Of a stretch of DNA of 64,000 bases, positions 1-64,000 are shown piece after piece; within the stretch, counting starts at the first letter, position 1, and the number at the start of each line of letters is the position of its first letter. Made by a program: the position numbers and the translations under genes. Below the pieces are notes generated by a model, which saw nothing but the letters and a program-made list of their open reading frames with translations, was not told the origin of the DNA and did no database searches. The DNA is taken from the NCBI RefSeq assembly GCF_000002075.1, contig NW_004797388.1, forward strand, positions 470,774-534,773. The letters are read 5' to 3'. Origin of the DNA: Aplysia californica (Eukaryota).

Positions 1-95
1 CAAAGAATTGAAGGACAGCACCTGGAAGACGAAGAAGAAATTGTGTTCGAAACAAATCTTGCACTAAGGACTCTAGCTGAGGCCGACAAGGTCAC
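1..95 (+). mobile_element. Possible Mutator (MULE) transposase remnant
   Basis: Frame 1 reads EEEIVFETNLALRTLAEADK, resembling the segment just before the DGTF motif of MULE transposases. It is short and the motif itself is absent. Confidence 0.25.
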
Positions 96-119
96 AGAGC
101 TTGACCACCCGCTAAACTG

Positions 120-1321
120 GACGAAAAAGTGCTTTATTTACCAATGATTATGTTCGGGCCCAGGATTCTTTCCATTGTCTTGGCAGAAATGAAATGTTTG
201 TAAGCAGCAATTACTGTCTGAAAATTTCTTTGGTTAGTCATCTGTCTAGTAAGAGGTTGCATCAAGGTGGGCACACTTGTGTTGGAGCAACCCTGTATCA
301 CAGCGTATCATCTTTGCCTTCAGTGTAGACGTATTCCAGTTTCCCTTTCTGACAGAGTGTAGTTTCCTCAGTTGCATGTGGCATAGTTTCTAAGTCTGGC
401 ACAAGTGAGCTCATGTCCACAGGCTGTAGCATTTCCAGCCGTAGTATTTATTGCTTTCAGCTTCCTCTTCCTCATTCACTTCATCCATGTCAGTATCTTC
501 TCCCTCATTTCCTATAGTATTGTCCTCCAACTCATTAGCCACATCATTCTCCTGTCCATTGTATCCAGAGTCATCATCATTCTCTTTTATTGTATCAACT
601 ACCGGTACTCGATACTGGGCAAAGATATTTTCTCGCTCCATAGAAAAAGAAACCATTTATTTTTCTCTCTCTCTCTCTCTCTCCTTCTCTCACACACAAA
701 ATTTGATGCCAGCTAGGTTCGAATCCACATGAATGGATTCCCAGACCAGCGCCATAGGACTGATATACATAATTTATATATAGATTCATCCTTTCCACTA
801 GTAGATCTAAGTTTGATAAAAGTATCCATACTTAATACAACAGCTAAGTGATGCAGTGTGTGTCAGACTTGCCAACAACAATCAGTCTCAATACATGTAT
901 AAAATAATAAAGGATGACTAGGCCTTCAGATGTTTCCAGCTCAACTGCAAGAGTGCGAGCAATACCCAACAGAAACCCAGATGTAGGAAAATTTGGATGC
1001 AGCGATGACAAGTACTCCATGCAAACGATGTGTTGGGTCGTCTGTTACCCCGCTACTATACGGATAAGAATAACTGCATTTTTTTCCTCTTTGGAGAGTG
1101 GGGGCACAAAGTGACTCCACCGGGTGCAAAAAAGGTCGTTTTGAAATGTGACCACTGGTCAAAAAGATACATTACCAATTGCGATTTGCTTTGCATAGCA
1201 GTCTGTCAAAATGATTTTTTGAGGAATACTGAAAGTTTAAAAAAGATCAGATTAGAAGTATTCTAAAATGTGAAAAATACAACCTTTGGGGTACAAAATG
1301 ACCCTAGGTGTACGGACAGGA
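120..1321 (-). mobile_element. Decayed piggyBac-like transposon (5' end and transposase N-terminus)
   Basis: TTAA at 1322-1325 is followed on the minus strand by TCCTGTCCGTACACCTAGGGTCATTTTGTACCCC. The minus-strand translation has an acidic N-terminus (411-656 ORF), then GKDDTL*YRVAP and TVIAAYKHFISAKTMERIL, with stop codons. Confidence 0.5.
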
Positions 1322-1349
1322 TTAAGGAACAAAACGGGGGAAAGCTACA

Positions 1350-1760
1350 ACTTCCACCTATATCCTTATATGGCGCTGAGATATGGAATTTAACAACAAC
1401 AAAAAAAGAAAAAAATGTGAGGACTGGTCAGAATTAGCTTGAAAGTAAAAAAGACAACAAAGAGATGAGTCAGATTCTCCACACAAGACAAACCTTTCTT
1501 AACAAAACTAAATGAAGACAAGACTTTGGTCACTTAAAATGACACCAGACCATTGTGAAAGAGGTGCTAGAAGGAAGGATGTGAGACAGGAGAGCCTGAG
1601 GTAGACAAAGAGTAACATGGATGGATATAACATTAAAACATGTACTGTCATGGGTATAGCAAAATGTGCAATGGCAGCAAGCTCGCGACCGTGAAGGATG
1701 GAGGGTCATTACACATCAACCTCCGAGTCAGAAGTGACACGTCCAGGTATTCCAGGTATT
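1350..1760 (+). mobile_element. RTE-clade LINE 3' fragment
   Basis: Degenerate translation LYGAEIWNL ... VLEGRM*DRRA*GRQRVTWMD ... ARDREGWR, ending in a short tandem tail (CCAGGTATT)2. Confidence 0.65.
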
Positions 1761-1968
1761 GATGAAATTATATTAGTCATATAGTATAATAGCGTTGACA
1801 CTAAACAAAACAGGCACACAGATAAAACAGGAAAAACAGAAGGATAGATCTAGTAGACAAGTAATAGTAATGCCCAAAAAGCACCCTAAAAAATACATAA
1901 CAGCCTCAGTGGGATTACAAACATTTTTAAGTGCATCACTCTTTTGCTCAAAATTATATAATTGCATA

Positions 1969-2143
1969 CATTGCAGCCTCTCTTTAATGACCTTCGATAT
2001 TATAACGATATCCTCGGGTCCCAATATTTATTCCTTATTTCATTAGTAATAGTAATATTTTTGGTAGCCTCTTTAAAATGACAACTCTCTATAATGATAT
2101 TTTTTTCTGGTCCCGACGATGTCATTATAGAGAGGCTGCACTG
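1969..2143. mobile_element. pogo/Tigger-type MITE
   Basis: TIRs CATTGCAGCCTCTCTTTAATGAC and (reverse complement) CAGTGCAGCCTCTCTATAATGAC, flanked by TA at 1967-1968 and 2144-2145. Confidence 0.8.
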
Positions 2144-2250
2144 TACTTTACTTGCTTGAAACATGTTGATGTGAAGGCCAAACTAAATTAGAAATTGTAA
2201 CCTATCTCTCTGAGATGGCACACCACAAACTGTGGGCAAAACAAGCTAAC

Positions 2251-2349
2251 CAGTTGTATGATAGTCGTTCTAGTTGCTGCCACCTCCAAGTGGAACATGC
2301 AACGGATGAAGTCGTCCGCCTCAGGCCTTGGATTCTCTGGTGCACTCAT
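2251..2349 (-). CDS. Putative first coding exon of an unknown spliced gene (paralogue A), MSAPENPRPEADDFIRCMFHLEVAATRTTIIQL
   Basis: Polypyrimidine tract and TTTAG acceptor (AG at 2355-2354), a 4-nt leader, ATG, 33 codons, then phase-0 CTG|GTTAGC. Homologous to the exon at 14124-14216. Confidence 0.55.
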
Positions 2350-2986
2350 TCTTCTAAATAAGAGAAAGAAAAACAAAATGAATAATACATTATATAGCAT
2401 TTTCAAGCTAGAGAGCCGACAGATTTCATTAAGATTGGCCTCACAGGTGAGTTCTTGTACATTATTATTTTGATCGAGTGAGTGGTTTTCAGAGAGATTC
2501 GTTCATCCAACAGGAAAGTTCAGATTTTGTGCTTCAAACATTACAATTTTCACACACTGATGATAATGCAGCCAATCACACAAATAATAAGAATAGGTTG
2601 AAGGGCCAAACAATACCTACCTACACTTTGTGGGTAAGTAAAGATTAAGTTCACGGGCAAAAATTGTAAGAGTATGCCTGGAGTGTTACAGAAAATATTG
2701 GCTTGGGATAGTCTTTGAAAATCAACGTTAACACTTCTACCCCAAAGAATGGGGCTTAGGAAGAAAAGACATAAATTTTCAGTTACAAATTAATCACTAA
2801 AAAAAAATATTCCCAAATGTAGTGACTCTCCGAACACTCAATTAACTCACAACACAGCAGCTGACATGACAACGACTTCGCATGGGCTTGCGAAGTGCTC
2901 AGATGAAAACACCGCCTCACCCAACTGTCCTACACAGCCAGTCGAGTAGAAAATTTCGGTGAGTAAAGACCTAGATCTACCTACAT

Positions 2987-4370
2987 TGGTGACCCCGACA
3001 AGTTGAAACGCAATTTCAACTTTGTTTATTCTGTCTTGGATTATATATTGAATCATATTTGAGCGGACTTGCATTTTCATCACAGCCCTTACCATCCCTT
3101 CAAAATGTGTGACCAAGATCATCAAGTAAGTGCAGTTTCGATTAAACTACTAACATTTTGGACAGCCGGGCCGAAAGCTTGGTTTGCGTAAACTGAAGCG
3201 CAATTCGCTCTGTGGAATATCACCCTAGACGAAACTAAATACTACCATGTTGTCGCCGCCCTCGACAACAGCACAGGTACTCGGGCATTTTTTCTATATT
3301 AAATTCAACAAATATAGCACGCTGAAAACATTTTTGTTATAATCGGCATATTGTTTGTCTGATACGGAAAGAGCATCAGCGCTCTTTAAACTACAGGGGT
3401 TAGGAGACCGTAAGCCGCCAGAGTTAATGGACTCCATGTTAGGCCTACTGGGAGCGCACGAACCGTGCTTCCTTTTCAGACACTTATACTTACAACAGTT
3501 GCCTGAATACGTAAGAGCCCCCCTGTGAACATTCGACAATCTCGACAGCCGCACGTCAGCACAAGAAACCAACAAATTATTCCTTGCCGTTGCTCCACCC
3601 GTGACGCTACTGGCTGTCGATCGCACAACAGCTGCTAGCAAACCCAGACCTTCCCACTCTACAGGTCTATGTTTTTACCGCCATAGATTCGGATCAAACG
3701 CCAAAAAATGCATTGCGCCATGCACTTACAAAGCCTAAAAAAACCCAGCTGCGGTTCAGGGAAATGAGTAGGTGGGTCAGCAGAATTCAGTCTGGCTTCA
3801 GAGCCTTCTGTTAGCCCACAAAAAGCTCAACTGATTAACATGGACTCTGTCTCTGGCCGTCGTTATTACATCATCGATACAGAAGCCCAGGTTTCGGTTC
3901 TTCCAGCAACATGAATGGTGGGACAAACAGGCGAACACTTCAGGCTCTCCACTTTTAGCCGCAAATGGTAGCACAATCAATACATATGGAGCACTCAACA
4001 CCACCATTCGTTTCCAAAACAATGATTTTGACGCCAGGCTTATTATCGCCGATGTAAAGCGGGCCCTACTTGGTGCCGACTTTCTTCGCAGCCACAACCT
4101 ACTGGTAGACATTCGTGGTCAGAAACAGATAGAGGCTTAATCTTTCAAAGTAAACCCTTGTACTATCAGTCATATTCTCAGGCAGCCATAGTGAACCCAG
4201 AAAGCAACAAATTTAGGAAGATATTTTTTAACAGAGTTTCCTGAAATCCTCAAGCCAACCTTTTCGGCCTCCGAAGTGAAGCACGGGGTTTCTCATTTCA
4301 TCCCCACCACTGGTCCACCCATACATGCCAAAGCTCGTCGACCACCCCCGGACAAACTAGCTACAGTCCG
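2987..4370 (+). mobile_element. Ty3/Gypsy LTR retrotransposon remnant, CsRn1-like (PBS, gag, protease, start of pol)
   Basis: PBS TGGTGACCCCGAC (tRNA-Trp type) at 2987. Gag reads GLGDRKPPELMDSM and LYLQQLPEYVR, with a degenerate CHCC knuckle CFYRHRFGSNAKKCIAPC. Protease region reads AANGSTINTYG and LLGADFL, then VKHGVSHFIPTTGPPIHAKARR. Multiple stops and frameshifts. Confidence 0.85.
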
Positions 4371-5728
4371 GCATAAAGCACGTTTCACTAAACGGCTCTT
4401 ACCGAATGTTTGCTATATAAATTACACGCCTTTAAGCACGTTAACTTCGCCTTCAGGCACGTTTCATTTACAAGACAAGACAGTCAATATTTTCAGGATG
4501 ACCCTTCGAGGTTCGAACACAGTCTACACCGCAACAGTGGATTCGAGTGTGTTAAGAGAAGCACAAAGAACTCAAGAGATGGAGACACACACTCACACGC
4601 GCGGAGAGGAAGACAGAGAGAGGCACACAGACGCCCGTGTGGACATAGAATCTCGCCTAGGGCAAAGCTACACACAGACGAAAAAATACAAAAAGAGTCA
4701 TGGACACGATATTATTTCATGTCATGTTGTAGGCCTGTATCATTCATTGTCCCTGGTAATCTGTGTTTACAAATAAAATCATCATCTACCGTTTATAATA
4801 CATGAACTACACTGAGAAGTCTTTCTTCATGATGATTTCATATTATATTTCTATGATATCCAGCAGCTGGGGCTACCACACTAGCTTCGATGCGGGGAAC
4901 GTTACGAATGTAGTAGCCATCGTTTCTAAATGATAATATAATAATATAGTAGTTCTGCCTGAATTGTGGAAGCTTTCTCAGTTTTTTTGATAAACCTCCT
5001 GGGATTTGACTCTTTTTTTTATGACGTCTTATCCGATCAATATTGGGTAGATCTAACTAGATCTAGATTAGATCTACAATTTTTTCTGACATTGTTTGCG
5101 CAAAAGGAGACTAGACGTAGTCTTGTTCATCTCTCATTCACATTCATTTGAGTTTCGAGTTTGAGCAAGTAAGTCGAAAGACGCTTGGATAATGTTCAAT
5201 AACAAGACGGCAGACGGTGCAACTCGATAATTAGTATTTTCTGTCCACAGTGTCGTCATTAAATAGAGATTCTAGATTTAGCCTACCTAAAAATATCATC
5301 TAGGCCAAGAGAACGTATAAAAGCTGCCTATGTTCGCTAGGCCTAAGTCTAATGTTCAGTGCTTCCAAGCGCGGCATCGAATCCCGGTCCAGGAAGGGTT
5401 TTTTTCCTTCTCCTGAGCCAAAAATTAAAAAAAAATAAAATAATTAGACTCACAGACAAAGGAAAGCCATTATTGAACTTTAATTTAACAAGGCCTAAGT
5501 TGGTAAAAGGAAAAGTAGGCTATAGGCTATACTAAGGCCTACTTTGTACAGGGCTCCTCTTGGGGACAAAGCCAGAATGTGCATGCTTCACCACTACATG
5601 ATAAAAAAAACAACTACAAAGCAACAAGTTATAATTATGGGAAAAATTTGTTGGTCAGTCGAGAAGAGGAAGAAAAAACCCAAAAAACTTGCAGGACCGG
5701 TATCGAACCCAAGCGCTCATAAATATAT

Positions 5729-6669
5729 CGAAGTGACTATTCGGACTCGAGTCCGAATATGAAAAAATGTTATTCGGACTCTGATTCTTGTCCAGCATGA
5801 CATCACTTCCGACTTCCTGTGACTCATGACTCCAGCTTCCTGTCCTGCCTCACTCGTGACTCGCCTCAGGCTGGGAAGAGACCGGGATCACTTTGGGCAA
5901 AATGGCGTTTTGTGCAGGAGCCGAGTCTTTATCTTATGATGAATTTGAGGCCGGCCTGAAAAGTTATAGCGCTTTTAATAAATGTTTATTTGTCAAGAGA
6001 TCATCAGAAGCAATTAAAGATGGCTTGTTAGCGTGTGTTGGGGCCGGATAGGCGGCCTGCACACGTGTGGCTGTGTGCGTGTCGGGGAGGGGGGGTGGGG
6101 GGGCACTATCGGTCCAGGCGTTGAACGTCGCATAACGCGTCAGTCTTTTTCCCCCCGGCAACTGACCATTATTACAATAATAAGCTAGTCTTGACGTAGA
6201 TCTACGCGTGTAACGAATTGTGCGCTGGTCTATGGAATCAAAAGTTGCCGTATGCTCAGCTCTACACAGCAACACAAGTTTTTCTTGGTAAACAATCGAG
6301 ATGACACAGGCTTGTGTATTTGAACGAATCTGTCTTATTTTTTTACACAGCTCATAATATGCACGTGCCATGTGATCTGTTAATCTTCAATTTTACCTTT
6401 TTCTCCAACAAAGAAAGTGAAAAACATGGGGGGTGGGGTATCAATGAGGCGGCGGGCATCGGATCAGCAGAAAAGGTGTGGGGGAAACTAAAAAATGGCG
6501 GAAAATGGGAAGCACTGAACGTTAGATCTTCTATAGAACGAAGACACTTCCTTTTTTGCGGACCCGAGTCCGAATAACATTTTTTCGTATTCGGACTCGA
6601 GTCCGAATAAGATTTTTTTTTATTCGGACTCCGAATATGAAAAAATGGTATTCGGACTCGACGACGGCC
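5729..6669 (+). mobile_element. Non-autonomous Mutator-like element
   Basis: ~44-bp inverted repeats (5738-5781 and 6566-6609) contain the palindrome TATTCGGACTCGAGTCCGAATA. A 9-bp direct repeat TAAATATAT lies at 5720-5728 and 6670-6678. From 5902, MAFCAGAESLSYDEFEAGLKSYSAFNKCLFVKRSS resembles the N-terminal domain of MULE/ZSWIM3-type proteins. Confidence 0.6.
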
Positions 6670-7389
6670 TAAATATATAGTGGTGTGGCTTCAGACACAG
6701 ACACACTGTCACTTCGGCCATCAGAACTTCCGTCATTGACGAAAGGTAGATTAAGCTTCATTATATAGCCTAGGCTAACACACAGCATTTTATTTAGCAC
6801 TGGCTGGCGTTAATCGCAAGAAAGTGGCTATTCTCACCCGCCCGGAAGTTCTCGCAAGATCAACTCCTCCCCTCTTCTCTCTCTCTCCGTCTCTTTCTGA
6901 ATACTGTCTATCGGTGTGGACGATCAAATTGACCAAAACAAAGTTAAAAAATCATGTTAAAACACAAAAGTAAATAAATTTGGTTGTCTGCAAAGATGCT
7001 ACGGCTATTTAACTTTTCGAATCGAGCCGAACTACGCGGGTCGCCATTTTGTTTTGCCCGGAAATTCTCGCGCTACTCCTCTCTCTCTTTCTCTCTCTCT
7101 CTCCACTGCCCACAGACAAAATTGTACGCTTTTAGTAAGCTACAATTGTAATGGAACGTTTGTTCACGGCACAGAATTCTACAATTTTTCTGTTATCACA
7201 GTGTAGAATTCTGTGGTTTAGGGTGAACGCAAAATTCGGTGAACGCGCACCGGGTGAGAATAGCCACAAGACTCGCCTGCACTATTCTCACTCCGGGTGA
7301 GAATAGAGGTGGCCTAATCGCAACGCGGCGTTTTATCTAGCACTGGCGCTAATCTCTACGCGGCGTTGCAAATAGGCACTTCCATTATA

Positions 7390-8040
7390 TTTAGATCTAG
7401 ATCTAGATATATATAATATAATATATAAAGCCTATACACATTAAATCCAGTTTCAATACTGATCTCTACTCTAGACTAAGGCACACAGAAGTCCAGCACT
7501 GAGCCTATAACTACAAGTGTACTAGAGATCTAGTGTCTAGTCTATTCTAGATCTAGATCTAGATTAGATCTAGATTCTAATATATTTATAACACTGGGTT
7601 TATAAGACCACATTCAATGATGTGACATTCAATTTTACAGATTCACAATGAGCTGATGAACCTGACCCTGACCTGAGAGGCTGAATCAGTAGATCTAATC
7701 TCGATATCTAGTTAATCTAGTATCTAGATCTATCTAGATCTAGATCAAAGAAAGAGTCTGTACTATCTTTGTCTAAATCTAGATATCTAGATCTAGATTA
7801 GATCTAGATCTAGATCTAGTCTAGATCTAGATCTAGAGACTAGAATCTCAAAGTGGCTAGCCGTACTTAGATCTAAATCTAGATCTAGATCTAGATCTAG
7901 ATCTAGGTTTGGCCCAATCGACTCAAGCCTGTTAAGTACACAGGTCTCATTAGATCCAGATCTAGAATCCAGATCTAGATTTTCTCTAGATTAGATTCTA
8001 GTTGTCTTAAATACCTTTCAACCCAGTAGTCTAGATCTAC
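7390..8040. repeat. (TAGATC)n-rich self-complementary simple repeat tract
   Basis: Many runs of TAGATCTAGATC, the longest at about 7866-7905 and 7780-7836. Confidence 0.9.
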
Positions 8041-11000
8041 AATTCAAGAATGTGAAGTCAGAAAGTTTGAGAATAATTTCACAGAATTCTACTCTGTGGA
8101 ATAATTTGAACGTCTGTGAAACAATTAAATTGACAACAACACGCTTCTTACTTCTTATTTGAATTCGTGTTTTCTTTACCTGGAATTCTACATGCCTGGA
8201 AAATATTTGGGAGATCGGAATTTCCCATAGGATCGATATAGATCTTACAGGTATTGACGAGAAGTGGCAACCCGACTACTTTTGGATGATCAGTAATTAG
8301 GCATTTGTTTTGGGCGTTTTGGAGGGTGATAGCAAAGGCAGGGTCTCTCAAAGGTAAAAACTTCTTAAAACTAGCTCTGTATTTTCGGCTCTCTCCACGG
8401 CATCATTTAGGACCTTTGAAGGTGCCCAATAATTAATTTGATATTCGGACATATAAGAGATAGGCCTATTGTAAGTAATTGAGCACGTATAGCGGGCGGT
8501 ATGCTGACATCAGAGTTAACCTCCTTTAACTCAAACTGATTATCAAAGTTCCTCTCTAAGCTTCAAAATGCTTATTTATATAGCCATTGCTAGGTCTCTG
8601 ATATTATGTTGTCGATCTTTACTTTTACCACGAGCAAGCAGATCATTCATGTTGTTGTCCCATGATAGGTAAAATGCACTGCCTATTTCAAATACGATAA
8701 ACTTTGTAGACCAATGAAAATCATAAGGTTCGTATTGTCGTGGTTTATCTGACGTGTCAATTGCGATTTCAAGTTGATTTTATTGTTCTATTGCGCGTTT
8801 ACTTGTCTACTGTTTGTCTTGTTCGTTAAGTTGCGGAAATATTCAAGTGACACAAGTAAGTATTCGCCCATTCACCAAAGATTCTCTCGGCGGTCCCAGT
8901 ATTCTATTAATAGGCCTAACTTCCGGTGTACTTCCCCCAAGCTTACCCTAGCCTTATAATATTTCAGAACTTTGTGCGTTACCAACAACCAGGAACAAAG
9001 CATCGAAGTACAATAATTTTAAAATTTAGAGTTTACACATCACGACCATTGGCAACCGCAAGGTTTTGTCGGGTCGTCATCTCTTTCGTCTTTTTTCCTT
9101 TTTGGCTCGACTCCAAATTAATCTTTCTTGAAACTAATAATGATTTAATTATGTAATATAAATGTGTCACATGTCGTAGATCTAGATTCTATCTGGAATT
9201 AATTTAGACGTTACCTTCTTAACCCAGTTTCAGGATGTGTTTCTCTCATGTAGTTTTCTGCAAATGATAATATTATATATAGATCTATCTATTACATAAT
9301 AATAATGATTGTGATGTATAAATTATTATCTATTTAATATTTTGTTTTGTACTTACAGAACTTATAGTGTGGTGTCAGTAACTACAATAATAGCCTAGAC
9401 GTAGTACGTAGATCTACTTATGCCCCAACCAAGACAAAGAAGTAAAAAGGGATAATAAGTATATATATTATAATATCATTTTGTAGTTTAATTATACACA
9501 CCCACCTCGTGTGGCTATCCAACTTGCACTGACTGGTGACAAATCTTTTTCACCTCGACTGCAACTCATGCTCACGAGTTCTGTCTTCCACTGTCCGTGG
9601 CTCGAGATCATGCCTCGGCCTGCCCTTTTGTTCTCGTCTTCAGTGTCAAATAGGTACTTGATTACTTTCTCGAACTAAACCAACTAACCGCACATTTCCA
9701 TTATTATTTGAATTGCCATGGAAAATAATTACAGGACTCTTGTCAGCCTGCCTAAAAATTTAAAAATAAGGAAAAGTTAGTTTGTGTGTCACATACACAG
9801 TGATTTTGATGATTTCCAAAGCTTGAGATGTCCTTTGAAACTACAAATTTACGTCTTTTGAACCTGCTGTGATCAATGTTTTTTCAATAGAATCCACAAA
9901 GAAATATATGTTTTTAAAGAGACATAAAAGGTGTTGTGCCCTATGAGCAGAAAAATATTGGTGTCTTCGATTATTACCAGTATTTTGAGGGGCAGTATTT
10001 AGCTCTGAATTCACGTACCAAGCTACACACATAATATTGATGATACTTGTATGATATGATGGTTCTTGATTTAGGTTTAGATAAAACAAAATGTAAAAGT
10101 CTTTCTTTATCTATTGATTTTCGGATAGTAAAAAAGACATAAGGTAGAGCGCCCGTTTCTGTAAACTGCGAGGTATAGGCCTACGGTCGTGCTCATTATA
10201 ACCTCTTGAAATTAGTTGCCAAAGGGAACTTTCTAAAAGTAGCAGTTGGTTCCTATGGTTCAAAAGTGAGCCTGACATGCAGTGCCTATACATCATAAAT
10301 GGCAAACAAATAAAGATTTAGAGGGGATACTATTTATCTTTTTCGCCCTGTGTGCTAACACATATGCCCTTTTTGCAACCAATGTTTGCCCTTGGTGCAA
10401 CAGTCTGCCTATCTGCTACCTTTGTGAATTGAATACAACAGATGTTTAAAGATACAGAAGAAATTATCAGGTAAAGAAATTATATCATTTGCTTTTGAAT
10501 TAAAAGATCCCAGCGTGGGCTTATAATAATAATAGAGCTGAAAAAAATTGAAATAAAATTAGGGCTGAAAACTGAAAGTTATATTTATGTGTTAGAAATC
10601 TGCATGCGGTCGCGTGAAGGTGTGTACATTCAGCATGTGTGTCAGCACACTTCCTGTTCAACAGAGATACAGATTAGGCCAACGCGGACAGCTTTCAGTG
10701 TTCTGCAAAATTTAGGTCCTGAGGAAGCTGCATAGAAGAGCAATTATATTTTCCCTTGCTGATGCCATTTTTGTGTTTGCTCTACGAATTCTTCACTATG
10801 TACTCCATGTGTGTATTTTGAATACAAAGAATGTAATATAAAAGAAAAAATTCAGTATGTGCGTTTTTTTGTTTTTTTTCACTTTGTGCCTGCTAGACTG
10901 ATCTTTATGATTATTTAAACTACATTTACGTCTGCAAGTAAGAGGCTAATGGTATTGCTCCACAAAACTAGCAATGGTATGATTTTTTTGAGGGAGGGGT

Positions 11001-11924
11001 GTTTTCCTTATTATACAAAATTACAAACTAGAAATATAAATTCTAATTGTAACTAACGTGACTCTAGGTTAGATAGAATTATTCTGGCTTGACCCAAAAG
11101 GTTTTTGCACCTTGGTCCGTAAAACAAATCACCTTGCCCAACCCGCAACAGCCTGGTTGCATATATTGGATAGGGCTTGGGTGCTTGTACCATATGCCCA
11201 TGGTGCAACCACTAACTTTCTGCTGCGCTGTCTTTTGTACTGCAAATGCTTTTCACAATCAGTTGCAAATAATCAATGACTCATCTTGAAGAAAACAATA
11301 GCATTGAAAACTTAATCCTTTTTTGTTGTTGTTGTTGTCTCCCCTTGAACAACTTGCCTAAAAATCTCACAAACCAAGTTTTTCAACAAACATTTAAAAA
11401 AATATTCCAACCAGCTTCAATAAAAGGGGAAATGAAAAAGGAAGTGGATTATAAGTCAACATATATATATTATACACACTTTTAAACTTCAAATCCTGTA
11501 TTATTTTACAAATGGATATGATCATATCAACCAAAATATCAAATGACTCTGCCTAAGCACACACGCAAGCAGCTTACCAAAAATATGCTGTCTCAGGATG
11601 GCCACTATGAAAACGGAGAGATTGCAGATCAGAACTAAAAATATTAATTAAAAACCCTTTAAAACGGTACGTTTTATTTTAAAGAGTCAGAGCAATAAAG
11701 AAAATAAGTTATGGTAAACTGCCCTGGGTGCAACAAGACCTAGGGGCAACAGTTTTCACCATCTTCGAAAATAAAGCAAGTTGAGCTGAGTGAAAAAAAA
11801 AATTAACAGAGCACCTTCCCTTGGGTTGTTGTTGACGTATCTATTGATAATATCTTAAAAGTATAGATCTTCAGCTTTTGTTGTTTTTTTGTATACTTTG
11901 TAAAATAAGCAACTTTCCCTAAAT

Positions 11925-13580
11925 TTTAGGAGCATTACAAGTCCTAAATAGTTGATAATAACTTCCAAAAAAACTAACAAACAAATGTTGCATTTCGTGG
12001 GATTCGGTTTTATTGTAAAATCCCTTCCTAGTGTTAGAAAAAAAGTACAACAATTGATTTGAAAATGTGCATTTTACGACCCATGTATGTTAGGAACGTT
12101 ACTGGACAAGTAATGCTAACCAAAGCAGACAAAAAAAGTTTTCCTGGCTCCTGTCAGAAGAAGAGGATTCGAACACAGTATTTATTATCAGTCAGGGCAA
12201 ACTTAAAACTGTATGATGGTTAAAAAAAAGAGCAAGTAATTTGAGATAGAATATTATGAAAAGGGAGCATTTAATTCCTGTTAGGACTATTACCGGACAA
12301 GCAAATGAAATGGAAAAACTCTAAAAGAGGCGATTTATCTCATAGTTATAGATGCAAAACATACATTTAAACAAAGGGCAACTAACAACATTATAAATAT
12401 GACCTGAAAAAGAAACAAACTAATGCATATTATTATTAAAGCGGAAGAACTGATTTTTTTGTTAGGATAGTTACGGGACAAACAATTTAAACAGAAAATG
12501 TGCTTAGCCTGAAATGTCTGAAAGAAATTTGAGCATAACTTGTGCTAACACTGAGTATCAACTTAAAACATAATGATATCGCAGATAACTCTTGGAGCAG
12601 GGTATTTGAAAGTTAAGGGGAAAGGAGCTGTTAGGAACATCACCGAAAGCAAAAGAAACTTCCTGCAGGGGACATTGAGATAGCTCAACCAATTAAATCA
12701 CAGTAAAGATGAATAAAATGAAATAAAGAAAAGCATCATAATGAAATGTCAAAATTAATCCCAAAAATTCCAAAGTGTTAGGAAGGTAACAGATTTACTT
12801 TCGCGTGTAACCAACCTTCCTATCAAAGATCAGATTACTTCTCATAACTCCGAGAACGCTTTGGTTGAACACGAGTGGGGACCAGTAATGTGGGGGTTTT
12901 CTATAACATTTTGTGAATTTAAATGGTGCTGCATTTTAAGTATATCAGTTTTTGAATTAGAACCATTGTCAGATAGATTACATGGGACAAGATCGATGTT
13001 GTCGTCCAAATTCACATTCTTCGGTACTAAGCCTAAGTTCTCGTTTTCTTTGCACTTGCACTAAGAGCCGACTGTAAATTGCAGTGTATTTAAGCATTCT
13101 ATGCATCTTAAAAGTTTCATAACTTGATGAAATCATAATAAAAAGAGAAAAAACGTTAACCTCGTGTTAGCAACATTACATTATGTTTGGAACATAACAA
13201 GGCTAACAACAGCAGACGACGCACTGAAACAACCTGTACAGAGCCCCTCAATTTGGCAAATGACGCCAAAGCAGGCAAACAAAAGCTAATAGCAAAAGCA
13301 GTTTCTAAAAATAGTGATCGGAAACTCCGTCTATGATGAAGTTAGTGCAGAAACAGAAGTGCAGGAACATTACATCTGGACGACGCACGTATGGTGTTAC
13401 AAGTACACGAAAACGCCGAAAATCGGGCTGAAATATTGACAAATGGTTAATGCGTGCCAAAACACTTAAAGTCAGAGATATGAATGTGGGAGAAAGCTAT
13501 TTGGCAAAACTCAATTCAAAATGTGCTACTAGCGTGTAAGGACCATAGCAAAATGGACGATGCTTGTAATGTTTCTAACG
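11925..13580 (+). repeat. Array of TGTTAGGA-N3-TTAC(NGGACAA) motifs with unique spacers
   Basis: Motif starts at 12088, 12279, 12460, 12629, 12776, 12967 (degenerate), 13165 and 13360. A weaker copy is at 11925 and an inverted copy at 13565-13579. Confidence 0.6.
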
Positions 13581-14123
13581 TGATTTTTAGTCTAGTCTCA
13601 CCGCAGCAAAATAACATTTCAGCACCTTTTTGGGGGATGGGCAAAGAAGTTTAACACTAGATCTCCCCGAATCTTTAGTTTCAAGCCATCTTGTCTGTTT
13701 TTATAGGTGTACAGGAGTGTTGAAAAAGTACAAACGTATTCTTGTAACAAAATGGTACTGATTTTTAGGCCTTTTTTTCTAGAAAAACTATTTTAGTTTT
13801 TTAGCTAGAAAGGTGCAACCATCCTTATGTTTATGGGAGCTTCCTGATATAAAATTTCACAAGACGTATTGCTCCAATGTGGTTGCAATAGAATGCATTA
13901 CAACTTTGAAACTAGAACAGGCATAACGTAACTAGAAAAGTGACCCCTACTATGCTTATTCTATGGATGAATTTGTGAAAATGATTTACTCAGCTACAAT
14001 ATTAAATTGTTAGAAGCCATCTTGGGTAGACTGGGCATATATGTTTTTTGCCTAACCTACTATCTCTCTAGATGAAATTAACTTTATTAATTTTCAACTC
14101 ACTCATTTTTGTTCCTCAGAAAA

Positions 14124-14216
14124 ATGGATCCTTCAAAAGACGCGGAGGCTGAAGTATTCATACGTACTGAGTTCAACCTACAGATGGCAAGGCATAGAAC
14201 AGTCACTATTCATCAG
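14124..14216 (+). CDS. Putative first coding exon of an unknown spliced gene (paralogue B), MDPSKDAEAEVFIRTEFNLQMARHRTVTIHQ
   Basis: Acceptor TTTTTGTTCCTCAG (AG at 14118-14119), a 4-nt leader, ATG, 31 codons, then phase-0 CAG|GTTTAT. 11 of 24 residues are identical to the exon at 2251-2349. Confidence 0.55.
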
Positions 14217-15326
14217 GTTTATTTTTGCCCTGTAGTTGTAAGCTATAATTTTGAGAATGACTAACAATTCAAGTTGTGGACTTTTCTTCCTGTATATTTA
14301 ATTTTCTGTTTTTTCTACGTGTTTTCATTTTGCTCCGTCAAAATATGAGCCTATACCAGTACGTTGAGGTCACTTAGATTAAACGGAAAATAGTGGTAAT
14401 CCAAAAGTAAACAGATTCCCTGGGGGTTTTTTTCTTCTTTGTCTTTGTAAAGAAAACGACCTAGATCTTTTTGCTGAAATGGTCCTATTTCTAAACTCAA
14501 AAAAATTTTGAGGTGTAAGTCATTTCTTCATAAGCGACTCCTCCAGTAACTCACTTCGAAATAGCGAAACAGTTGAAAGAGACAAAAGAACATAGTGTCC
14601 ACGAGGGCCAGAGAGAGGCTTCAATATTTGTTTACCTCTCTTTTTCACTCTTATCAATAGGCCTACAGACTGTGTACAATGGTACTAGGATGCGTTCTAA
14701 CTTCTCTCGTGCAGAGCATAGTACAGTGCTGTGTACTGAGGCTGACCTAGTCCTCCTTTACTCCCTGCAACTCTAATTGCAGTTACTGAAAGAGGTAGAT
14801 GAGTTAAAGAAACAAACAAAAAGAAAATAACTAAAATTGTAGAGTGTGATACAGGACTAATCTGAATAGCCCAAGTCAAGCCCAAGAACGAAGGAACATA
14901 ACTCAGTATATATTATAATTCTTGGGTTTTGATGATGAATTACTTTTTCTTTAGTAGTAATTTAGTGTGCATTTTATTTGAGCAGTCTCTTTAAAACCAA
15001 AAATACAATTAAACCAAAGAAAATCTGGTAGTCCAGTCCAGCAGATTTCGATTTAAGTGATCTCAGCTATAATTTTAAAATGAGATGTTGTGTTCTAGAG
15101 GTAGGCTATGCAGGTAACTGCGATGGTAACTTCTTAGCTTGACCTGATGCATATCCCATAATTCTCTGTTTATCCAGACATCAAAAGGAATTTGTTATTT
15201 ATGAATATCAGATTTGTCAACTATGTTGAGTGCACAATCACATCATCAATGGTTCTATTTCTTAACATGTGTGAGAATACTGCTTAAAGTGGGCAAAGAG
15301 TATGCCTGTTTAAGCCAATTGTTCTA

Positions 15327-16151
15327 CAGTGGAATCCTGTTATAACGAGAGGGAGGGGACCGGTATGAAATGTCTGTTATAGCAGGATTCTCGTTGTAAG
15401 TGATCCAGTAATAAATTCAAAGGAAATAATAAAGTAGCCATAATCTATGAGTTTGGCGTTCTGTTTATTTCTTTTCGTTATCTCCTCCGATGATGGCTTT
15501 GTTCAACATGACCTTTAGGTCTTACTTGATCAAAAATTAAATCAGGTTTCTTTCTCTATCGTTAACGATGTTGACAGCTCGGCGTTGGCTATCAGAACGA
15601 AAGTTCTCTAGGCTATCTCGCCCGCTGTGTTTTCCCCCACACCACCACACCCTGTGGTGCGTTCCCGCGTCTGCTTGCGCACGTCACACATTCGCTCCAT
15701 GATCCATCACAGCACTGTGACTTCTTCATCCCTGCATTGGAGAAGTGAGAGGCATGATAGGTATCTAGGCCTAGATAATCTAGACTAGGCTGGCCTATCA
15801 CTATCAGGCAATGCGTTCGGCTTCACAACGGTGTGTCTGCGCATGCCACACCCTCCCCACTCATTCGCTCCGGCCTTCATCGTTGGCAGACATGGGCTCT
15901 CCCATTCTTTGTTTCGCTTGATAACCAACAAGTTTCTCAACTGGCGAGGTTTTACATTATGTATAATTGGCCTCCGCGGGGAGCACAGCAGCAGCAATAT
16001 TCCGCTATAACCGACTCGCGTGTTTGTCTGATTGCGCTATAGCAGTATTTTATTTACAAAGATAAAGAAGGGAAAAAAACAGGGTTTTAGAATGATGTCT
16101 TTATAACAGACTTCTCGTTGTTTCAGGACTCGTTTTAAGTGGACTCCATTG
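15327..16151. mobile_element. pogo/Tigger-type non-autonomous DNA transposon
   Basis: TIRs CAGTGGAATCCTGTTATAACGAG and (reverse complement) CAATGGAGTCCACTTAAAACGAG, with TA flanks at 15325-15326 and 16152-16153. Confidence 0.7.
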
Positions 16152-16204
16152 TATCAAAATTTTAGATTAATCCCTACTAAATATGAAATGAACTGTGATA
16201 GGGT

Positions 16205-16245
16205 ATCATCATCAGGGCATCATCATCATCATCATCATCATCATC

Positions 16246-16299
<54 letters not shown>
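16205..16299. repeat. (CAT)n microsatellite, probably the tail of a minus-strand LINE fragment extending to about 16590
   Basis: About 27 CAT units at 16218-16299. It explains the poly-Ile ORF at 16195-16422. Confidence 0.9.
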
Positions 16300-17258
16300 T
16301 ATCTCACCCTATACCAGGGTATAGATAGACCAAGGACAAACACTTTCCGTTATCTCCTATTTTTGGCTAGCTTCTTGACAACATTCCAAACTTTCCATTT
16401 TCCTGCATATCATTTCCCATGACTTTTCTCCCAGCTTTGTCCACTGTCTTTCACTTTCATTGGTCCTGCTGGTTCAGAAGCTCCTCTGTCTCACTTGATT
16501 CCCAAAAAACATGTTTTTACTTGTGTTTCTGTCACTTTTTGTTGTTGTTAATGTGTCCGGATGGTTTGTCCTGTGCCCACTGGCTCTTTCCAGCAGACCA
16601 GACTTTTACATGGTATAGATGAAAAAACAAAATAGATATTTATTAAAAATTATATGGCGGTTTGAATGAAAAAAGAGGAGGGACACTTTTGGGGTGGTTG
16701 CTGTATTTTTATCATTTTTAAAATTTGCAAATTAGGCTTTACACCGAAATATCAGTTGTAGTGTAGGATGAATGATTTGCAACTAACTTACCTTTGAGAT
16801 CCTGTACTTGTAGGGGACACAAAGTTTCACTGATTTTCTGTTTCAAAACCTTTGGTTCACTCATAATATTCCGAGCCATTTGGGGACATTATAACATAAT
16901 TTTCACTGTAAAACTTGTACATATATTAGCGTATGATTCCAATGAGAGTGCAATACATATAGGCCTACATGTTTAAGCCAAATGGATGGAGGACTCGACT
17001 TCTTTACTATTTTTATGTTCTGTCTGTCTCTTTTGCTTAATCTCAACATTACATGGCCCATGTTGCATCTATGTAGCCTGCTTCTGTTTATGCCAACAAA
17101 CATGTGAATGAATCATATTCCAAAACTATGATTTGTTAATATTTTTTTTTCAATAATAAGTGCTGATGTTGGCAATACAAAAATGAAATGAGCAAGACTA
17201 TTTTCATGGGCATATGGGAAGTGAGATTTAACTTGTTTCTTGTTTTTTTTTATTTCAG

Positions 17259-17315
17259 GCGGACTGTGGCATGGACATTTTGATTGGAAATTTGAAAAGT
17301 GACTTATCAAACCTG
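17259..17315 (+). CDS. Candidate second coding exon of paralogue B (ADCGMDILIGNLKSDLSNL)
   Basis: Strong acceptor TTTTTTTTTATTTCAG, 57 nt open in phase 0, donor CTG|GTTAGT. In frame with the 14124-14216 exon. No homology support in the window. Confidence 0.4.
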
Positions 17316-17560
17316 GTTAGTAGCCTACATAAACCGTTAGCATCATGAGATACTTCTCAGATTCGAGCCATATGGAAATAGAATACATCTCGCTTATAGG
17401 TGAAGTTTTTACAATTTATAAGTATGAAATAATAAAAGACAGGTTATAGTTTTAAAAAGTGGCATCAATACAAAATCTTCAATTTAACCCTAGTGTAGAT
17501 TTTTGACCTATATCTCCATTTGCGGATTGCGAGAAGTAACTCATTTTGTCAGCAGGCCTC

Positions 17561-17562
<2 letters not shown>

Positions 17563-17606
<44 letters not shown>
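17563..17606. repeat. (TA)n microsatellite
   Basis: Read directly from the sequence. Confidence 0.95.
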
Positions 17607-17607
<1 letters not shown>

Positions 17608-18265
17608 TGTTATCATTAGAGGAATCAAAAACATTTATTCAAGCTTCAGCTTCCAGTTGATCTTAATATGGCATTATATTTATACACTTGTGTGTTTGTG
17701 CCCATCTTTCTGCCTGTGTCTTGCATATATATATATATTATATGTGTATGACCCCTTCAAAAGGGGAGGGCAGAGAAACTTGAAAAATATTGTTTAAATT
17801 TTTTGCTTCAGTTTGTATCAATAAACAATCTACCTGATTCTTATAAGTAAGTCTTGCAGTATTTCTTTCTTTCTTTTTTTTCTTTTTTTTTGGGGGGGGG
17901 GTAGTGATTTGAACATCACAGGGCTTGCGATAGTGGCCTTTTGCACATGTACCTTATCCTGAAGATTTTTACCATACACGCTGAATGCTGCGGTGACAAC
18001 TTTTACATGTAAGTAGAGTTTTTTTTGTTCTAAAACGTAGTGGGTTTGAGTCTCCCTCACATGCTCTGGAATAGAATCCTTTAATCCCAGTGCTGAGTTA
18101 GATATATCAATCATTTTGCCTTTAAAAACTCTTCTCCTTTGTCTAATCGGACACAGATTTGTTAAGCTCAATGCCATGTACATGCTGTATAATATGGATT
18201 TTTAAGATAAGATATGATACATCTTTATTGTCCAACTGGCACATTAGTTTGGTGTTTCACCATGA

Positions 18266-18286
18266 ACACACATACACACACACACA

Positions 18287-18324
<38 letters not shown>

Positions 18325-18335
18325 TGCACACACAC
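18266..18335. repeat. (CA)n microsatellite
   Basis: Read directly from the sequence. Confidence 0.95.
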
Positions 18336-21021
18336 GCAGTATGCTTGCAGTCGTAAACAGGGTCCTGTTATCACCGTTATCAAGGGAAACAACCCGTACC
18401 ATTGCACCTTCAGCTTACTATATTCGATTACTGCAGATCCTTTTCCATTGGGCTGTTTTTGCTGTCACCGAGTCGGAATCGATCCATGACCCAAACACTG
18501 GGGGGAGGGGGAGGGGGGGGGGTTAGTATGTTTGAAAGTTTGTGTTTAGGCAAGTGATCATACTAACAGGCGAAATGTCTTGGTTGAGACAAATTTTTAT
18601 AATTTGACAGATTGAAAACAAGTTCATGCACTGCAAGATCACTGTTATACCTGAGTCTGTGCAATTTGAACCCTATTATAGCCAGGTTTATACATCTTAC
18701 TTACACTTATAAAGAAAAAACAAAAAACGGGGGATTTGATTTATCACAGTTATATCCAAGTTCCTGTAATAACAGAGGCTGTTATAAATGGACTAGACTT
18801 TTCTTACTTTACTTTATCCGTTATATTGTACGCCTAGGGCGTCGAGGGGAGAAAGAGCTTTTTGTCTTTCGCAAGTTTGATGGCCTGGCTGGGTGGAATG
18901 TTGTATGTTTTCAGGGTATCCTTCCCGGCCTCAATAATAAGACAGAAAAAACTAAAGAGAGAGTTACAAGTGGTCATTCGTTCAGGTGATTGTCTTTGAC
19001 AGGTGTTCCTTCAGAATCAGAGTAGGTTTTTTAACTGAATTTTGAATCTCCACTCATATACGTTAAATACTTCTCCACAGTTTGGTGAGCCAAAGAATCA
19101 AGTGTGGACTCACAGGAACAGAGTCTTGGAGAACGAAAAGACTTTCAGACAGTATAATTTTGACTACCATCATGATGACAGGAGACCACTGAAAGTTCAT
19201 GTGCGCTCAGTTAAACATTTTGAATAGAGAATGCTTGTTGGTTCTCATCATGTTAGGGAGCTGGGGAAATTTTTACAAACATTGTTTTGTACATTTTTTC
19301 TTCTTTTTTTTTTTGGTGGGGGGGGGGGGGCACTTTAACACCTTCTAATATTACATTATTTTTTTTTTACAGGATGCAAGAAAAGAAACATTTAGGAGAA
19401 AATTATGTAATTGTTAAAGAAGCTTTCAAGATTTTAATAATAAAAAACACCAGTTCTGTACTTTATGCAAAGCATTGTACATGTAATGAAACCAGGCACT
19501 CATCCAGATAATAAAATGGAAGATACCGGCATTTTTTTAGCTGGTTTGGAAGTTTTTATCTAATTTGTGGGGGGGGGGGGGAGGCTCAACACATTTTATG
19601 TCCATTTAAAAACATATTCTGTGTGGATCATACTGAAAAGTGTTGTTAAAGGCACAAAAAATGTGAATTTTCCGTTTCCGAGGACACGCAAGCTTAGAAA
19701 GTCACCAAACTTTAACAACCATTTTCTAGATATCTATACTTTTACCTCTAAAAGGAGGCCAACCCTACCTCTTTAATAAATCGTAAATATCTTGAATTCT
19801 ATTCAAATAATAGAGAGGTATTTTTTTCATCAAAAGCAAGATCAATGAACAAGCTTTAAGGTGATACAGATACCTTCATATGCCCTAAAAGTGACGAGCG
19901 CCTGATTCCATCGCATCATTACATATATTATGCGTTGTATTGATTTTCATCTCCGTTGGCTTAGTAGGCCTACTTAGTATTCCCTGATCAAAACATGACT
20001 AGGTCTTACAGCCTGTAGCTTGCGCCTGCAAGTTTTGCCACCTAAGTATGTGATTTTTACAGAAATGAAAAGTAAACGCAACAAACGTCATTCTCTAAGC
20101 GTGGTCAGAACTAGTACATGTACCTGTAGACTACCGTCACATCTGGCAAGTTGAGACGAAATCCACAATCAACTTCTTTTTTTTTTTAAAGCAAGATTTT
20201 TACCGCTTAATGAACTGATTTGAGACACTTTTTTATTTTACTAAAAGCGACAAAAATGGTTAGCCTTTCTAGACAATTCTGAACATACCCTGTGTGTGCC
20301 ACTCAAGTTTTTTAAACGGTTCACATGATTTCTTTTGTGATGGTCGAAAGCTTGCTGGTTGTTCTGTCCATTCTTGATTATTTGTGTAAGCCATTTGATT
20401 TTGCTTCAATGTTCTTCATGTTTAAAATCTGTCCCTCTTTGTTGAATTTGAAGCTGTATTATAAGTATGGTTTGACACTGATAAAAATTAAAAAGCAGCT
20501 CCTGAGACTAGAATACAGATGTGTACCTGAATGAAACTATTGTTGGCTATTTGACTTGCTGAAACAAAATTTAACAAGATAAGATCGTGCAATCTGTTGG
20601 ATTTTTTTATCATTATACTGGCAGTTTTTTGAGTGCCGATATTTGTTTTGTTTTTTTTTCACAACTGATCTTAAGTTACTTTTGAAATTATTATCATTTG
20701 ATATATATAAGTTTGCCTTGTATTTTGTTTTTTAAAAATTGCTATGGATATGTAGTGTTTAGTTCAAAAATTGTAAAAAGTAAAGGATGAAAATTCAAAA
20801 TGGATTTCATTATGCAATAAATATCAGCTTAATAGTCCTTCTTCAACTTTATCTTAAACAAAACAAAATATCTAAATAAAAATTAAAGGCATGAACTCAG
20901 TGCATTCCTGTTCCTCTCCACTCCCTTTCGTTTCCAGTCTGACCCTCTCCTCTGATCGGCATAAAAATGGGAGAGAAACGAATTTGACATGTTTTTGTCT
21001 CCTCTCGCTTTCCGTTTTTGA

Positions 21022-21990
21022 ATGAAAAGAAGACGCCGCGTCCCAAAACGGTACTGGACACATATAATTTTTCAACGAAGAGGTGATTTTGGAGAATATC
21101 ATCATCTTCTGTGTGAAGTTTTAAGGGACGAGGAAAAGTGTTTTTCCTGCTTTGGGATAGGACCTAAAACTTTTCAAACCTTTCTTCATCTTATTAGACC
21201 TCATATTGAGAAAAGAATGTTGAATGTGTAAAGAAAACAGAATGCTTGGTAATATCCAAAAAAGCAGCAAAGCCTAGTTGTAATCTCATTAGCAAAGGTG
21301 AAAAGGTCGAACAAGTCCAACAGTTTAAATATCTAGGATATATGATAACATCTGATGCCAAATGTTCCACAGAAATGAAACAGAGAATTACAATAGCTAA
21401 GGCTAGTTTCAATAAAATGAGCCCAATCCTGAAAAATAGAAACATCTTGATGAACACCAAAATGAAAGTCCCGAAATACTATGTTTGGTCAGCCCTTCTA
21501 TATGGCTGTGAATGCTGGACAATCACTAAAGACAGTGAAAATAAAATAGAAGCAACAGAAATGTGGTTTCTTAGTTAAGAGACTGCTAAGAATATCGAGA
21601 AAGGAAAAGAAATCAAATGAGGGAGTGTTTGATGAAACCCACGAGGGACGCTCAATGTTAAAAACAATCAGGAAATGACAAATGCAGTTTTTGTGACATA
21701 TAAATAGACATGTGTCTTGAACATCTAGCTCTCACTGGCAAAACTGAGGGCAAGCGAGGCAGGGGTAGGCCCATGACAACATACTTAGGGAACCTAAACA
21801 AATGGATAACAACAGGGAAAGATCAGGGAAACGTAGCTTTTTTGAGAGCATCCGAGCAAAGGAATGAATGGAGAACCATGATCGCCGATGTCTGTTGCAG
21901 ATCTTGCACTGAAAGATGATGATTGAAAAAAGAACAACACATTTTTGCTAGTCGTTATCTTCCAGATAAAGACTTGTTATCCCTCTACGA
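21022..21990 (+). mobile_element. PIF/Harbinger transposase N-terminal remnant, interrupted by an RTE insertion
   Basis: RYWTHIIFQRRGDFGEYHHLLCEVLRDEEK...LIRPHIEK (to 21217) resumes at 21922 as IEKRTTHFC*SLSSR*RLVIPLR. Confidence 0.7.
21218..21921 (+). mobile_element. 5'-truncated RTE-clade LINE with target-site duplication
   Basis: VEQVQQFKYLG, LLYGCECWT, IEATEMWF and GKRGRGRP motifs, a (GAT)3 tail, and a 13-bp TSD ATTGA(G/A)AAAAGAA at 21205-21217 and 21922-21934. Confidence 0.85.
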
Positions 21991-22710
21991 TAAGTTATAC
22001 ATTGATTATAGATGATAGAGCATGACTAGGCCTACATGCTGCGAGAGAACTGGTAGAAATTATAGTTGCGAGATAAAACATTCGCGATCGGCTCAGCAAC
22101 TGGGTTCAGCAGGAAAAGGAGAGGAGAGCGAGAGGGGTGCACTCAGTTTCTGGTGATGAGATATATAATATGAGCACAGAATTCTACACTTAGTGTAGAA
22201 TTCTGTGGTCAGGTGATACCGGTTATTTTGAGGTATTTATTAACTTTTTAGGATGGAGAGCAAACTGTTTCTACTAACGCTGTGCTCCTTGTGGAACTAA
22301 CTAATATAATCGCAGTCCCAGGATGGGGTTGGAACATTTGGGGTTTCTGCAAACTGTCAGCTTGTGCGCGTATTCAAACAAGTAAATAGTCCTTCTGGAG
22401 ATGAACATAAATGTCGGAGGTCCCAGCTCTTAAATAACGTAATAGTTTTGATAGTAGCCTTAAGCCTATACCATTTCGCCATCAATTTCAAACAAATCAA
22501 TGCCAACATCTAATTAATTATAATTATGGTCGGATGGGTGTGTGAAATGTACGTCAAGTGTGCAATCCACACTTACTTTTATGTAAATACCCCCCCCCCC
22601 TTTTTTTTCCACGTGCCAGAGACTGTTATAACTTATAGAGATAAATCGCTGTTACTCACGATGTTATGACAGGCAACCAATTTTTGTTCTTGTTGCTTTT
22701 TGCATTACAG

Positions 22711-22761
22711 GCTCCTTTTGAAAGAAATAAAGGCACTGATAAGTGGGAACTGTAGGATTGG
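22711..22761 (+). CDS. Candidate internal exon (phase 2-2, LLLKEIKALISGNCRIG), possibly of paralogue B
   Basis: Good acceptor TTGTTGCTTTTTGCATTACAG and consensus donor GG|GTGAGT, 51 nt. Its connection to other exons is not established. Confidence 0.25.
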
Positions 22762-24539
22762 GTGAGTTAGGGAAGGGGTGGGGATGGACCAAAATGTCAG
22801 TATTATTGTATGATTGAAAAGCACATGACCAGCAATCAGTAGAAAACCATACCTGTCGTCATGGCAGTCCTCTGCAGCTAAGACTAGATCTAATCATGCT
22901 CACCTTGCTGGTCTGATGTGAGGGTCAGTTGTGGGGTGTAGTTGAGGTTCATGCGTTAAAAGTAGGCCTAAAGCCAGGATTATATTTTTATCTTATTATA
23001 GTAGGAAGTGGTCATTTGTACAGGTGATTGTCTTGGCCAGGGGATCGTTCTTGCTGGTTCGACTGTGTTTCTACTTTGATTTAAAAAGGATTTTACTTAA
23101 AAAATTGTCTAGATTTTTTTTACTTAGTGACTTAGTAATTTCAGTACGAATAGCATAGAAGTCAAATTTTGCTAAATTCTTAATAAACTGTTTTACCATG
23201 CAGATCGAACTTGAGATCTTTACTGTAATAATATACCAAAGAAAGGTGAATTTTTATGCCTGTTTTTTCTTTTTCTCAAGCCTAGTGTTCTTGAATATTG
23301 CAGCAGCGAAAAGGAAAAAAAGTCAGAGTCCTGAGCATCTTTTTTTTTCCCCTTTTAAGCTGCCTCATAATGGAATATTTTAAAAGTCATTTTCTGAAAG
23401 CTTATCCTTCAGACCCCTATGCGCTTTGAAGTGCGGTAAGTTTTTACTGACGTCTCCAATTTCACCGACCATGAAGTGCAAAATAATCCCGAAAAGATGA
23501 TCCTTATATTATATAATAACCAAAATTTCTGCTTTGAAATATATATGTTCACCATATGTCAGGTTTCATCAGAGCTGCACACATTCCTCTTTTGACGCGA
23601 TATAATACTTAACGTATATCGTATGTCAGCGCGGTTTTATGCGCACTAAAAAAATCTGAAATAATGCAAACTGAGCCAAAAAATGTGAAATTATGCGATC
23701 TTGTTAATTTTAACAAAGAATGATATAGGAAAATAATCAGAAATTATGCCCCAAAAAAATCAAATTTTACTTAATTATGCGGGGTGCATATAACCCCGGG
23801 GACAGGTATACAATTATGCTCAAATTATTATCTTGTTTAATACTCTGTTGATTAATTCGTCGAAACAAAACTGATTGATTGTAACTGTCATACTTATTAT
23901 GTGAATAATTATTTACGCCCCCACTGACACAAGAAAGATGGTTAAGGAGGCAACATTTCCTGTTGGTGCGTGTATTGAGAGACAGAAATACTTACTTTCT
24001 CCTTGCGGGAACAAAACTCACATCTTTTTGCTTGCACTTGTAGAGCCGAATTAAAACTAATTGTTACATCACAGACAACTACAAGAAAAAAAACAAACAA
24101 CATACATGATAAAAGAAACAATCAAGTCGTCTTGCGAAAGATGTTTAAAGTAAAGCAATGTTTTGCTGCATACATAAACACGATGGCTCCCCCCCCCCCC
24201 TCGAACTTTAAATGACCAATGTTCACCCAAAGACAAAGAAAGGGCCCTGGCCATGCTATAAGGTTACTAAGCTCAGGCTCTCAGCAATGTCAGACTTATG
24301 TTGGTTTCTCATCTAACCATGGTTTTAGTAAACACTACAGTACTTCAGTGTGATTACCAGCTTTCATATTGGCTTGTATCTTTTTGAATTTGTACACTTG
24401 TTATTTCTTTGCATAGACAACACATAGATCTAGATTCTATAATTTCTACCATCTGTATGCTTTTGATATAATATGCCATTATAAAAAGCGTTTCCAATAG
24501 AGGTCAAATAGAAGTAATACAACAATTTGGAGCAGAATC

Positions 24540-26470
24540 TGCTTTGCGCAATTTTGAAAAATTTTCCCCTTAATTTTATTCTGGTCCACTCGATTTCAGT
24601 TCACTGTATAACATGTATAATCGCGCTCTACGGCAAAATCGATACTTGCTATAATCAAAGATAGTACTATCATTGCTATAATGACTGGTATTCTGATTAC
24701 CGGCAGTATTTCTCGGAATATACATGATGCATTATTCTTTCATCTCGACCCAGCATGTCCTGACAGAATGGCCCAAGTCCAAGTGCTCCGAAGTGGAAAG
24801 ATCGTTTTTGACCAAACTTTAACTTCGGCAATGTTTCCCCAATTACAAAAAAGTAACATTTACAACCCCCCCCCGCCCCGCCATGACGTCCAAAGCCTAG
24901 TGCTTAGGTTACCAGACTCGTAATCATGAAATTGTGGGTTTGGAAGTTCGAGCCTCAGCTCAGCATCATTGGCTCAGCCTGACGTTGTGACATTACTCAT
25001 TTTTATATCAAAGGCGATACTGTGTTATTTGTTCTATTGTGTCTTTATTATAATAAAGCGTTGTGTATTTTCCCTGTCAAAAAGTACTTAACTGTTTTTG
25101 CTATACATGTATGTGGTGTCATAGTGGTTACAATCTATCGAACGGCCTCTGTACATGTAATAGTTTCAAGGGTAGTGTCACCAGAAAAAAAAACGGTGGC
25201 TGAAAAGAACTTGTTGTAAAAGAGTACTTTTGAAAGTCAAGATTTTGTCCCCTCCACAACAATTCGATAAAAAAAAGGAGTAGGCCTATAATAATAATAA
25301 TTAATAGATCTATGTGTGGCCTAGTGATGGTGAATTCAGGCGCTCGTCAAAATAATTAAATCAAAGTAACCGACATTTCATGGCGTTAGGCAATTTTGTC
25401 GAACTTTTTTAGTAGTTCAACACCATTTATGTCCATCTAAAATGGCTTTCTGTGCTGATTTTACTGAAAAACGTGGATCAAAAGTAATATCCCCCCACCC
25501 CCCTCCAAATAGAAAAAGAAAAAGAAAATGGAAATTTGCAGTTTTCCAAAGGACTCTTGAGATCATCAAGCTTTGGAAGTCACCAAACTTGGGCGGCCAT
25601 TTTCTCACTAATTTTACCTCTGACACCAGGCAACCCCCACCTAATTCAATTGCAAAAATAAATAATTAACTCCTGTCTCTATTCATGGGTATATATATTA
25701 TAATGTATATTTTCTGTTTTGTTTTTTGTTCAAATGAATCAGCTATAATTAAGATGAAACCAGTAACTCGCTATAATATGCCCCAAAAATTGACGAGCGC
25801 CCGACCTTGCGATAACACAAAACATCTATGAAGTATAGGCCTAATCTGTTTTGCGAAATTGGAAAAAATCCAGCTCCTAATTAATTTTTTTGGTCCCCTT
25901 TGTAATTGAGCTATAACCAGATTCGATACTTACCGTTATAATAATAATTGCTATTCGGATTACGGGCAGTCTTTCCCGGAATATTTTATTTCAAACTAGC
26001 ATATTATTATGCCCGAACTTGATAAAGATACATGCACCGTATTTTTTCAGAAAATTTGAACAAACTACTGTGGTATTTTTTCCGAATAACAGAATAGTAA
26101 CAATAGTACATTTACCCCCCCNNNNNNNNNNNNNNNNNNNNNNNNNNNNNNNNNNNNNNNNNNNNNNNNNNNNNNNNNNNNNNNNNNNNNNNNNNNNNNN
26201 NNNNNNNNNNNNNNNNNNNNNCCCCTCCTTTTCTTAAAATCTCACTTCTTTCATTACACATGTTTATGTTATATATATTGATTATTACTATTACCTGCTT
26301 TTGTTGTGCTTAAATCTTCATTTTAATAAAGCTATTTTTTCTCATAGAGTCGTTTGGTGTTCTTTGGTGTCATAGCGGTTACATTATATCGAACGGTCAC
26401 TGTAAGTTTCAAGGGTAGTAGTGTCACCAGAAAAATAATATAGTGACTGAAAAATACTTGATATTTTTTT
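24540..26470 (+). repeat. Old local direct duplication (about 24540-25220 versus 25850-26470)
   Basis: Shared collinear blocks, e.g. GATTAC(C/G)GGCAGT..CGGAATA and GGTGTCATAG(T/C)GGTTACA..ATCGAACGG..AGTTTCAAGGGTAGT..GTCACCAGAAAAA. Confidence 0.6.
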
Positions 26471-27136
26471 AAGTAAAGCATTTTTCCACTCCACATTATA
26501 ATAACATACGAGGTAAACAAAGTAGTTTATACTACGCCTGCTCATTACTTAATTTGGTTGCTCTTGTTGTTCTTATAGTTAGATGTTGTCCCACGGTGGT
26601 TGATGGATGCTCTAGTGCGGTTTGCTCCTTCTTTCCTATCAAACATCTGTCATCCTTATGTCCTTATGTCTCCTCCTCCTTTTTTTGTGTATGTTACTCT
26701 GTTGTAACACCGCTAATCTTCGGCACTTTTATGATCTAATCGTTTTGCAAGTTCCGAAAACTCTTACTCAAACTAAAATCTAAAATGATCATGTTCCAGG
26801 GCTAAGCGTTGACGTGCCATGGTTCACCAACCTAATCTTTCCTGTGCCATTGTCATGTACATGTACACAAATCCTATATAAAATAGTGACTTACCGCTGG
26901 GGTCTTGGTTGTTGTTTCTGTCGGTCTGTCTTACTTTTTGTCTGTACACTAAATGATTATACTTGTGTCGATGTGCTTCTTCTTACTCAAACAAACAAAA
27001 CAAACAAATCCTTATTTACGGTAAACCACCGTGTCTCAAATTAATGTGTACAAAATGTGCTCTCAATTTAAAACTATGAAATGCAGTGTGAGCTTTCTGA
27101 CAGCTCTCAAGAGTTCTTTCTGGACTCCCAAGTACA

Positions 27137-27490
27137 ATGAGTGGCGTTAGTAGCCTTGTGGTTAGGCACTCGGGCTCACAGCAGACATGTTATGGGTTCG
27201 AATCTCGTCAGGGTCCTGGCGTTGTCCTTGAGGAAGGCACACTACTCGAATTTTCCTCACTTCCCTCAGGTGGAAATGAGTTCCCGACTGTAGAAAGCGA
27301 AAAATCTTGTCAGTCAGTTAGTGTTTGAGCGCTTAATCAGCTGCTTGCGCTGTATGCTTTCTTCGAAGCTGAGAATGTTTCTGAGTATTCTTGGGTTCGC
27401 TGTGGTAATAATAATATAGAGTATAAGGCGCCCAGAGCTCGCTGTCGAGCGGAGATATGCGCTAAGCAAAATGTGCTATTTATTATTATA
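27137..27490 (+). mobile_element. tRNA-derived SINE with CORE-like central domain
   Basis: A- and B-box-like head (GGTTCGAATCTC), collinear with 62360-62690, and an ATT-rich tail. Confidence 0.7.
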
Positions 27491-27499
27491 TACTTATGT

Positions 27500-27826
27500 A
27501 GAGCCGATCAGACTTAGATCTTCAGAGCCCGCACAGGACACTAACACACCAACAAGCACATAAACAGAATTAATCCCATATGGGAACCCCATTGCAGACA
27601 CTGTGACTACCACGAGGAGACCGTTGAACATCTCCTCCTTCACTGCCCAAACCTGGCTGTTTTTCGACGCAGGCTCCTACACACACCTACAGACTTACAA
27701 AGCCTGCTCTACTCTGGCTTTGACCAGATGACAAGGACATGTAGTTACTTGAGGGAGGCATTGCGCTGCCAAGAGCGAAATGCTCACAGCTAAAGGGATT
27801 TGAAAACAATAACAACAACATTATTA
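27500..27826 (+). mobile_element. 3' end of an I/Nimb-group LINE (C-terminal CCHC finger)
   Basis: RARTGH ... CRHCDYHEETVEHLLLHCPNL, followed by an (AAC)n tail. Confidence 0.7.
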
Positions 27827-27828
27827 TA

Positions 27829-29441
27829 TAAATTCGCACAAAAAAGTCAAGGAACAAATATTCAAAGAAAGATAACTGAAGAACAATTGAACCGACTTTA
27901 TTCATTTTTTCAAGAAAGTTGCTTTCGCCTCTTAAGATTAAGTGTGTACAATTTCAGATTTCAACAAAAACGAGAAGTTCATGTAAAATGAGTTTAAGTC
28001 AGACTGGTCGGGTTTCAAAAGTCTGAACAGCCACATATCTTCATGAACATTGTCAATAGTGGGTGTAGCCACTCCGTTTGATCAAACACTGGGCACAGCG
28101 TCGACGCATGGACAGGACATGCCTTAGGAGAACTCGTTGCGGTAGGTTCTGCCTCTCCTGAACGAGGCTGCCCAAGAGTTGTTGAAGGTTTTGTGCAGGA
28201 GGGTGGTTGTCTCTTATCCACCGGTCAATGGGATCCCAAATGTTCTCTATTTATTTGAGTTCAAATCAGGACTACAAGCTGGTCAGTCCATGCGGGTGAC
28301 AGCTCGCTGCTGCAGGGAGTCCCCCGCGATGCGTGCGCGATGTGGCGCGGCGTTGTCATCATGCAGTACAGCCTGGGGTCTAATCTGTAGCAGGAGAGAA
28401 ACAGCAAGGGGACGAAGGATTTCCTCCCTGTACTTTGCGGTGGTCAAATTGTCCTGTATATGGTACAGGGGGTCTTGTGGTGAGCTGAGAAACCTCCCCA
28501 CACCAGAACGGACCCGGCACCGTAGGGCGCCACCTGCTGGATGCACTCAGGGTGGAACAGCTCTCCCCGGCGCCTCCAGACGTGGGCTCGCCTATCTCGG
28601 TGCAACAGGTTGAATCTGGATTTGTCCGAGACGACCACCTGGTCCCTCTGACGTCACGTCCACTGTGAAGGTCGAGCAGACCACGCCCGGCCAGCTGCTT
28701 TGTGTGGTGGCGTGGGCCTTGGGCGCCTGGCTCTACGGACACAGTTCCTTACCGTCTCCTCGCTCTCGTGGACATTGGCTGTCACCCGTAGTTGGTCTCA
28801 GGTGCGGTTTGCAGTAGTGGTTCGTGACGTCACGGCCTGCCTGACGATGAACCAGTCGATGCTGTCGTTGGTCAAACGGGGCGGCCCTGGTCGAGGCCTG
28901 TTCTGGACCCTTCCGGTCGCTCGCCATCGTTCTTGCAGCTTCCATATGACTGATGGGGACACCCCAAGTCGATGTGCTACGACTAGGAACGTGGAGAGAT
29001 CTTGAAGCCAGGCGAGGACTCATCCTCTGTCGACATCAGGCAGCGAGCGTCGTTGGACCGTCGTGTTGTAGTTGTAATAAAACGTGGCTGAAAATCGCTG
29101 GCTTGTAAAGGATTGTAGTAAGTGAGCAATTAACACAGCTAAGACTTCTGTTTAGCACGTGCCAAGCTTAGTTTTAGCTAACAGTCTCTATGGCAATGTT
29201 GCGAAAGTAGAGAAATTTAGCCAATTTTTCATGCTTTTCGGCTGTGTGCTGTGTTTCAGAAAGCCCAGCGCCGTCACTGTGAAGCTGGTGCAGGCAAATT
29301 TGCTGTACAGGCAAACTGTGTCTAGTCGTCAGTGCGTGCGCCTAGTTTGGTTGACTGATCTTAACGGATTTGTGAGATATTGAAGTTTAAATTTGACAGG
29401 AGAAAATACAAGTTGATCCTTGACTTTTTTGGGCGAGTTTA
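27829..29441 (-). mobile_element. Full-length but disabled Tc1-family transposon (about 1.6 kb)
   Basis: TIRs TAAATTCGCACAAAAAAGTCAAGGA and (reverse complement) TAAACTCGCCCAAAAAAGTCAAGGA. The frameshifted transposase has VSDKSRF, VWRRRGE, GSVLVWGGF, HDDNAAPHRA and SPDLN. Confidence 0.9.
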
Positions 29442-30183
29442 CTAGTAAAATAATATATTATTATTATATTGTATGTATATTATGTTATTTACTTGATCAC
29501 TTGACAACCTGTCTTTCTAACTAACCATTTCTTTTCAATCTGCATTTCAAAGTTGTTTGTTTTCTCTGCTGGTATGTGCAGGTGCTTTTTACGCTCCCAT
29601 CAACACAGTTTAGATCGTTTAGGAGGCGGGCTTCAACCCTAGATCTACCTCCCAGTAAAAATACTTGATGCACAAAAAGTATCCTCATATGGGAACCGAA
29701 CTCCGATTTTCTGCTAGCCACGACAAAAGTCCTTATCATTACACCACAAACGCAGGGTTTTTTTCCTCTTTCTAGGCATAGATAATATGTGCGTGCCTGA
29801 GGAAAGGATCGACAGGTACCTTTTTTTACTTTTGTAGTTTACTGCATTTCTGACCCGAAACGGGTTTTTGTGTTTTTTTTGTTCTGATGACTGTGGGGTT
29901 GTTCGTTTATTTTTTCCCCAGACATATAAAGCATGTTTTGAGATATAATATGGTTGCTTTTGCGAGTTTGTTATTTCGAGAAAGACAACTAGTAGTGAAC
30001 ATTGATAAAATTTAGACGCAAGAGAAATGCTTGTATCCCTTCAAAATGTGCGTGGCAATTTTTGTTTAAAGTAATACAGCAGTGCTGGTATCACAGGGTA
30101 AACATGCTTAAATAAAACATTGAACCAAGGACAAAATAATCACACTTCTCACTTATAATGCAGGAAATAAGTACGAGGAGAAA

Positions 30184-30626
30184 TGTGAGGCAGCGTGGTG
30201 GAATCAGGCTCTCGTCAAAATAATCAAAGTGAAGAAACTTGCATTTTTCGGCAGGTTTGTGAATTTTTATCAAATTTTTGTTTTTTCGCTCAACACCTTT
30301 CATGCCCATTAAAGAACTCATTTCTTTGTAAATTGTCTGAAAAACGTTGATTAAAGGAATAAAATATGTCAATTTTCAGTTACCACGGACTCTTAAGGGA
30401 AGGAAATAACTAATCTTTGAAGTAATTGAAGGCCATTTTCTCTCTAATTTTACCTCTGAAAACAGGTGACCACCACTCCTTCTTTCGCAAATATCTCGAC
30501 TCGTCTTCAAGACAAATGGATATTTTTTCATCCAAATAAAGACAAATGAACAAGCTTTAAAATGATAGCAATAACTCTACATGCCCAAAAATTGACGAGA
30601 GCCTGATTCCACCACGCTGCCTCACA
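30184..30626. mobile_element. MITE with perfect 35-bp TIRs and TGT...ACA ends; related copies at about 19640-19925, 25313-25820, 30940-31150, 44395-44760 and 55860-56407
   Basis: TGTGAGGCAGCGTGGTGGAATCAGGCTCTCGTCAA and its exact reverse complement. Several copies share the internal motif TTTTCTC.CTAATTTTACCTCT. Confidence 0.85.
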
Positions 30627-31802
30627 AAATGTGTTTTTAAGGTCGAGATGCAACATCAACACTGAAGAGTTTGGTATGCGCACTGTTTTTTTTCTTCCCA
30701 GTTGATTGGGATCCATGCACACTAACCGTCGGTAGACAAAGGNNNNNNNNNNNNNNNNNNNNNNNNNNNNNNNNNNNNNNNNNNNNNNNNNNNNNNNNNN
30801 NNNNNNNNNNNNNNNNNNNNNNNNNNNNNNNNNNNNNNNNNNNNNNNNNNNNNNNNNNNNNNNNNNNNNNNNNNNNNNNNNNNNNNNNNNNNNNNNNNNN
30901 NNNNNNNNNNNNNNNNNNNNNNNNNNNNNNNNNTCTCCCTCTATATTATTTCTGACACCAGACAACCCCACCTCCTTTAATCGCAAATATCCTGACTTCT
31001 ATTCAAGATGGACGGGTACTTTCTTCATCGAAAGCAACAAGACAATAAAACAAGCTTTATTAATTAAGATTGGACAAACACCTCCATTTATGCTTTAAAT
31101 TTAAAAAAAAAATAAATAAATAACGAGTGCATAATCCAACCATGTCGTGACGCTAGTGATTACAGTGCAAACTGCCTCTTATAACACTTAGACATCAAAC
31201 ATCAACTGACCTCTCAGGTGCTACAAATGCAGGAATAAGCCCTGTTTGGATACATAATCCGGTCCCCGTAGTTTTATGTACCCCGGATAATTTAGCAAAA
31301 TTTGATCAGTGTTTGCTTAATTTCTGATTACTTTCCTTTATCATTCTTTGTTATATGAACAGAATTGCATAATTTCACATTTTTGGGCTCAGTTTGCATA
31401 ATTTCATAATTTTTCTTGCGTAAAACGATGGGGACGGGTAGCCCTTTATGTAACACCATCGGCTGGACAATGTTCAGCCTCACGGAACCAAGACTCAGCG
31501 CCATGACCCACGAGACCCGCAGAACCCGCGACTTTCAGAGCTGCCAGGTCAGTCCCCACCCCAACTGTAGAGTGATTTCCTCTGAGATTGTACGGCCTCN
31601 NNNNNNNNNNNNNNNNNNNNNNNNNNNNNNNNNNNNNNNNNNNNNNNNNNNNNNNNNNNNNNNNNNNNNNNNNNNNNNNNNNNNNNNNNNNNNNNNNNNN
31701 NNNNNNNNNNNNNNNNNNNNNNNNNNNNNNNNNNNNNNNNNNNNNNNNNNNNNNNNNNNNNNNNNNNNNNNNNNNNNNNNNNNNNNNNNNNNNNNNNNNN
31801 NN

Positions 31803-31828
31803 CAATATTAAATAACAACAACAACGAC

Positions 31829-31861
<33 letters not shown>

Positions 31862-31941
31862 TAATAACAACAATAACAACAACAACAACAGTAATAGTAA
31901 TATTAATAATAAAAGTTGAAAAATAAATAAACAATAATAAT
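31803..31941. repeat. (AAT)n/(AAC)n compound microsatellite beside an assembly gap
   Basis: Read directly from the sequence. Confidence 0.9.
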
Positions 31942-33789
31942 AAACGGTAACGATCTATTCTATAACGCCCACGCCCTGATGGCCCTTAGCATGTCACAAT
32001 AAAATAACAGTGTTATCAACCTTTCAAGCACACTGACCCTTTCAAGGTACACATGGAAAACCATTCTTTCAAATACATAAATAATAATAAACTCCTGTAG
32101 TTTGACAAAGAATACATACGCAAAAAGACAACTGCTGTTGCACAGGGGCGAAGGCTGACTTTTTTGACAGGGTAATCAAAGTGAAATGGGACCAGATAGG
32201 GCCTGGAGATATCACACTCACACAAGTCACAAGAATCTTACTGGCACTGGAGGCGGCAACTCTGAGGTGTGAATGAAAAAAATCCTGAATTCATGTTGTG
32301 TGCTTGTTCAACCGCTAAAATAATCGGGAAAGTATTTCATTAAATATTTATTCTAACTAACCTTAAATTTAACTTTAGATTTGAACACACGAACACCAAG
32401 GAAAGAAGCACAGATGTCAGCACTACAATGGCATGTTATACCAGACAGCCGAAACACTTTGGTAGAGCACGCCAATTATTAATTTTTTATTTCACATTTG
32501 GCTGTTTTTTGTCTAGCTTTTCGCGGCCAGGAGCCGCTGTCATAATCGAGGTCACGATCTGATTATAGGACGTTAAAAAGTCGAGGAAAAAAACAAGCAC
32601 TAGCAGTGTAGTAGCAGGAGTCAAAGGATTATTAGGAGTTAGTTCCCCTCACATCTGTGAGGTAGACGCGACCAGTGTAATAGTTCGCTTAGATAATCAG
32701 CGCGTCTGGGTGCTTATAACTGTGGCCCGAAAGGGGTGAACAGGGTATATGCCGGCGACAATGAAACAGCTCTGACTGCTATGCACAATCATGTTCCCTT
32801 CAAATCTCTTGGTTGACTCTCCCAGCCTCACTTTAAGCTTACTTAATCAAAGCTGGTGACTGCTTATGGAGTGGCCCGATAGGGGCGAACACAGGCTATT
32901 TCTGTGGCAATGAAACGGTTTTGAAGGTTAGGCATAGTCTATTGTTCATTGGTGATTATGAATGTCTTTTTACATTTAATTTATGAGGATTACGTCTATG
33001 GGTGAATTTGACTGCGACAATGTTTCAAAATTAGGAAGGGAAGCAGTGATTATTTGATTATATAGACGCTTCGCCTCTGGTTGCAACAGATCCCATTTGT
33101 ATAGAAGAGGAATGCGGCCCCCTCTTCTTCCACTCTCCCTTCTATACATGTACCATCTTCTTCCTCCTCATGTCCAAAACCTCTGATGGAGCGTGAGGTG
33201 CCCTCTCCCCCCTCTTCCAGGCCCATCCCCTCTCTTCCCTGCTCCCTCCATCTGCTCCACCTCCCCCTGCCCCTCCAGCAGACACCCCCCTCCCTATGGA
33301 GGAGGACGGCCCCCACCCCTCTCCCCAGTCTCCTCCGGGAAGGGACAGAGCCCGTCACTCCTTCCCCAAACTCCCCAGTAGGCTGCCTCCCAATCCAGGA
33401 CAGCAGCCTCGTAAACCCTCTGCCTCCCCCACTAGAGTGTTTGATACGCAGTGTGTTTCGAAGCCGGGGCGACTCATGTGGTTTCTGGAGACGACGGGCT
33501 CGCAGAGCGGTCTCCAGTGCGGATTCAGGAAAAAACCCTCACCTCCTTTGCCCCATCCTCTGGGCTCCTGGCTCCTTCTTACTGCTGACTATCAGCCACA
33601 CCCCTGATTTTCTGGTAGGAAAGGGCGAAAAACTCGGAGGTCCCGTGAGCAAGCTGAGCACGTTAAAGATCCCTTCGTTGTCTAAAATCGATAAGAGTAG
33701 GCTTCGGTGGCCACCCGGTTAAAATTGTTAATTTCCTACTAACTTAAAATGTTTAATGTGTCCAGTGCGCTCATAATAATATGGCCTTA

Positions 33790-34580
33790 GGGTTTGTCCG
33801 CATTCAAAAGAGTAGCTGCGCAGTAGCTGAGCCGAACCGCTATGAGTGAGCAGTTCTAGCAGTAGGCTCGAGTGTCCCCACCAAAAGCTGTGTTGGCTAG
33901 CTGTCCAGTAGCAGTCAGCTCGCTGGCTGCTCGTGCACTGCTCAGTATCAGCTTGCATGTTCCCACCAAAAGCAGTATAAAAGCAGTGCTAGCTCGCTGC
34001 TTGTATCGGAGATGGTTCATAACATGGCGGTCGGTAAAACATGTTTGATGCATTTGATGGACACTTCATCACTATTGACACAGTGTCGTGTATTTGATGG
34101 CGAGAAAGAATACTGGGTTCATCCCATAAATGCCAAAAGAGACACATGCGGAGAATTCCATCACCTGTTTCTTGACTTAAAGGGAGACAAAGAGCGTTCT
34201 AAATCTAGATCTAAGTCATATTTTAGAAGGAGCCCAGAAACATTCTCTACTACAAGTAGTTTGGTACTATCAATTGTTTTGTTTCTGTTTTGTTGTACAG
34301 GCTTTCAAGAGGAGCATGTAGAAGCTGTCTCCAGCTGTCTTGTGCTAATCGAGATTTCTGGGCGAGGTTTTGCGGGAAATTATGTCGAGTGTGCTAATTT
34401 TAGAAATGACGCAATCACTGCTTGCATTGAGAGGTAGTTAATGCGGGGATATATTTTACTGCTCACTGCAAACAGTGCACTGTTGGCTATTGCTTTTGGT
34501 GCGAACGGCGTATAAATAATAGATCTATTACTAAGATTTAACACGGCCCAGCTACTGCGCAGCTACTGTTCAGCTCAACT
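33790..34580 (+). mobile_element. Internally deleted PIF/Harbinger element
   Basis: YWVHPINAKRDTCGEFHHLFLDLKGDKER..SYFRRSPETF at about 34105-34250. Inverted subterminal repeats AGTAGCTGCGCAGTAGCTG and CAGCTACTGCGCAGCTACT. Confidence 0.65.
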
Positions 34581-35700
34581 GCGACCACTTGGCTTGTCGA
34601 TTTCAGCCCCTGGCTGTCAAGACGTTTCCACGTGCTCCACGTACGTAAGTCTTGAAAATTACTCACTCGTCTCTTGTCGAACGTTAAAGAGTGGTGTTGA
34701 GAAAAATAAGCTTATGTCAACTTCTAAAAATGTTTTAGGTGTATGCTGCAAATCCCATATTATTTATTTTTTTACCCGCTTTTTGGGTTACATAAAAAAA
34801 AACCGTGTCGGATCCTTAGTTTGTATGCAGTGATTTTTATGATTGGGCTTTTAGATTCTGTTGATCACCCAGCGATGCAAAGATTCGAGAATATTAAACG
34901 GAGCGATTTCATTTTGTCTTGTTTTAACCGTGGTCAGACGAAAGAGAACACGCTATAGTATTTTGTTTAGGAGCCACTGGTTTTGTCTTGGGCACAATTT
35001 TTGGGGGGCATAAACTGTGTTAAATTTTGGTCGTAATTATCTGTCATACACAGTGGCGCCGCGCGGGTTGCAGACAAAGTGGTGCATAATTGGAAAGTGA
35101 GCAAATGGGCAATAAGCTTAGTAGTAAAAATAATAGCTACTATTAAGATTTCTAGAGAAAGTCAATTAGAATCTGTAGGATATCCTGTAATCTACATCTA
35201 TCGACATTTACAAGTGTTTCTAGATGAAACCGCATATAAGTTGCAATAAAGTGAAACAATACTAACAACTCATCACTATGCTCACAATCTGAGAAGATTG
35301 AAAGATTTCTATATAATTGTAATTTCTTCGTAAAGCACCAGGATTTGTTACACAATAGAGAGAGACAACAGTTTCGGTACTGATTCTTCATTGAGTTACC
35401 ATCTAGTTTAGCAGAGAGGCGAGCGGAAACTGGGATCCAATTTTTAGCATGCACCAAATTGGTGCTGCGAAGAGCAGATTCATGCTCTTTTCTTCTTGTG
35501 CGGGAAGAACAATGTCTAGACTAGATTTCTCTAGAGTGACAAAAATACTTTGGTGCGAAGAGTTTTCTTGCTCCCAGCAGACACTACCGCAAACGGTGCA
35601 ATGAGCATAAACCATCCTCGCTGTCTGTCTCATCGATACTGGCGCAGCCAGCGGGTGACGGATCGCAAGGATGTAGCCTAGTAATGTAGAACTAGAGCAC

Positions 35701-35920
35701 TGATAATTCTGCGGGAAAATCATCAACTCAACAGAACGACAAAGACTCTGACGGGAATCTTCTAGAATTAGGTCTCGTGAAAAAGACGTGAGGTAGCCGA
35801 GTCAGTTCATTGTGTCTACGACTTTCTCAAGTGAATAAACAAAAATCCTGATAATTCTGCGGGGAAATCATAAGCTCAACAGAACGACAAAGACTCTGGC
35901 GGGAATCTTCTAGAATTAGA
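35701..35920 (+). repeat. ~70-bp direct repeat, 2 copies (35701 and 35849)
   Basis: TGATAATTCTGCGGG(A/G)AAATCAT..CTCAACAGAACGACAAAGACTCTG(A/G)CGGGAATCTTCTAGAATTAG occurs twice. Confidence 0.85.
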
Positions 35921-37266
35921 ACTAGTTCTAAGTATACGGCGAGCCAGCTCAGAGCTGGCACACAGCCTCACTCTATTGTTTCGTCAGAACAAACGTCTAC
36001 GAAACCATAAAAATATCCATCTTGCCTGTTATCAAAGTGTTTGTTTATTGTAAGGTTCATTCATCTTCTCATTCTGGTGTTGATTTACGTAAAAAGGTCA
36101 AATAGGAGTGGAATTATAGGGAAGTTTGTGATGCTGGAAACCTGGAAGAAAAAAAAAATGCTTGGCTCTGTACAAAGGAGGAATAGCCTTCTGTATTCGA
36201 AGAATTAATTAATACCAGACCAAGGGTCGTCACTCAAACATTTCCCTGTTACAAAACGAGGTGAATAAATTACACAGTTACATCCCTTTAGTGCGTCGAA
36301 CGTCAGAAAATAGCAGACATAATCTTGCTACATGTATATCATACTTTTTTTAAACCTCATTGAGGAATTTACCTATGACCACGAAACTTTGCATGGCCCT
36401 AATGCAGACCAGCGACTAAACAATAATACTTTTTAAAAGACTTGTCCAAGTAACAAAAATGTTTTCCTCTTTGGTCCCTGTATTAAAAACCTCTTCTTGG
36501 ATGCATGCGCAGGATCACTAAAATGAACGACTCACAGTAGCCTTGCCTGCAAATTGCTCATTTTGAGACAGCGACACCGCCCTGCCCCCACATTTCAGTG
36601 TAAACTTGTCGATTTCATTCCCCCGCTGTCTAGACGTCTCCACGTGCTCCACTTGAGTCTCGAAAAATACTCACCCCGTCTCTTGAATCGTGTTTCTTAA
36701 GCCCGCCACTCACAACGCAGTTAAAAGGGTGTGCCCGTCTTGAGATTGTCTCAATACCAACTGAACGCGATCTCTCAAGACCAAAATCCGGACTGCTCAG
36801 TTAAAAATCTCAACAAACCGGGAGATCGCTTGAATCTGAATTCAGAACGAATCTGAATTCAGAACGAGTCTGAAAACTATATATGTCGGATCGGAGATCA
36901 GGGTACTCGACGCTAAAAATAAAAGGGTGCCAAAGTCAAAATTTTGCAAATCTGACTTCAGAATCTTCCTCAGCGTCAAATTCTAGAGGGATTTGATACG
37001 AAACACTGCTATCAAACGTTTGAGTAGTAATGTTAAATAATTTATTACATGAGTTGTGGTGTTAGATCATGATTTATCCTACGAGTGAAATTGCCAAGTT
37101 GTAATCACGAGTTTCAACGAGTTATTACAACGCAATTTCACAAGTAGGATAAATCATGGTCTAACGNNNNNNNNNNNNNNNNNNNNNNNNNNNNNNNNNN
37201 NNNNNNNNNNNNNNNNNNNNNNNNNNNNNNNNNNNNNNNNNNNNNNNNNNNNNNNNNNNNNNNNNN

Positions 37267-37310
<44 letters not shown>
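37267..37310. repeat. (CA)n microsatellite at a gap edge
   Basis: Read directly from the sequence. Confidence 0.95.
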
Positions 37311-37312
<2 letters not shown>

Positions 37313-38659
37313 GATATTGGCCTAGATGTAGAATCTAGATCTAGTTCTGACGATCTGTGTGTGTGGCGCTATGTAGTAAACTGTTTACTGTTTACTATTT
37401 ATTTATTTAGTCGTATTGTAGATCTTTCATTTTGATAATTAAAATGTATTTAGGTCTAGACCTAGATCTAGTGTCCACTGTCCGTCCACCCATTGTGTTT
37501 TTCTGTTGTGCTGCTACAATGTCTGAGAGCAAAAAGAAACTCCCAAACATCAGTTGTACTAGATCTAGATCTAGATCTAATTGATTTGAAAGAGGGCAGT
37601 TTAGCTGCACCTGACAAGTCGCATTATTATGATAACCCATTAGAACATATGATTATTTTATTCCATAAATGAACTAAACGTAATAGCACCATACTCTGGC
37701 GTAGATCTAGAGATCTAGATCTCGGTTCATTACGGTGCCCATCATTTGACTCTATTTGAAACAAAATTAAGGGCACCGTAGACAATGATTGTAAATAACA
37801 AGATTGGCCACTCAGCCAAAAAAGTGTCCGCAGGAAGTATGCTCTTTGCTTCAGATGGCGCTGCAGTCTGTTGTGAAGCTCTCTTTCGTTTTTCCAGAAG
37901 AAGAATAGGAATAGCACCTCCTTGCGTGCGCAGATCGACTGCTGTTCATCAGCAGTTCGGGTACGTTCAGTGCGGAGTTTTATTTTTTTTTATTTTTTTT
38001 ATGACCTCTCGCCTTTCATTCTAAAGTCAAATTACACGAAGAAAACTATCACCCTTTCCTCCGGAAGAGGTTTTTTGTCAGGGTAACCATTTTTTAAAAA
38101 GCGTTCTTCCGAAATTTATCCCAAAACTTGCTAGTTTCACTTTGATTTTTAAAAACTCAAGTAGGGTAACTCTGTTCGCAAAAAGTGCGCTTTTGTGAAG
38201 AGGGCGCCACCAAATTTTGAGGACACTTTTTTAATTGGCTCAAAGAGAGAAGTGGCCCATCTTGTTATGTACTATCTTTGCCGTAGATCTAGAAAGATTT
38301 GAACCTATACTCGACTATAAGAGACTAGTGTTTGGTTGCCCATGGTGTGCGCGCTTTGCAGCGAAGTTTTTAAGTTTTACTAGATGTAGATTTAATCTAG
38401 ATATAGATCTATATATCTAGATCTAGATCTACGCTACTTTGCTTAGTGTGCTTAGCCTACACAGTACACAGAGGGATAGAAGTAGAAGGCGAATATAGAT
38501 CTAGTGCGCGGAGTAATTTATGCAAATTTTTATATTTCACGTGTGAAATATCAGCTTATATTTATGAGGATATATTTCACCGGAAGTGCAATGCTAAAAC
38601 AGCTCCAAGTATGGTATAAAATAAATTATTCTTTGCGTGAGCCAGCTAGTTGTTTTTTT

Positions 38660-38751
38660 TTCAAAGACAGTATGCGGTTGAATTGTATTGAATGCTGAGG
38701 AAAAATCAACGTATACGAGGGTACTTTTTGTTGATTTCCCCTCAACATTCA
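38660..38751 (-). mobile_element. Rex1/Babar-like reverse transcriptase fragment
   Basis: LVYVDFSSAFNTIQPH. Confidence 0.6.
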
Positions 38752-38969
38752 NNNNNNNNNNNNNNNNNNNNNNNNNNNNNNNNNNNNNNNNNNNNNNNNN
38801 NNNNNNNNNNNNNNNNNNNNNNNNNNNNNNNNNNNNNNNNNNNNNNNNNNNNNNNNNNNNNNNNNNNNNNNNNNNNNNNNNCAGCACGTGAGACATTTTT
38901 TCTGATGTGTATTTTTCTAATGTCCTGTCTTGCTGTGCGTATGTGTGAGTGCATCACATCCACTGCGAT

Positions 38970-39376
38970 TGCGAGAGACTGGTAAATTGCTCTGCAGGTT
39001 TCTGGAATTATTCTCCCCAAAGCTTGAGGCGAAATACACGTACTGAACTTCAGATCTTCGTTCTGCCAGTCGCCAAACACCTCAAAGTTGCCGTCAGCCT
39101 TTCGTGAGGCGATATTGCCCGTCGCATGTTCGTGTTCTGTTTTTCAATAAGGGGACCTACTATCGGAAGCGATTGATGATATGTGTCCTCGTTCATACGT
39201 AAATAATTTTTGTAACCCACTGAGTACAATGTCAATTCCTTTGAAAGGTGCGGGTGGGTGAATTTCTCCCGCCGAAGAAGCCATTGTTGGCACCATAATT
39301 TTTTTCGCCTTTTTTTTCTTTAGAGAAATACTTAAACCATACAGGTTGCAGCAGCTTCACTTTGGGTGGGAGCCAT
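38970..39376 (-). pseudogene. Harbinger transposase 5' part (frameshifted); its first ~200 bp is duplicated at 43638-43850
   Basis: MAPTQSE...LWCQQWLLRR...YKNYLRMNEDTY...IEKQNTNMRRAISPHERLTATLRCLATG, then EDLKFSTCISPQALGRIIPETCRAIYQSL in another frame. Confidence 0.85.
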
Positions 39377-40719
39377 TTTGATTATCTGCTGGCCTGTTTA
39401 GTGTGTGGACAGAAATAATAATAAGAGCCTTTGTATCCCGCCTTTCCCCACAAAATGGGCCCAAGGCGTACAAAGGAGTAGGTACCAGAAACTAAATTTT
39501 CAAAGTAGTTGTATGCCAAATTTATCAGTTTCATTTGAAAGGCCTATATCCACTGAGCATTGNNNNNNNNNNNNNNNNNNNNNNNNNNNNNNNNNNNNNN
39601 NNNNNNNNNNNNNNNNNNNNNNNNNNNNNNNNNNNNNNNNNNNNNNNNNNNNNNNNNNNNNNNNNNNNNNNNNNNNNNNNNNNNNNNNNNNNNNNNNNNN
39701 NNNNNNNNNNNNNNNNNNNNNNNNNNNNNNNNNNNNNNNNNNNNNNNNNNNNNNNNNNNNNNNNNNNNNNNNNNNNNNNNNNNNNNNNNNNNNNNNNNNN
39801 NNNNNNNNNNNNNNNNNNNNNNNNNNNNNNNNNNNNNNNNNNNNNNNNNNNNNNNNNNNNNNNNNNNNNNNNNNNNNNNNNNNNNNNNNNNNNNNNNNNN
39901 NNNNNNNNNNNNNNNNNNNNNNNNNNNNNNNNNNNNNNNNNNNNNNNNNNNNNNNNNNNNNNNNNNNNNNNNNNNNNNNNNNNNNNNNNNNNNNNNNNNN
40001 NNNNNNNNNNNNNNNNNNNNNNNNNNNNNNNNNNNNNNNNNNNNNNNNNNNNNNNNNNNNNNNNNNNNNNNNNNNNNNNNNNNNNNNNNNNNNNNNNNNN
40101 NNNNNNNNNNNNNNNNNNNNNNNNNNNNNNNNNNNNNNNNNNNNNNNNNNNNNNNNNNNNNNNNNNNNNNNNNNNNNNNNNNNNNNNNNNNNNNNNNNNN
40201 NNNNNNNNNNNNNNNNNNNNNNNNNNNNNNNNNNNNNNNNNNNNNNNNNNNNNNNNNNNNNNNNNNNNNNNNNNNNNNNNNNNNNNNNNNNNNNNNNNNN
40301 NNNNNNNNNNNNNNNNNNNNNNNNNNNNNNNNNNNNNNNNNNNNNNNNNNNNNNNNNNNNNNNNNNNNNNNNNNNCGGAATTACCCCGATTTCACCGATA
40401 CCACGCGGTCGGAAGGCCGCGAGTGCCCGCGAGGCCGTGTTTACGCTACCTAATAGGAGATTAAAAACGCATTCATACTAACACCATACAAATTCATCAT
40501 GTACACACATTTTGACAGCAACATTCTTTCAGTCAATAAAAAATGCTCTTACATTTGCACGAAAATCGAGATTTTTTAGGTCTTTTAGAATTCAGAGGGG
40601 TAAGCAAAAATATCAGAGAGATACACCTCCTAGATTCGGTGTAATGAGGTAGAAAAGTTGTTCATTTGGTATTGTCCGGACTATAATACTGATCGGAAGA
40701 GTACTATTCTACAAAAATT

Positions 40720-42480
40720 GTTGAATGTCCATCCTCAAAAGCTTTATCTAAGATGTCAAAAGAACTCAGTGGACAAGCCAAAACAAAAATCTTGCCCAAC
40801 AATGTTCCAATGGAAACACTGCCACACAAATTCTGTACTTACTTCCATAACAAGGTTATCCAAATTCGGCATGGGTTGGACTCAGAGAACAAGACAAGTA
40901 ACATCTCAAATGTCTGAACCATTTAATGGTGAATCTCTTGAAACGTTCATGTCAGTTAGTCGTAAATTTGTGAAAGACACTGTCATGGCATGCCCACCAA
41001 AATCTTGTCATTTAGACCCAATGCCTACTGACTTATTGCACAGTCGTATTGACGATGTTATAAATGTTATAACTTCAATTGTGAACACATCATTAAGCGA
41101 GGGTACAGTTCCCCCATGCTTCAAAACAGCATCTATCTCACCTCTGATTAAAAAGCCTGGCCTTGACCCTAATGACCTAAAAACTACCGTCCTGTATCAA
41201 ACTCACCTTTTCTTTCCAAAGTTTTGGAAAAGGTAGTTCGTGCACAACTTAAAGATCAGCTCACAAAGAATAACTTGTTTGAGCCATTTCAATCGGCATA
41301 CACAGAAAACCATAGTGCTGAGACTGCTTTTCTGAGAATTGTCTCTGATCTACTCAAAGCTGCAGATGAGGGTTTGATATCCATTCTCTCACTTTTAGAC
41401 TTGTCTGCAGCGTTTGATACTTTAGACCACAACATCATGTTGAGTCGTTTGTCGGACATGTTCGGAATATCTGGCACCGTACTTGAATGGTTTCGGTCTT
41501 ACCTCAGTGATAGATTATACTTTGTTGTTGTTGATGGCATGCAATCTTGTCATCAATTGCTGGAATTTGGTGTGCCCCAGGGGTCAGTCCTAGGACCTGT
41601 GCTGTACACTATGTAAACATTACCTCTTGGTCGTACCATCAGACACCATTCCATGCCCTACCATATGTAAGCAGATGATACACGACTTTACAAGTCTGCA
41701 AAACCCAACAATATTCAATCTCTGTTAAAAGAAACCTCAGAATGTTTTGAATCTGTAAAAGCATGAATGACTGAAAATAAATTGAAATTAAAAGATGACA
41801 AAACGAAATCATGCCATGCTCAACCAGCTCAAAGATAAATGCTCTTGATGCAGAATGTCTCACCATTGGCAAAGGTACTGTCGCTTTTTCGAACAAAGCA
41901 AAAAATCTTGGAGTATACTTAGACAAAGACTTGTCCATAGAGACCCAACTTAGCCATCTATGTAAAATTTCATACTTAGAAATGAGAAGAATTGCTCCTA
42001 TAAGGAAATTTCTTAGCACTGATACCACCAAAAACTAGTGTTTGCCTTTATTTTGTCACGAGTTGATTATTGCAATTCACTGTTCGCTGGCCTGAAGAAA
42101 AAAGCAACGCTGCCAGGCTAGTATTAAAGCAATCAAAATGCCACCATGTGACTCCCCTCCTTAAAGAGCTCCATTGGCTTCCACTGAAAGCGAGAATCGA
42201 ATATAAGTTAGATCCACTATGCTTCAAAAGTCAAACTAACCAGTCTCCCACATACATTCAAGAACTCATTGTACCATCTACACCATCATGTGAACTAAGA
42301 TCCAGTGGCTCTAAGACTAATTTCAACTCCTCGTGTGTCACTGAAGAAATATGATGAGAGACCTTTTTCTTTCTGGGCCAACAGCTTGGAACACTCTCCC
42401 TCGTGATTTGAGGACCGAAATAAAACTTGATACCTTCCAAGGGACTCAAAACACATCTATGTAAGAAATATTTTAATTGA
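40720..42480 (+). mobile_element. L2/CR1-group LINE ORF2 (reverse transcriptase) pseudogene
   Basis: LDPMPT, LLDLSAAFDTLDH, GVPQGSVLGP, *ADDT, KNLGVYLD and LHWLPLKARIEYK, with stops and frameshifts. Confidence 0.92.
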
Positions 42481-43510
42481 TGGACAATACCTTGCCTTTT
42501 TGTAAGAGGTAATAAAGAGGTGCCATTTATTTAATCATTAATATTTAATTCATAATTAAACTCAACACCGCACACTTTTTATATAAAGTACGGTACATGT
42601 ACATTGCTAAAACCATAACAATACAGGGTGTCGTTGCTAGTGCTAAGCCAGAAATTTCAGGGAGGGGGGAGGGTGAAGGGGATACAGTTTGGTCAAACCC
42701 AAAAACGGGGAATCAACTGAGTACTAAATTTGAAGCGCTGATGGGCATGTCACTGGGCACCCCCTCCGTGCAGGTCCATAGCCAGAGCCTCTTCCCCCCC
42801 CCCCTCCTTTACACACATATGTCTTGTTCTTTTTTCGAGATTTGTTATAGAATAAAAGAGACAGCCTCGATCAGTTTCTATGGAGAAATAGTTCAGTAGT
42901 TTTAAGGCAACGTTTTGGGGGTTTGTAAATTAAGCCTAGTAATCTAACCATGGTGATTAATGAAAAGGCGACAGCAAATTGAAACGCATGCGATCTCAAT
43001 GACGGAAGATATGAAAGAAATTTTACTCATTGTATACATGTATATCACAATGAGGCAATCAAAATAAGCGCACTGTTACCCACTAACCACTGGACTGAAA
43101 ACAATTCAGTCTTGCGGCGCATGCAGTTAGTTAAAAAAAAAAAAGAAGAAAAAGATTTAAACAAACAAAAAAACTAACACTAACTACCGTTCTTGATCTA
43201 ATAAAAATTCCCTGCGCAGACTGCAATTAAATACTAAAGATTATATAGAAAACACCTCTTTGTATTTGTCGCATATGTTAGGTTTTTAGGAATTCAGAGG
43301 CATATGCAAAAAATCATGACAATTCGCCACTTAGTTTCTGTGTAATGAGGTCGACAAGCTGTCCATTTGGAGTGGGGTTGTCAGGACTATAGCACAAGAT
43401 TTCACTTTATGGTTGAGCTGTTTGAACATTTGCTTGTGAACTGTCAATTTGGATTTCCTCCCTCTCGGCACGTCTTCGTTCCTGAGATCGCTCACGGATT
43501 CGATCGTCAG

Positions 43511-43946
43511 TTCATCTTGAGATCATCTTGAGATCATCTTGAGATCATATTGAGACCATCTTGAGACCATCTTGAGATCATCTCGAGATCATCTCGAGAT
43601 CATCTTGAGATCGGGAACTGCGTAGTGAGTGGCGGACTTAATTTGTGTAATCCACAGAGTACAATTTCAATTCCTTTAAAAAAGTGCGTGTGGGTGAATT
43701 TCTCCCGCTGAAGAAGCCATTTGTTTGCACCATAATTTTTTCGCCTTTTTTCTTTAGAGAAATACTTAAAACTATACAGGCTGCAGCAACTTCACTTTGG
43801 GTGGGAGCCATTTTGATAATCTGCTGGCCTGTGTAGTGTGAGGGCACAAATGAGGCCGCTCACGGATCTGATCGTCAGTTCATCTTGAGATCATCTTGAG
43901 ACCATCTTGAGACCATCTTGAGATCATCTCCAGATCATCTTGAGAT
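43511..43946. repeat. 11-bp tandem repeat (CATCTTGAGAT)n, two arrays in the duplicated Harbinger subterminal region
   Basis: About 9 units at 43511-43612 and about 6 units at 43881-43946, each followed by the TIR. Confidence 0.9.
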
Positions 43947-46294
43947 GGGGAACTGCGTAGTGAGTGGCGGGCTTTAGGCGAACATTAAAGAGTGGTGTTG
44001 AGGAAAATATGTTAACTTTTAAATGTTTTAGGTATATGCTGTAAATACCTATTATTTTTTTTACCCCCTTTAGGCTTACATCAAAGAAAACGTGTCGGAA
44101 CGAGTTTGCAGTGACTTTTATGAATGGGCTTTTAGATTCTGTTTAACTTTTAGACCCGCATGCAAAGACCCAGAAGGATTAAACAGAGCGATTTGTTTTT
44201 ATCCCGTTTTAACAGCGGTCAGACGAAAGTGAACGAGCTATAATTGTTTGCACATTCTCAGTCAGTCAGTGTTTGTTCCCTTCAATAGGGCAAGTATGAT
44301 ATCAAACATGCTTCTCAATACTGACTTGTTTTACGGCACTTGCAATGCAAACAGCTCATATAATTGCCTAAAATTAGAGGTGTTACTAGAGAGTGGTGTC
44401 TTGGTGAAATCAGAAGCTCGTCAAATATCAAATAGAAAAAAACAAACCAACATCCATCCGCCCGTTGGGAAATTTTTGTTCAAATTTGGCCAACACCTCT
44501 TCTTTTATGTTTACTCAATAACAAGAACACTCAAGCTTTGAAAGTCAACAAAGTTTGGCGTCCATTTTCTCGCTAATTTTACCTCTCACACTAGACAACC
44601 TCCATCTCCCTCACATCCAAATTTCTCAACTTTTTTTTCTACATAGCAAAGTATTTTTAAAATAAAAAAGCAAGATAAATGAACAAGTTATAAGATAATA
44701 CCAATAACTCTATATGCCCAGTAACTGACGAGCGCCTGTTTCCACCGTGTCGTGACACACAATTAGATGAGCTTTTGTTCTTTTTGTTCTTCTTCAATTA
44801 TCTAGACCATTTCGTTACTCTGTAGTGACCTGATTTGAGACAAAAAGCTCTCTCGGCGGAAAGAAAAAAACCCTTCCACAAAGCTACCCTAAAGGCATTC
44901 CTGAAGCGATGTGACATTCCCATTAATTAAGACCTGTGAAGAAGCTGCATTGTCTGGTGCTCCTTGGGGCTTGTTTTAGTAAGAGTTTCCCGGCCCTCGC
45001 AACACAATTAGGTCATAATATAAGTACCAAAGATTAGAGGTGTTACAAGGGAGTAACAAACCCAAAAAAGAAAGAGAATAAGGACGATAGATGTTTAACA
45101 GTAAAGAAGGAGCAAACCACACCAGAGCACCTAAGTAAGTAAGCTGAGGAAATACCGAGAGAGCCTCACCTCCCTGCTTAGTTGAGCCCCCACACATCTC
45201 CTTCCCCAACTCCACTGCAACAGACATCAGCGGGCGAAGATCGGATTGGCCTGATCAGCTATCTCGCGACAACCCCCCCCCCCCCCCACCCCCACACCCC
45301 ACTTTCAACCTTCCCCGAAATTGATATGAAGTAAAAGTCATCTTTGCCCGCAGAGGAAGAATGTTATCAGCCTACGAGGGATTTTTATTCTCATTAGCCC
45401 TCAGAACGATTTCTCTACTCATCCGCTCATTGAGCCTTCAAAAAGTGCATGACTTGGTCTAGCCCTTCTTGGAAGCTCCGTTAGGGTGGTTGGTATCTTG
45501 CTGGTTTACAGAGCGGGTGGCCCAGGTTCAAATCTTCAACAGGCGGTTCTGAAATTGGGTTGTTTTGGGGAGTAGTTCGATCCCTTCATTGATGAACATT
45601 AAATTCAGAGGCCCCACCTCTTAAATAACCATAACGTGTTGAAAAGGGCGTATAGTTAAAGTAGATAAAGGCTAAATCACCTTTCTGATTGAGACAATTG
45701 TTGATTACCGTTGGGATAAACTGGCTAGAAGGCGTGTTACAGGCCCGGACACACACTGTTTGAAAACTCCAGGGAAAAACACAACAGATAAGACACATTC
45801 TAAGAAAGTGGAGAAAGTGGAGATTCAAAATTTGAAAGGGCCGTATGTCATGGTGAGTACAACATTTATTTTACTTTACGCAGCACATGACTCAACTGGG
45901 TTGTCCCAGAAACTATTAATTTGGGGGAGGGAGGGGGGGGGTTGGATTTTTGGAGAATGCAATAAAACGCTCATTAGAAAAAATGAGACTAATCTGGATT
46001 TGTTGTTGTTGTTATTCTTATTTTTATCATAGTTATTATTATTATTTGAAATACAATGCTGACATGGCCCAACCATTTAAGGAAATATTGCATTTTGTTA
46101 ATATGAAGTAGAACTTCTTTAACGTTCAGAGATTTTACTGAATATGTTCTATTTAGAATACTAAACATTTATCCTATAGTTTCTTGCTGTAAAAATGATT
46201 ATATGTAAGTGAAAATGGGAACCTATATCATTTTGGTTGCGAGCCCAACAGCCTAACCCCAAGACCACAGACGCCATAAACCACATGTCAAAGC

Positions 46295-46984
46295 TCACTG
46301 AGGACACCCCTTGGGTTTGGGCCCGGTATAAGCTTTGCACACCGGTGTCAAGAGGTCCAAGTTATACGCTACGTGGAAAACTCCGTTGATCACGACCCAA
46401 GGAACCCACAGCACATGCTGGGCTACGGTCCTCTCCGCCATCTGGTGCTCGAGTTGGTTCCCAAGGTCACTGGTCACACACGACGCGATCTCTTCCACGG
46501 GCATATTGTGGAGTTTTCCGCACTTCTCCAGAACCGGTTTCCAATCAGATGATGGGTAGGAAAAGTTTTCCTCAAAGCATTTGATAAACTTGTAGTGGTC
46601 CTCGAACTTTGGCTTGTAGTGGATAGCGCAAGTTTCCACTAGGTTTCCCCAACATTCTCCAGGGCCATGCTGACAAGTGAAGACCCACCTTTTCTTGGAC
46701 TTGTCATAAGATTCTTGAGCGTTGCCGTAAGGAATAAAGTTGAAGTCCATGTAGGTGCCCTTCTCTCCGAGCACGTCAACCGCTTTGGACAGAACGTCTG
46801 TAATGAATTGCTGACAGCCGCCGCACTGGCATTCGTAGTACAGGGTCACGTTCACCGGTGGTGCAGCTTCCAAGATGGCGGCTTCCTTCAGGTCGGCCAC
46901 GGCTGTTTCCTCGTTCTTGCAGAGGGATGCAGCGTCCGCGGCTGTTGCCATGACAACAAGGGCGAGAAGGATCGCGTACTTCAT
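46295..46984 (-). CDS. IFI30: GILT-like lysosomal thiol reductase, copy 1 (229 aa, CDS in one exon)
   Basis: Signal peptide MKYAILLALVVMATAADA, active site YYECQCGGC, PYGNA, the GILT signature CQHGPGECWGNLVETC (CQHGX2ECX2NX4C), VPW, and sequons NVT and NFS. The upstream start given in the ORF track lies in the predicted intron. Confidence 0.95.
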   Translation of the reverse strand: MKYAILLALVVMATAADAASLCKNEETAVADLKEAAILEAAPPVNVTLYYECQCGGCQQFITDVLSKAVDVLGEKGTYMDFNFIPYGNAQESYDKSKKRWVFTCQHGPGECWGNLVETCAIHYKPKFEDHYKFIKCFEENFSYPSSDWKPVLEKCGKLHNMPVEEIASCVTSDLGNQLEHQMAERTVAQHVLWVPWVVINGVFHVAYNLDLLTPVCKAYTGPKPKGCPQ

Positions 46985-46994
46985 ACTTATGGAT

Positions 46995-49900
46995 CTGAAA
47001 TGATTAAACAGAATACAATTCATGTATCATTCAACTCTGTTGAAAATGTAACCTTGACTGCATATATTCATTATACGGCGATAACTACATAATCAATAAC
47101 AAAAACAAATACAGAATCCAAAAGAACGAAGCAAAAACAAACCAAAACTTAAGAAGATTAATTCTACTCTAAGACTTGATACACAACCGGGCTGCGAGGA
47201 GGAGTGGCCCCGGGGGGGGGGGGGATATCCAACTCTCCTCCCCCCACCCCTTCCTTCCTACTCACCCACCCATTCAACTTTTGGCTGAAAATTTGATTAA
47301 CTGCTTTCATAATTATGTTTACATTCTCTTTCTATTGAAAAAGAACATTAACCTTTTCGTATCGTGCGGCTTTCACGGTGGGCATTCCCTAAGAACGCCA
47401 TCATTTTATGTGCGCTATTCCCCGGAAACGCGCAATTTTGGGGTATTTTCAAAGAAATGTATCTCAACGGTTTTTAATCATAGACCTTTGTATTTGGTGT
47501 CAAAGTAAAGTGCAAATCTTTGCCAACACAAACATAGTTTTAGGACCACATTCACTTTCTTTGACAAAAGTTGTCAACTGTACAAAAGAGTGTATGACGT
47601 TGAAGAAATGAAACGTTTTCAAAACAAATTCTACACCCCAATACACACACTAAACAGTTCAACGGTCTTTCTTCAATGATCTTAACGCCTGTTCAGACAG
47701 GCGTGATCCATGATAAATATAATTCAACTAAAATCACTAGAAAATTAAACCGAACGAATGAACATGTGCTGTCCTGAGCAGCTTTCTGAACAGCTCAATA
47801 TACTCAAGCATCGGCTGAGTCAGCCGCTTCTTTCGATTCAGAGTTGAGTTGTGCACCTCAAAGCAGCTAGGGTAGAGTGCAACTTTGCAGCTTGAGCCCT
47901 AGTGCAATGTCACTTTCTTTTGGCATTTTCTGTTCACTTCTGACACCCCAGCTCTGCACGCATTTCCTGTGCACATTTCCTACTGTCGCCTAAAGGTTCT
48001 GTGTCCGTGGTGTTGTTTTCAGCTTACTGACACTCTTTGAGAACATGCCTCTTTCATAGTTAAAAATCCACTACACCTCCCTAGAAAAACGTAATACAAC
48101 TTTTTTTTTTTTGTCAATTTTGTTCAGATGCAGATTTGACACTACGTAGCAATGAAGTAGGATGAAGCAGGAAAGGCAATTTTTATTTTCTACAATAAAT
48201 AATAACTTTGGGGTCTAACAATTACAAAGCACGCATTACGAAAGGAGTGGGAAAAAGAAGAAAAGAAGATACGAAGTATAAGCGAAGGTCTACTTGAGCC
48301 GTTCATTCTGAACTCGTTGATTTCAGATCGCCTCTTTAAATTGGCGTTATTGGTTTCGCGGTTTAACGGATCGCCACTTACGTGGTGTTTTGGGATTACC
48401 GTTTTGTTTTTTTTCAACCCGAAGAGCTACGATTGGTCCTGTTCTTCATTTAATTGCCTATTTTCACCGTTATTGTGATTTTCAGTCCAATTAACACATA
48501 GTTTCAGTTCCCACACAAANNNNNNNNNNNNNNNNNNNNNNNNNNNNNNNNNNNNNNNNNNNNNNNNNNNNNNNNNNNNNNNNNNNNNNNNNNNNNNNNN
48601 NNNNNNNNNNNNNNNNNNNNNNNNNNNNNNNNNNNNNNNNNNNNNNNNAGAACGTTTTCTCGGTAGATTTTCTTTCTTCTCCTTCTGGATTGGACAAGAA
48701 AGTTTTCGTAAGTCATTCGTTTTAGTACACGTACACGTATGTTTCCTTTTGAACTCATTATTTTTAGTTCATGTATGTTTCCTTTTGAACTCATTATTTT
48801 TAGTTCATGTATGTTTCCTTTTGAACTCATTATTTTTAGTTCATGTATGTTTCCTTTTGAAATCATTATTTTTAGTTCATGTATGTTTCCTTTTGAACTC
48901 ATTGTTTTTAGTTCATGTATGTTTCCTTTTGAACTCATTATTTTTCGTTCATGTATGTTTCCTTTTGAACTCATTATAATAGTATGTTTCCTTTTCAAGT
49001 CATTATTTTTAGTGCTTGTATGTTTCGTTTTCAACTCGTTGTTATTAGTACATGTATATTTCCTTTTTTATTCTTTGTTTTAGTACATGTTTTCTTGTGT
49101 GTTTCCTTTTCAATTCATCGAGGGCGCATTTTGGTCATCCGACTAAGCTTGAAGACGTCTTGTTTTTATTTTGTTTTGTTTTGGGGTGTTTTTTGTGCTT
49201 TACTTTGTTTTGTTTTTTGTTTTTTAAAGGGGGCGGCAAAAACAGAGGAAGAACTTCATTAGTCATACAGAAGCCTCCCTGTCGCTCGCTAGAGATCTGA
49301 GTTCGATTCCTGATTGGAGAGAATTTTTATCGAGTTTGACCCTGATAGACAGAGTTAAAGCCCATTTTCTAAACCTTCTAAACCGTATCGATGGGGGGCA
49401 TTAAAAAGCCTACCTAAAAAAAGTTAAGTGAATAATATGGATCTTTCTGCGTGTTGCATTAATATTACAATGATGACCAGCCGAGACATGCCTCGTTTGG
49501 TAGCCTCCATGGGTAGCCTGAGCCGGTTGTTAGAAATGTGTGAAGGCTTAGTATTAGTCTTGGTAAGAGTTTTACAACACTTGTAACACAGACAGATCAA
49601 AATGTTACTACGAGAGATTAAACGTGTGGAATAAGTGCAGGTTAAATCTTTTGTTTGCTTGTTTTAGTAGAGGTTTTACGGCGCTCGCAACTGCATAAGG
49701 TCATATGAGCGCCAGAAGATTAGAGGTGTTACAAGAGAGTAACAAACATAAAACAGAAGGAGGGGAGATAAGGACGATACATGTTTGAAATGAAAGAAGA
49801 AGCAAACCACACCAGAGCACCCGCCAACCGCCCACGTTAATCTTTGTTTTCAAAAGAGTTTTACAGCGCCTTCAATACAAGTACGTCATATAACTGCCGG

Positions 49901-50021
49901 GGATTAGAGGTGTATCCAGAGAGTAGCATACACATCTAAGAAGTAGGAGGTGAAAATAATCTAAGGACGATAGATGGTTCAGTTTGAGTTTGAGTTTTCT
50001 TGTCACAATAAAAATACTCAC
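46995..50021 (-). other. Predicted 5'-UTR intron of GILT copy 1
   Basis: Donor GTGAGT (50021-50016) and acceptor TTTCAG ending at 46995, 10 nt before the ATG. Both sites are conserved in copy 2. Confidence 0.7.
48737..49110. repeat. 36-bp minisatellite (about 7 near-perfect plus degenerate units) in the GILT-1 intron
   Basis: Unit GTATGTTTCCTTTTGAACTCATTATTTTTAGTTCAT. Confidence 0.95.
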
Positions 50022-50160
50022 AGTGTAGAAGCCCTGCTCATGCTGTTGCTTTTCTGTCTCAAAGCCTGTCCAAAATTAAGTGACGAGGAATTGAGGAGGA
50101 GCTTTTAAATACTGTGTGTGTCTTTTGTTTATTATCACCCTACGACCCACGCAGGCACGA
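50022..50160 (-). promoter_or_regulatory. Core promoter and non-coding exon 1 of GILT copy 1
   Basis: TATTTAAA (50111-50104) lies 30 nt upstream of the A of Inr-like TCACTT (50081). TGATAA and ATAAACA lie upstream. Exon about 50081-50022. Confidence 0.7.
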
Positions 50161-51116
50161 TAGTGATCACAAAAATCTGTGAACTAATTGTCTTTTATCT
50201 TTTGCACCTACATACATATTACTAATCGACCGTTTAAAAATAATAATGATAATAATGATAATCAGGGGCGCCCGTGGGTCTAAAACGTGGGCGTGCACAA
50301 TTATGCCATTGTAGGTTGAAGAGAGTCAAGGGCATAGGAAATGGGATGGTGTATAAGATCTTTGGGTAGGTGAAGGAGGACCTTATGCTTTTATTATAAT
50401 TCTTTTTACTTGTCGCTTTGATTTCTAGGACTAAATCTATTTGTTAGCTAAACATCAATGTCGTTCATCCTGCATTGGAACTGAATACTCAAGTAATAAC
50501 TTTCACCACTTCACCAAAAAACCATTCAAAGGCACAACTCATAGGACGGTGGTTTAAGTATGTCATGTTCACCTCCCTCAGGTTCACGGTCACAGAGTCA
50601 CTTAAAATAGTGCAAGACAATGAACCAATCACAATCCTCTTGAGCACTCTGCTGCATTGCTCGGGATTCACATCATTTTGGCTTAGAATAGTGTACAGTC
50701 TATCGCGTTTATTTTTAGACTACCTACTGTGGGCTATGTTTCTGGACTATTTGGCAGGAGCACATTTGAGATGTGCTGTCTTATTAATATTATTGTACCG
50801 ACAAACTCACTACGAGTGTCGTCATCGCATGGGTTATCCCAAAGAGAGATTTATAGTCAGGTTGCCACTGTTGAATATCCTATTGTGTTTAGTTAAAGCG
50901 CGTGGACTTTGGCATGGCATGGTAGAAGTTTTACTGCGCTGTAGACATAGAAATGACAGTTACGCGCCAGCGAGGACTATGTTTTGGTATTTTTGGCTAA
51001 TGTTTGTTTCTGGCTTCTTTTAGTTTATGTTTGTGGGTGCTTTTCGTAATAGAACATTAAACAATTTATTTTGGGCGGCACTGCACGACCGTGCTCTATG
51101 GATGAACCGCGCCTGA

Positions 51117-51195
<79 letters not shown>
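51117..51195. repeat. (AAT)n microsatellite
   Basis: Read directly from the sequence. It explains the poly-Leu ORF at 51020-51322. Confidence 0.95.
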
Positions 51196-52823
51196 GTAAA
51201 TTTGAAGGGCACAAACTGAAAAACAAACATGACACTTTTTGGCATTTTTGAGCGAAAGGAAAATGAAATGCTTGACAGCCTACGTTTTTTCGATAGTATA
51301 GATTACACTTGTCAACACACATTGTGTGGCTAGCGGTTTAAGACTTATTTTAAGGTAATTTGTAGTCGGCGGTTCCAGAAATGGCATACGTGTTTACGTG
51401 TCGCGTTAAGTTGTAGCTCTACGAAAGAGTGGTGATTTTCATGTCAATGTCACAAAATTAATGAGTTTTCAAACAGCATAGTCTATAGTTTGATTTCAAA
51501 CTTCACTTTCATAGTAGAGAAAGAGAACTACTCCAGTACTTTGCAACATACAAGGACTTTGTCTTCCGTCACGACGTACCAGCAGGTTTGTTACGTGCAC
51601 TGGGTGTACATGTATTTGACTACGACCCGAATGAGGGAAGACATTTTTAGACAGCTCAACGAAAAATCGGAAGTTTGTGCTACGAGCTATGTCATAATGT
51701 TAATTCATTCAGGTCCGTTCCTGGTGATTACTCGGATTTGCTTTAAAGAAGAATATAGGCGCTTAAAAAAGTGCTGGACTGACTTGAATGCAAAAGCCCT
51801 CAACTAAAAGATTTGTTTCACCTAAGAATGGTCAACTTCTTACCTGACAAATAGGGTGTCTCTACAAAGTATTCATGATCACATTGGTTGTGGGATAGTT
51901 AACGGAAAAACACTGGGGAAAAAGATTTGACCAGTGAGGATAGCTCCAACAGTTGGAGACAAGAATGTCACCAGTGAACCATTTTTATGGGGTTTTTTGG
52001 TAAGTGTTTTACGGCGCTCGCAACTGCATTAGGTCATATATAAGCGCGTGGGACACACTAAACATTTTCAGTTGGTAGGAAATATTTTGAATTTTGCCCG
52101 GGTGGTGGCCGATGCCTACTCTTATCAATTGTGGACCACCAAGGGAGGTTTTTCACCCTTATCCGAGAAATCTAGCTGTAGATCTTACCTACCATAAGGC
52201 TGGGGTATGGCTGAATGACAACAGTAAGAAGGAGCCTAGGAGCAACAGCAGAAAGGCTGCAGAAAGAGTCAGGAGCTCAGAGGAGAGGGCAAAAGAGGTG
52301 AGGGGGTGGGGGCAGAAAGTGGAGACGGAAGCAGACGACAGAACATTGTTGGAAACAGGAAAGGATGTGAAAGGAGAACATGTTAGAGAAGAAAATTGTC
52401 TGTCGCTATCCGATTTCGAACCTGGGGCCTATTGAATGAGAAATAGACACCTTTACCTGTAGAACACTAGAGCCCCCTTGATGGTGTCAGTAATGAACAA
52501 GGTGACAGAGTTCATTAAGACTTTACAATAAGACAATGAGAGGGATTTGGGGGGGGGGGTGCTACACTCAGAAAGTCCGGATGCGGGTTAAAACTATGGA
52601 TTTTAAGAAATAGGCACTTTTGGCTTCTTCAGACTTTCTTACAACTACATGTATTTCATTGCACAAGAACCCCGTAAGGCCTTATTTTTGACATACCAAG
52701 TCCAAACTTTCTTAGAAAATGTCCATTTTTTGGGGCTGCAATACAAGCATAACAGTTCATTTTATATTAGCCAATTAGATAATTTTCCTCAAGTGTCAGT
52801 AATGAACAAGGTGACAGATTTCA

Positions 52824-54420
52824 TTCACCTTCACCTTCACCTATCCCGTAGACTGGATGTCCGTAGGGACGCTTTTGAAGATTTGGCCACCAGCTTCCTC
52901 CACTCCTTCCGGTCTTTCCTGAGCGTGTCTTTGAGGTCCAGGGCTGTCCATTCCTTGATGTTGTCCTCCCAACACTGCTTCGGTCTGCCTCCGCTTCCTT
53001 TTCCCTGGACGCTGCCTTGCAGGATTATCTTGGCAAAATCCGGATGAACGGTTGATGTGTCCATACCAGTGCAGTTTGCGGTTCCTGACCACAATTAGAA
53101 TTCAGCATATGGTCCAATCGCATTTCTTATCCGTTGTTTGACTTCATCAACGAGATACCAAGGATTTTTCGGAAGTATCTCATCTCAACCACTTTGATCC
53201 TTCTTTCAAGGTCTGCATTCAAGGTCCAGGAATCACATGCATACACAAATATTGACTTGACCCGGGAACGCATCAGTCCGATCTTTGATCTGATGGTGAT
53301 ATTTCTCTCGTTCCTGGTGGTTTTCAACTCGGTTATTGCTGCTGAAGTTTGCGCTATTCTGGATAGTATTTCTGATTTTGATCCTTCGTCTGCCACTACT
53401 GCACCCAGGTATTTGAAGCTGCGTATGGCCTCAGGCCTCTGGTTGTTGACCTGGATGTCCATTGTGATGTTCTTGCTGCTGTTAGACATCAGTTTGGTCT
53501 TCTCAGCGCGATTTCCATGCTGTAGACCTTGGAGGTCTTTTCAAGACGGTCTACTAAGCTGACTAGTTCTTTCTCTATTCCGGGAAGGCCGTCTATGTCG
53601 TCTGCAAAACGGAAGTTAGTAATCGTTCTGCCCTCAATACTGACTGTTCTTTCGTGATCTTCAAGTGCATCTGTCACGCTCCTCTTTGTAACAGTACTTG
53701 GACGATAATATAGTGGTGTAACTATGTTGTGTGCTCGACAAGGGAAACTACTCTCCTGTTCATGCTGGACTAACGCTCTAAAATAAACGAACTCGGTATG
53801 GGTTGTACTGGGCTACGGATCAACATGGTGTGTTGGTTCTGTATCTTGTGTTAATTATATTTAAGATACATGTGGTCAGTCTAGGTTGATACCGACCATC
53901 CACACCTTTACACTCTCCAAGAAAATATTGAAAAGAGAGGATCAGAGCAGACAACCCTGGAGTACTCCCACTGTTGTTCGAAACCATTCCCCAATGCTGT
54001 TGTTGAAAAAGACTGCGCTTGTAGCTTTGTTGCATAGCTTTTCTATGATTTTGATAAGATTGGCGTTGATGTTATATAAGTTCATGGTTGTCCACAAAGC
54101 TTCCAGACATAGTCTGTCAAAAGCTTTATTGAAGTCCACAAATACGTGGCACAGCTCCTGTTGGTGTTGGAGGTACCTTTCCTTGATGATTCTCAGGTTG
54201 AATATTTGTTTAGTTGTGCTGCGCCCTGTCCTGAAGCCTGCCTGTTCTTCTGCTATGATTTTCTCTGCTTGTGGCTTCACTCTGTTGAGAATGACATTAC
54301 GCATTACTTTACCAGGATGGCCAATCAGGCAAATAGATTTCAAATCTGGAGGAGAGGTATCAAGACCAATGGGACACCACCACATTGAAGCATTTAAAGA
54401 GACTGTTCAAACAAAACGCA
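52824..54420 (-). mobile_element. RTE-clade LINE (reverse transcriptase pseudogene)
   Basis: EEQAGFRTGRST, FVDFNKAFD, GVLQGCLL, NFRFADDI, FKYLGAV, KLHWYGHI and GGRPKQCWEDNI motifs, with a (GAAGGT)n tail. Interrupted at about 53678-53908. Confidence 0.92.
53687..53825 (+). mobile_element. Possible short LTR inserted into the RTE
   Basis: TGTAACAG...GATCAACA with AATAAA at 53782, immediately followed by TGG (PBS-like). It lies within the interruption of the RT frame. Confidence 0.35.
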
Positions 54421-56609
54421 CTCCACACAATTCCGCAAAAGAACGTTTCTGTCATGAATATGTTGCCTCCACTTAAATACTATTTCTTAATTTTGGATTG
54501 GCAAGATTATTTTGAATGAACAAAAAAAGAAAAGAAAAAGAAACCAAGAAAAAAACCCAGCCTTGATGTCTAACACATATTGTTTTTATTCCGTAGCTCA
54601 GAATAAGGTTGGCATTTGTTATTACTATTATAGCTATTTCAATATTGTATACTGCAAAAACAGTGGTTATGCCAGAGAAGAAAAAGCGTGACGTCATAGA
54701 GCGAAACTGGTGCCATTTTGGTTTCATCGGCCCCGAATTACCATCAAGCAAGTCTCAAACCACATACTGCAGAAAAAAAACGTAAAATGGTGTTGCCCAA
54801 GCCTGATATTTGGCGACCTTTCGGGTTTTAGCTCTGGACACTTAGATGGGCCAGAAGAAGTGCATAAACACTTTCCAACCCATATCATGATTTTTTTAAT
54901 TAAAAAAACTGACATCTCTCTTTTCCGTTGTACCCTTCATCTGTACAACGCTTATCCCCTCTCAACAGAAAGCACTATGCGCTTTCAAATCTATATTATT
55001 ACCCCAGCAGACCCCAGAAGCCACAAATAAGTTATAGTTCATTACAAAAAGTACCCTTTTCTACGACAGGAACATTTCATTTTCTTTTTCCAATCACAAG
55101 AGACTAATCGTGAACATTTCGGCTTTAACANNNNNNNNNNNNNNNNNNNNNNNNNNNNNNNNNNNNNNNNNNNNNNNNNNNNNNNNNNNNNNNNNNNNNN
55201 NNNNNNNNNNNNNNNNNNNNNNNNNNNNNNNNNNNNNNNNNNNNNNNNNNNNNNNNNNNNNNNNNNNNNNNNNNNNNNNNNNNNNNNNNNNNNNNNNNNN
55301 NNNNNNNNNNNNNNNNNNNNNNNNNNTATTATTTCATTCTGCGCTTTTCCATTTTCTTTTTAATAAATGCCCAATGTGCACTACATGTACTTTTTTATAA
55401 CAGTATCACACATCAGACAGAGAGANNNNNNNNNNNNNNNNNNNNNNNNNNNNNNNNNNNNNNNNNNNNNNNNNNNNNNNNNNNNNNNNNNNNNNNNNNN
55501 NNNNNNNNNNNNNNNNNNNNNNNNNNNNNNNNNNNNNNNNNNNNNNNNNNNNNNNNNNNNNNNNNNNNNNNTAGTGAGACAGAGAGATGGAGAGAAAAAG
55601 AGATGGAGAGACAGAGAGAAAAAGAAGTAAAAAGACGCTCTGAAAAAGACAGAGAAAACGAAAGGACCGAGAAATAGAGAGAGAGAGAGAGAAAGAGGGG
55701 AGGGAGATACAGAGATACAGAGAGAAAGAAAGATTAAGAAAACGGGACGTTTGCGGCAAAAGAAACCAACCAACAACCAACAACAAACAAACTAGTCGCT
55801 TATCTCATCATGAAATGATGTGACATCTCCAAACAAAAATTAATGGCTCATGTATAAGATTGTGCAACATCATTGTAAAATCAGGCGCACGTCAAAATGA
55901 TGAACACAAAGAAACCGACATTTTACCGCCCTTAGGCAGTTTCCTACGATTTCTTAAATATATTTAATACTATTTTTTGTTATTTGTTTGTTGCTGTTTA
56001 GTAGTGTTTTTGTGGGGCTTTTTTTGTTTTGTTGTTGTTGGGGGGTTTGGGGGCTTTTTTTTCTTAATCCTTGAATATTCATTAAAAACGTATTTTAATT
56101 CTGTGTTGATTTTATTTCTTAAAAACGTTGATAAAAAGGGGAAAAAAAGTAAATTAGCAGTTTCCAAGAACGCCCTTGCTTTGGGAGTCATCAAGCGTTG
56201 GCAACTTTAAGCTTGCTAACTTTACTCATGAAACCAAGTGCCCTCCCCCTCCCCTCCCAAAAAGACCCCTCCTTCAATCGCTGATATCTCAACCTCTTTC
56301 TCCTTACGTCAAAAGCAAGGTAAACGAACAGGTTGTAAGAGTGTTCGAATAACTCCATCATCTGCCCACAATTTGACGAGCACCCGATTCCTCCGCGTCG
56401 AGACACAAACCTATCAAGCAAAGGCGAACACGAACGTGTTACATCGAGGAGCAAAAATCCACAAAGGTACATCCGCTTTCGACCTAGACCTGAAGCGATA
56501 ATCATTTTCCAGACCGAAGAATACATATCAACGATTAGCTTGACGTTCTCACGTGATATTCCATAAGACCCTTGAACAAAAATGAACTTAACTTTTCAAT
56601 AGTTATCAA

Positions 56610-57030
56610 GAGGGGGCTCTCGTGGTCTAGAGTACGTGTTGACTCTCATTCTCATTCAATAGGTTCCGTGTTCAAAATCTGACATCGGCAGAAAATATTT
56701 TTCTTCTAAATTTTCTCCTTTTCTCCTTTTCGTGCTCTTGAGCCATGTTCTGTCGTCTGCTTTCGTCCCCACTTTCTGCCCCCCCCCCTCTTTCTACTTC
56801 TACTCCTTGGCTCCTTTTAGCCTCACCACTGATCTTAAGGTAGGTATGGTCGAACACCTAACCTTCTCGGATAAGGGCAAAAAATCTCGGAGATCCCATG
56901 TGCAAGTTGCGCACGTTAATAATCCTTTGGCCGTCCTAAAATCGATAAGAATAAGCTTCGTCCACAACCCGGGAAAAATTTAAATTACATGTAAATCCTA
57001 CTAAACTGATAATGCTTGATGTCTTCCGGG
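56610..57030 (+). mobile_element. tRNA-derived SINE with Deu/Nin-like domain (partial relative at about 33600-33780)
   Basis: tRNA-like head. The core CTCGGAG(A/G)TCCC(A/G)TG.GCAAG.TG.GCACGTTAA..ATCC.T.G...CTAAAATCGATAAGA is shared with 33633-33700. Confidence 0.5.
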
Positions 57031-58259
57031 CGTTCGTAGGACCGTATGCAGTTGCGAGACCCGAAAAATGCTTACAAAAAAGTTATTAACGCGCCTGCAT
57101 CAATAATTGATAGGGTGAATGACTTACAAACAGCTTCAAAATCCGGTCTCTCGGTGCGAGTACGTGTCCAACGCCGGTGGACAGCCTGGGGGAGGTAGAA
57201 TAGGCGATAAAAGCTAGGGGGAAAAAACCCTCAAGAATCAAATAACCGAATACTACCAAATAGAATTGTTGTTCAATTTCTCTTATCGTTTCACCTCTTG
57301 TGTTAAAATGATAATCACTGTATCTACTTACTGACATTCTGACAGCCAATGATTGTCTGATACAAATAAAAGGTCAGTCACATGGCACCCGACAAAAACG
57401 GACACAGACAAAAGTACAAAATTAAACAAAAACAAAACATTATCGACCAACTCACATGTGACGGACTTAACTTTTTTTTTTAGCCCACAACAAGAAATAT
57501 TAGTATGCACATTATGACCCTCCACACTATTGTTATGAAGGCAATGTAAATGAAACATTTGAAATCAATTTCATGAGCTAACGATAATTACCCCCCTCCC
57601 CCAATCCTCCACACAAACCCCAACAAAAATAAACAAATAAATAAATAATAAGTACATGAAATATAATAAATAAATTAAACAACATAAATATAATAGATAA
57701 ACTTAAAGACAAAATTACATAAGTAAATAAATAAATAGATAAACAAATAAATAAATAAATAACAAAAATGATACAAACCTGGACGCCAAGTTTCAAATAT
57801 GAGTGAACAGGCAATAGAGAGTTCTGTAAGGTTAAAGACTTGGGTTTTTTAAGATAATTTAGAGTCGATAGTTGTTGCATATCACGTCAAGTTTTGCTCT
57901 AAATCTATAGATAAGTGGCCTCATTTCAAATCAATACATGCATAATGAAATTCACACTATTTTTTAAACAGCATAGCCCATAGTTTGATTCAAGTTTTAC
58001 CCGACTATAAACAAAAGATCCCACCAGTTTGTCTGTTTCCCAGCTTTATCAGCTGCTTGCACAGTATGCTTCCCAAAGTTTCTNNNNNNNNNNNNNNNNN
58101 NNNNNNNNNNNNNNNNNNNNNNNNNNNNNNNNNNNNNNNNNNNNNNNNNNNNNNNNNNNNNNNNNNNNNNNNNNNNNNNNNNNNNNNNNNNNNNNNNNNN
58201 NNNNNNNNNNNNNNNNNNNNNNNNNNNNNNNNNNNNNNNNNNNNNNNNNNNNNNNNNNN

Positions 58260-58816
58260 CCTCAGATAGTCACCCATCATCGTCTTCCCTGTCCACTCTG
58301 TGATGTTGTTCTCCTATCTCCTTCTCTTCCTTCCACTCTTTCTCTTCCTTGTACGGTTCCTTGTAGGATTGTTTTGGCAATTCCTGTGAACTTTGTGATG
58401 TGCCTATACCATTTTAATTTTCGTTTCTTTACTGTGGTCAGATCTTCATGCTGCTCCACTGTATTTGTGATTCTGTTCCGTACCTCAGCATTTGAAATGT
58501 GTTCTTTGTATGAGATGTCAAGGAGTCTGCGGTAACATTTCATCTCAGTTGTCAGAATCCTTTTCTCCAATTCTGCTGTCAATGTCCACGACTCACAGGC
58601 GTATAAAATATTGAGATGACCGGGTGAGCGCATCAGTCTGATCCTCGAGTTGAGCATGATGTTTCTGTTCTTTCTAATAGCCTTCAGTTTTGACAGCGCA
58701 GCAGCCAACTGCATGGAGATCAGTGCCAAGAAAACAAGCTAATGACCAGTTACACCAATGGCATCAACGCGAACATCAAAGTCAGTGGCGAGAAACTTGA
58801 GACCGTTAACAGCTTC
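58260..58816 (-). mobile_element. RTE LINE 3' fragment with an inverted 5' segment
   Basis: The minus strand at 58260-58700 reads LYACESWTL..EMKCYRRLL..KLKWY. The plus strand at 58713-58816 reads MEISAKKT/LMT..KVSGEKLETVNSF. Confidence 0.8.
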
Positions 58817-59609
58817 TGAGGTCTGTTTGGGTAATAATATAGATTTTAAAGCGCTTAGTGCGTTCTGTTGAGAAGGAAAAAAGCGCTATTATTATAGAAA
58901 TGAAAGGTACAAGAGAAAAATGAGATGTCACTTTTTTGATAAAGTGAGTAATGTTGTGGGTTGGAAAGTATTTATGCGCTTCTTCTGGCCCATCTCAGTG
59001 TCCAGGGCTAAAAACTGAGGAGTCGCCCAACATCAGGCTTGGAATATAAGCTATAGCTTTACTATGGAAAAACGTGGGGTTTCAGGCATTTCATTTTTAT
59101 TTTTTTTATCAAAATGTCAAAAAGTGAGATCCCATGTTTTTCATNNNNNNNNNNNNNNNNNNNNNNNNNNNNNNNNNNNNNNNNNNNNNNNNNNNNNNNN
59201 NNNNNNNNNNNNNNNNNNNNNNNNNNNNNNNNNNNNNNNNNNNNNNNNNNNNNNNNNNNNNNNNNNNNNNNNNNNNNNNNNNNNNNNNNNNNNNNNNNNN
59301 NNNNNNNNNNNNNNNNNNNNNNNNNNNNNNNNNNNNNNNNNNNNNNNNNNNNNNNNNNNNNNNNNNNNNNNNNNNNNNCCTATTATTGTTTTTATTATTA
59401 TTATTACTATCATTATTATTATCTTTTTTATTGTTATTACCAGCAGTGTTTTCACACACGGAGAATGCAACTACTATTGTCCACCTAAGGTTTTTTTTGT
59501 TTTGTTATGTTTTTGGTGTTGTTGTTTTTTGGACACGATCTATCAGTCACATGTGCGTAAGTGCAAAAGATAAACGAAAGTGGCCTGCCTACACCTTGTC
59601 ATTGTCGCC

Positions 59610-59749
59610 TCGTGCCTGCGTGGGTCGTAGGGTGATAATAAACTAAAGACACACATAGTATTTAAATGCTACTCCACAATTCCTCGTCACTTCATTTTGA
59701 ACCAAGCTTTGAGACAGACCAGCAGCAGCACGAGCAGGGCTTCTACACT
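59610..59749 (+). promoter_or_regulatory. Core promoter and non-coding exon 1 of GILT copy 2
   Basis: TGATAA at 59633 and TATTTAAA at 59659-59666, 30 nt before the A of TCACTT (59689). Exon about 59689-59749, then GTGAGT. Confidence 0.7.
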
Positions 59750-61644
59750 GTGAGTATCCTTACCGTAACAAGAAAACTCAAACACGCTGAAACATCTATC
59801 GTCCTCAGATTATTTTCGCCTCCTACTTCTTTAATGTGTATGTTACTCCCTGGGAACACCTCTAATCCCGGGCACTTGTATGGCTTACTTGTGCTGCAGG
59901 TGCTGTAAAACTCCTATGAAAACAAAGATTTAACCTGCACTTATTTCACACGTTTGATCTCCTGTAGTTATTTTTTTTATCTGTTTGTGTTGCAAGTGCA
60001 GTAGAGCTCTTACCAAGATTTTAAAAAACTACGCTTTCACATTGTTCGCACTGTCGGGCTCAGGTTACTAATGACTAGTCTACCAAAGGAGCCGTGTCTC
60101 TGCTGGCCAATATTGTAGCTTTATTATAATGCAACAGGTAGAAAGATCCATATTATTCACTGAAGTTTCGTTAAGAAGATTTTTTACGTCCCCTATTGAT
60201 TTAATTTAGATTTAGAAGACGGGCTTCAACCCTGCCTGTCAGGGTCGATCTAGACCGAGAGGAATACATCATCCAAGCAAGATGACCGAGATACTCGATA
60301 AAAACTCTCTCCAATCGGGAATCAAACTCAGGTCTCTAGCATGCGAAAGTGAAGCGCACAGCCACTATGCCACAGACGCCAGAAGGGCATACGTGAACAG
60401 TAGAGGACGTTCTGAATCTCCTCGAGATGAAGGTTGATGTCGAAGTCGATACGTTAACTCTTTTACATCGCAGCGGACGCATAATAATATTATTGTTTCT
60501 TATCAGCTGAAGACCAAAGGCAATATGCTGCAGCACTGTTGGTACAATCATACACAGAATAACAATACATGAATAAGAACACGAATATGTTTACTTCATT
60601 ACAATGTTCTGCATTTATTGTTGTCTGTCTTTATGAGTTTCAGAAAAAGAACGCAAAATTGAAGCATCTGTATGAATAATTAAGTAATGCTACAATCGTT
60701 TAATCCACCAGAAAAAACAAACAATCAAAACAGAACCCACCACAAAAAAACAAACAAACAAATAAACCAATAACAACAAAACAACCACAATAATCAAAAA
60801 CAAAAACATAACAAAACAGGACATCTTCAAGCGTTGTCGAATAACCACAACGCGTACCTCGATGAGTTGAAAAGGAAACACAACATGTACTTTAAAAAAA
60901 TAAGTTACGAAAACTCTCCTCACCAATCCAGAAGGAGAAAAAAGAAAACTATTGAGAAAACGTTCAAGTGACTCCCGAGTCGAAGTATAGGTATTTTAAC
61001 TTATACTTTATCCTGTCTAACATTGGTTGATTTATTTTTGGGCACTCAACTTAAACTGGTAACCCCCCTCCCCCCCAAAAAAAATTAAATTTAAAAAAAA
61101 TATATATAATATAAATAAAAAGGCAGCCCTTTTTATTGAGTATAAGATTTCGTCTTTTGAGGCTAAATAGCCTAAAAAGTAGGACATGCTATAAAAATAA
61201 TGCTTTGGCGCTTCAATTAGGGTTCAAAACACCAACATAAAAAAGGATAATTGGCTTTTTTTAAATAAAAAAAAGACCTTGTAGCGGGGTTTTTTCCTAT
61301 TCTTTGGGGGAGGGGCGGGGGGTGATAACGTTTATGCCTCTGTTTATGAGTGGCCCCGGTAACATTCAAACATTTTTACCCAAGAAAGATTATAGTAAAT
61401 TCAACTCGACAGCAAAGAAATTGATCCGCCGACACACTCCTCGAGTTTCTGTTGTTACCAGGACATTCTTAAATTTTGTGTTTTCTTCGTTTTTTCCAGT
61501 TTTGTTTGTTTGTTTTTTGTTTTTGTTTTCATCTATAAATTATGTAGTCATTGCCTTGTAATCAATGATTGAACATCTGAAAACGGTCAAGATCAGATTT
61601 TCCACAGAGTTGGATAACACATATATTCTGTTTTATCATTTCAG
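59750..61644 (+). other. Predicted 5'-UTR intron of GILT copy 2
   Basis: GTGAGT donor at 59750. Acceptor TTCTGTTTTATCATTTCAG ends at 61644, 10 nt before the ATG. Confidence 0.7.
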
Positions 61645-61654
61645 TTCCATAAGT

Positions 61655-62344
61655 ATGAAGTACACGATTCTTCTCGCCCTTGTTGCCATGGCAACAGCCG
61701 CGGACGCTGCATCCCTCTGCAAGAATGAGGATACAGCCGTGGCCGACCTGACGGAAGCCGCCATCTTGGAAACTGCGCCACCGGTGAACGTGACCCTGTA
61801 CTACGAATGCCAGTGCGGCGGCTGTCAGCAATTCATTACAGACGTTCTGTCCAAAGCGGTTGACGTGCTCGGAGAGAAGGGCACCTACATGGACTTCAAC
61901 TTTGTTCCTTACGGCAACGCTCAAGAATCTTATGACAAGTCCAAGAAAAGGTGGGTCTTCACTTGTCAGCATGGCCCTGGAGAATGTTGGGGAAACCTAG
62001 TGGAAACTTGCGCGATCCACTACAAGCCAAAGTTCGAGGATCACTACAAGTTCATTCACTGCTTTGAGGAAAACTTTTCCTACCCATCATCTGATTGGAA
62101 ACCGGTTCTGGAGAAGTGCGGAAAACTCCACAATATGCCCGTGGAAGAGATCGGGTCGTGTGTGACCAGTGACATTGGGAACCAACTCGAGCACCAGATG
62201 GCGGAGAGGACCGTAGCCCACCATGTGCAGTGGGTTCCTTGGGTTATCATCAACGGAGTCTTCTACAAGGATGCTGCCGATGACCTCTTGACTGCGGTGT
62301 GCAAAGCTTACACCGGGCCCAAACCCAAGGGGTGTCCACAGTGA
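61655..62344 (+). CDS. IFI30: GILT-like lysosomal thiol reductase, copy 2 (229 aa, CDS in one exon)
   Basis: Same motifs as copy 1 and 210/229 aa identical. The ORF is intact with a signal peptide. Candidate AATAAA at 62726. Confidence 0.95.
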   Translation: MKYTILLALVAMATAADAASLCKNEDTAVADLTEAAILETAPPVNVTLYYECQCGGCQQFITDVLSKAVDVLGEKGTYMDFNFVPYGNAQESYDKSKKRWVFTCQHGPGECWGNLVETCAIHYKPKFEDHYKFIHCFEENFSYPSSDWKPVLEKCGKLHNMPVEEIGSCVTSDIGNQLEHQMAERTVAHHVQWVPWVIINGVFYKDAADDLLTAVCKAYTGPKPKGCPQ

Positions 62345-62359
62345 GCTTTGACTTGTGGT

Positions 62360-62690
62360 TTATGACGTCGTTGGTTTAGTAGTTAGGCTGTTTGACTCGA
62401 AATCGCAAGGTAGTGGGTTTGAGTCCCATCAGCAACCCGACGTTGTGTCCATGGGAAAGACACTGTACACAAAATTTCCTCACTTCACCCAGGTGGGAAT
62501 GGGTACCCGGCTATTGACAGCGAAAGATCATGTCAGTTTGTTAGTGTTAGTGTTTGAGCGCTAAATCAGGAAGCCAACAAATTTTCGGAATAATTTAGGG
62601 TCTGCTGGGGTATTAATAATAATATAGACAGTAAAGCGCATAGACTTTGCCGTTGAGCTTTGGTATGCGCTAGACAAATGTCATTTATTA
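62360..62690 (+). mobile_element. tRNA-derived SINE in the GILT-2 3' UTR (only its head survives in copy 1, about 46220-46280)
   Basis: Collinear with 27137-27490. Core GTTGTGTCCATGGGAAAGACAC..CACCCAGGTGGGAATGGGTACC. Confidence 0.7.
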
Positions 62691-64000
62691 TTAGTTGTAT
62701 AATGAATGTTGATGTTGTTGTTGGAAATAAAATACTGTCAGAACTCAACTACTAAGAAAACACTTGGCCTTGTTAAGATTAAGTAGAACTTCTTTTAATA
62801 TGTTATGAGACTTTACAGAGTGTGTTCTAATTTGAATACAAAGCATCTAACCTATAGTTCATTATTATAAAAATGATTCTATCTGTATGAAATAGGGAAG
62901 ATTTGCCCTTTTTCCAGCAGCACAACGAAAGCTCAATAACTTGTCACGCGCAAAATGTTGTATTTTCTCACATTTCATAAAGTACGAATTAGCACCTCAA
63001 GCGCAAACATGATAGTAGGACCAAGCTAACAAACCACCCCCCAAAAAAACAACAACAACAACAACACCAAATAAATACAAAAAAACCACAAAAAAACTAA
63101 TGACAAGCCACATTTTAAGAGTGCAGAGAAAATGGAATTGCAAAGTTTGAAAGTCCGTATATCATGGTGAGAATGGCATTTCTTTTACCTTAAATAGCAC
63201 TGGACTTCTATAATGCGCTCAAGTCAAATATTTCCTAAACTATCAAACATAGACTCTCCAGCTTTTGCACAATGACTTGTATCAATTTGTCTTAACTGAT
63301 CAATATTTCAAAAAAAGAAACACGTTAGCTTTTTTCTAGAAAATCTCTTAATAAATACTAATAAAACATCCAAGTGGGTGGTTTCTACAAATTTTTAAAA
63401 AGTTTACAGCTGCGACAATATCGCTTGTAAAAACAAGTCCGTCTTTTTTTCTAATCGCGACACTATGCTTATTGAACTCAAATTTTCAGTACAATTTAGT
63501 GCAAACATTTCTCCACTTTAAAATTAATTTTTTGTTAACGTTTTGCCACTAAAAAGTGTCATTGGTGAGCTGAGACGTAGGCCATACGGATAAAATATAC
63601 AAAAATGTGTGTGCGAAGCAGGAAGTGCTGTGAACAATCTCATTTTTAGCTTGACGGAAGATTTGTAGTATTTTATATAAATTTATAAAGAAAAGCTTTT
63701 TTCATCTAGTCTCAATGATTTTGGAACAATATGATTAAGTTAAGACAAATTGATACAAACTGCTCTGCAAAGTATGGGTGACATTGATTCAACATTTGAT
63801 ATATGTGAGGATAAGTTGCGCCCCGTATTTTTGACGCGCTATAGTTGGGTTATCCGTGGGATCAGTTGCAGAGAAGAAATTTCGATTTTTTAAGAAAATG
63901 CAACAAAGAAGATTTTTTTTAAAAATCATTCTCTTCTAAAATTGTGGCTCATCTATTAATTCCACGGAAGTCTTCAATTACTTTTAAAAAGAGAGAACAT

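Follow-up and report, generated by a model that had tools for sequence, protein, structure and literature searches.

Among the closest described systems, Elongin B is a stand-alone, non-conjugated ubiquitin-like protein (UBL) that binds Elongin C through an edge strand. Membrane-anchored UBLs (MUB/UBL3) are defined by a C-terminal CAAX cysteine. Further precedents are pTINCR and UBL5/Hub1, stand-alone non-conjugated UBLs that act by non-covalent binding (PMC10006087, PMC9652315). Few such UBLs lacking a Gly-Gly tail have been described, UBL5 being the one other example given in the paper on pTINCR.

We have analyzed a window of 64,000 nucleotides from Aplysia californica that contains parts of two paralogous genes, here called A and B. 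On balance we think it rather probable that these are duplicates whose head-to-head leader exons likely lie on a shared promoter, and whose products have a tail-less ubiquitin fold that pairs through strand beta2 without conjugation. Like pTINCR and UBL5/Hub1, the A/B family has a small single domain, predicted to adopt the ubiquitin fold, and no C-terminal Gly-Gly (Z 9.9 to 7mrj and 10.4 to 4pyu), although identity is 11–13%, and the family is multi-copy and fast-evolving with motifs of its own, HxA(D/E)C and QxW. An N-terminal extension is also found in pTINCR, albeit the arm of the A/B family is acidic (EAE) rather than basic. With regard to orthology, the Z values for pTINCR and UBL5 are within 2 of those for many UBLs, and neither protein is among the best 60 of 405 profile matches. 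The closest sequence signal is to ubiquitin, FAT10 and ISG15 (profile E 3e-8 to 3e-5) and covers the helix together with the C-terminal half, and a lysine occurs at the ubiquitin K27 position; the A/B family differs from these in having neither Gly-Gly nor a conserved Ile44 patch, in its longer beta1-beta2 hairpin, and in its single domain.

The A and B genes and their first coding exons

Gene A (RefSeq LOC101862493, minus strand) and gene B (LOC101862720, plus strand) each have three coding exons with phase-0 introns, and encode products of 98–100 aa. The RefSeq proteins match the exons of both genes exactly, and that of A (P0011) corresponds letter for letter to its three exons with AG/GT ends. 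Exon A (2251..2353, minus strand; 103 nt, with a 4-nt leader AAGA, ATG at 2349, and codons 1–33) and exon B (14120..14216, plus strand; 97 nt, leader AAAA, ATG at 14124, codons 1–31) are the first coding exons of two genuine paralogous genes. Exon A encodes the N-terminal arm, beta1 and most of beta2. Exons 2 and 3 of gene A are found to the left of the window, where further exons had been expected, at G000:C118:467770-467714 (57 nt) and G000:C118:465254-465111 plus TAA. In gene B, exon 2 (17259..17315, plus strand; 57 nt) encodes the end of beta2 and helix alpha1, and exon 3 (19081..19227, plus strand, up to the TAG stop) extends from beta3, with QxW, to beta5 and has no Gly-Gly tail. The second and third exons of A and B also pair up, as an independent confirmation of the match, and a third Aplysia copy (C) shares both phase-0 introns and likewise has a middle exon of 57 nt.

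The original prediction of a spliced, duplicated coding family in divergent orientation is thus borne out by the RefSeq mapping, the read joints described below, and the pairing of exons 2 and 3, although some of its terms need revision. The genes are not hidden, as RefSeq carries both as uncharacterized models; the family is not unidentified but ubiquitin-like; and the exons are not micro-exons, since at ~100 nt they are too long for the usual sense of that term. The shared layout that had been proposed is present, with a pyrimidine tract and AG, a 4-nt leader, an ATG, and a GT donor at the same aligned codon. We also reproduced the reported likeness: over the last 24 codons an alignment free of gaps has 11/24 identical residues, five of them through synonymous codons (43/72 nt identical; BLOSUM62 score 46), and the flanks are unlike, with 19/50 nt identical upstream and 13/50 downstream in ungapped comparison. 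Among 36,033 stop-free 24-residue frames in the window, A is the best non-self match of B, scoring 46 with the next at 31. A tblastn search with exon 1 recovers the A/B match within the window (E 0.014–0.017), whereas genome searches using exon 1 of A or B alone return only the query exon itself. The B protein matches exon by exon only, at two loci, which is not the pattern of a high-copy repeat or a retrocopy.

A gastropod family with a predicted ubiquitin-like fold

A HMMER scan of 1.84 billion representatives yielded 24 matches at E<=0.001, of which 22 were aligned; the word-indexed homologue searches returned only isoforms of B or seven proteins already found. All named members are from euthyneuran gastropods, with representatives in Aplysia, Lymnaea, Biomphalaria and Bulinus, and all are single-domain proteins of 90–120 aa except for one fragment (P0024, 67 aa). 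Mean column identity is 34%. QxW is invariant (22/22), and other conserved columns are G25 (13/22), T26 (17/22), I29 (14/22), H30 (17/22), A32 (17/22) and D/E33 (19/22). A lysine occupies the ubiquitin K27 position, as mapped from the profile alignment, in 21 of the 22, and the residue differs between members where ubiquitin has Ile44 (F6, Y5, S4, T3). The Gly-Gly through which type I modifiers are activated by E1 is absent: none of the 22 members, one of which is the fragment P0024, has it within the last 8 residues. Neither is there a CAAX cysteine of the MUB/UBL3 kind, as a single member of the 22 has a cysteine in its last 6 residues, at position -2.

Aplysia has at least three copies; searches with P0010, P0017 and P0022 as queries gave no others, and the family profile detected no fourth copy in 291 kb around A, B and C. 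L042 was considered as an additional Aplysia copy, although with 18 bits and no QxW it is a different UBL. An origin of the family from Elongin B or RBCK1 was also considered through shared introns, and none was found.

The AlphaFold2 model made with the family alignment (pLDDT 85.6) has a ubiquitin-like fold spanning residues 11–98, in agreement with 1ubq over 75 aligned positions (Z 11.8, rmsd 1.6); the single-sequence model has a pLDDT of 37 and the fold was not obtained. In sequence comparisons, similarity to PF00240 is seen in 15/22 members (E<=1; 5.6e-9 for the strongest), and the family profile matches ubiquitin at ~2e-5 and FAT10 at 3e-8; a Pfam search with B alone gave no PF00240 match and nothing useful. 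The A/B family is thus predicted to adopt the ubiquitin-like (beta-grasp) fold, and would appear to be a new lineage-restricted group of stand-alone, non-conjugated UBLs. The family is unstudied: searches by LOC identifiers and accessions found no paper, and keyword searches gave none on it by title or abstract start, although supplements may list these genes. Databases label the relatives automatically as ubiquitin-like, and the genes are annotated with no biological process yet tied to them. We regard its importance as moderate on these grounds, although a multi-copy, fast-evolving family of this kind in Aplysia, Lymnaea, and Biomphalaria and Bulinus, snail vectors of schistosomes, would mean that new UBLs acting without conjugation continue to arise in animals.

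Predicted pairing along beta2, alternative roles, and selection

Complex modeling of a B homodimer gave a score of 0.59, compared to 0.01 for the best of three controls, with at least 95% contact agreement between runs and pLDDT of at least 82. The predicted dimer is antiparallel, beta2 to beta2, with residues 24–33 facing 49–52; its interface coincides with conserved columns, beta2 being the signature motif of the family, and most of the dimer strand would be encoded by the first coding exon of B. The same mark was reached by 21/30 solved pairs and 0/23 single chains in a microbial benchmark, and by 17/29 pairs (7/16 for animals) and 0/30 single chains in a eukaryotic one. Among eukaryotic pairs that lack an older solved relative only 1/7 did so, and the B result may therefore reflect memory of solved ubiquitin-fold complexes. 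The model covers B alone, and A differs at interface positions T28 and H30.

Because they have no Gly-Gly tail the A and B products likely act without conjugation, and we propose that they pair along the exposed beta2 strand instead of tagging other proteins. The B-B dimer, and possibly an A-B dimer since both genes are expressed in the same runs, would constitute a small binding module or adaptor, holding a partner by the family-specific surface residues E8, H30, D33 and D46 and acting in a restricted tissue or stage. Alternative donors of B exon 1 remove residues 22–31 in RefSeq isoforms X5/X9, and add seven residues after residue 31 in isoforms X1/X2/X4/X6/X7. A fuller scenario seems to us rather unlikely, namely that euthyneuran gastropods evolved a dimerizing family of their own, that A and B, as an inverted duplicate pair with a single bidirectional promoter, are co-expressed and form B-B, A-A or A-B pairs, and that the exon-1 donors of B disable or reshape the dimer strand.

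The alternative that fares best, unlikely as we judge it, is an adaptor resembling Elongin B, with the beta2 edge binding another protein (Elongin C/Skp1-like, or some other beta-strand partner) in a tissue- or lineage-specific ubiquitin ligase and the modeled homodimer reflecting a sticky edge. The structural match that extends furthest is with Elongin B (81–82 aligned, Z 11.9–12.0, rmsd 1.7), which also has a profile match of 2e-5 over positions 27–87, and it too is stand-alone and non-conjugated with a longer loop before the last strand. However, its Z is tied with that of ubiquitin, and a canonical Elongin B is encoded separately in Aplysia, compared here through a single exon (L044) that spans beta1-beta3 without either of the family introns and has no score on the family profile. 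Identity to Elongin B is 15%, and the B protein ends right after the fold.

We consider it quite improbable that the products serve rapidly evolving immune or stress signaling as decoys or modulators of ubiquitin-binding proteins, for example as a free HOIL-1/SHARPIN UBL competing in LUBAC. The family and the Aplysia RBCK1-like UBL have the invariant QxW in common, with its Trp in beta3; structure matches in the Atlas include RBCK1 and sharpin (TM 0.70–0.71), with Z of 10.7–10.9 for these UBLs (10.9 for HOIL-1L); and the family is multi-copy and diverges rapidly, with branch omega of 0.69 and 0.61 besides its low column identity. The HOIL-1/RBCK1 and SHARPIN UBLs are nonetheless domains of large ligase subunits, and the LTM domain of that architecture is absent from family members. 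The RBCK1-like UBL scores only 11.2 bits on a family profile, where A, B and C have 61–97 and generic ubiquitin-like repeats reach 35.8 at most; its intron is four codons off that of the family (two codons after the LK motif rather than six).

Less probable still is a structural role in sperm or cilia similar to that of a radial-spoke protein UBL; such a role would account for the restricted expression and the rapid divergence. The best structure match in the wide search is to chain c2 of 8j07, a human ciliary doublet (Z 11.9, rmsd 1.4, 75 aligned), in a range that we take to be the UBL of IQUB, although FAT10, ubiquitin and others do equally well. Sharp differences in expression between runs count for this reading, and non-conjugated ciliary UBLs exist, as described for FBB18 (PMC11962417).

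Omega for A versus B is 0.25 (counting) or 0.39 (ML, p=0.10) in exon 1, 0.80 over all 91 aligned codons (p=0.52 against 1), and 1.48 in exons 2 and 3, such that constraint between the two is weak; against the third Aplysia copy it is 0.14–0.18 (p<0.001). The reading frames of both genes have been kept, given this low omega and the rarity of joint stop-free frames in neutral simulations (0.8%, indels ignored). It had been suggested that purifying selection has acted on an old duplicate; this holds only in part, the constraint being clear relative to the third copy. In the tree, built without P0024, A and B are sisters within Aplysia (93/91, not starred), so that their duplication is probably one of the more recent in the family; dates are loose, since no branch is starred and 12/18 inner branches are open. 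After the inverted duplication both protein sequences would have diverged fast with the fold kept. Decay of one copy (most of all A) or of both under little constraint is very improbable: omega between A and B is not different from 1, omega=1 on the A branch is not rejected (p=0.46) and that branch is 1.35 compared to 0.23 for B, but the 91 codons align without gaps, splice sites and exon lengths are retained although the flanks are unalignable, the simulations above rarely leave both frames intact, and A reaches 73 bits against a profile from which it was left out and is spliced at its leader joints.

Splicing, expression and the region between the leader exons

Splice joints in public runs support the coding exons of B and both 5' leaders, and the coding exons of A are placed by RefSeq mapping and their AG/GT ends. 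Joints 14216-17259 and 17315-19081 of gene B are present in three of the four runs examined (X5, X18 and X6), with contig depths of 65–213 compared to 4–22 for intron contigs. The non-coding leader exon of B (8976..9007, plus strand; outermost letter seen 8976) is connected by joint 9007-14120 (GT..AG; run X6, depth 89.4). That of A (8015..8175, minus strand; outermost letter seen 8175) has alternative donors at two positions, one following 8152 and the other following 8015, with the sequences GTAAGA and GTATTT; the corresponding joints, both with ends CT..AC, are 2353-8152 in run X5 (depth 14.9) and 2353-8015 in run X18 (depth 27.9).

A and B joints co-occur in runs X5 and X18, and expression differs sharply between runs; that X5, X6 and X18 are RNA is a guess or not on record, and the contigs carry no start sites or levels. 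One study supplies three raw poly(A) runs, in which the bin of B exon 1 has a depth of 0, 0 and 0.15, and the A leader joint 2353-8152 is represented by one read in X23, the single poly(A) run examined for it. Reads placed on 13001-33000 at likeness 92 gave no listed B joint, the placement being swamped by repeats. RefSeq models give B alternative upstream exons, one at 9568..9655 (plus strand; isoforms X1, X3 and X5, at model level only) and others in which coding begins at 10442, 13333 and 13450; no matching joint is among the 15 joints listed out of 27.

The two leader exons come to within ~800 nt of one another, and A and B are thus likely driven by a common bidirectional promoter at 8176..8975, an interval of at most ~800 nt bounded by the outermost exon letters that the joints show. 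The arrangement resembles divergently paired genes, defined in one study by start sites less than 1 kb apart (PMC12672016), in that A and B are on opposite strands with head-to-head leaders; it differs in that the partners are paralogues and the distance is known from contig exon letters rather than from start sites. Within 8176..8975 there is one ETS-like CCGGAAG, at 8920, with 0.12 expected, and other motifs are near background. The leader exons, less than 1 kb apart compared with 11.8 kb between exons A and B, had been overlooked in the original prediction.

Gene structure and expression of the divergent pair

The first coding exons of genes A (LOC101862493, minus strand, window 2353-2251) and B (LOC101862720, plus strand, 14120-14216) were checked in the sequence and have the places and architecture given in the original prediction; 11 of 24 residues of their peptides are identical, five via synonymous codons, and the flanks are unalike (13-19 of 50 letters match). 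When B is compared with all 36,033 frames without a stop in the window, A is its best match (score 46, next 31). The exon pair is real and was correctly spotted; A and B already have gene annotations, and they belong to a gastropod family that is undescribed. The window corresponds to G000:C118:470774-534773. A search for further exons of A to its left had been suggested, and exons 2 and 3 were found there: comparison of the DNA right of B with that left of A gives a second exon pair, matching at 16/25 residues in the tblastx segment, and a third that scores 113 across 42 residues. With B exon 3 as query, the RefSeq proteins of Aplysia californica LOC101862720 are returned. RefSeq isoform X8 of B (P0008, 98 aa) uses plus-strand exons 14124-14216, 17259-17315 and 19081-19224; A encodes 100 aa (P0011, minus strand). 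On contig C202, a third Aplysia copy, C (LOC101851868), shares both phase-0 introns and the 57-nt middle exon; pairwise identities are 42/98 (A-B), 32/93 (B-C) and 34/91 (A-C).

The two coding joints of B are present in three of four public sequencing runs (X5, X18 and X6; three studies) with GT..AG ends and a depth of 65-213, whereas intron contigs in these runs reach only about 4-22. These runs were kept as contigs, with RNA status guessed or unknown, but the depth pattern, together with the failure to find an intronless copy of B in the genome, argues that the B-joint contigs are likely transcripts. Run X6 also carries T>C at window 19220, which would change B residue 97 from Phe to Ser, and C>T at 19234 in the B 3' UTR. 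The coding joints of A are those of the RefSeq model only, and lie outside the stretch compared with the runs.

Run X6 joins a B leader at 9007 to 14120, and the first coding exon of A is joined to 8015 (run X18) and to 8152 (run X5, and one read of run X23). The leader exons are head to head, and the outermost letters seen for them are no more than about 800 nt apart. Contigs do not show start sites; judged by those letters, the gap falls inside the 1-kb criterion that PMC12672016 gives for divergently paired genes. A and B likely have a common promoter. No ATG occurs in the leader letters seen, a point in favour of translation starting at the exon-1 ATGs. At 8850-8970 the plus strand carries GTAAGT (near 8857), a consensus donor, and TTTCAG (near 8967), which resembles an acceptor; together they suggest one more upstream B exon, for which there is no joint among those listed. 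Depth in the B exon-1 bin is 0, 0 and 0.15 in three raw poly(A) runs from one study, and B expression is therefore likely restricted to a tissue or stage.

A gastropod family with a predicted ubiquitin-like fold

A HMMER search of 1.84 billion representatives gave 24 matches at E<=0.001. One is a B isoform and two were excluded (a 1020-aa poly-ubiquitin-like protein and a repeat protein), leaving 21 matches that were aligned with B. Twenty matches were looked up and one further was named by another search; six are without organism and P0024 was not looked up. All named members come from Aplysia, Lymnaea, Candidula, Bulinus, Arion, Physella and Biomphalaria, and several carry the UniRef label 'Ubiquitin-like domain-containing protein'. 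Since the query was a single sequence, other molluscs may yet hold more distant relatives. The Biomphalaria glabrata proteins P0022 and P0032 have neighbouring locus tags (BgiMline_031101 and _031103), which suggests clustering there too. Protein P0020 has 1020 aa and about 13 diverged ubiquitin-like repeats. The literature search, supplements aside, found no paper that names any of the LOC ids (three) or accessions (five) queried, and none on the family by keyword among the titles and abstract starts listed.

PF00240 matches 15 of the 22 members, the family profile picks up chains of ubiquitin, FAT10, ISG15 and Elongin B, and Atlas searches with B and A returned ubiquitin-like clusters at 0.91. 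The predicted model made with the alignment (pLDDT 85.6) reaches Z about 12 against both ubiquitin and Elongin B, and many ubiquitin-like proteins (UBLs) are tied with them. Alignment with ubiquitin places invariant I40, L43 and W59 and near-invariant F17 and C34 at putative core positions; the polar residues E8, H30, D/E33 and D46 are specific to the family. A terminal Gly-Gly or CAAX is absent from every member. As modelled, these are stand-alone UBLs that would act without conjugation, and the dimer model described below can be tested.

By sequence, ubiquitin-type domains are the closest signal. The Aplysia RBCK1-like UBL and the Aplysia Elongin B exon, located by a motif search, have low scores and no intron in common with the family; neither is therefore its obvious parent. 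RBCK1/SHARPIN-like exons at Aplysia loci L035/L038 (G000:C136:1183097-1185830) encode a UBL preceded by an LTM match (E 0.39).

Predicted B-B pairing, and divergence of A and B

Prediction of a B-B complex scored 0.59, while none of three controls scored above 0.01, with contacts agreeing at least 95% between runs and pLDDT of at least 82. In calibration the mark was reached by 21/30 microbial pairs and 0/23 single chains, and by 17/29 eukaryotic pairs and 0/30 single chains, but by only 1/7 eukaryotic pairs that had no relative solved earlier; the result may therefore reflect resemblance to ubiquitin-fold complexes already solved. The predicted interface sets residues 24-33 with 49-52, antiparallel beta2-beta2, at the family signature strand, mostly the stretch noticed originally; from this we read the proteins as pairing non-conjugated ubiquitin-fold modules. 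Such modules would pair by sheet extension and bind a partner non-covalently, as described for pTINCR (PMC9652315, PMC10006087). Judged from gene layout, an A-B heterodimer is a plausible candidate. RefSeq B isoforms X5 and X9 skip residues 22-31, and in five others residue 31 is followed by seven additional residues, changes that would alter the predicted dimer strand; no joints for these isoforms are among the 15 listed.

The best tree makes A and B sisters (93/91, not starred), with a longer A branch. Purifying selection on an old duplicate had been proposed, and constraint is evident against C (omega 0.14-0.18, p<0.001) but not between A and B (0.66 by counting; 0.80 by ML fit, p=0.52 against 1). 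A fit with three branches puts omega at 0.69, 0.61 and 0.08 (p=0.02 relative to a single ratio); all fits are rough, resting on 57-91 codons. The picture is of an older constrained family in which the A/B duplication was followed by rapid protein change, through relaxation or positive selection.

Other features in and near the window

The first intron of A contains nested palindromic ATTCGGACTCG repeats (5738-5781 and 6559-6661) and a long TAGATC-type palindromic array (7400-8000). Reads from elsewhere pile up on 6716-7292, and these palindromic stretches are thus likely repeat elements. Putative broken retrotransposon protease/reverse-transcriptase-like frames, identified by eye, lie at 3835-4400, 21210-21900, 40634-42354, 53127-54406 and 58277-58738. 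To the left of the window, at a distance of about 64-70 kb, lie long open frames of 689 aa (L008:2767-4833), with weak zinc-ribbon matches only, and 629 aa (L009:6789-8675). Two GILT genes (thiol reductase, PF03227) at 46295-47026 (minus) and 61562-62344 (plus) form an inverted, divergent pair and share 92% identity across 820 nt. Both consist of one open frame that encodes a CxxC motif and what looks like a signal peptide; they are a second inverted duplicate pair within the same 64 kb.

Follow-up and report, generated by a model that had tools for sequence, protein, structure and literature searches.

Two head-to-head GILT genes of Aplysia californica, nearly identical outside an 18-nucleotide block at a predicted groove-lining loop

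The window, a 64,000-nucleotide stretch of the Aplysia californica genome, carries two genes of the GILT family in head-to-head arrangement, here termed copy A and copy B (Table 1). Each has 229 codons with zero indels between them, and they differ at 40 nucleotides and at 19/229 amino acids (92% identical). A and B score 99.0 and 99.5 bits against the Pfam GILT profile (PF03227), for which the curated cut-off is 22.4, and in the window both contain the GILT signature CQHGX2ECX2NX4C, as given in PMC8631631, at residues 104-119. The predicted models of the two proteins have a mean pLDDT of 91, and that of A aligns with mouse GILT (6NWX) over 181 residues with an rmsd of 1.7 (Z 25.1, Foldseek E 5e-16). 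Both models start with a hydrophobic helix (residues 4-15), a possible signal peptide, and sequons for possible N-glycosylation can be read in the sequence at N45 and N140. A and B share the CXXC motif, signature, conserved cysteines and fold (Z 25.1) of GILT/IFI30, but depart from the usual member of this family in having an intron-free coding region and an extra cysteine, Cys52, and copy A in addition has a hydrophobic L3 loop. The view of an earlier note on this DNA, that these are GILTs with a conserved catalytic core, is supported by the Pfam match, by the identical CXXC and signature in A and B and by Pro195, which is invariant in 106/106 rows of our family alignment.

Five GILT loci were found in a search of the A. 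californica assembly: A, B, a third intron-free copy (paralogue C, 58% identical; protein P0002, assigned to Aplysia californica by its source) and two copies with introns. This equals the number of GILT genes given for the species in PMC9334734, where an antiviral role is supposed by analogy. The two intron-containing genes (L011-L013, G000:C617) lie in opposite orientation and have the active sites CPDC and CPFC and the cis-Pro loops HQYVPW and HTGVPW, respectively; the final exons of the second could not be located and probably fall within a stretch of N. In a quick tree built from the first 60 of the 106 alignment rows, A, B and C group with one fragment and two Elysia proteins, although the support (SH-aLRT 89) is not firm. 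Short L2 and L3 loops, unlike those of the usual GILT, are common to this sea-slug group and are also found in further sea-slug proteins. The coding introns were probably lost by retroposition in an old ancestor, and a pyrimidine tract with CAG, common to A, B and C, points to a likely splice acceptor before the ATG. In both A (46831-46814) and B (61808-61825) the active site reads C-Q-C-G-G-C, the extra cysteine standing two places ahead of the catalytic one; such a residue occurs in 4/274 motifs, two of which are A and B themselves. A further cysteine is present in the pro-region of both copies, at residue 22.

Table 1. Features of the GILT gene pair, in window coordinates
Feature	Position	Strand	Counterpart	Basis and remarks
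GILT copy A, intron-free coding region, 229 aa	46295..46984	-		ORF; Pfam PF03227 E 2.4e-28; mouse GILT 6NWX Z 25.1
GILT copy B, intron-free coding region, 229 aa, head-to-head with A	61655..62344	+		ORF; PF03227 E 1.7e-28
Likely splice acceptor, 11 nt upstream of the B ATG	AG 61643-61644	+		Pyrimidine tract and CAG common to A, B and C
Active-site CGGC, residues 54-57, same in A and B, extra Cys52 before	61814..61825 (B)	+	46825-46814 (A, -)	Sequence
Pro195, inferred cis-proline, same codon in A and B	62237..62239 (B)	+	46402-46400 (A, -)	Invariant in alignment
Divergent block of A, codons 204-209, HVAYNL, predicted loop L3	46358..46375	-		Sequence; run contigs
Divergent block of B, codons 204-209, YKDAAD, predicted loop L3	62264..62281	+		Sequence; run contigs
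Codons 213-214, differing between A and the window's B, A-like on B-type contigs elsewhere	62291..62296	+		Contigs; difference counts
Likely conversion tract, codons 42-119	61778..62011	+	46861-46628 (A)	One difference in 234 nt, none silent
Core of inverted duplication	61466..62402	+	47155-46237	Alignment, 88% over 942 columns
Upstream arm of inverted duplication	56611..60965		52478-48650	Blocks in the same order in both arms, 71-86% alike; some of them may be dispersed repeats

The differences between the two copies are concentrated in a single block, codons 204-209, in which 13/18 nucleotides and 6/6 amino acids are changed without an indel. No 18-nt window reached 13 differences in 20,000 permutations (p=5e-5, the permutation floor), and the replacement of all six amino acids is similarly improbable (p=6e-5, permutation). 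The edges of the block are sharp, and the 5/18 nucleotides that match between A and B within it are about the random level. According to the earlier note, a patch spanning residues 189-214 set the two proteins apart. Its counts (10/19 amino-acid differences within these residues, HVAYNL against YKDAAD, 13/18 nucleotides, no indel) are all reproduced here for the window, but only the block itself is beyond chance. Once codons 204-209 are taken out the residual amino-acid differences are unclustered (4/13 in residues 189-214, p=0.52), so that the divergent feature is six codons rather than a 26-residue patch; nucleotide differences outside the block are at most weakly clustered (p=0.34 in 30-nt windows and p=0.08 in 60-nt windows).

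Eight of 24 public runs were compared with the window, all as contigs, from which rare variants drop out. Three of the runs (X1, X4 and X7) are samples from the same study, X11 and X13 belong to two further studies, and no study is given for X8 or X12. Contigs bridge the A-type block in five runs (X1, X8, X4, X7 and X12) and the B-type block also in five (X1, X11, X8, X4 and X7), four of which (X1, X8, X4 and X7) bridge both forms; an A-type contig of X11 and a B-type contig of X13 span the block with fewer than 31 nt on one side. In the comparison over 61660-62420, X12 yielded one contig, of A type only. Run X20, from another organism (share 0.21), contributed one 215-nt piece equal to A at a depth of 3.6, which does not extend to the block and was set aside. 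The contigs of the eight runs, which drop rare variants, gave no third form of the block and no variation inside either form, and lend no support to the diversifying innate-immune system that had been suggested for the pair.

Outside the block the window's copy B is unusual. Every contig of X4, X7 and X13 carries the A-type letter at 62174, 62293 and 62294, and in X1, X11 and X8 the numbers of differences (18 and 28, against 20 and 30 expected from the window's B) imply that 62293-62294 are A-type there too. The window's copy of B thus stands apart in having I174 and A214, through a private allele or an error, and the number of fixed amino-acid differences in residues 189-214 is therefore nine, not ten. 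B-type contigs also carry F50 in X1, X7 and X13 (61803, where the window's B has Tyr50 as in A) and H114 in X1, X7, X8 and X13 (61994, where the window's B has the signature residue Asn114, as in A). The asparagine that has become histidine in these contigs occupies a nearly invariant position of the signature. B in other runs is thus of A type at codons 174 and 213-214 and of non-A type at 50 and 114, and the window's B is the reverse. In X11, X8 and X4 a single type was seen mid-gene; since contigs drop variants, this is not counted here as conversion.

The models place the block in a DsbA-like fold (Z 16.7 with Staphylococcus aureus DsbA; Z 12.9 with Escherichia coli DsbA, residues 20-188 of which align with residues 44-221 of the model). 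The cis geometry of Pro195 is inferred from this fold. The earlier note had located the divergent patch around the cis-Pro loop, L2, but V194-P195-W196 is unchanged between A and B, and only Q/H189 and L/Q192 among the differences fall within L2. In both models Pro195 is followed by strands 196-199 and 202-203, a short helix (205-208) and the last helix (from 211/212 to 218). The block, which occupies positions +9 to +14 from Pro195, lies past the beta-hairpin, between the last strand and the final helix, and its register relative to DsbA makes it loop L3, which shares the binding face with L2. Its short helix is the same in both models (pLDDT 97-98).

Loops L1 and L2 (the cis-Pro loop), together with the beginning of helix 1 and L3-H7, are described as making up the binding face of DsbA (PMC3828196). 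In the structures treated in PMC9305425, ligand contacts are made by Q160, L161 and P163 of E. coli DsbA (cis-Pro151; offsets +9, +10 and +12) and by V159, G161 and Q162 of Vibrio cholerae DsbA (cis-Pro149; offsets +10, +12 and +13). If the hairpins are taken to be of equal length, a register count maps the contact offsets of +9 to +13 onto residues 204, 205, 207 and 208 of the GILTs, and the block is accordingly predicted to line the substrate groove. The suggestion that the divergent residues face the substrate thus survives, since the binding face is probably the same one, although the loop is not the one that had been named. The cis-Pro loop is a conserved holder of the substrate cysteine (PMC13269488), and DsbA-type oxidoreductases and the A/B pair have in common, besides the fold, a constant cis-Pro loop and a variable L3 that, on the DsbA side, shapes the groove. 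By analogy with DsbA, L3 may set substrate choice in GILT, although DsbA is a bacterial periplasmic oxidase with 10-18% identity to these proteins.

Comparison across the family was made on an alignment of 106 rows, comprising copy A and 105 of 162 proteins after exclusion of tandem-domain, over-long, duplicate and most partial sequences. Entropy in the block columns is 2.99, higher than the 2.28 averaged over the core, but this places the block only 28th among 179 windows. The Pro-to-Cys span ranges from 20 to 29 residues. One hand-chosen pair of close relatives from each of seven clusters gave nine L3 differences where 2.7 were expected, an approximately three-fold excess (p=0.002); without the lamprey pair a hand count gives five against 1.9. 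L3 thus tolerates change, which counts against a reading by selection. The possibility that the patch is equally variable in all GILTs, raised beforehand, holds in part: L3 is a fast loop generally (9 against 2.7), but A and B, with 6/14 of their core differences within 6/185 positions, are more extreme than the other close pairs. The loop of A ranks first of 106 GILTs in hydropathy and is among the 5/106 that lack an acidic residue, whereas that of B is acidic and typical of the family (hydropathy rank 62/106). Two Lampetra planeri records (P0182 and P0185) show no difference over 198 residues, as far as the NG motif, but 12 differences in the final 32 residues, a stretch that includes L3 and the last helix. 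This divergence begins at the site of an exon boundary in the Aplysia intron-containing gene, and the lamprey pair may reflect exon duplication, conversion of a paralogue or a chimeric gene model.

A and B belong to an inverted duplication that extends several kilobases upstream of the genes. In their nearest flanks the two copies differ at 44/226 sites (~20%), whereas silent sites outside the block differ at 12/152 (8%; p=0.002 against the flanks) and those of codons 42-119 at 0/53 (p=8e-5). The longest run of identity between A and B is not significant by itself (p=0.09). Silent divergence below that of the flanks, together with A-type states that vary in B between animals, suggests gene conversion, which is likely to lie behind the near-identity of A and B outside the block and which had been missed in the first reading of the sequence. 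Constraint on silent sites could mimic this effect. We found no orthologue of A or B in another sea-hare species, and a search for short fragments of relatives also returned none. Silent divergence is raised on both sides of the block, at 2.5 of 9.7 sites in codons 189-203 and at 3 of 15.3 in codons 210-229, although one of the three changes in the latter interval is the codon-213 change peculiar to the window.

A narrow peak of divergence under conversion has been described as a signature of selection (PMC3924837, PMC2588116), with the caution that conversion patterns can be mistaken for positive selection (PMC3924837). The cases treated there, exon 5 of the red/green opsins and Drosophila CG18281/CG17637, likewise concern close duplicates of low divergence with a narrow fixed island, but the island in A and B differs from these in being only 18 nt long and saturated.

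Divergence in the block exceeds even that of the flanks (13/18 against 44/226, p=6e-6), and for this reason the block is not merely an unconverted relic; when point change was simulated at 20-28%, at least 13 differences were reached in 1e-5 to 1e-4 of trials. Within the block pN is 0.83 and pS is 0.38 on 4.2 silent sites, and the ratio of nonsynonymous to silent changes (~11:2) is that given by random replacement (p=0.39; contrast between inside and outside, p=0.08). Since the block is saturated, dN/dS cannot separate stepwise selection from a single complex mutation. Support for the positive selection proposed in the earlier note thus comes only from the excess over flank divergence.

Several local origins were considered and rejected. 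In-place inversion of the block gave p=0.011 with a hand-picked boundary, but 0.18 and 0.37 in a fair scan of boundaries; a compensated frameshift, suggested by read-aligner gaps, fitted no better than shuffled sequence (p=0.89); and the best match to a local forward duplication was 11/18. No local template for the block was found on either strand within 300 nt (p 0.24-1.0). Template switching and microinversions are known as short-range events (PMC5453318, PMC7954356), and the cases described there resemble the block in their dense neighbouring changes but differ in that the reverse-complement template is absent here.

A donor for the block was sought in the assembly without success. Neither block is matched exactly outside its own gene, and the hits with one or two mismatches (seven for A and 18 for B, against 12 for the control, A being the lower) fall on contigs that have no GILT match. 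Neither block is matched by paralogue C or by the readable intron-containing exon, the best match anywhere in nine loci being 11-13/18. The run contigs nevertheless contain a fourth GILT-like sequence, ~85% alike to A and B in parts and closer to them than C, which is present in 6/8 runs (X1, X4, X7, X8, X11 and X13; along 46456-46630 and 61740-62211) and has 0 matches in the assembly. It reads G-D-H-M-W-V-P-W-V ahead of the hairpin, agrees with B and not A at codons 197-198 and is unlike both at 194-195. Branch lengths in the quick tree of 60/106 rows are 0.072 for A and 0.019 for B. Polarity drawn from paralogue C was discarded as register-dependent (A 3 and B 7 of 21 nt in one register, A 11 and B 10 in another). 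In X1 and X4 the depth of A- and B-type contigs is ~2.6-3 times that of the fourth paralogue, and in X7 the ratio is higher still, a possible hint of extra copies that have been collapsed, although contig depth is not copy number. In X13, the kind of which is guessed, B-type contigs have depths of ~5,200-5,750 and an A-type 3' piece a depth of 11, and depth cannot rank the genes.

GILT is a lysosomal enzyme that reduces disulfides. By the mechanism of the family, Cys54 would attack the substrate disulfide and Cys57 would resolve the mixed disulfide within an acidic compartment; the substrate cysteine would be held by the cis-Pro loop, beside which L3 would shape the groove. The reading that we prefer, and to which we give an even chance, is that A and B are two intact GILTs kept alike by conversion save for a selected 18-nt island at a groove-lining loop. 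Inverted duplication would have produced two intact genes, gene conversion would keep them alike outside the island, and selection would keep the L3 island different, conferring another substrate preference on copy A, which appears to be the more derived copy. Both proteins would work in the manner of GILT, with attack by Cys54, resolution by Cys57 and L3 shaping the groove beside the cis-Pro loop. Stepwise selected change fits the raised silent divergence next to the block, the longer branch of A and the outlier chemistry of its loop; the block has also not changed in length, in a segment that ranges from 20 to 29 residues among GILTs, and this too fits stepwise substitution. Against selection count the random proportion of nonsynonymous to silent changes and the same predicted backbone in both models.

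These last features would be expected if the block had arisen instead by a single complex mutation in a tolerant loop, for example the loss of a stretch and its refilling with 18 new bases, or error-prone synthesis in a short burst, which was nearly neutral and whose mismatch now blocks conversion. The sharp edges, the nearly random 5/18 matches, the absence of clustering besides the block, the random N:S (p=0.39) and the unchanged predicted backbone of a loop that evolves fast and differs in length among GILTs all agree with such an event. Chance would, however, have to supply the exact length and an open frame, no local template was found within 300 nt, inversion and frameshift fail their controls, and silent divergence is raised on both sides as around an old island (one change being confined to the window); we consider this origin possible, with a chance clearly below even. 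It is unlikely that the block was copied into A or B from a further paralogue by micro-conversion, as the earlier note had offered as an alternative to selection. The fourth paralogue, found in contigs of 6/8 runs and absent from the assembly, and the L3 exon of one intron-containing copy, which probably lies inside the N stretch, leave room for a donor, but the assembly holds none, C and the readable intron-containing exon match neither block, and the fourth paralogue is B-like at 197-198 and unlike both copies at 194-195.

It is less likely still that copy A is decaying under relaxed constraint and is made to look intact by conversion from B. The longer branch of A and the loss from its loop of the acidic chemistry of the family are in keeping with decay, but relaxed constraint would yield at most the flank level of ~20%, as against 72% in the 18 nt, and every A-type piece listed around the block has the open frame seen in the window. 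An artefact of sequencing or assembly, named beforehand as a possible undoing of the patch, has practically no chance of being the explanation. At 62174, 62293 and 62294 the window's B carries letters that are unseen in other runs, but both forms of the block occur letter for letter in several independent runs from at least two named studies, by which an artefact is refuted for the block.

The GILT family and the pattern of a divergence island under conversion are both already known, and the pair described here would be a very small example of the latter. A search that left subscription journals mostly outside its scope, and in which a blank is accordingly weak, found no study mapping GILT substrate preference to a loop or comparing these copies. 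A and B offer a cheap test of GILT specificity, as two natural enzymes that share their catalytic core but have opposite chemistry in a single predicted groove loop. A bolder form of the preferred reading, which we put forward tentatively and think more probably wrong than right, is that L3 is the substrate-choice module of GILT, that the hydrophobic groove of A, without parallel among the other sampled GILTs, is a product of selection and is defended against conversion, and that the same module diversifies independently in lamprey. If L3 is such a module, the A/B pair would be a natural loop-swap experiment on GILT substrate choice; if swapped loops alter nothing, the block would represent ordinary tolerated mutation in a variable loop.

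No tRNA was found in the 64,000-nt window. Upstream of A lies a tandem repeat of ~36 nt (48730-49118) with open frames on both strands, one of which was scanned and gave no Pfam hit. The interval between A and B also contains a reverse-transcriptase fragment (PF00078), together with similar-looking open reading frames that have no Pfam hit (53127-54385 and 58277-58714).
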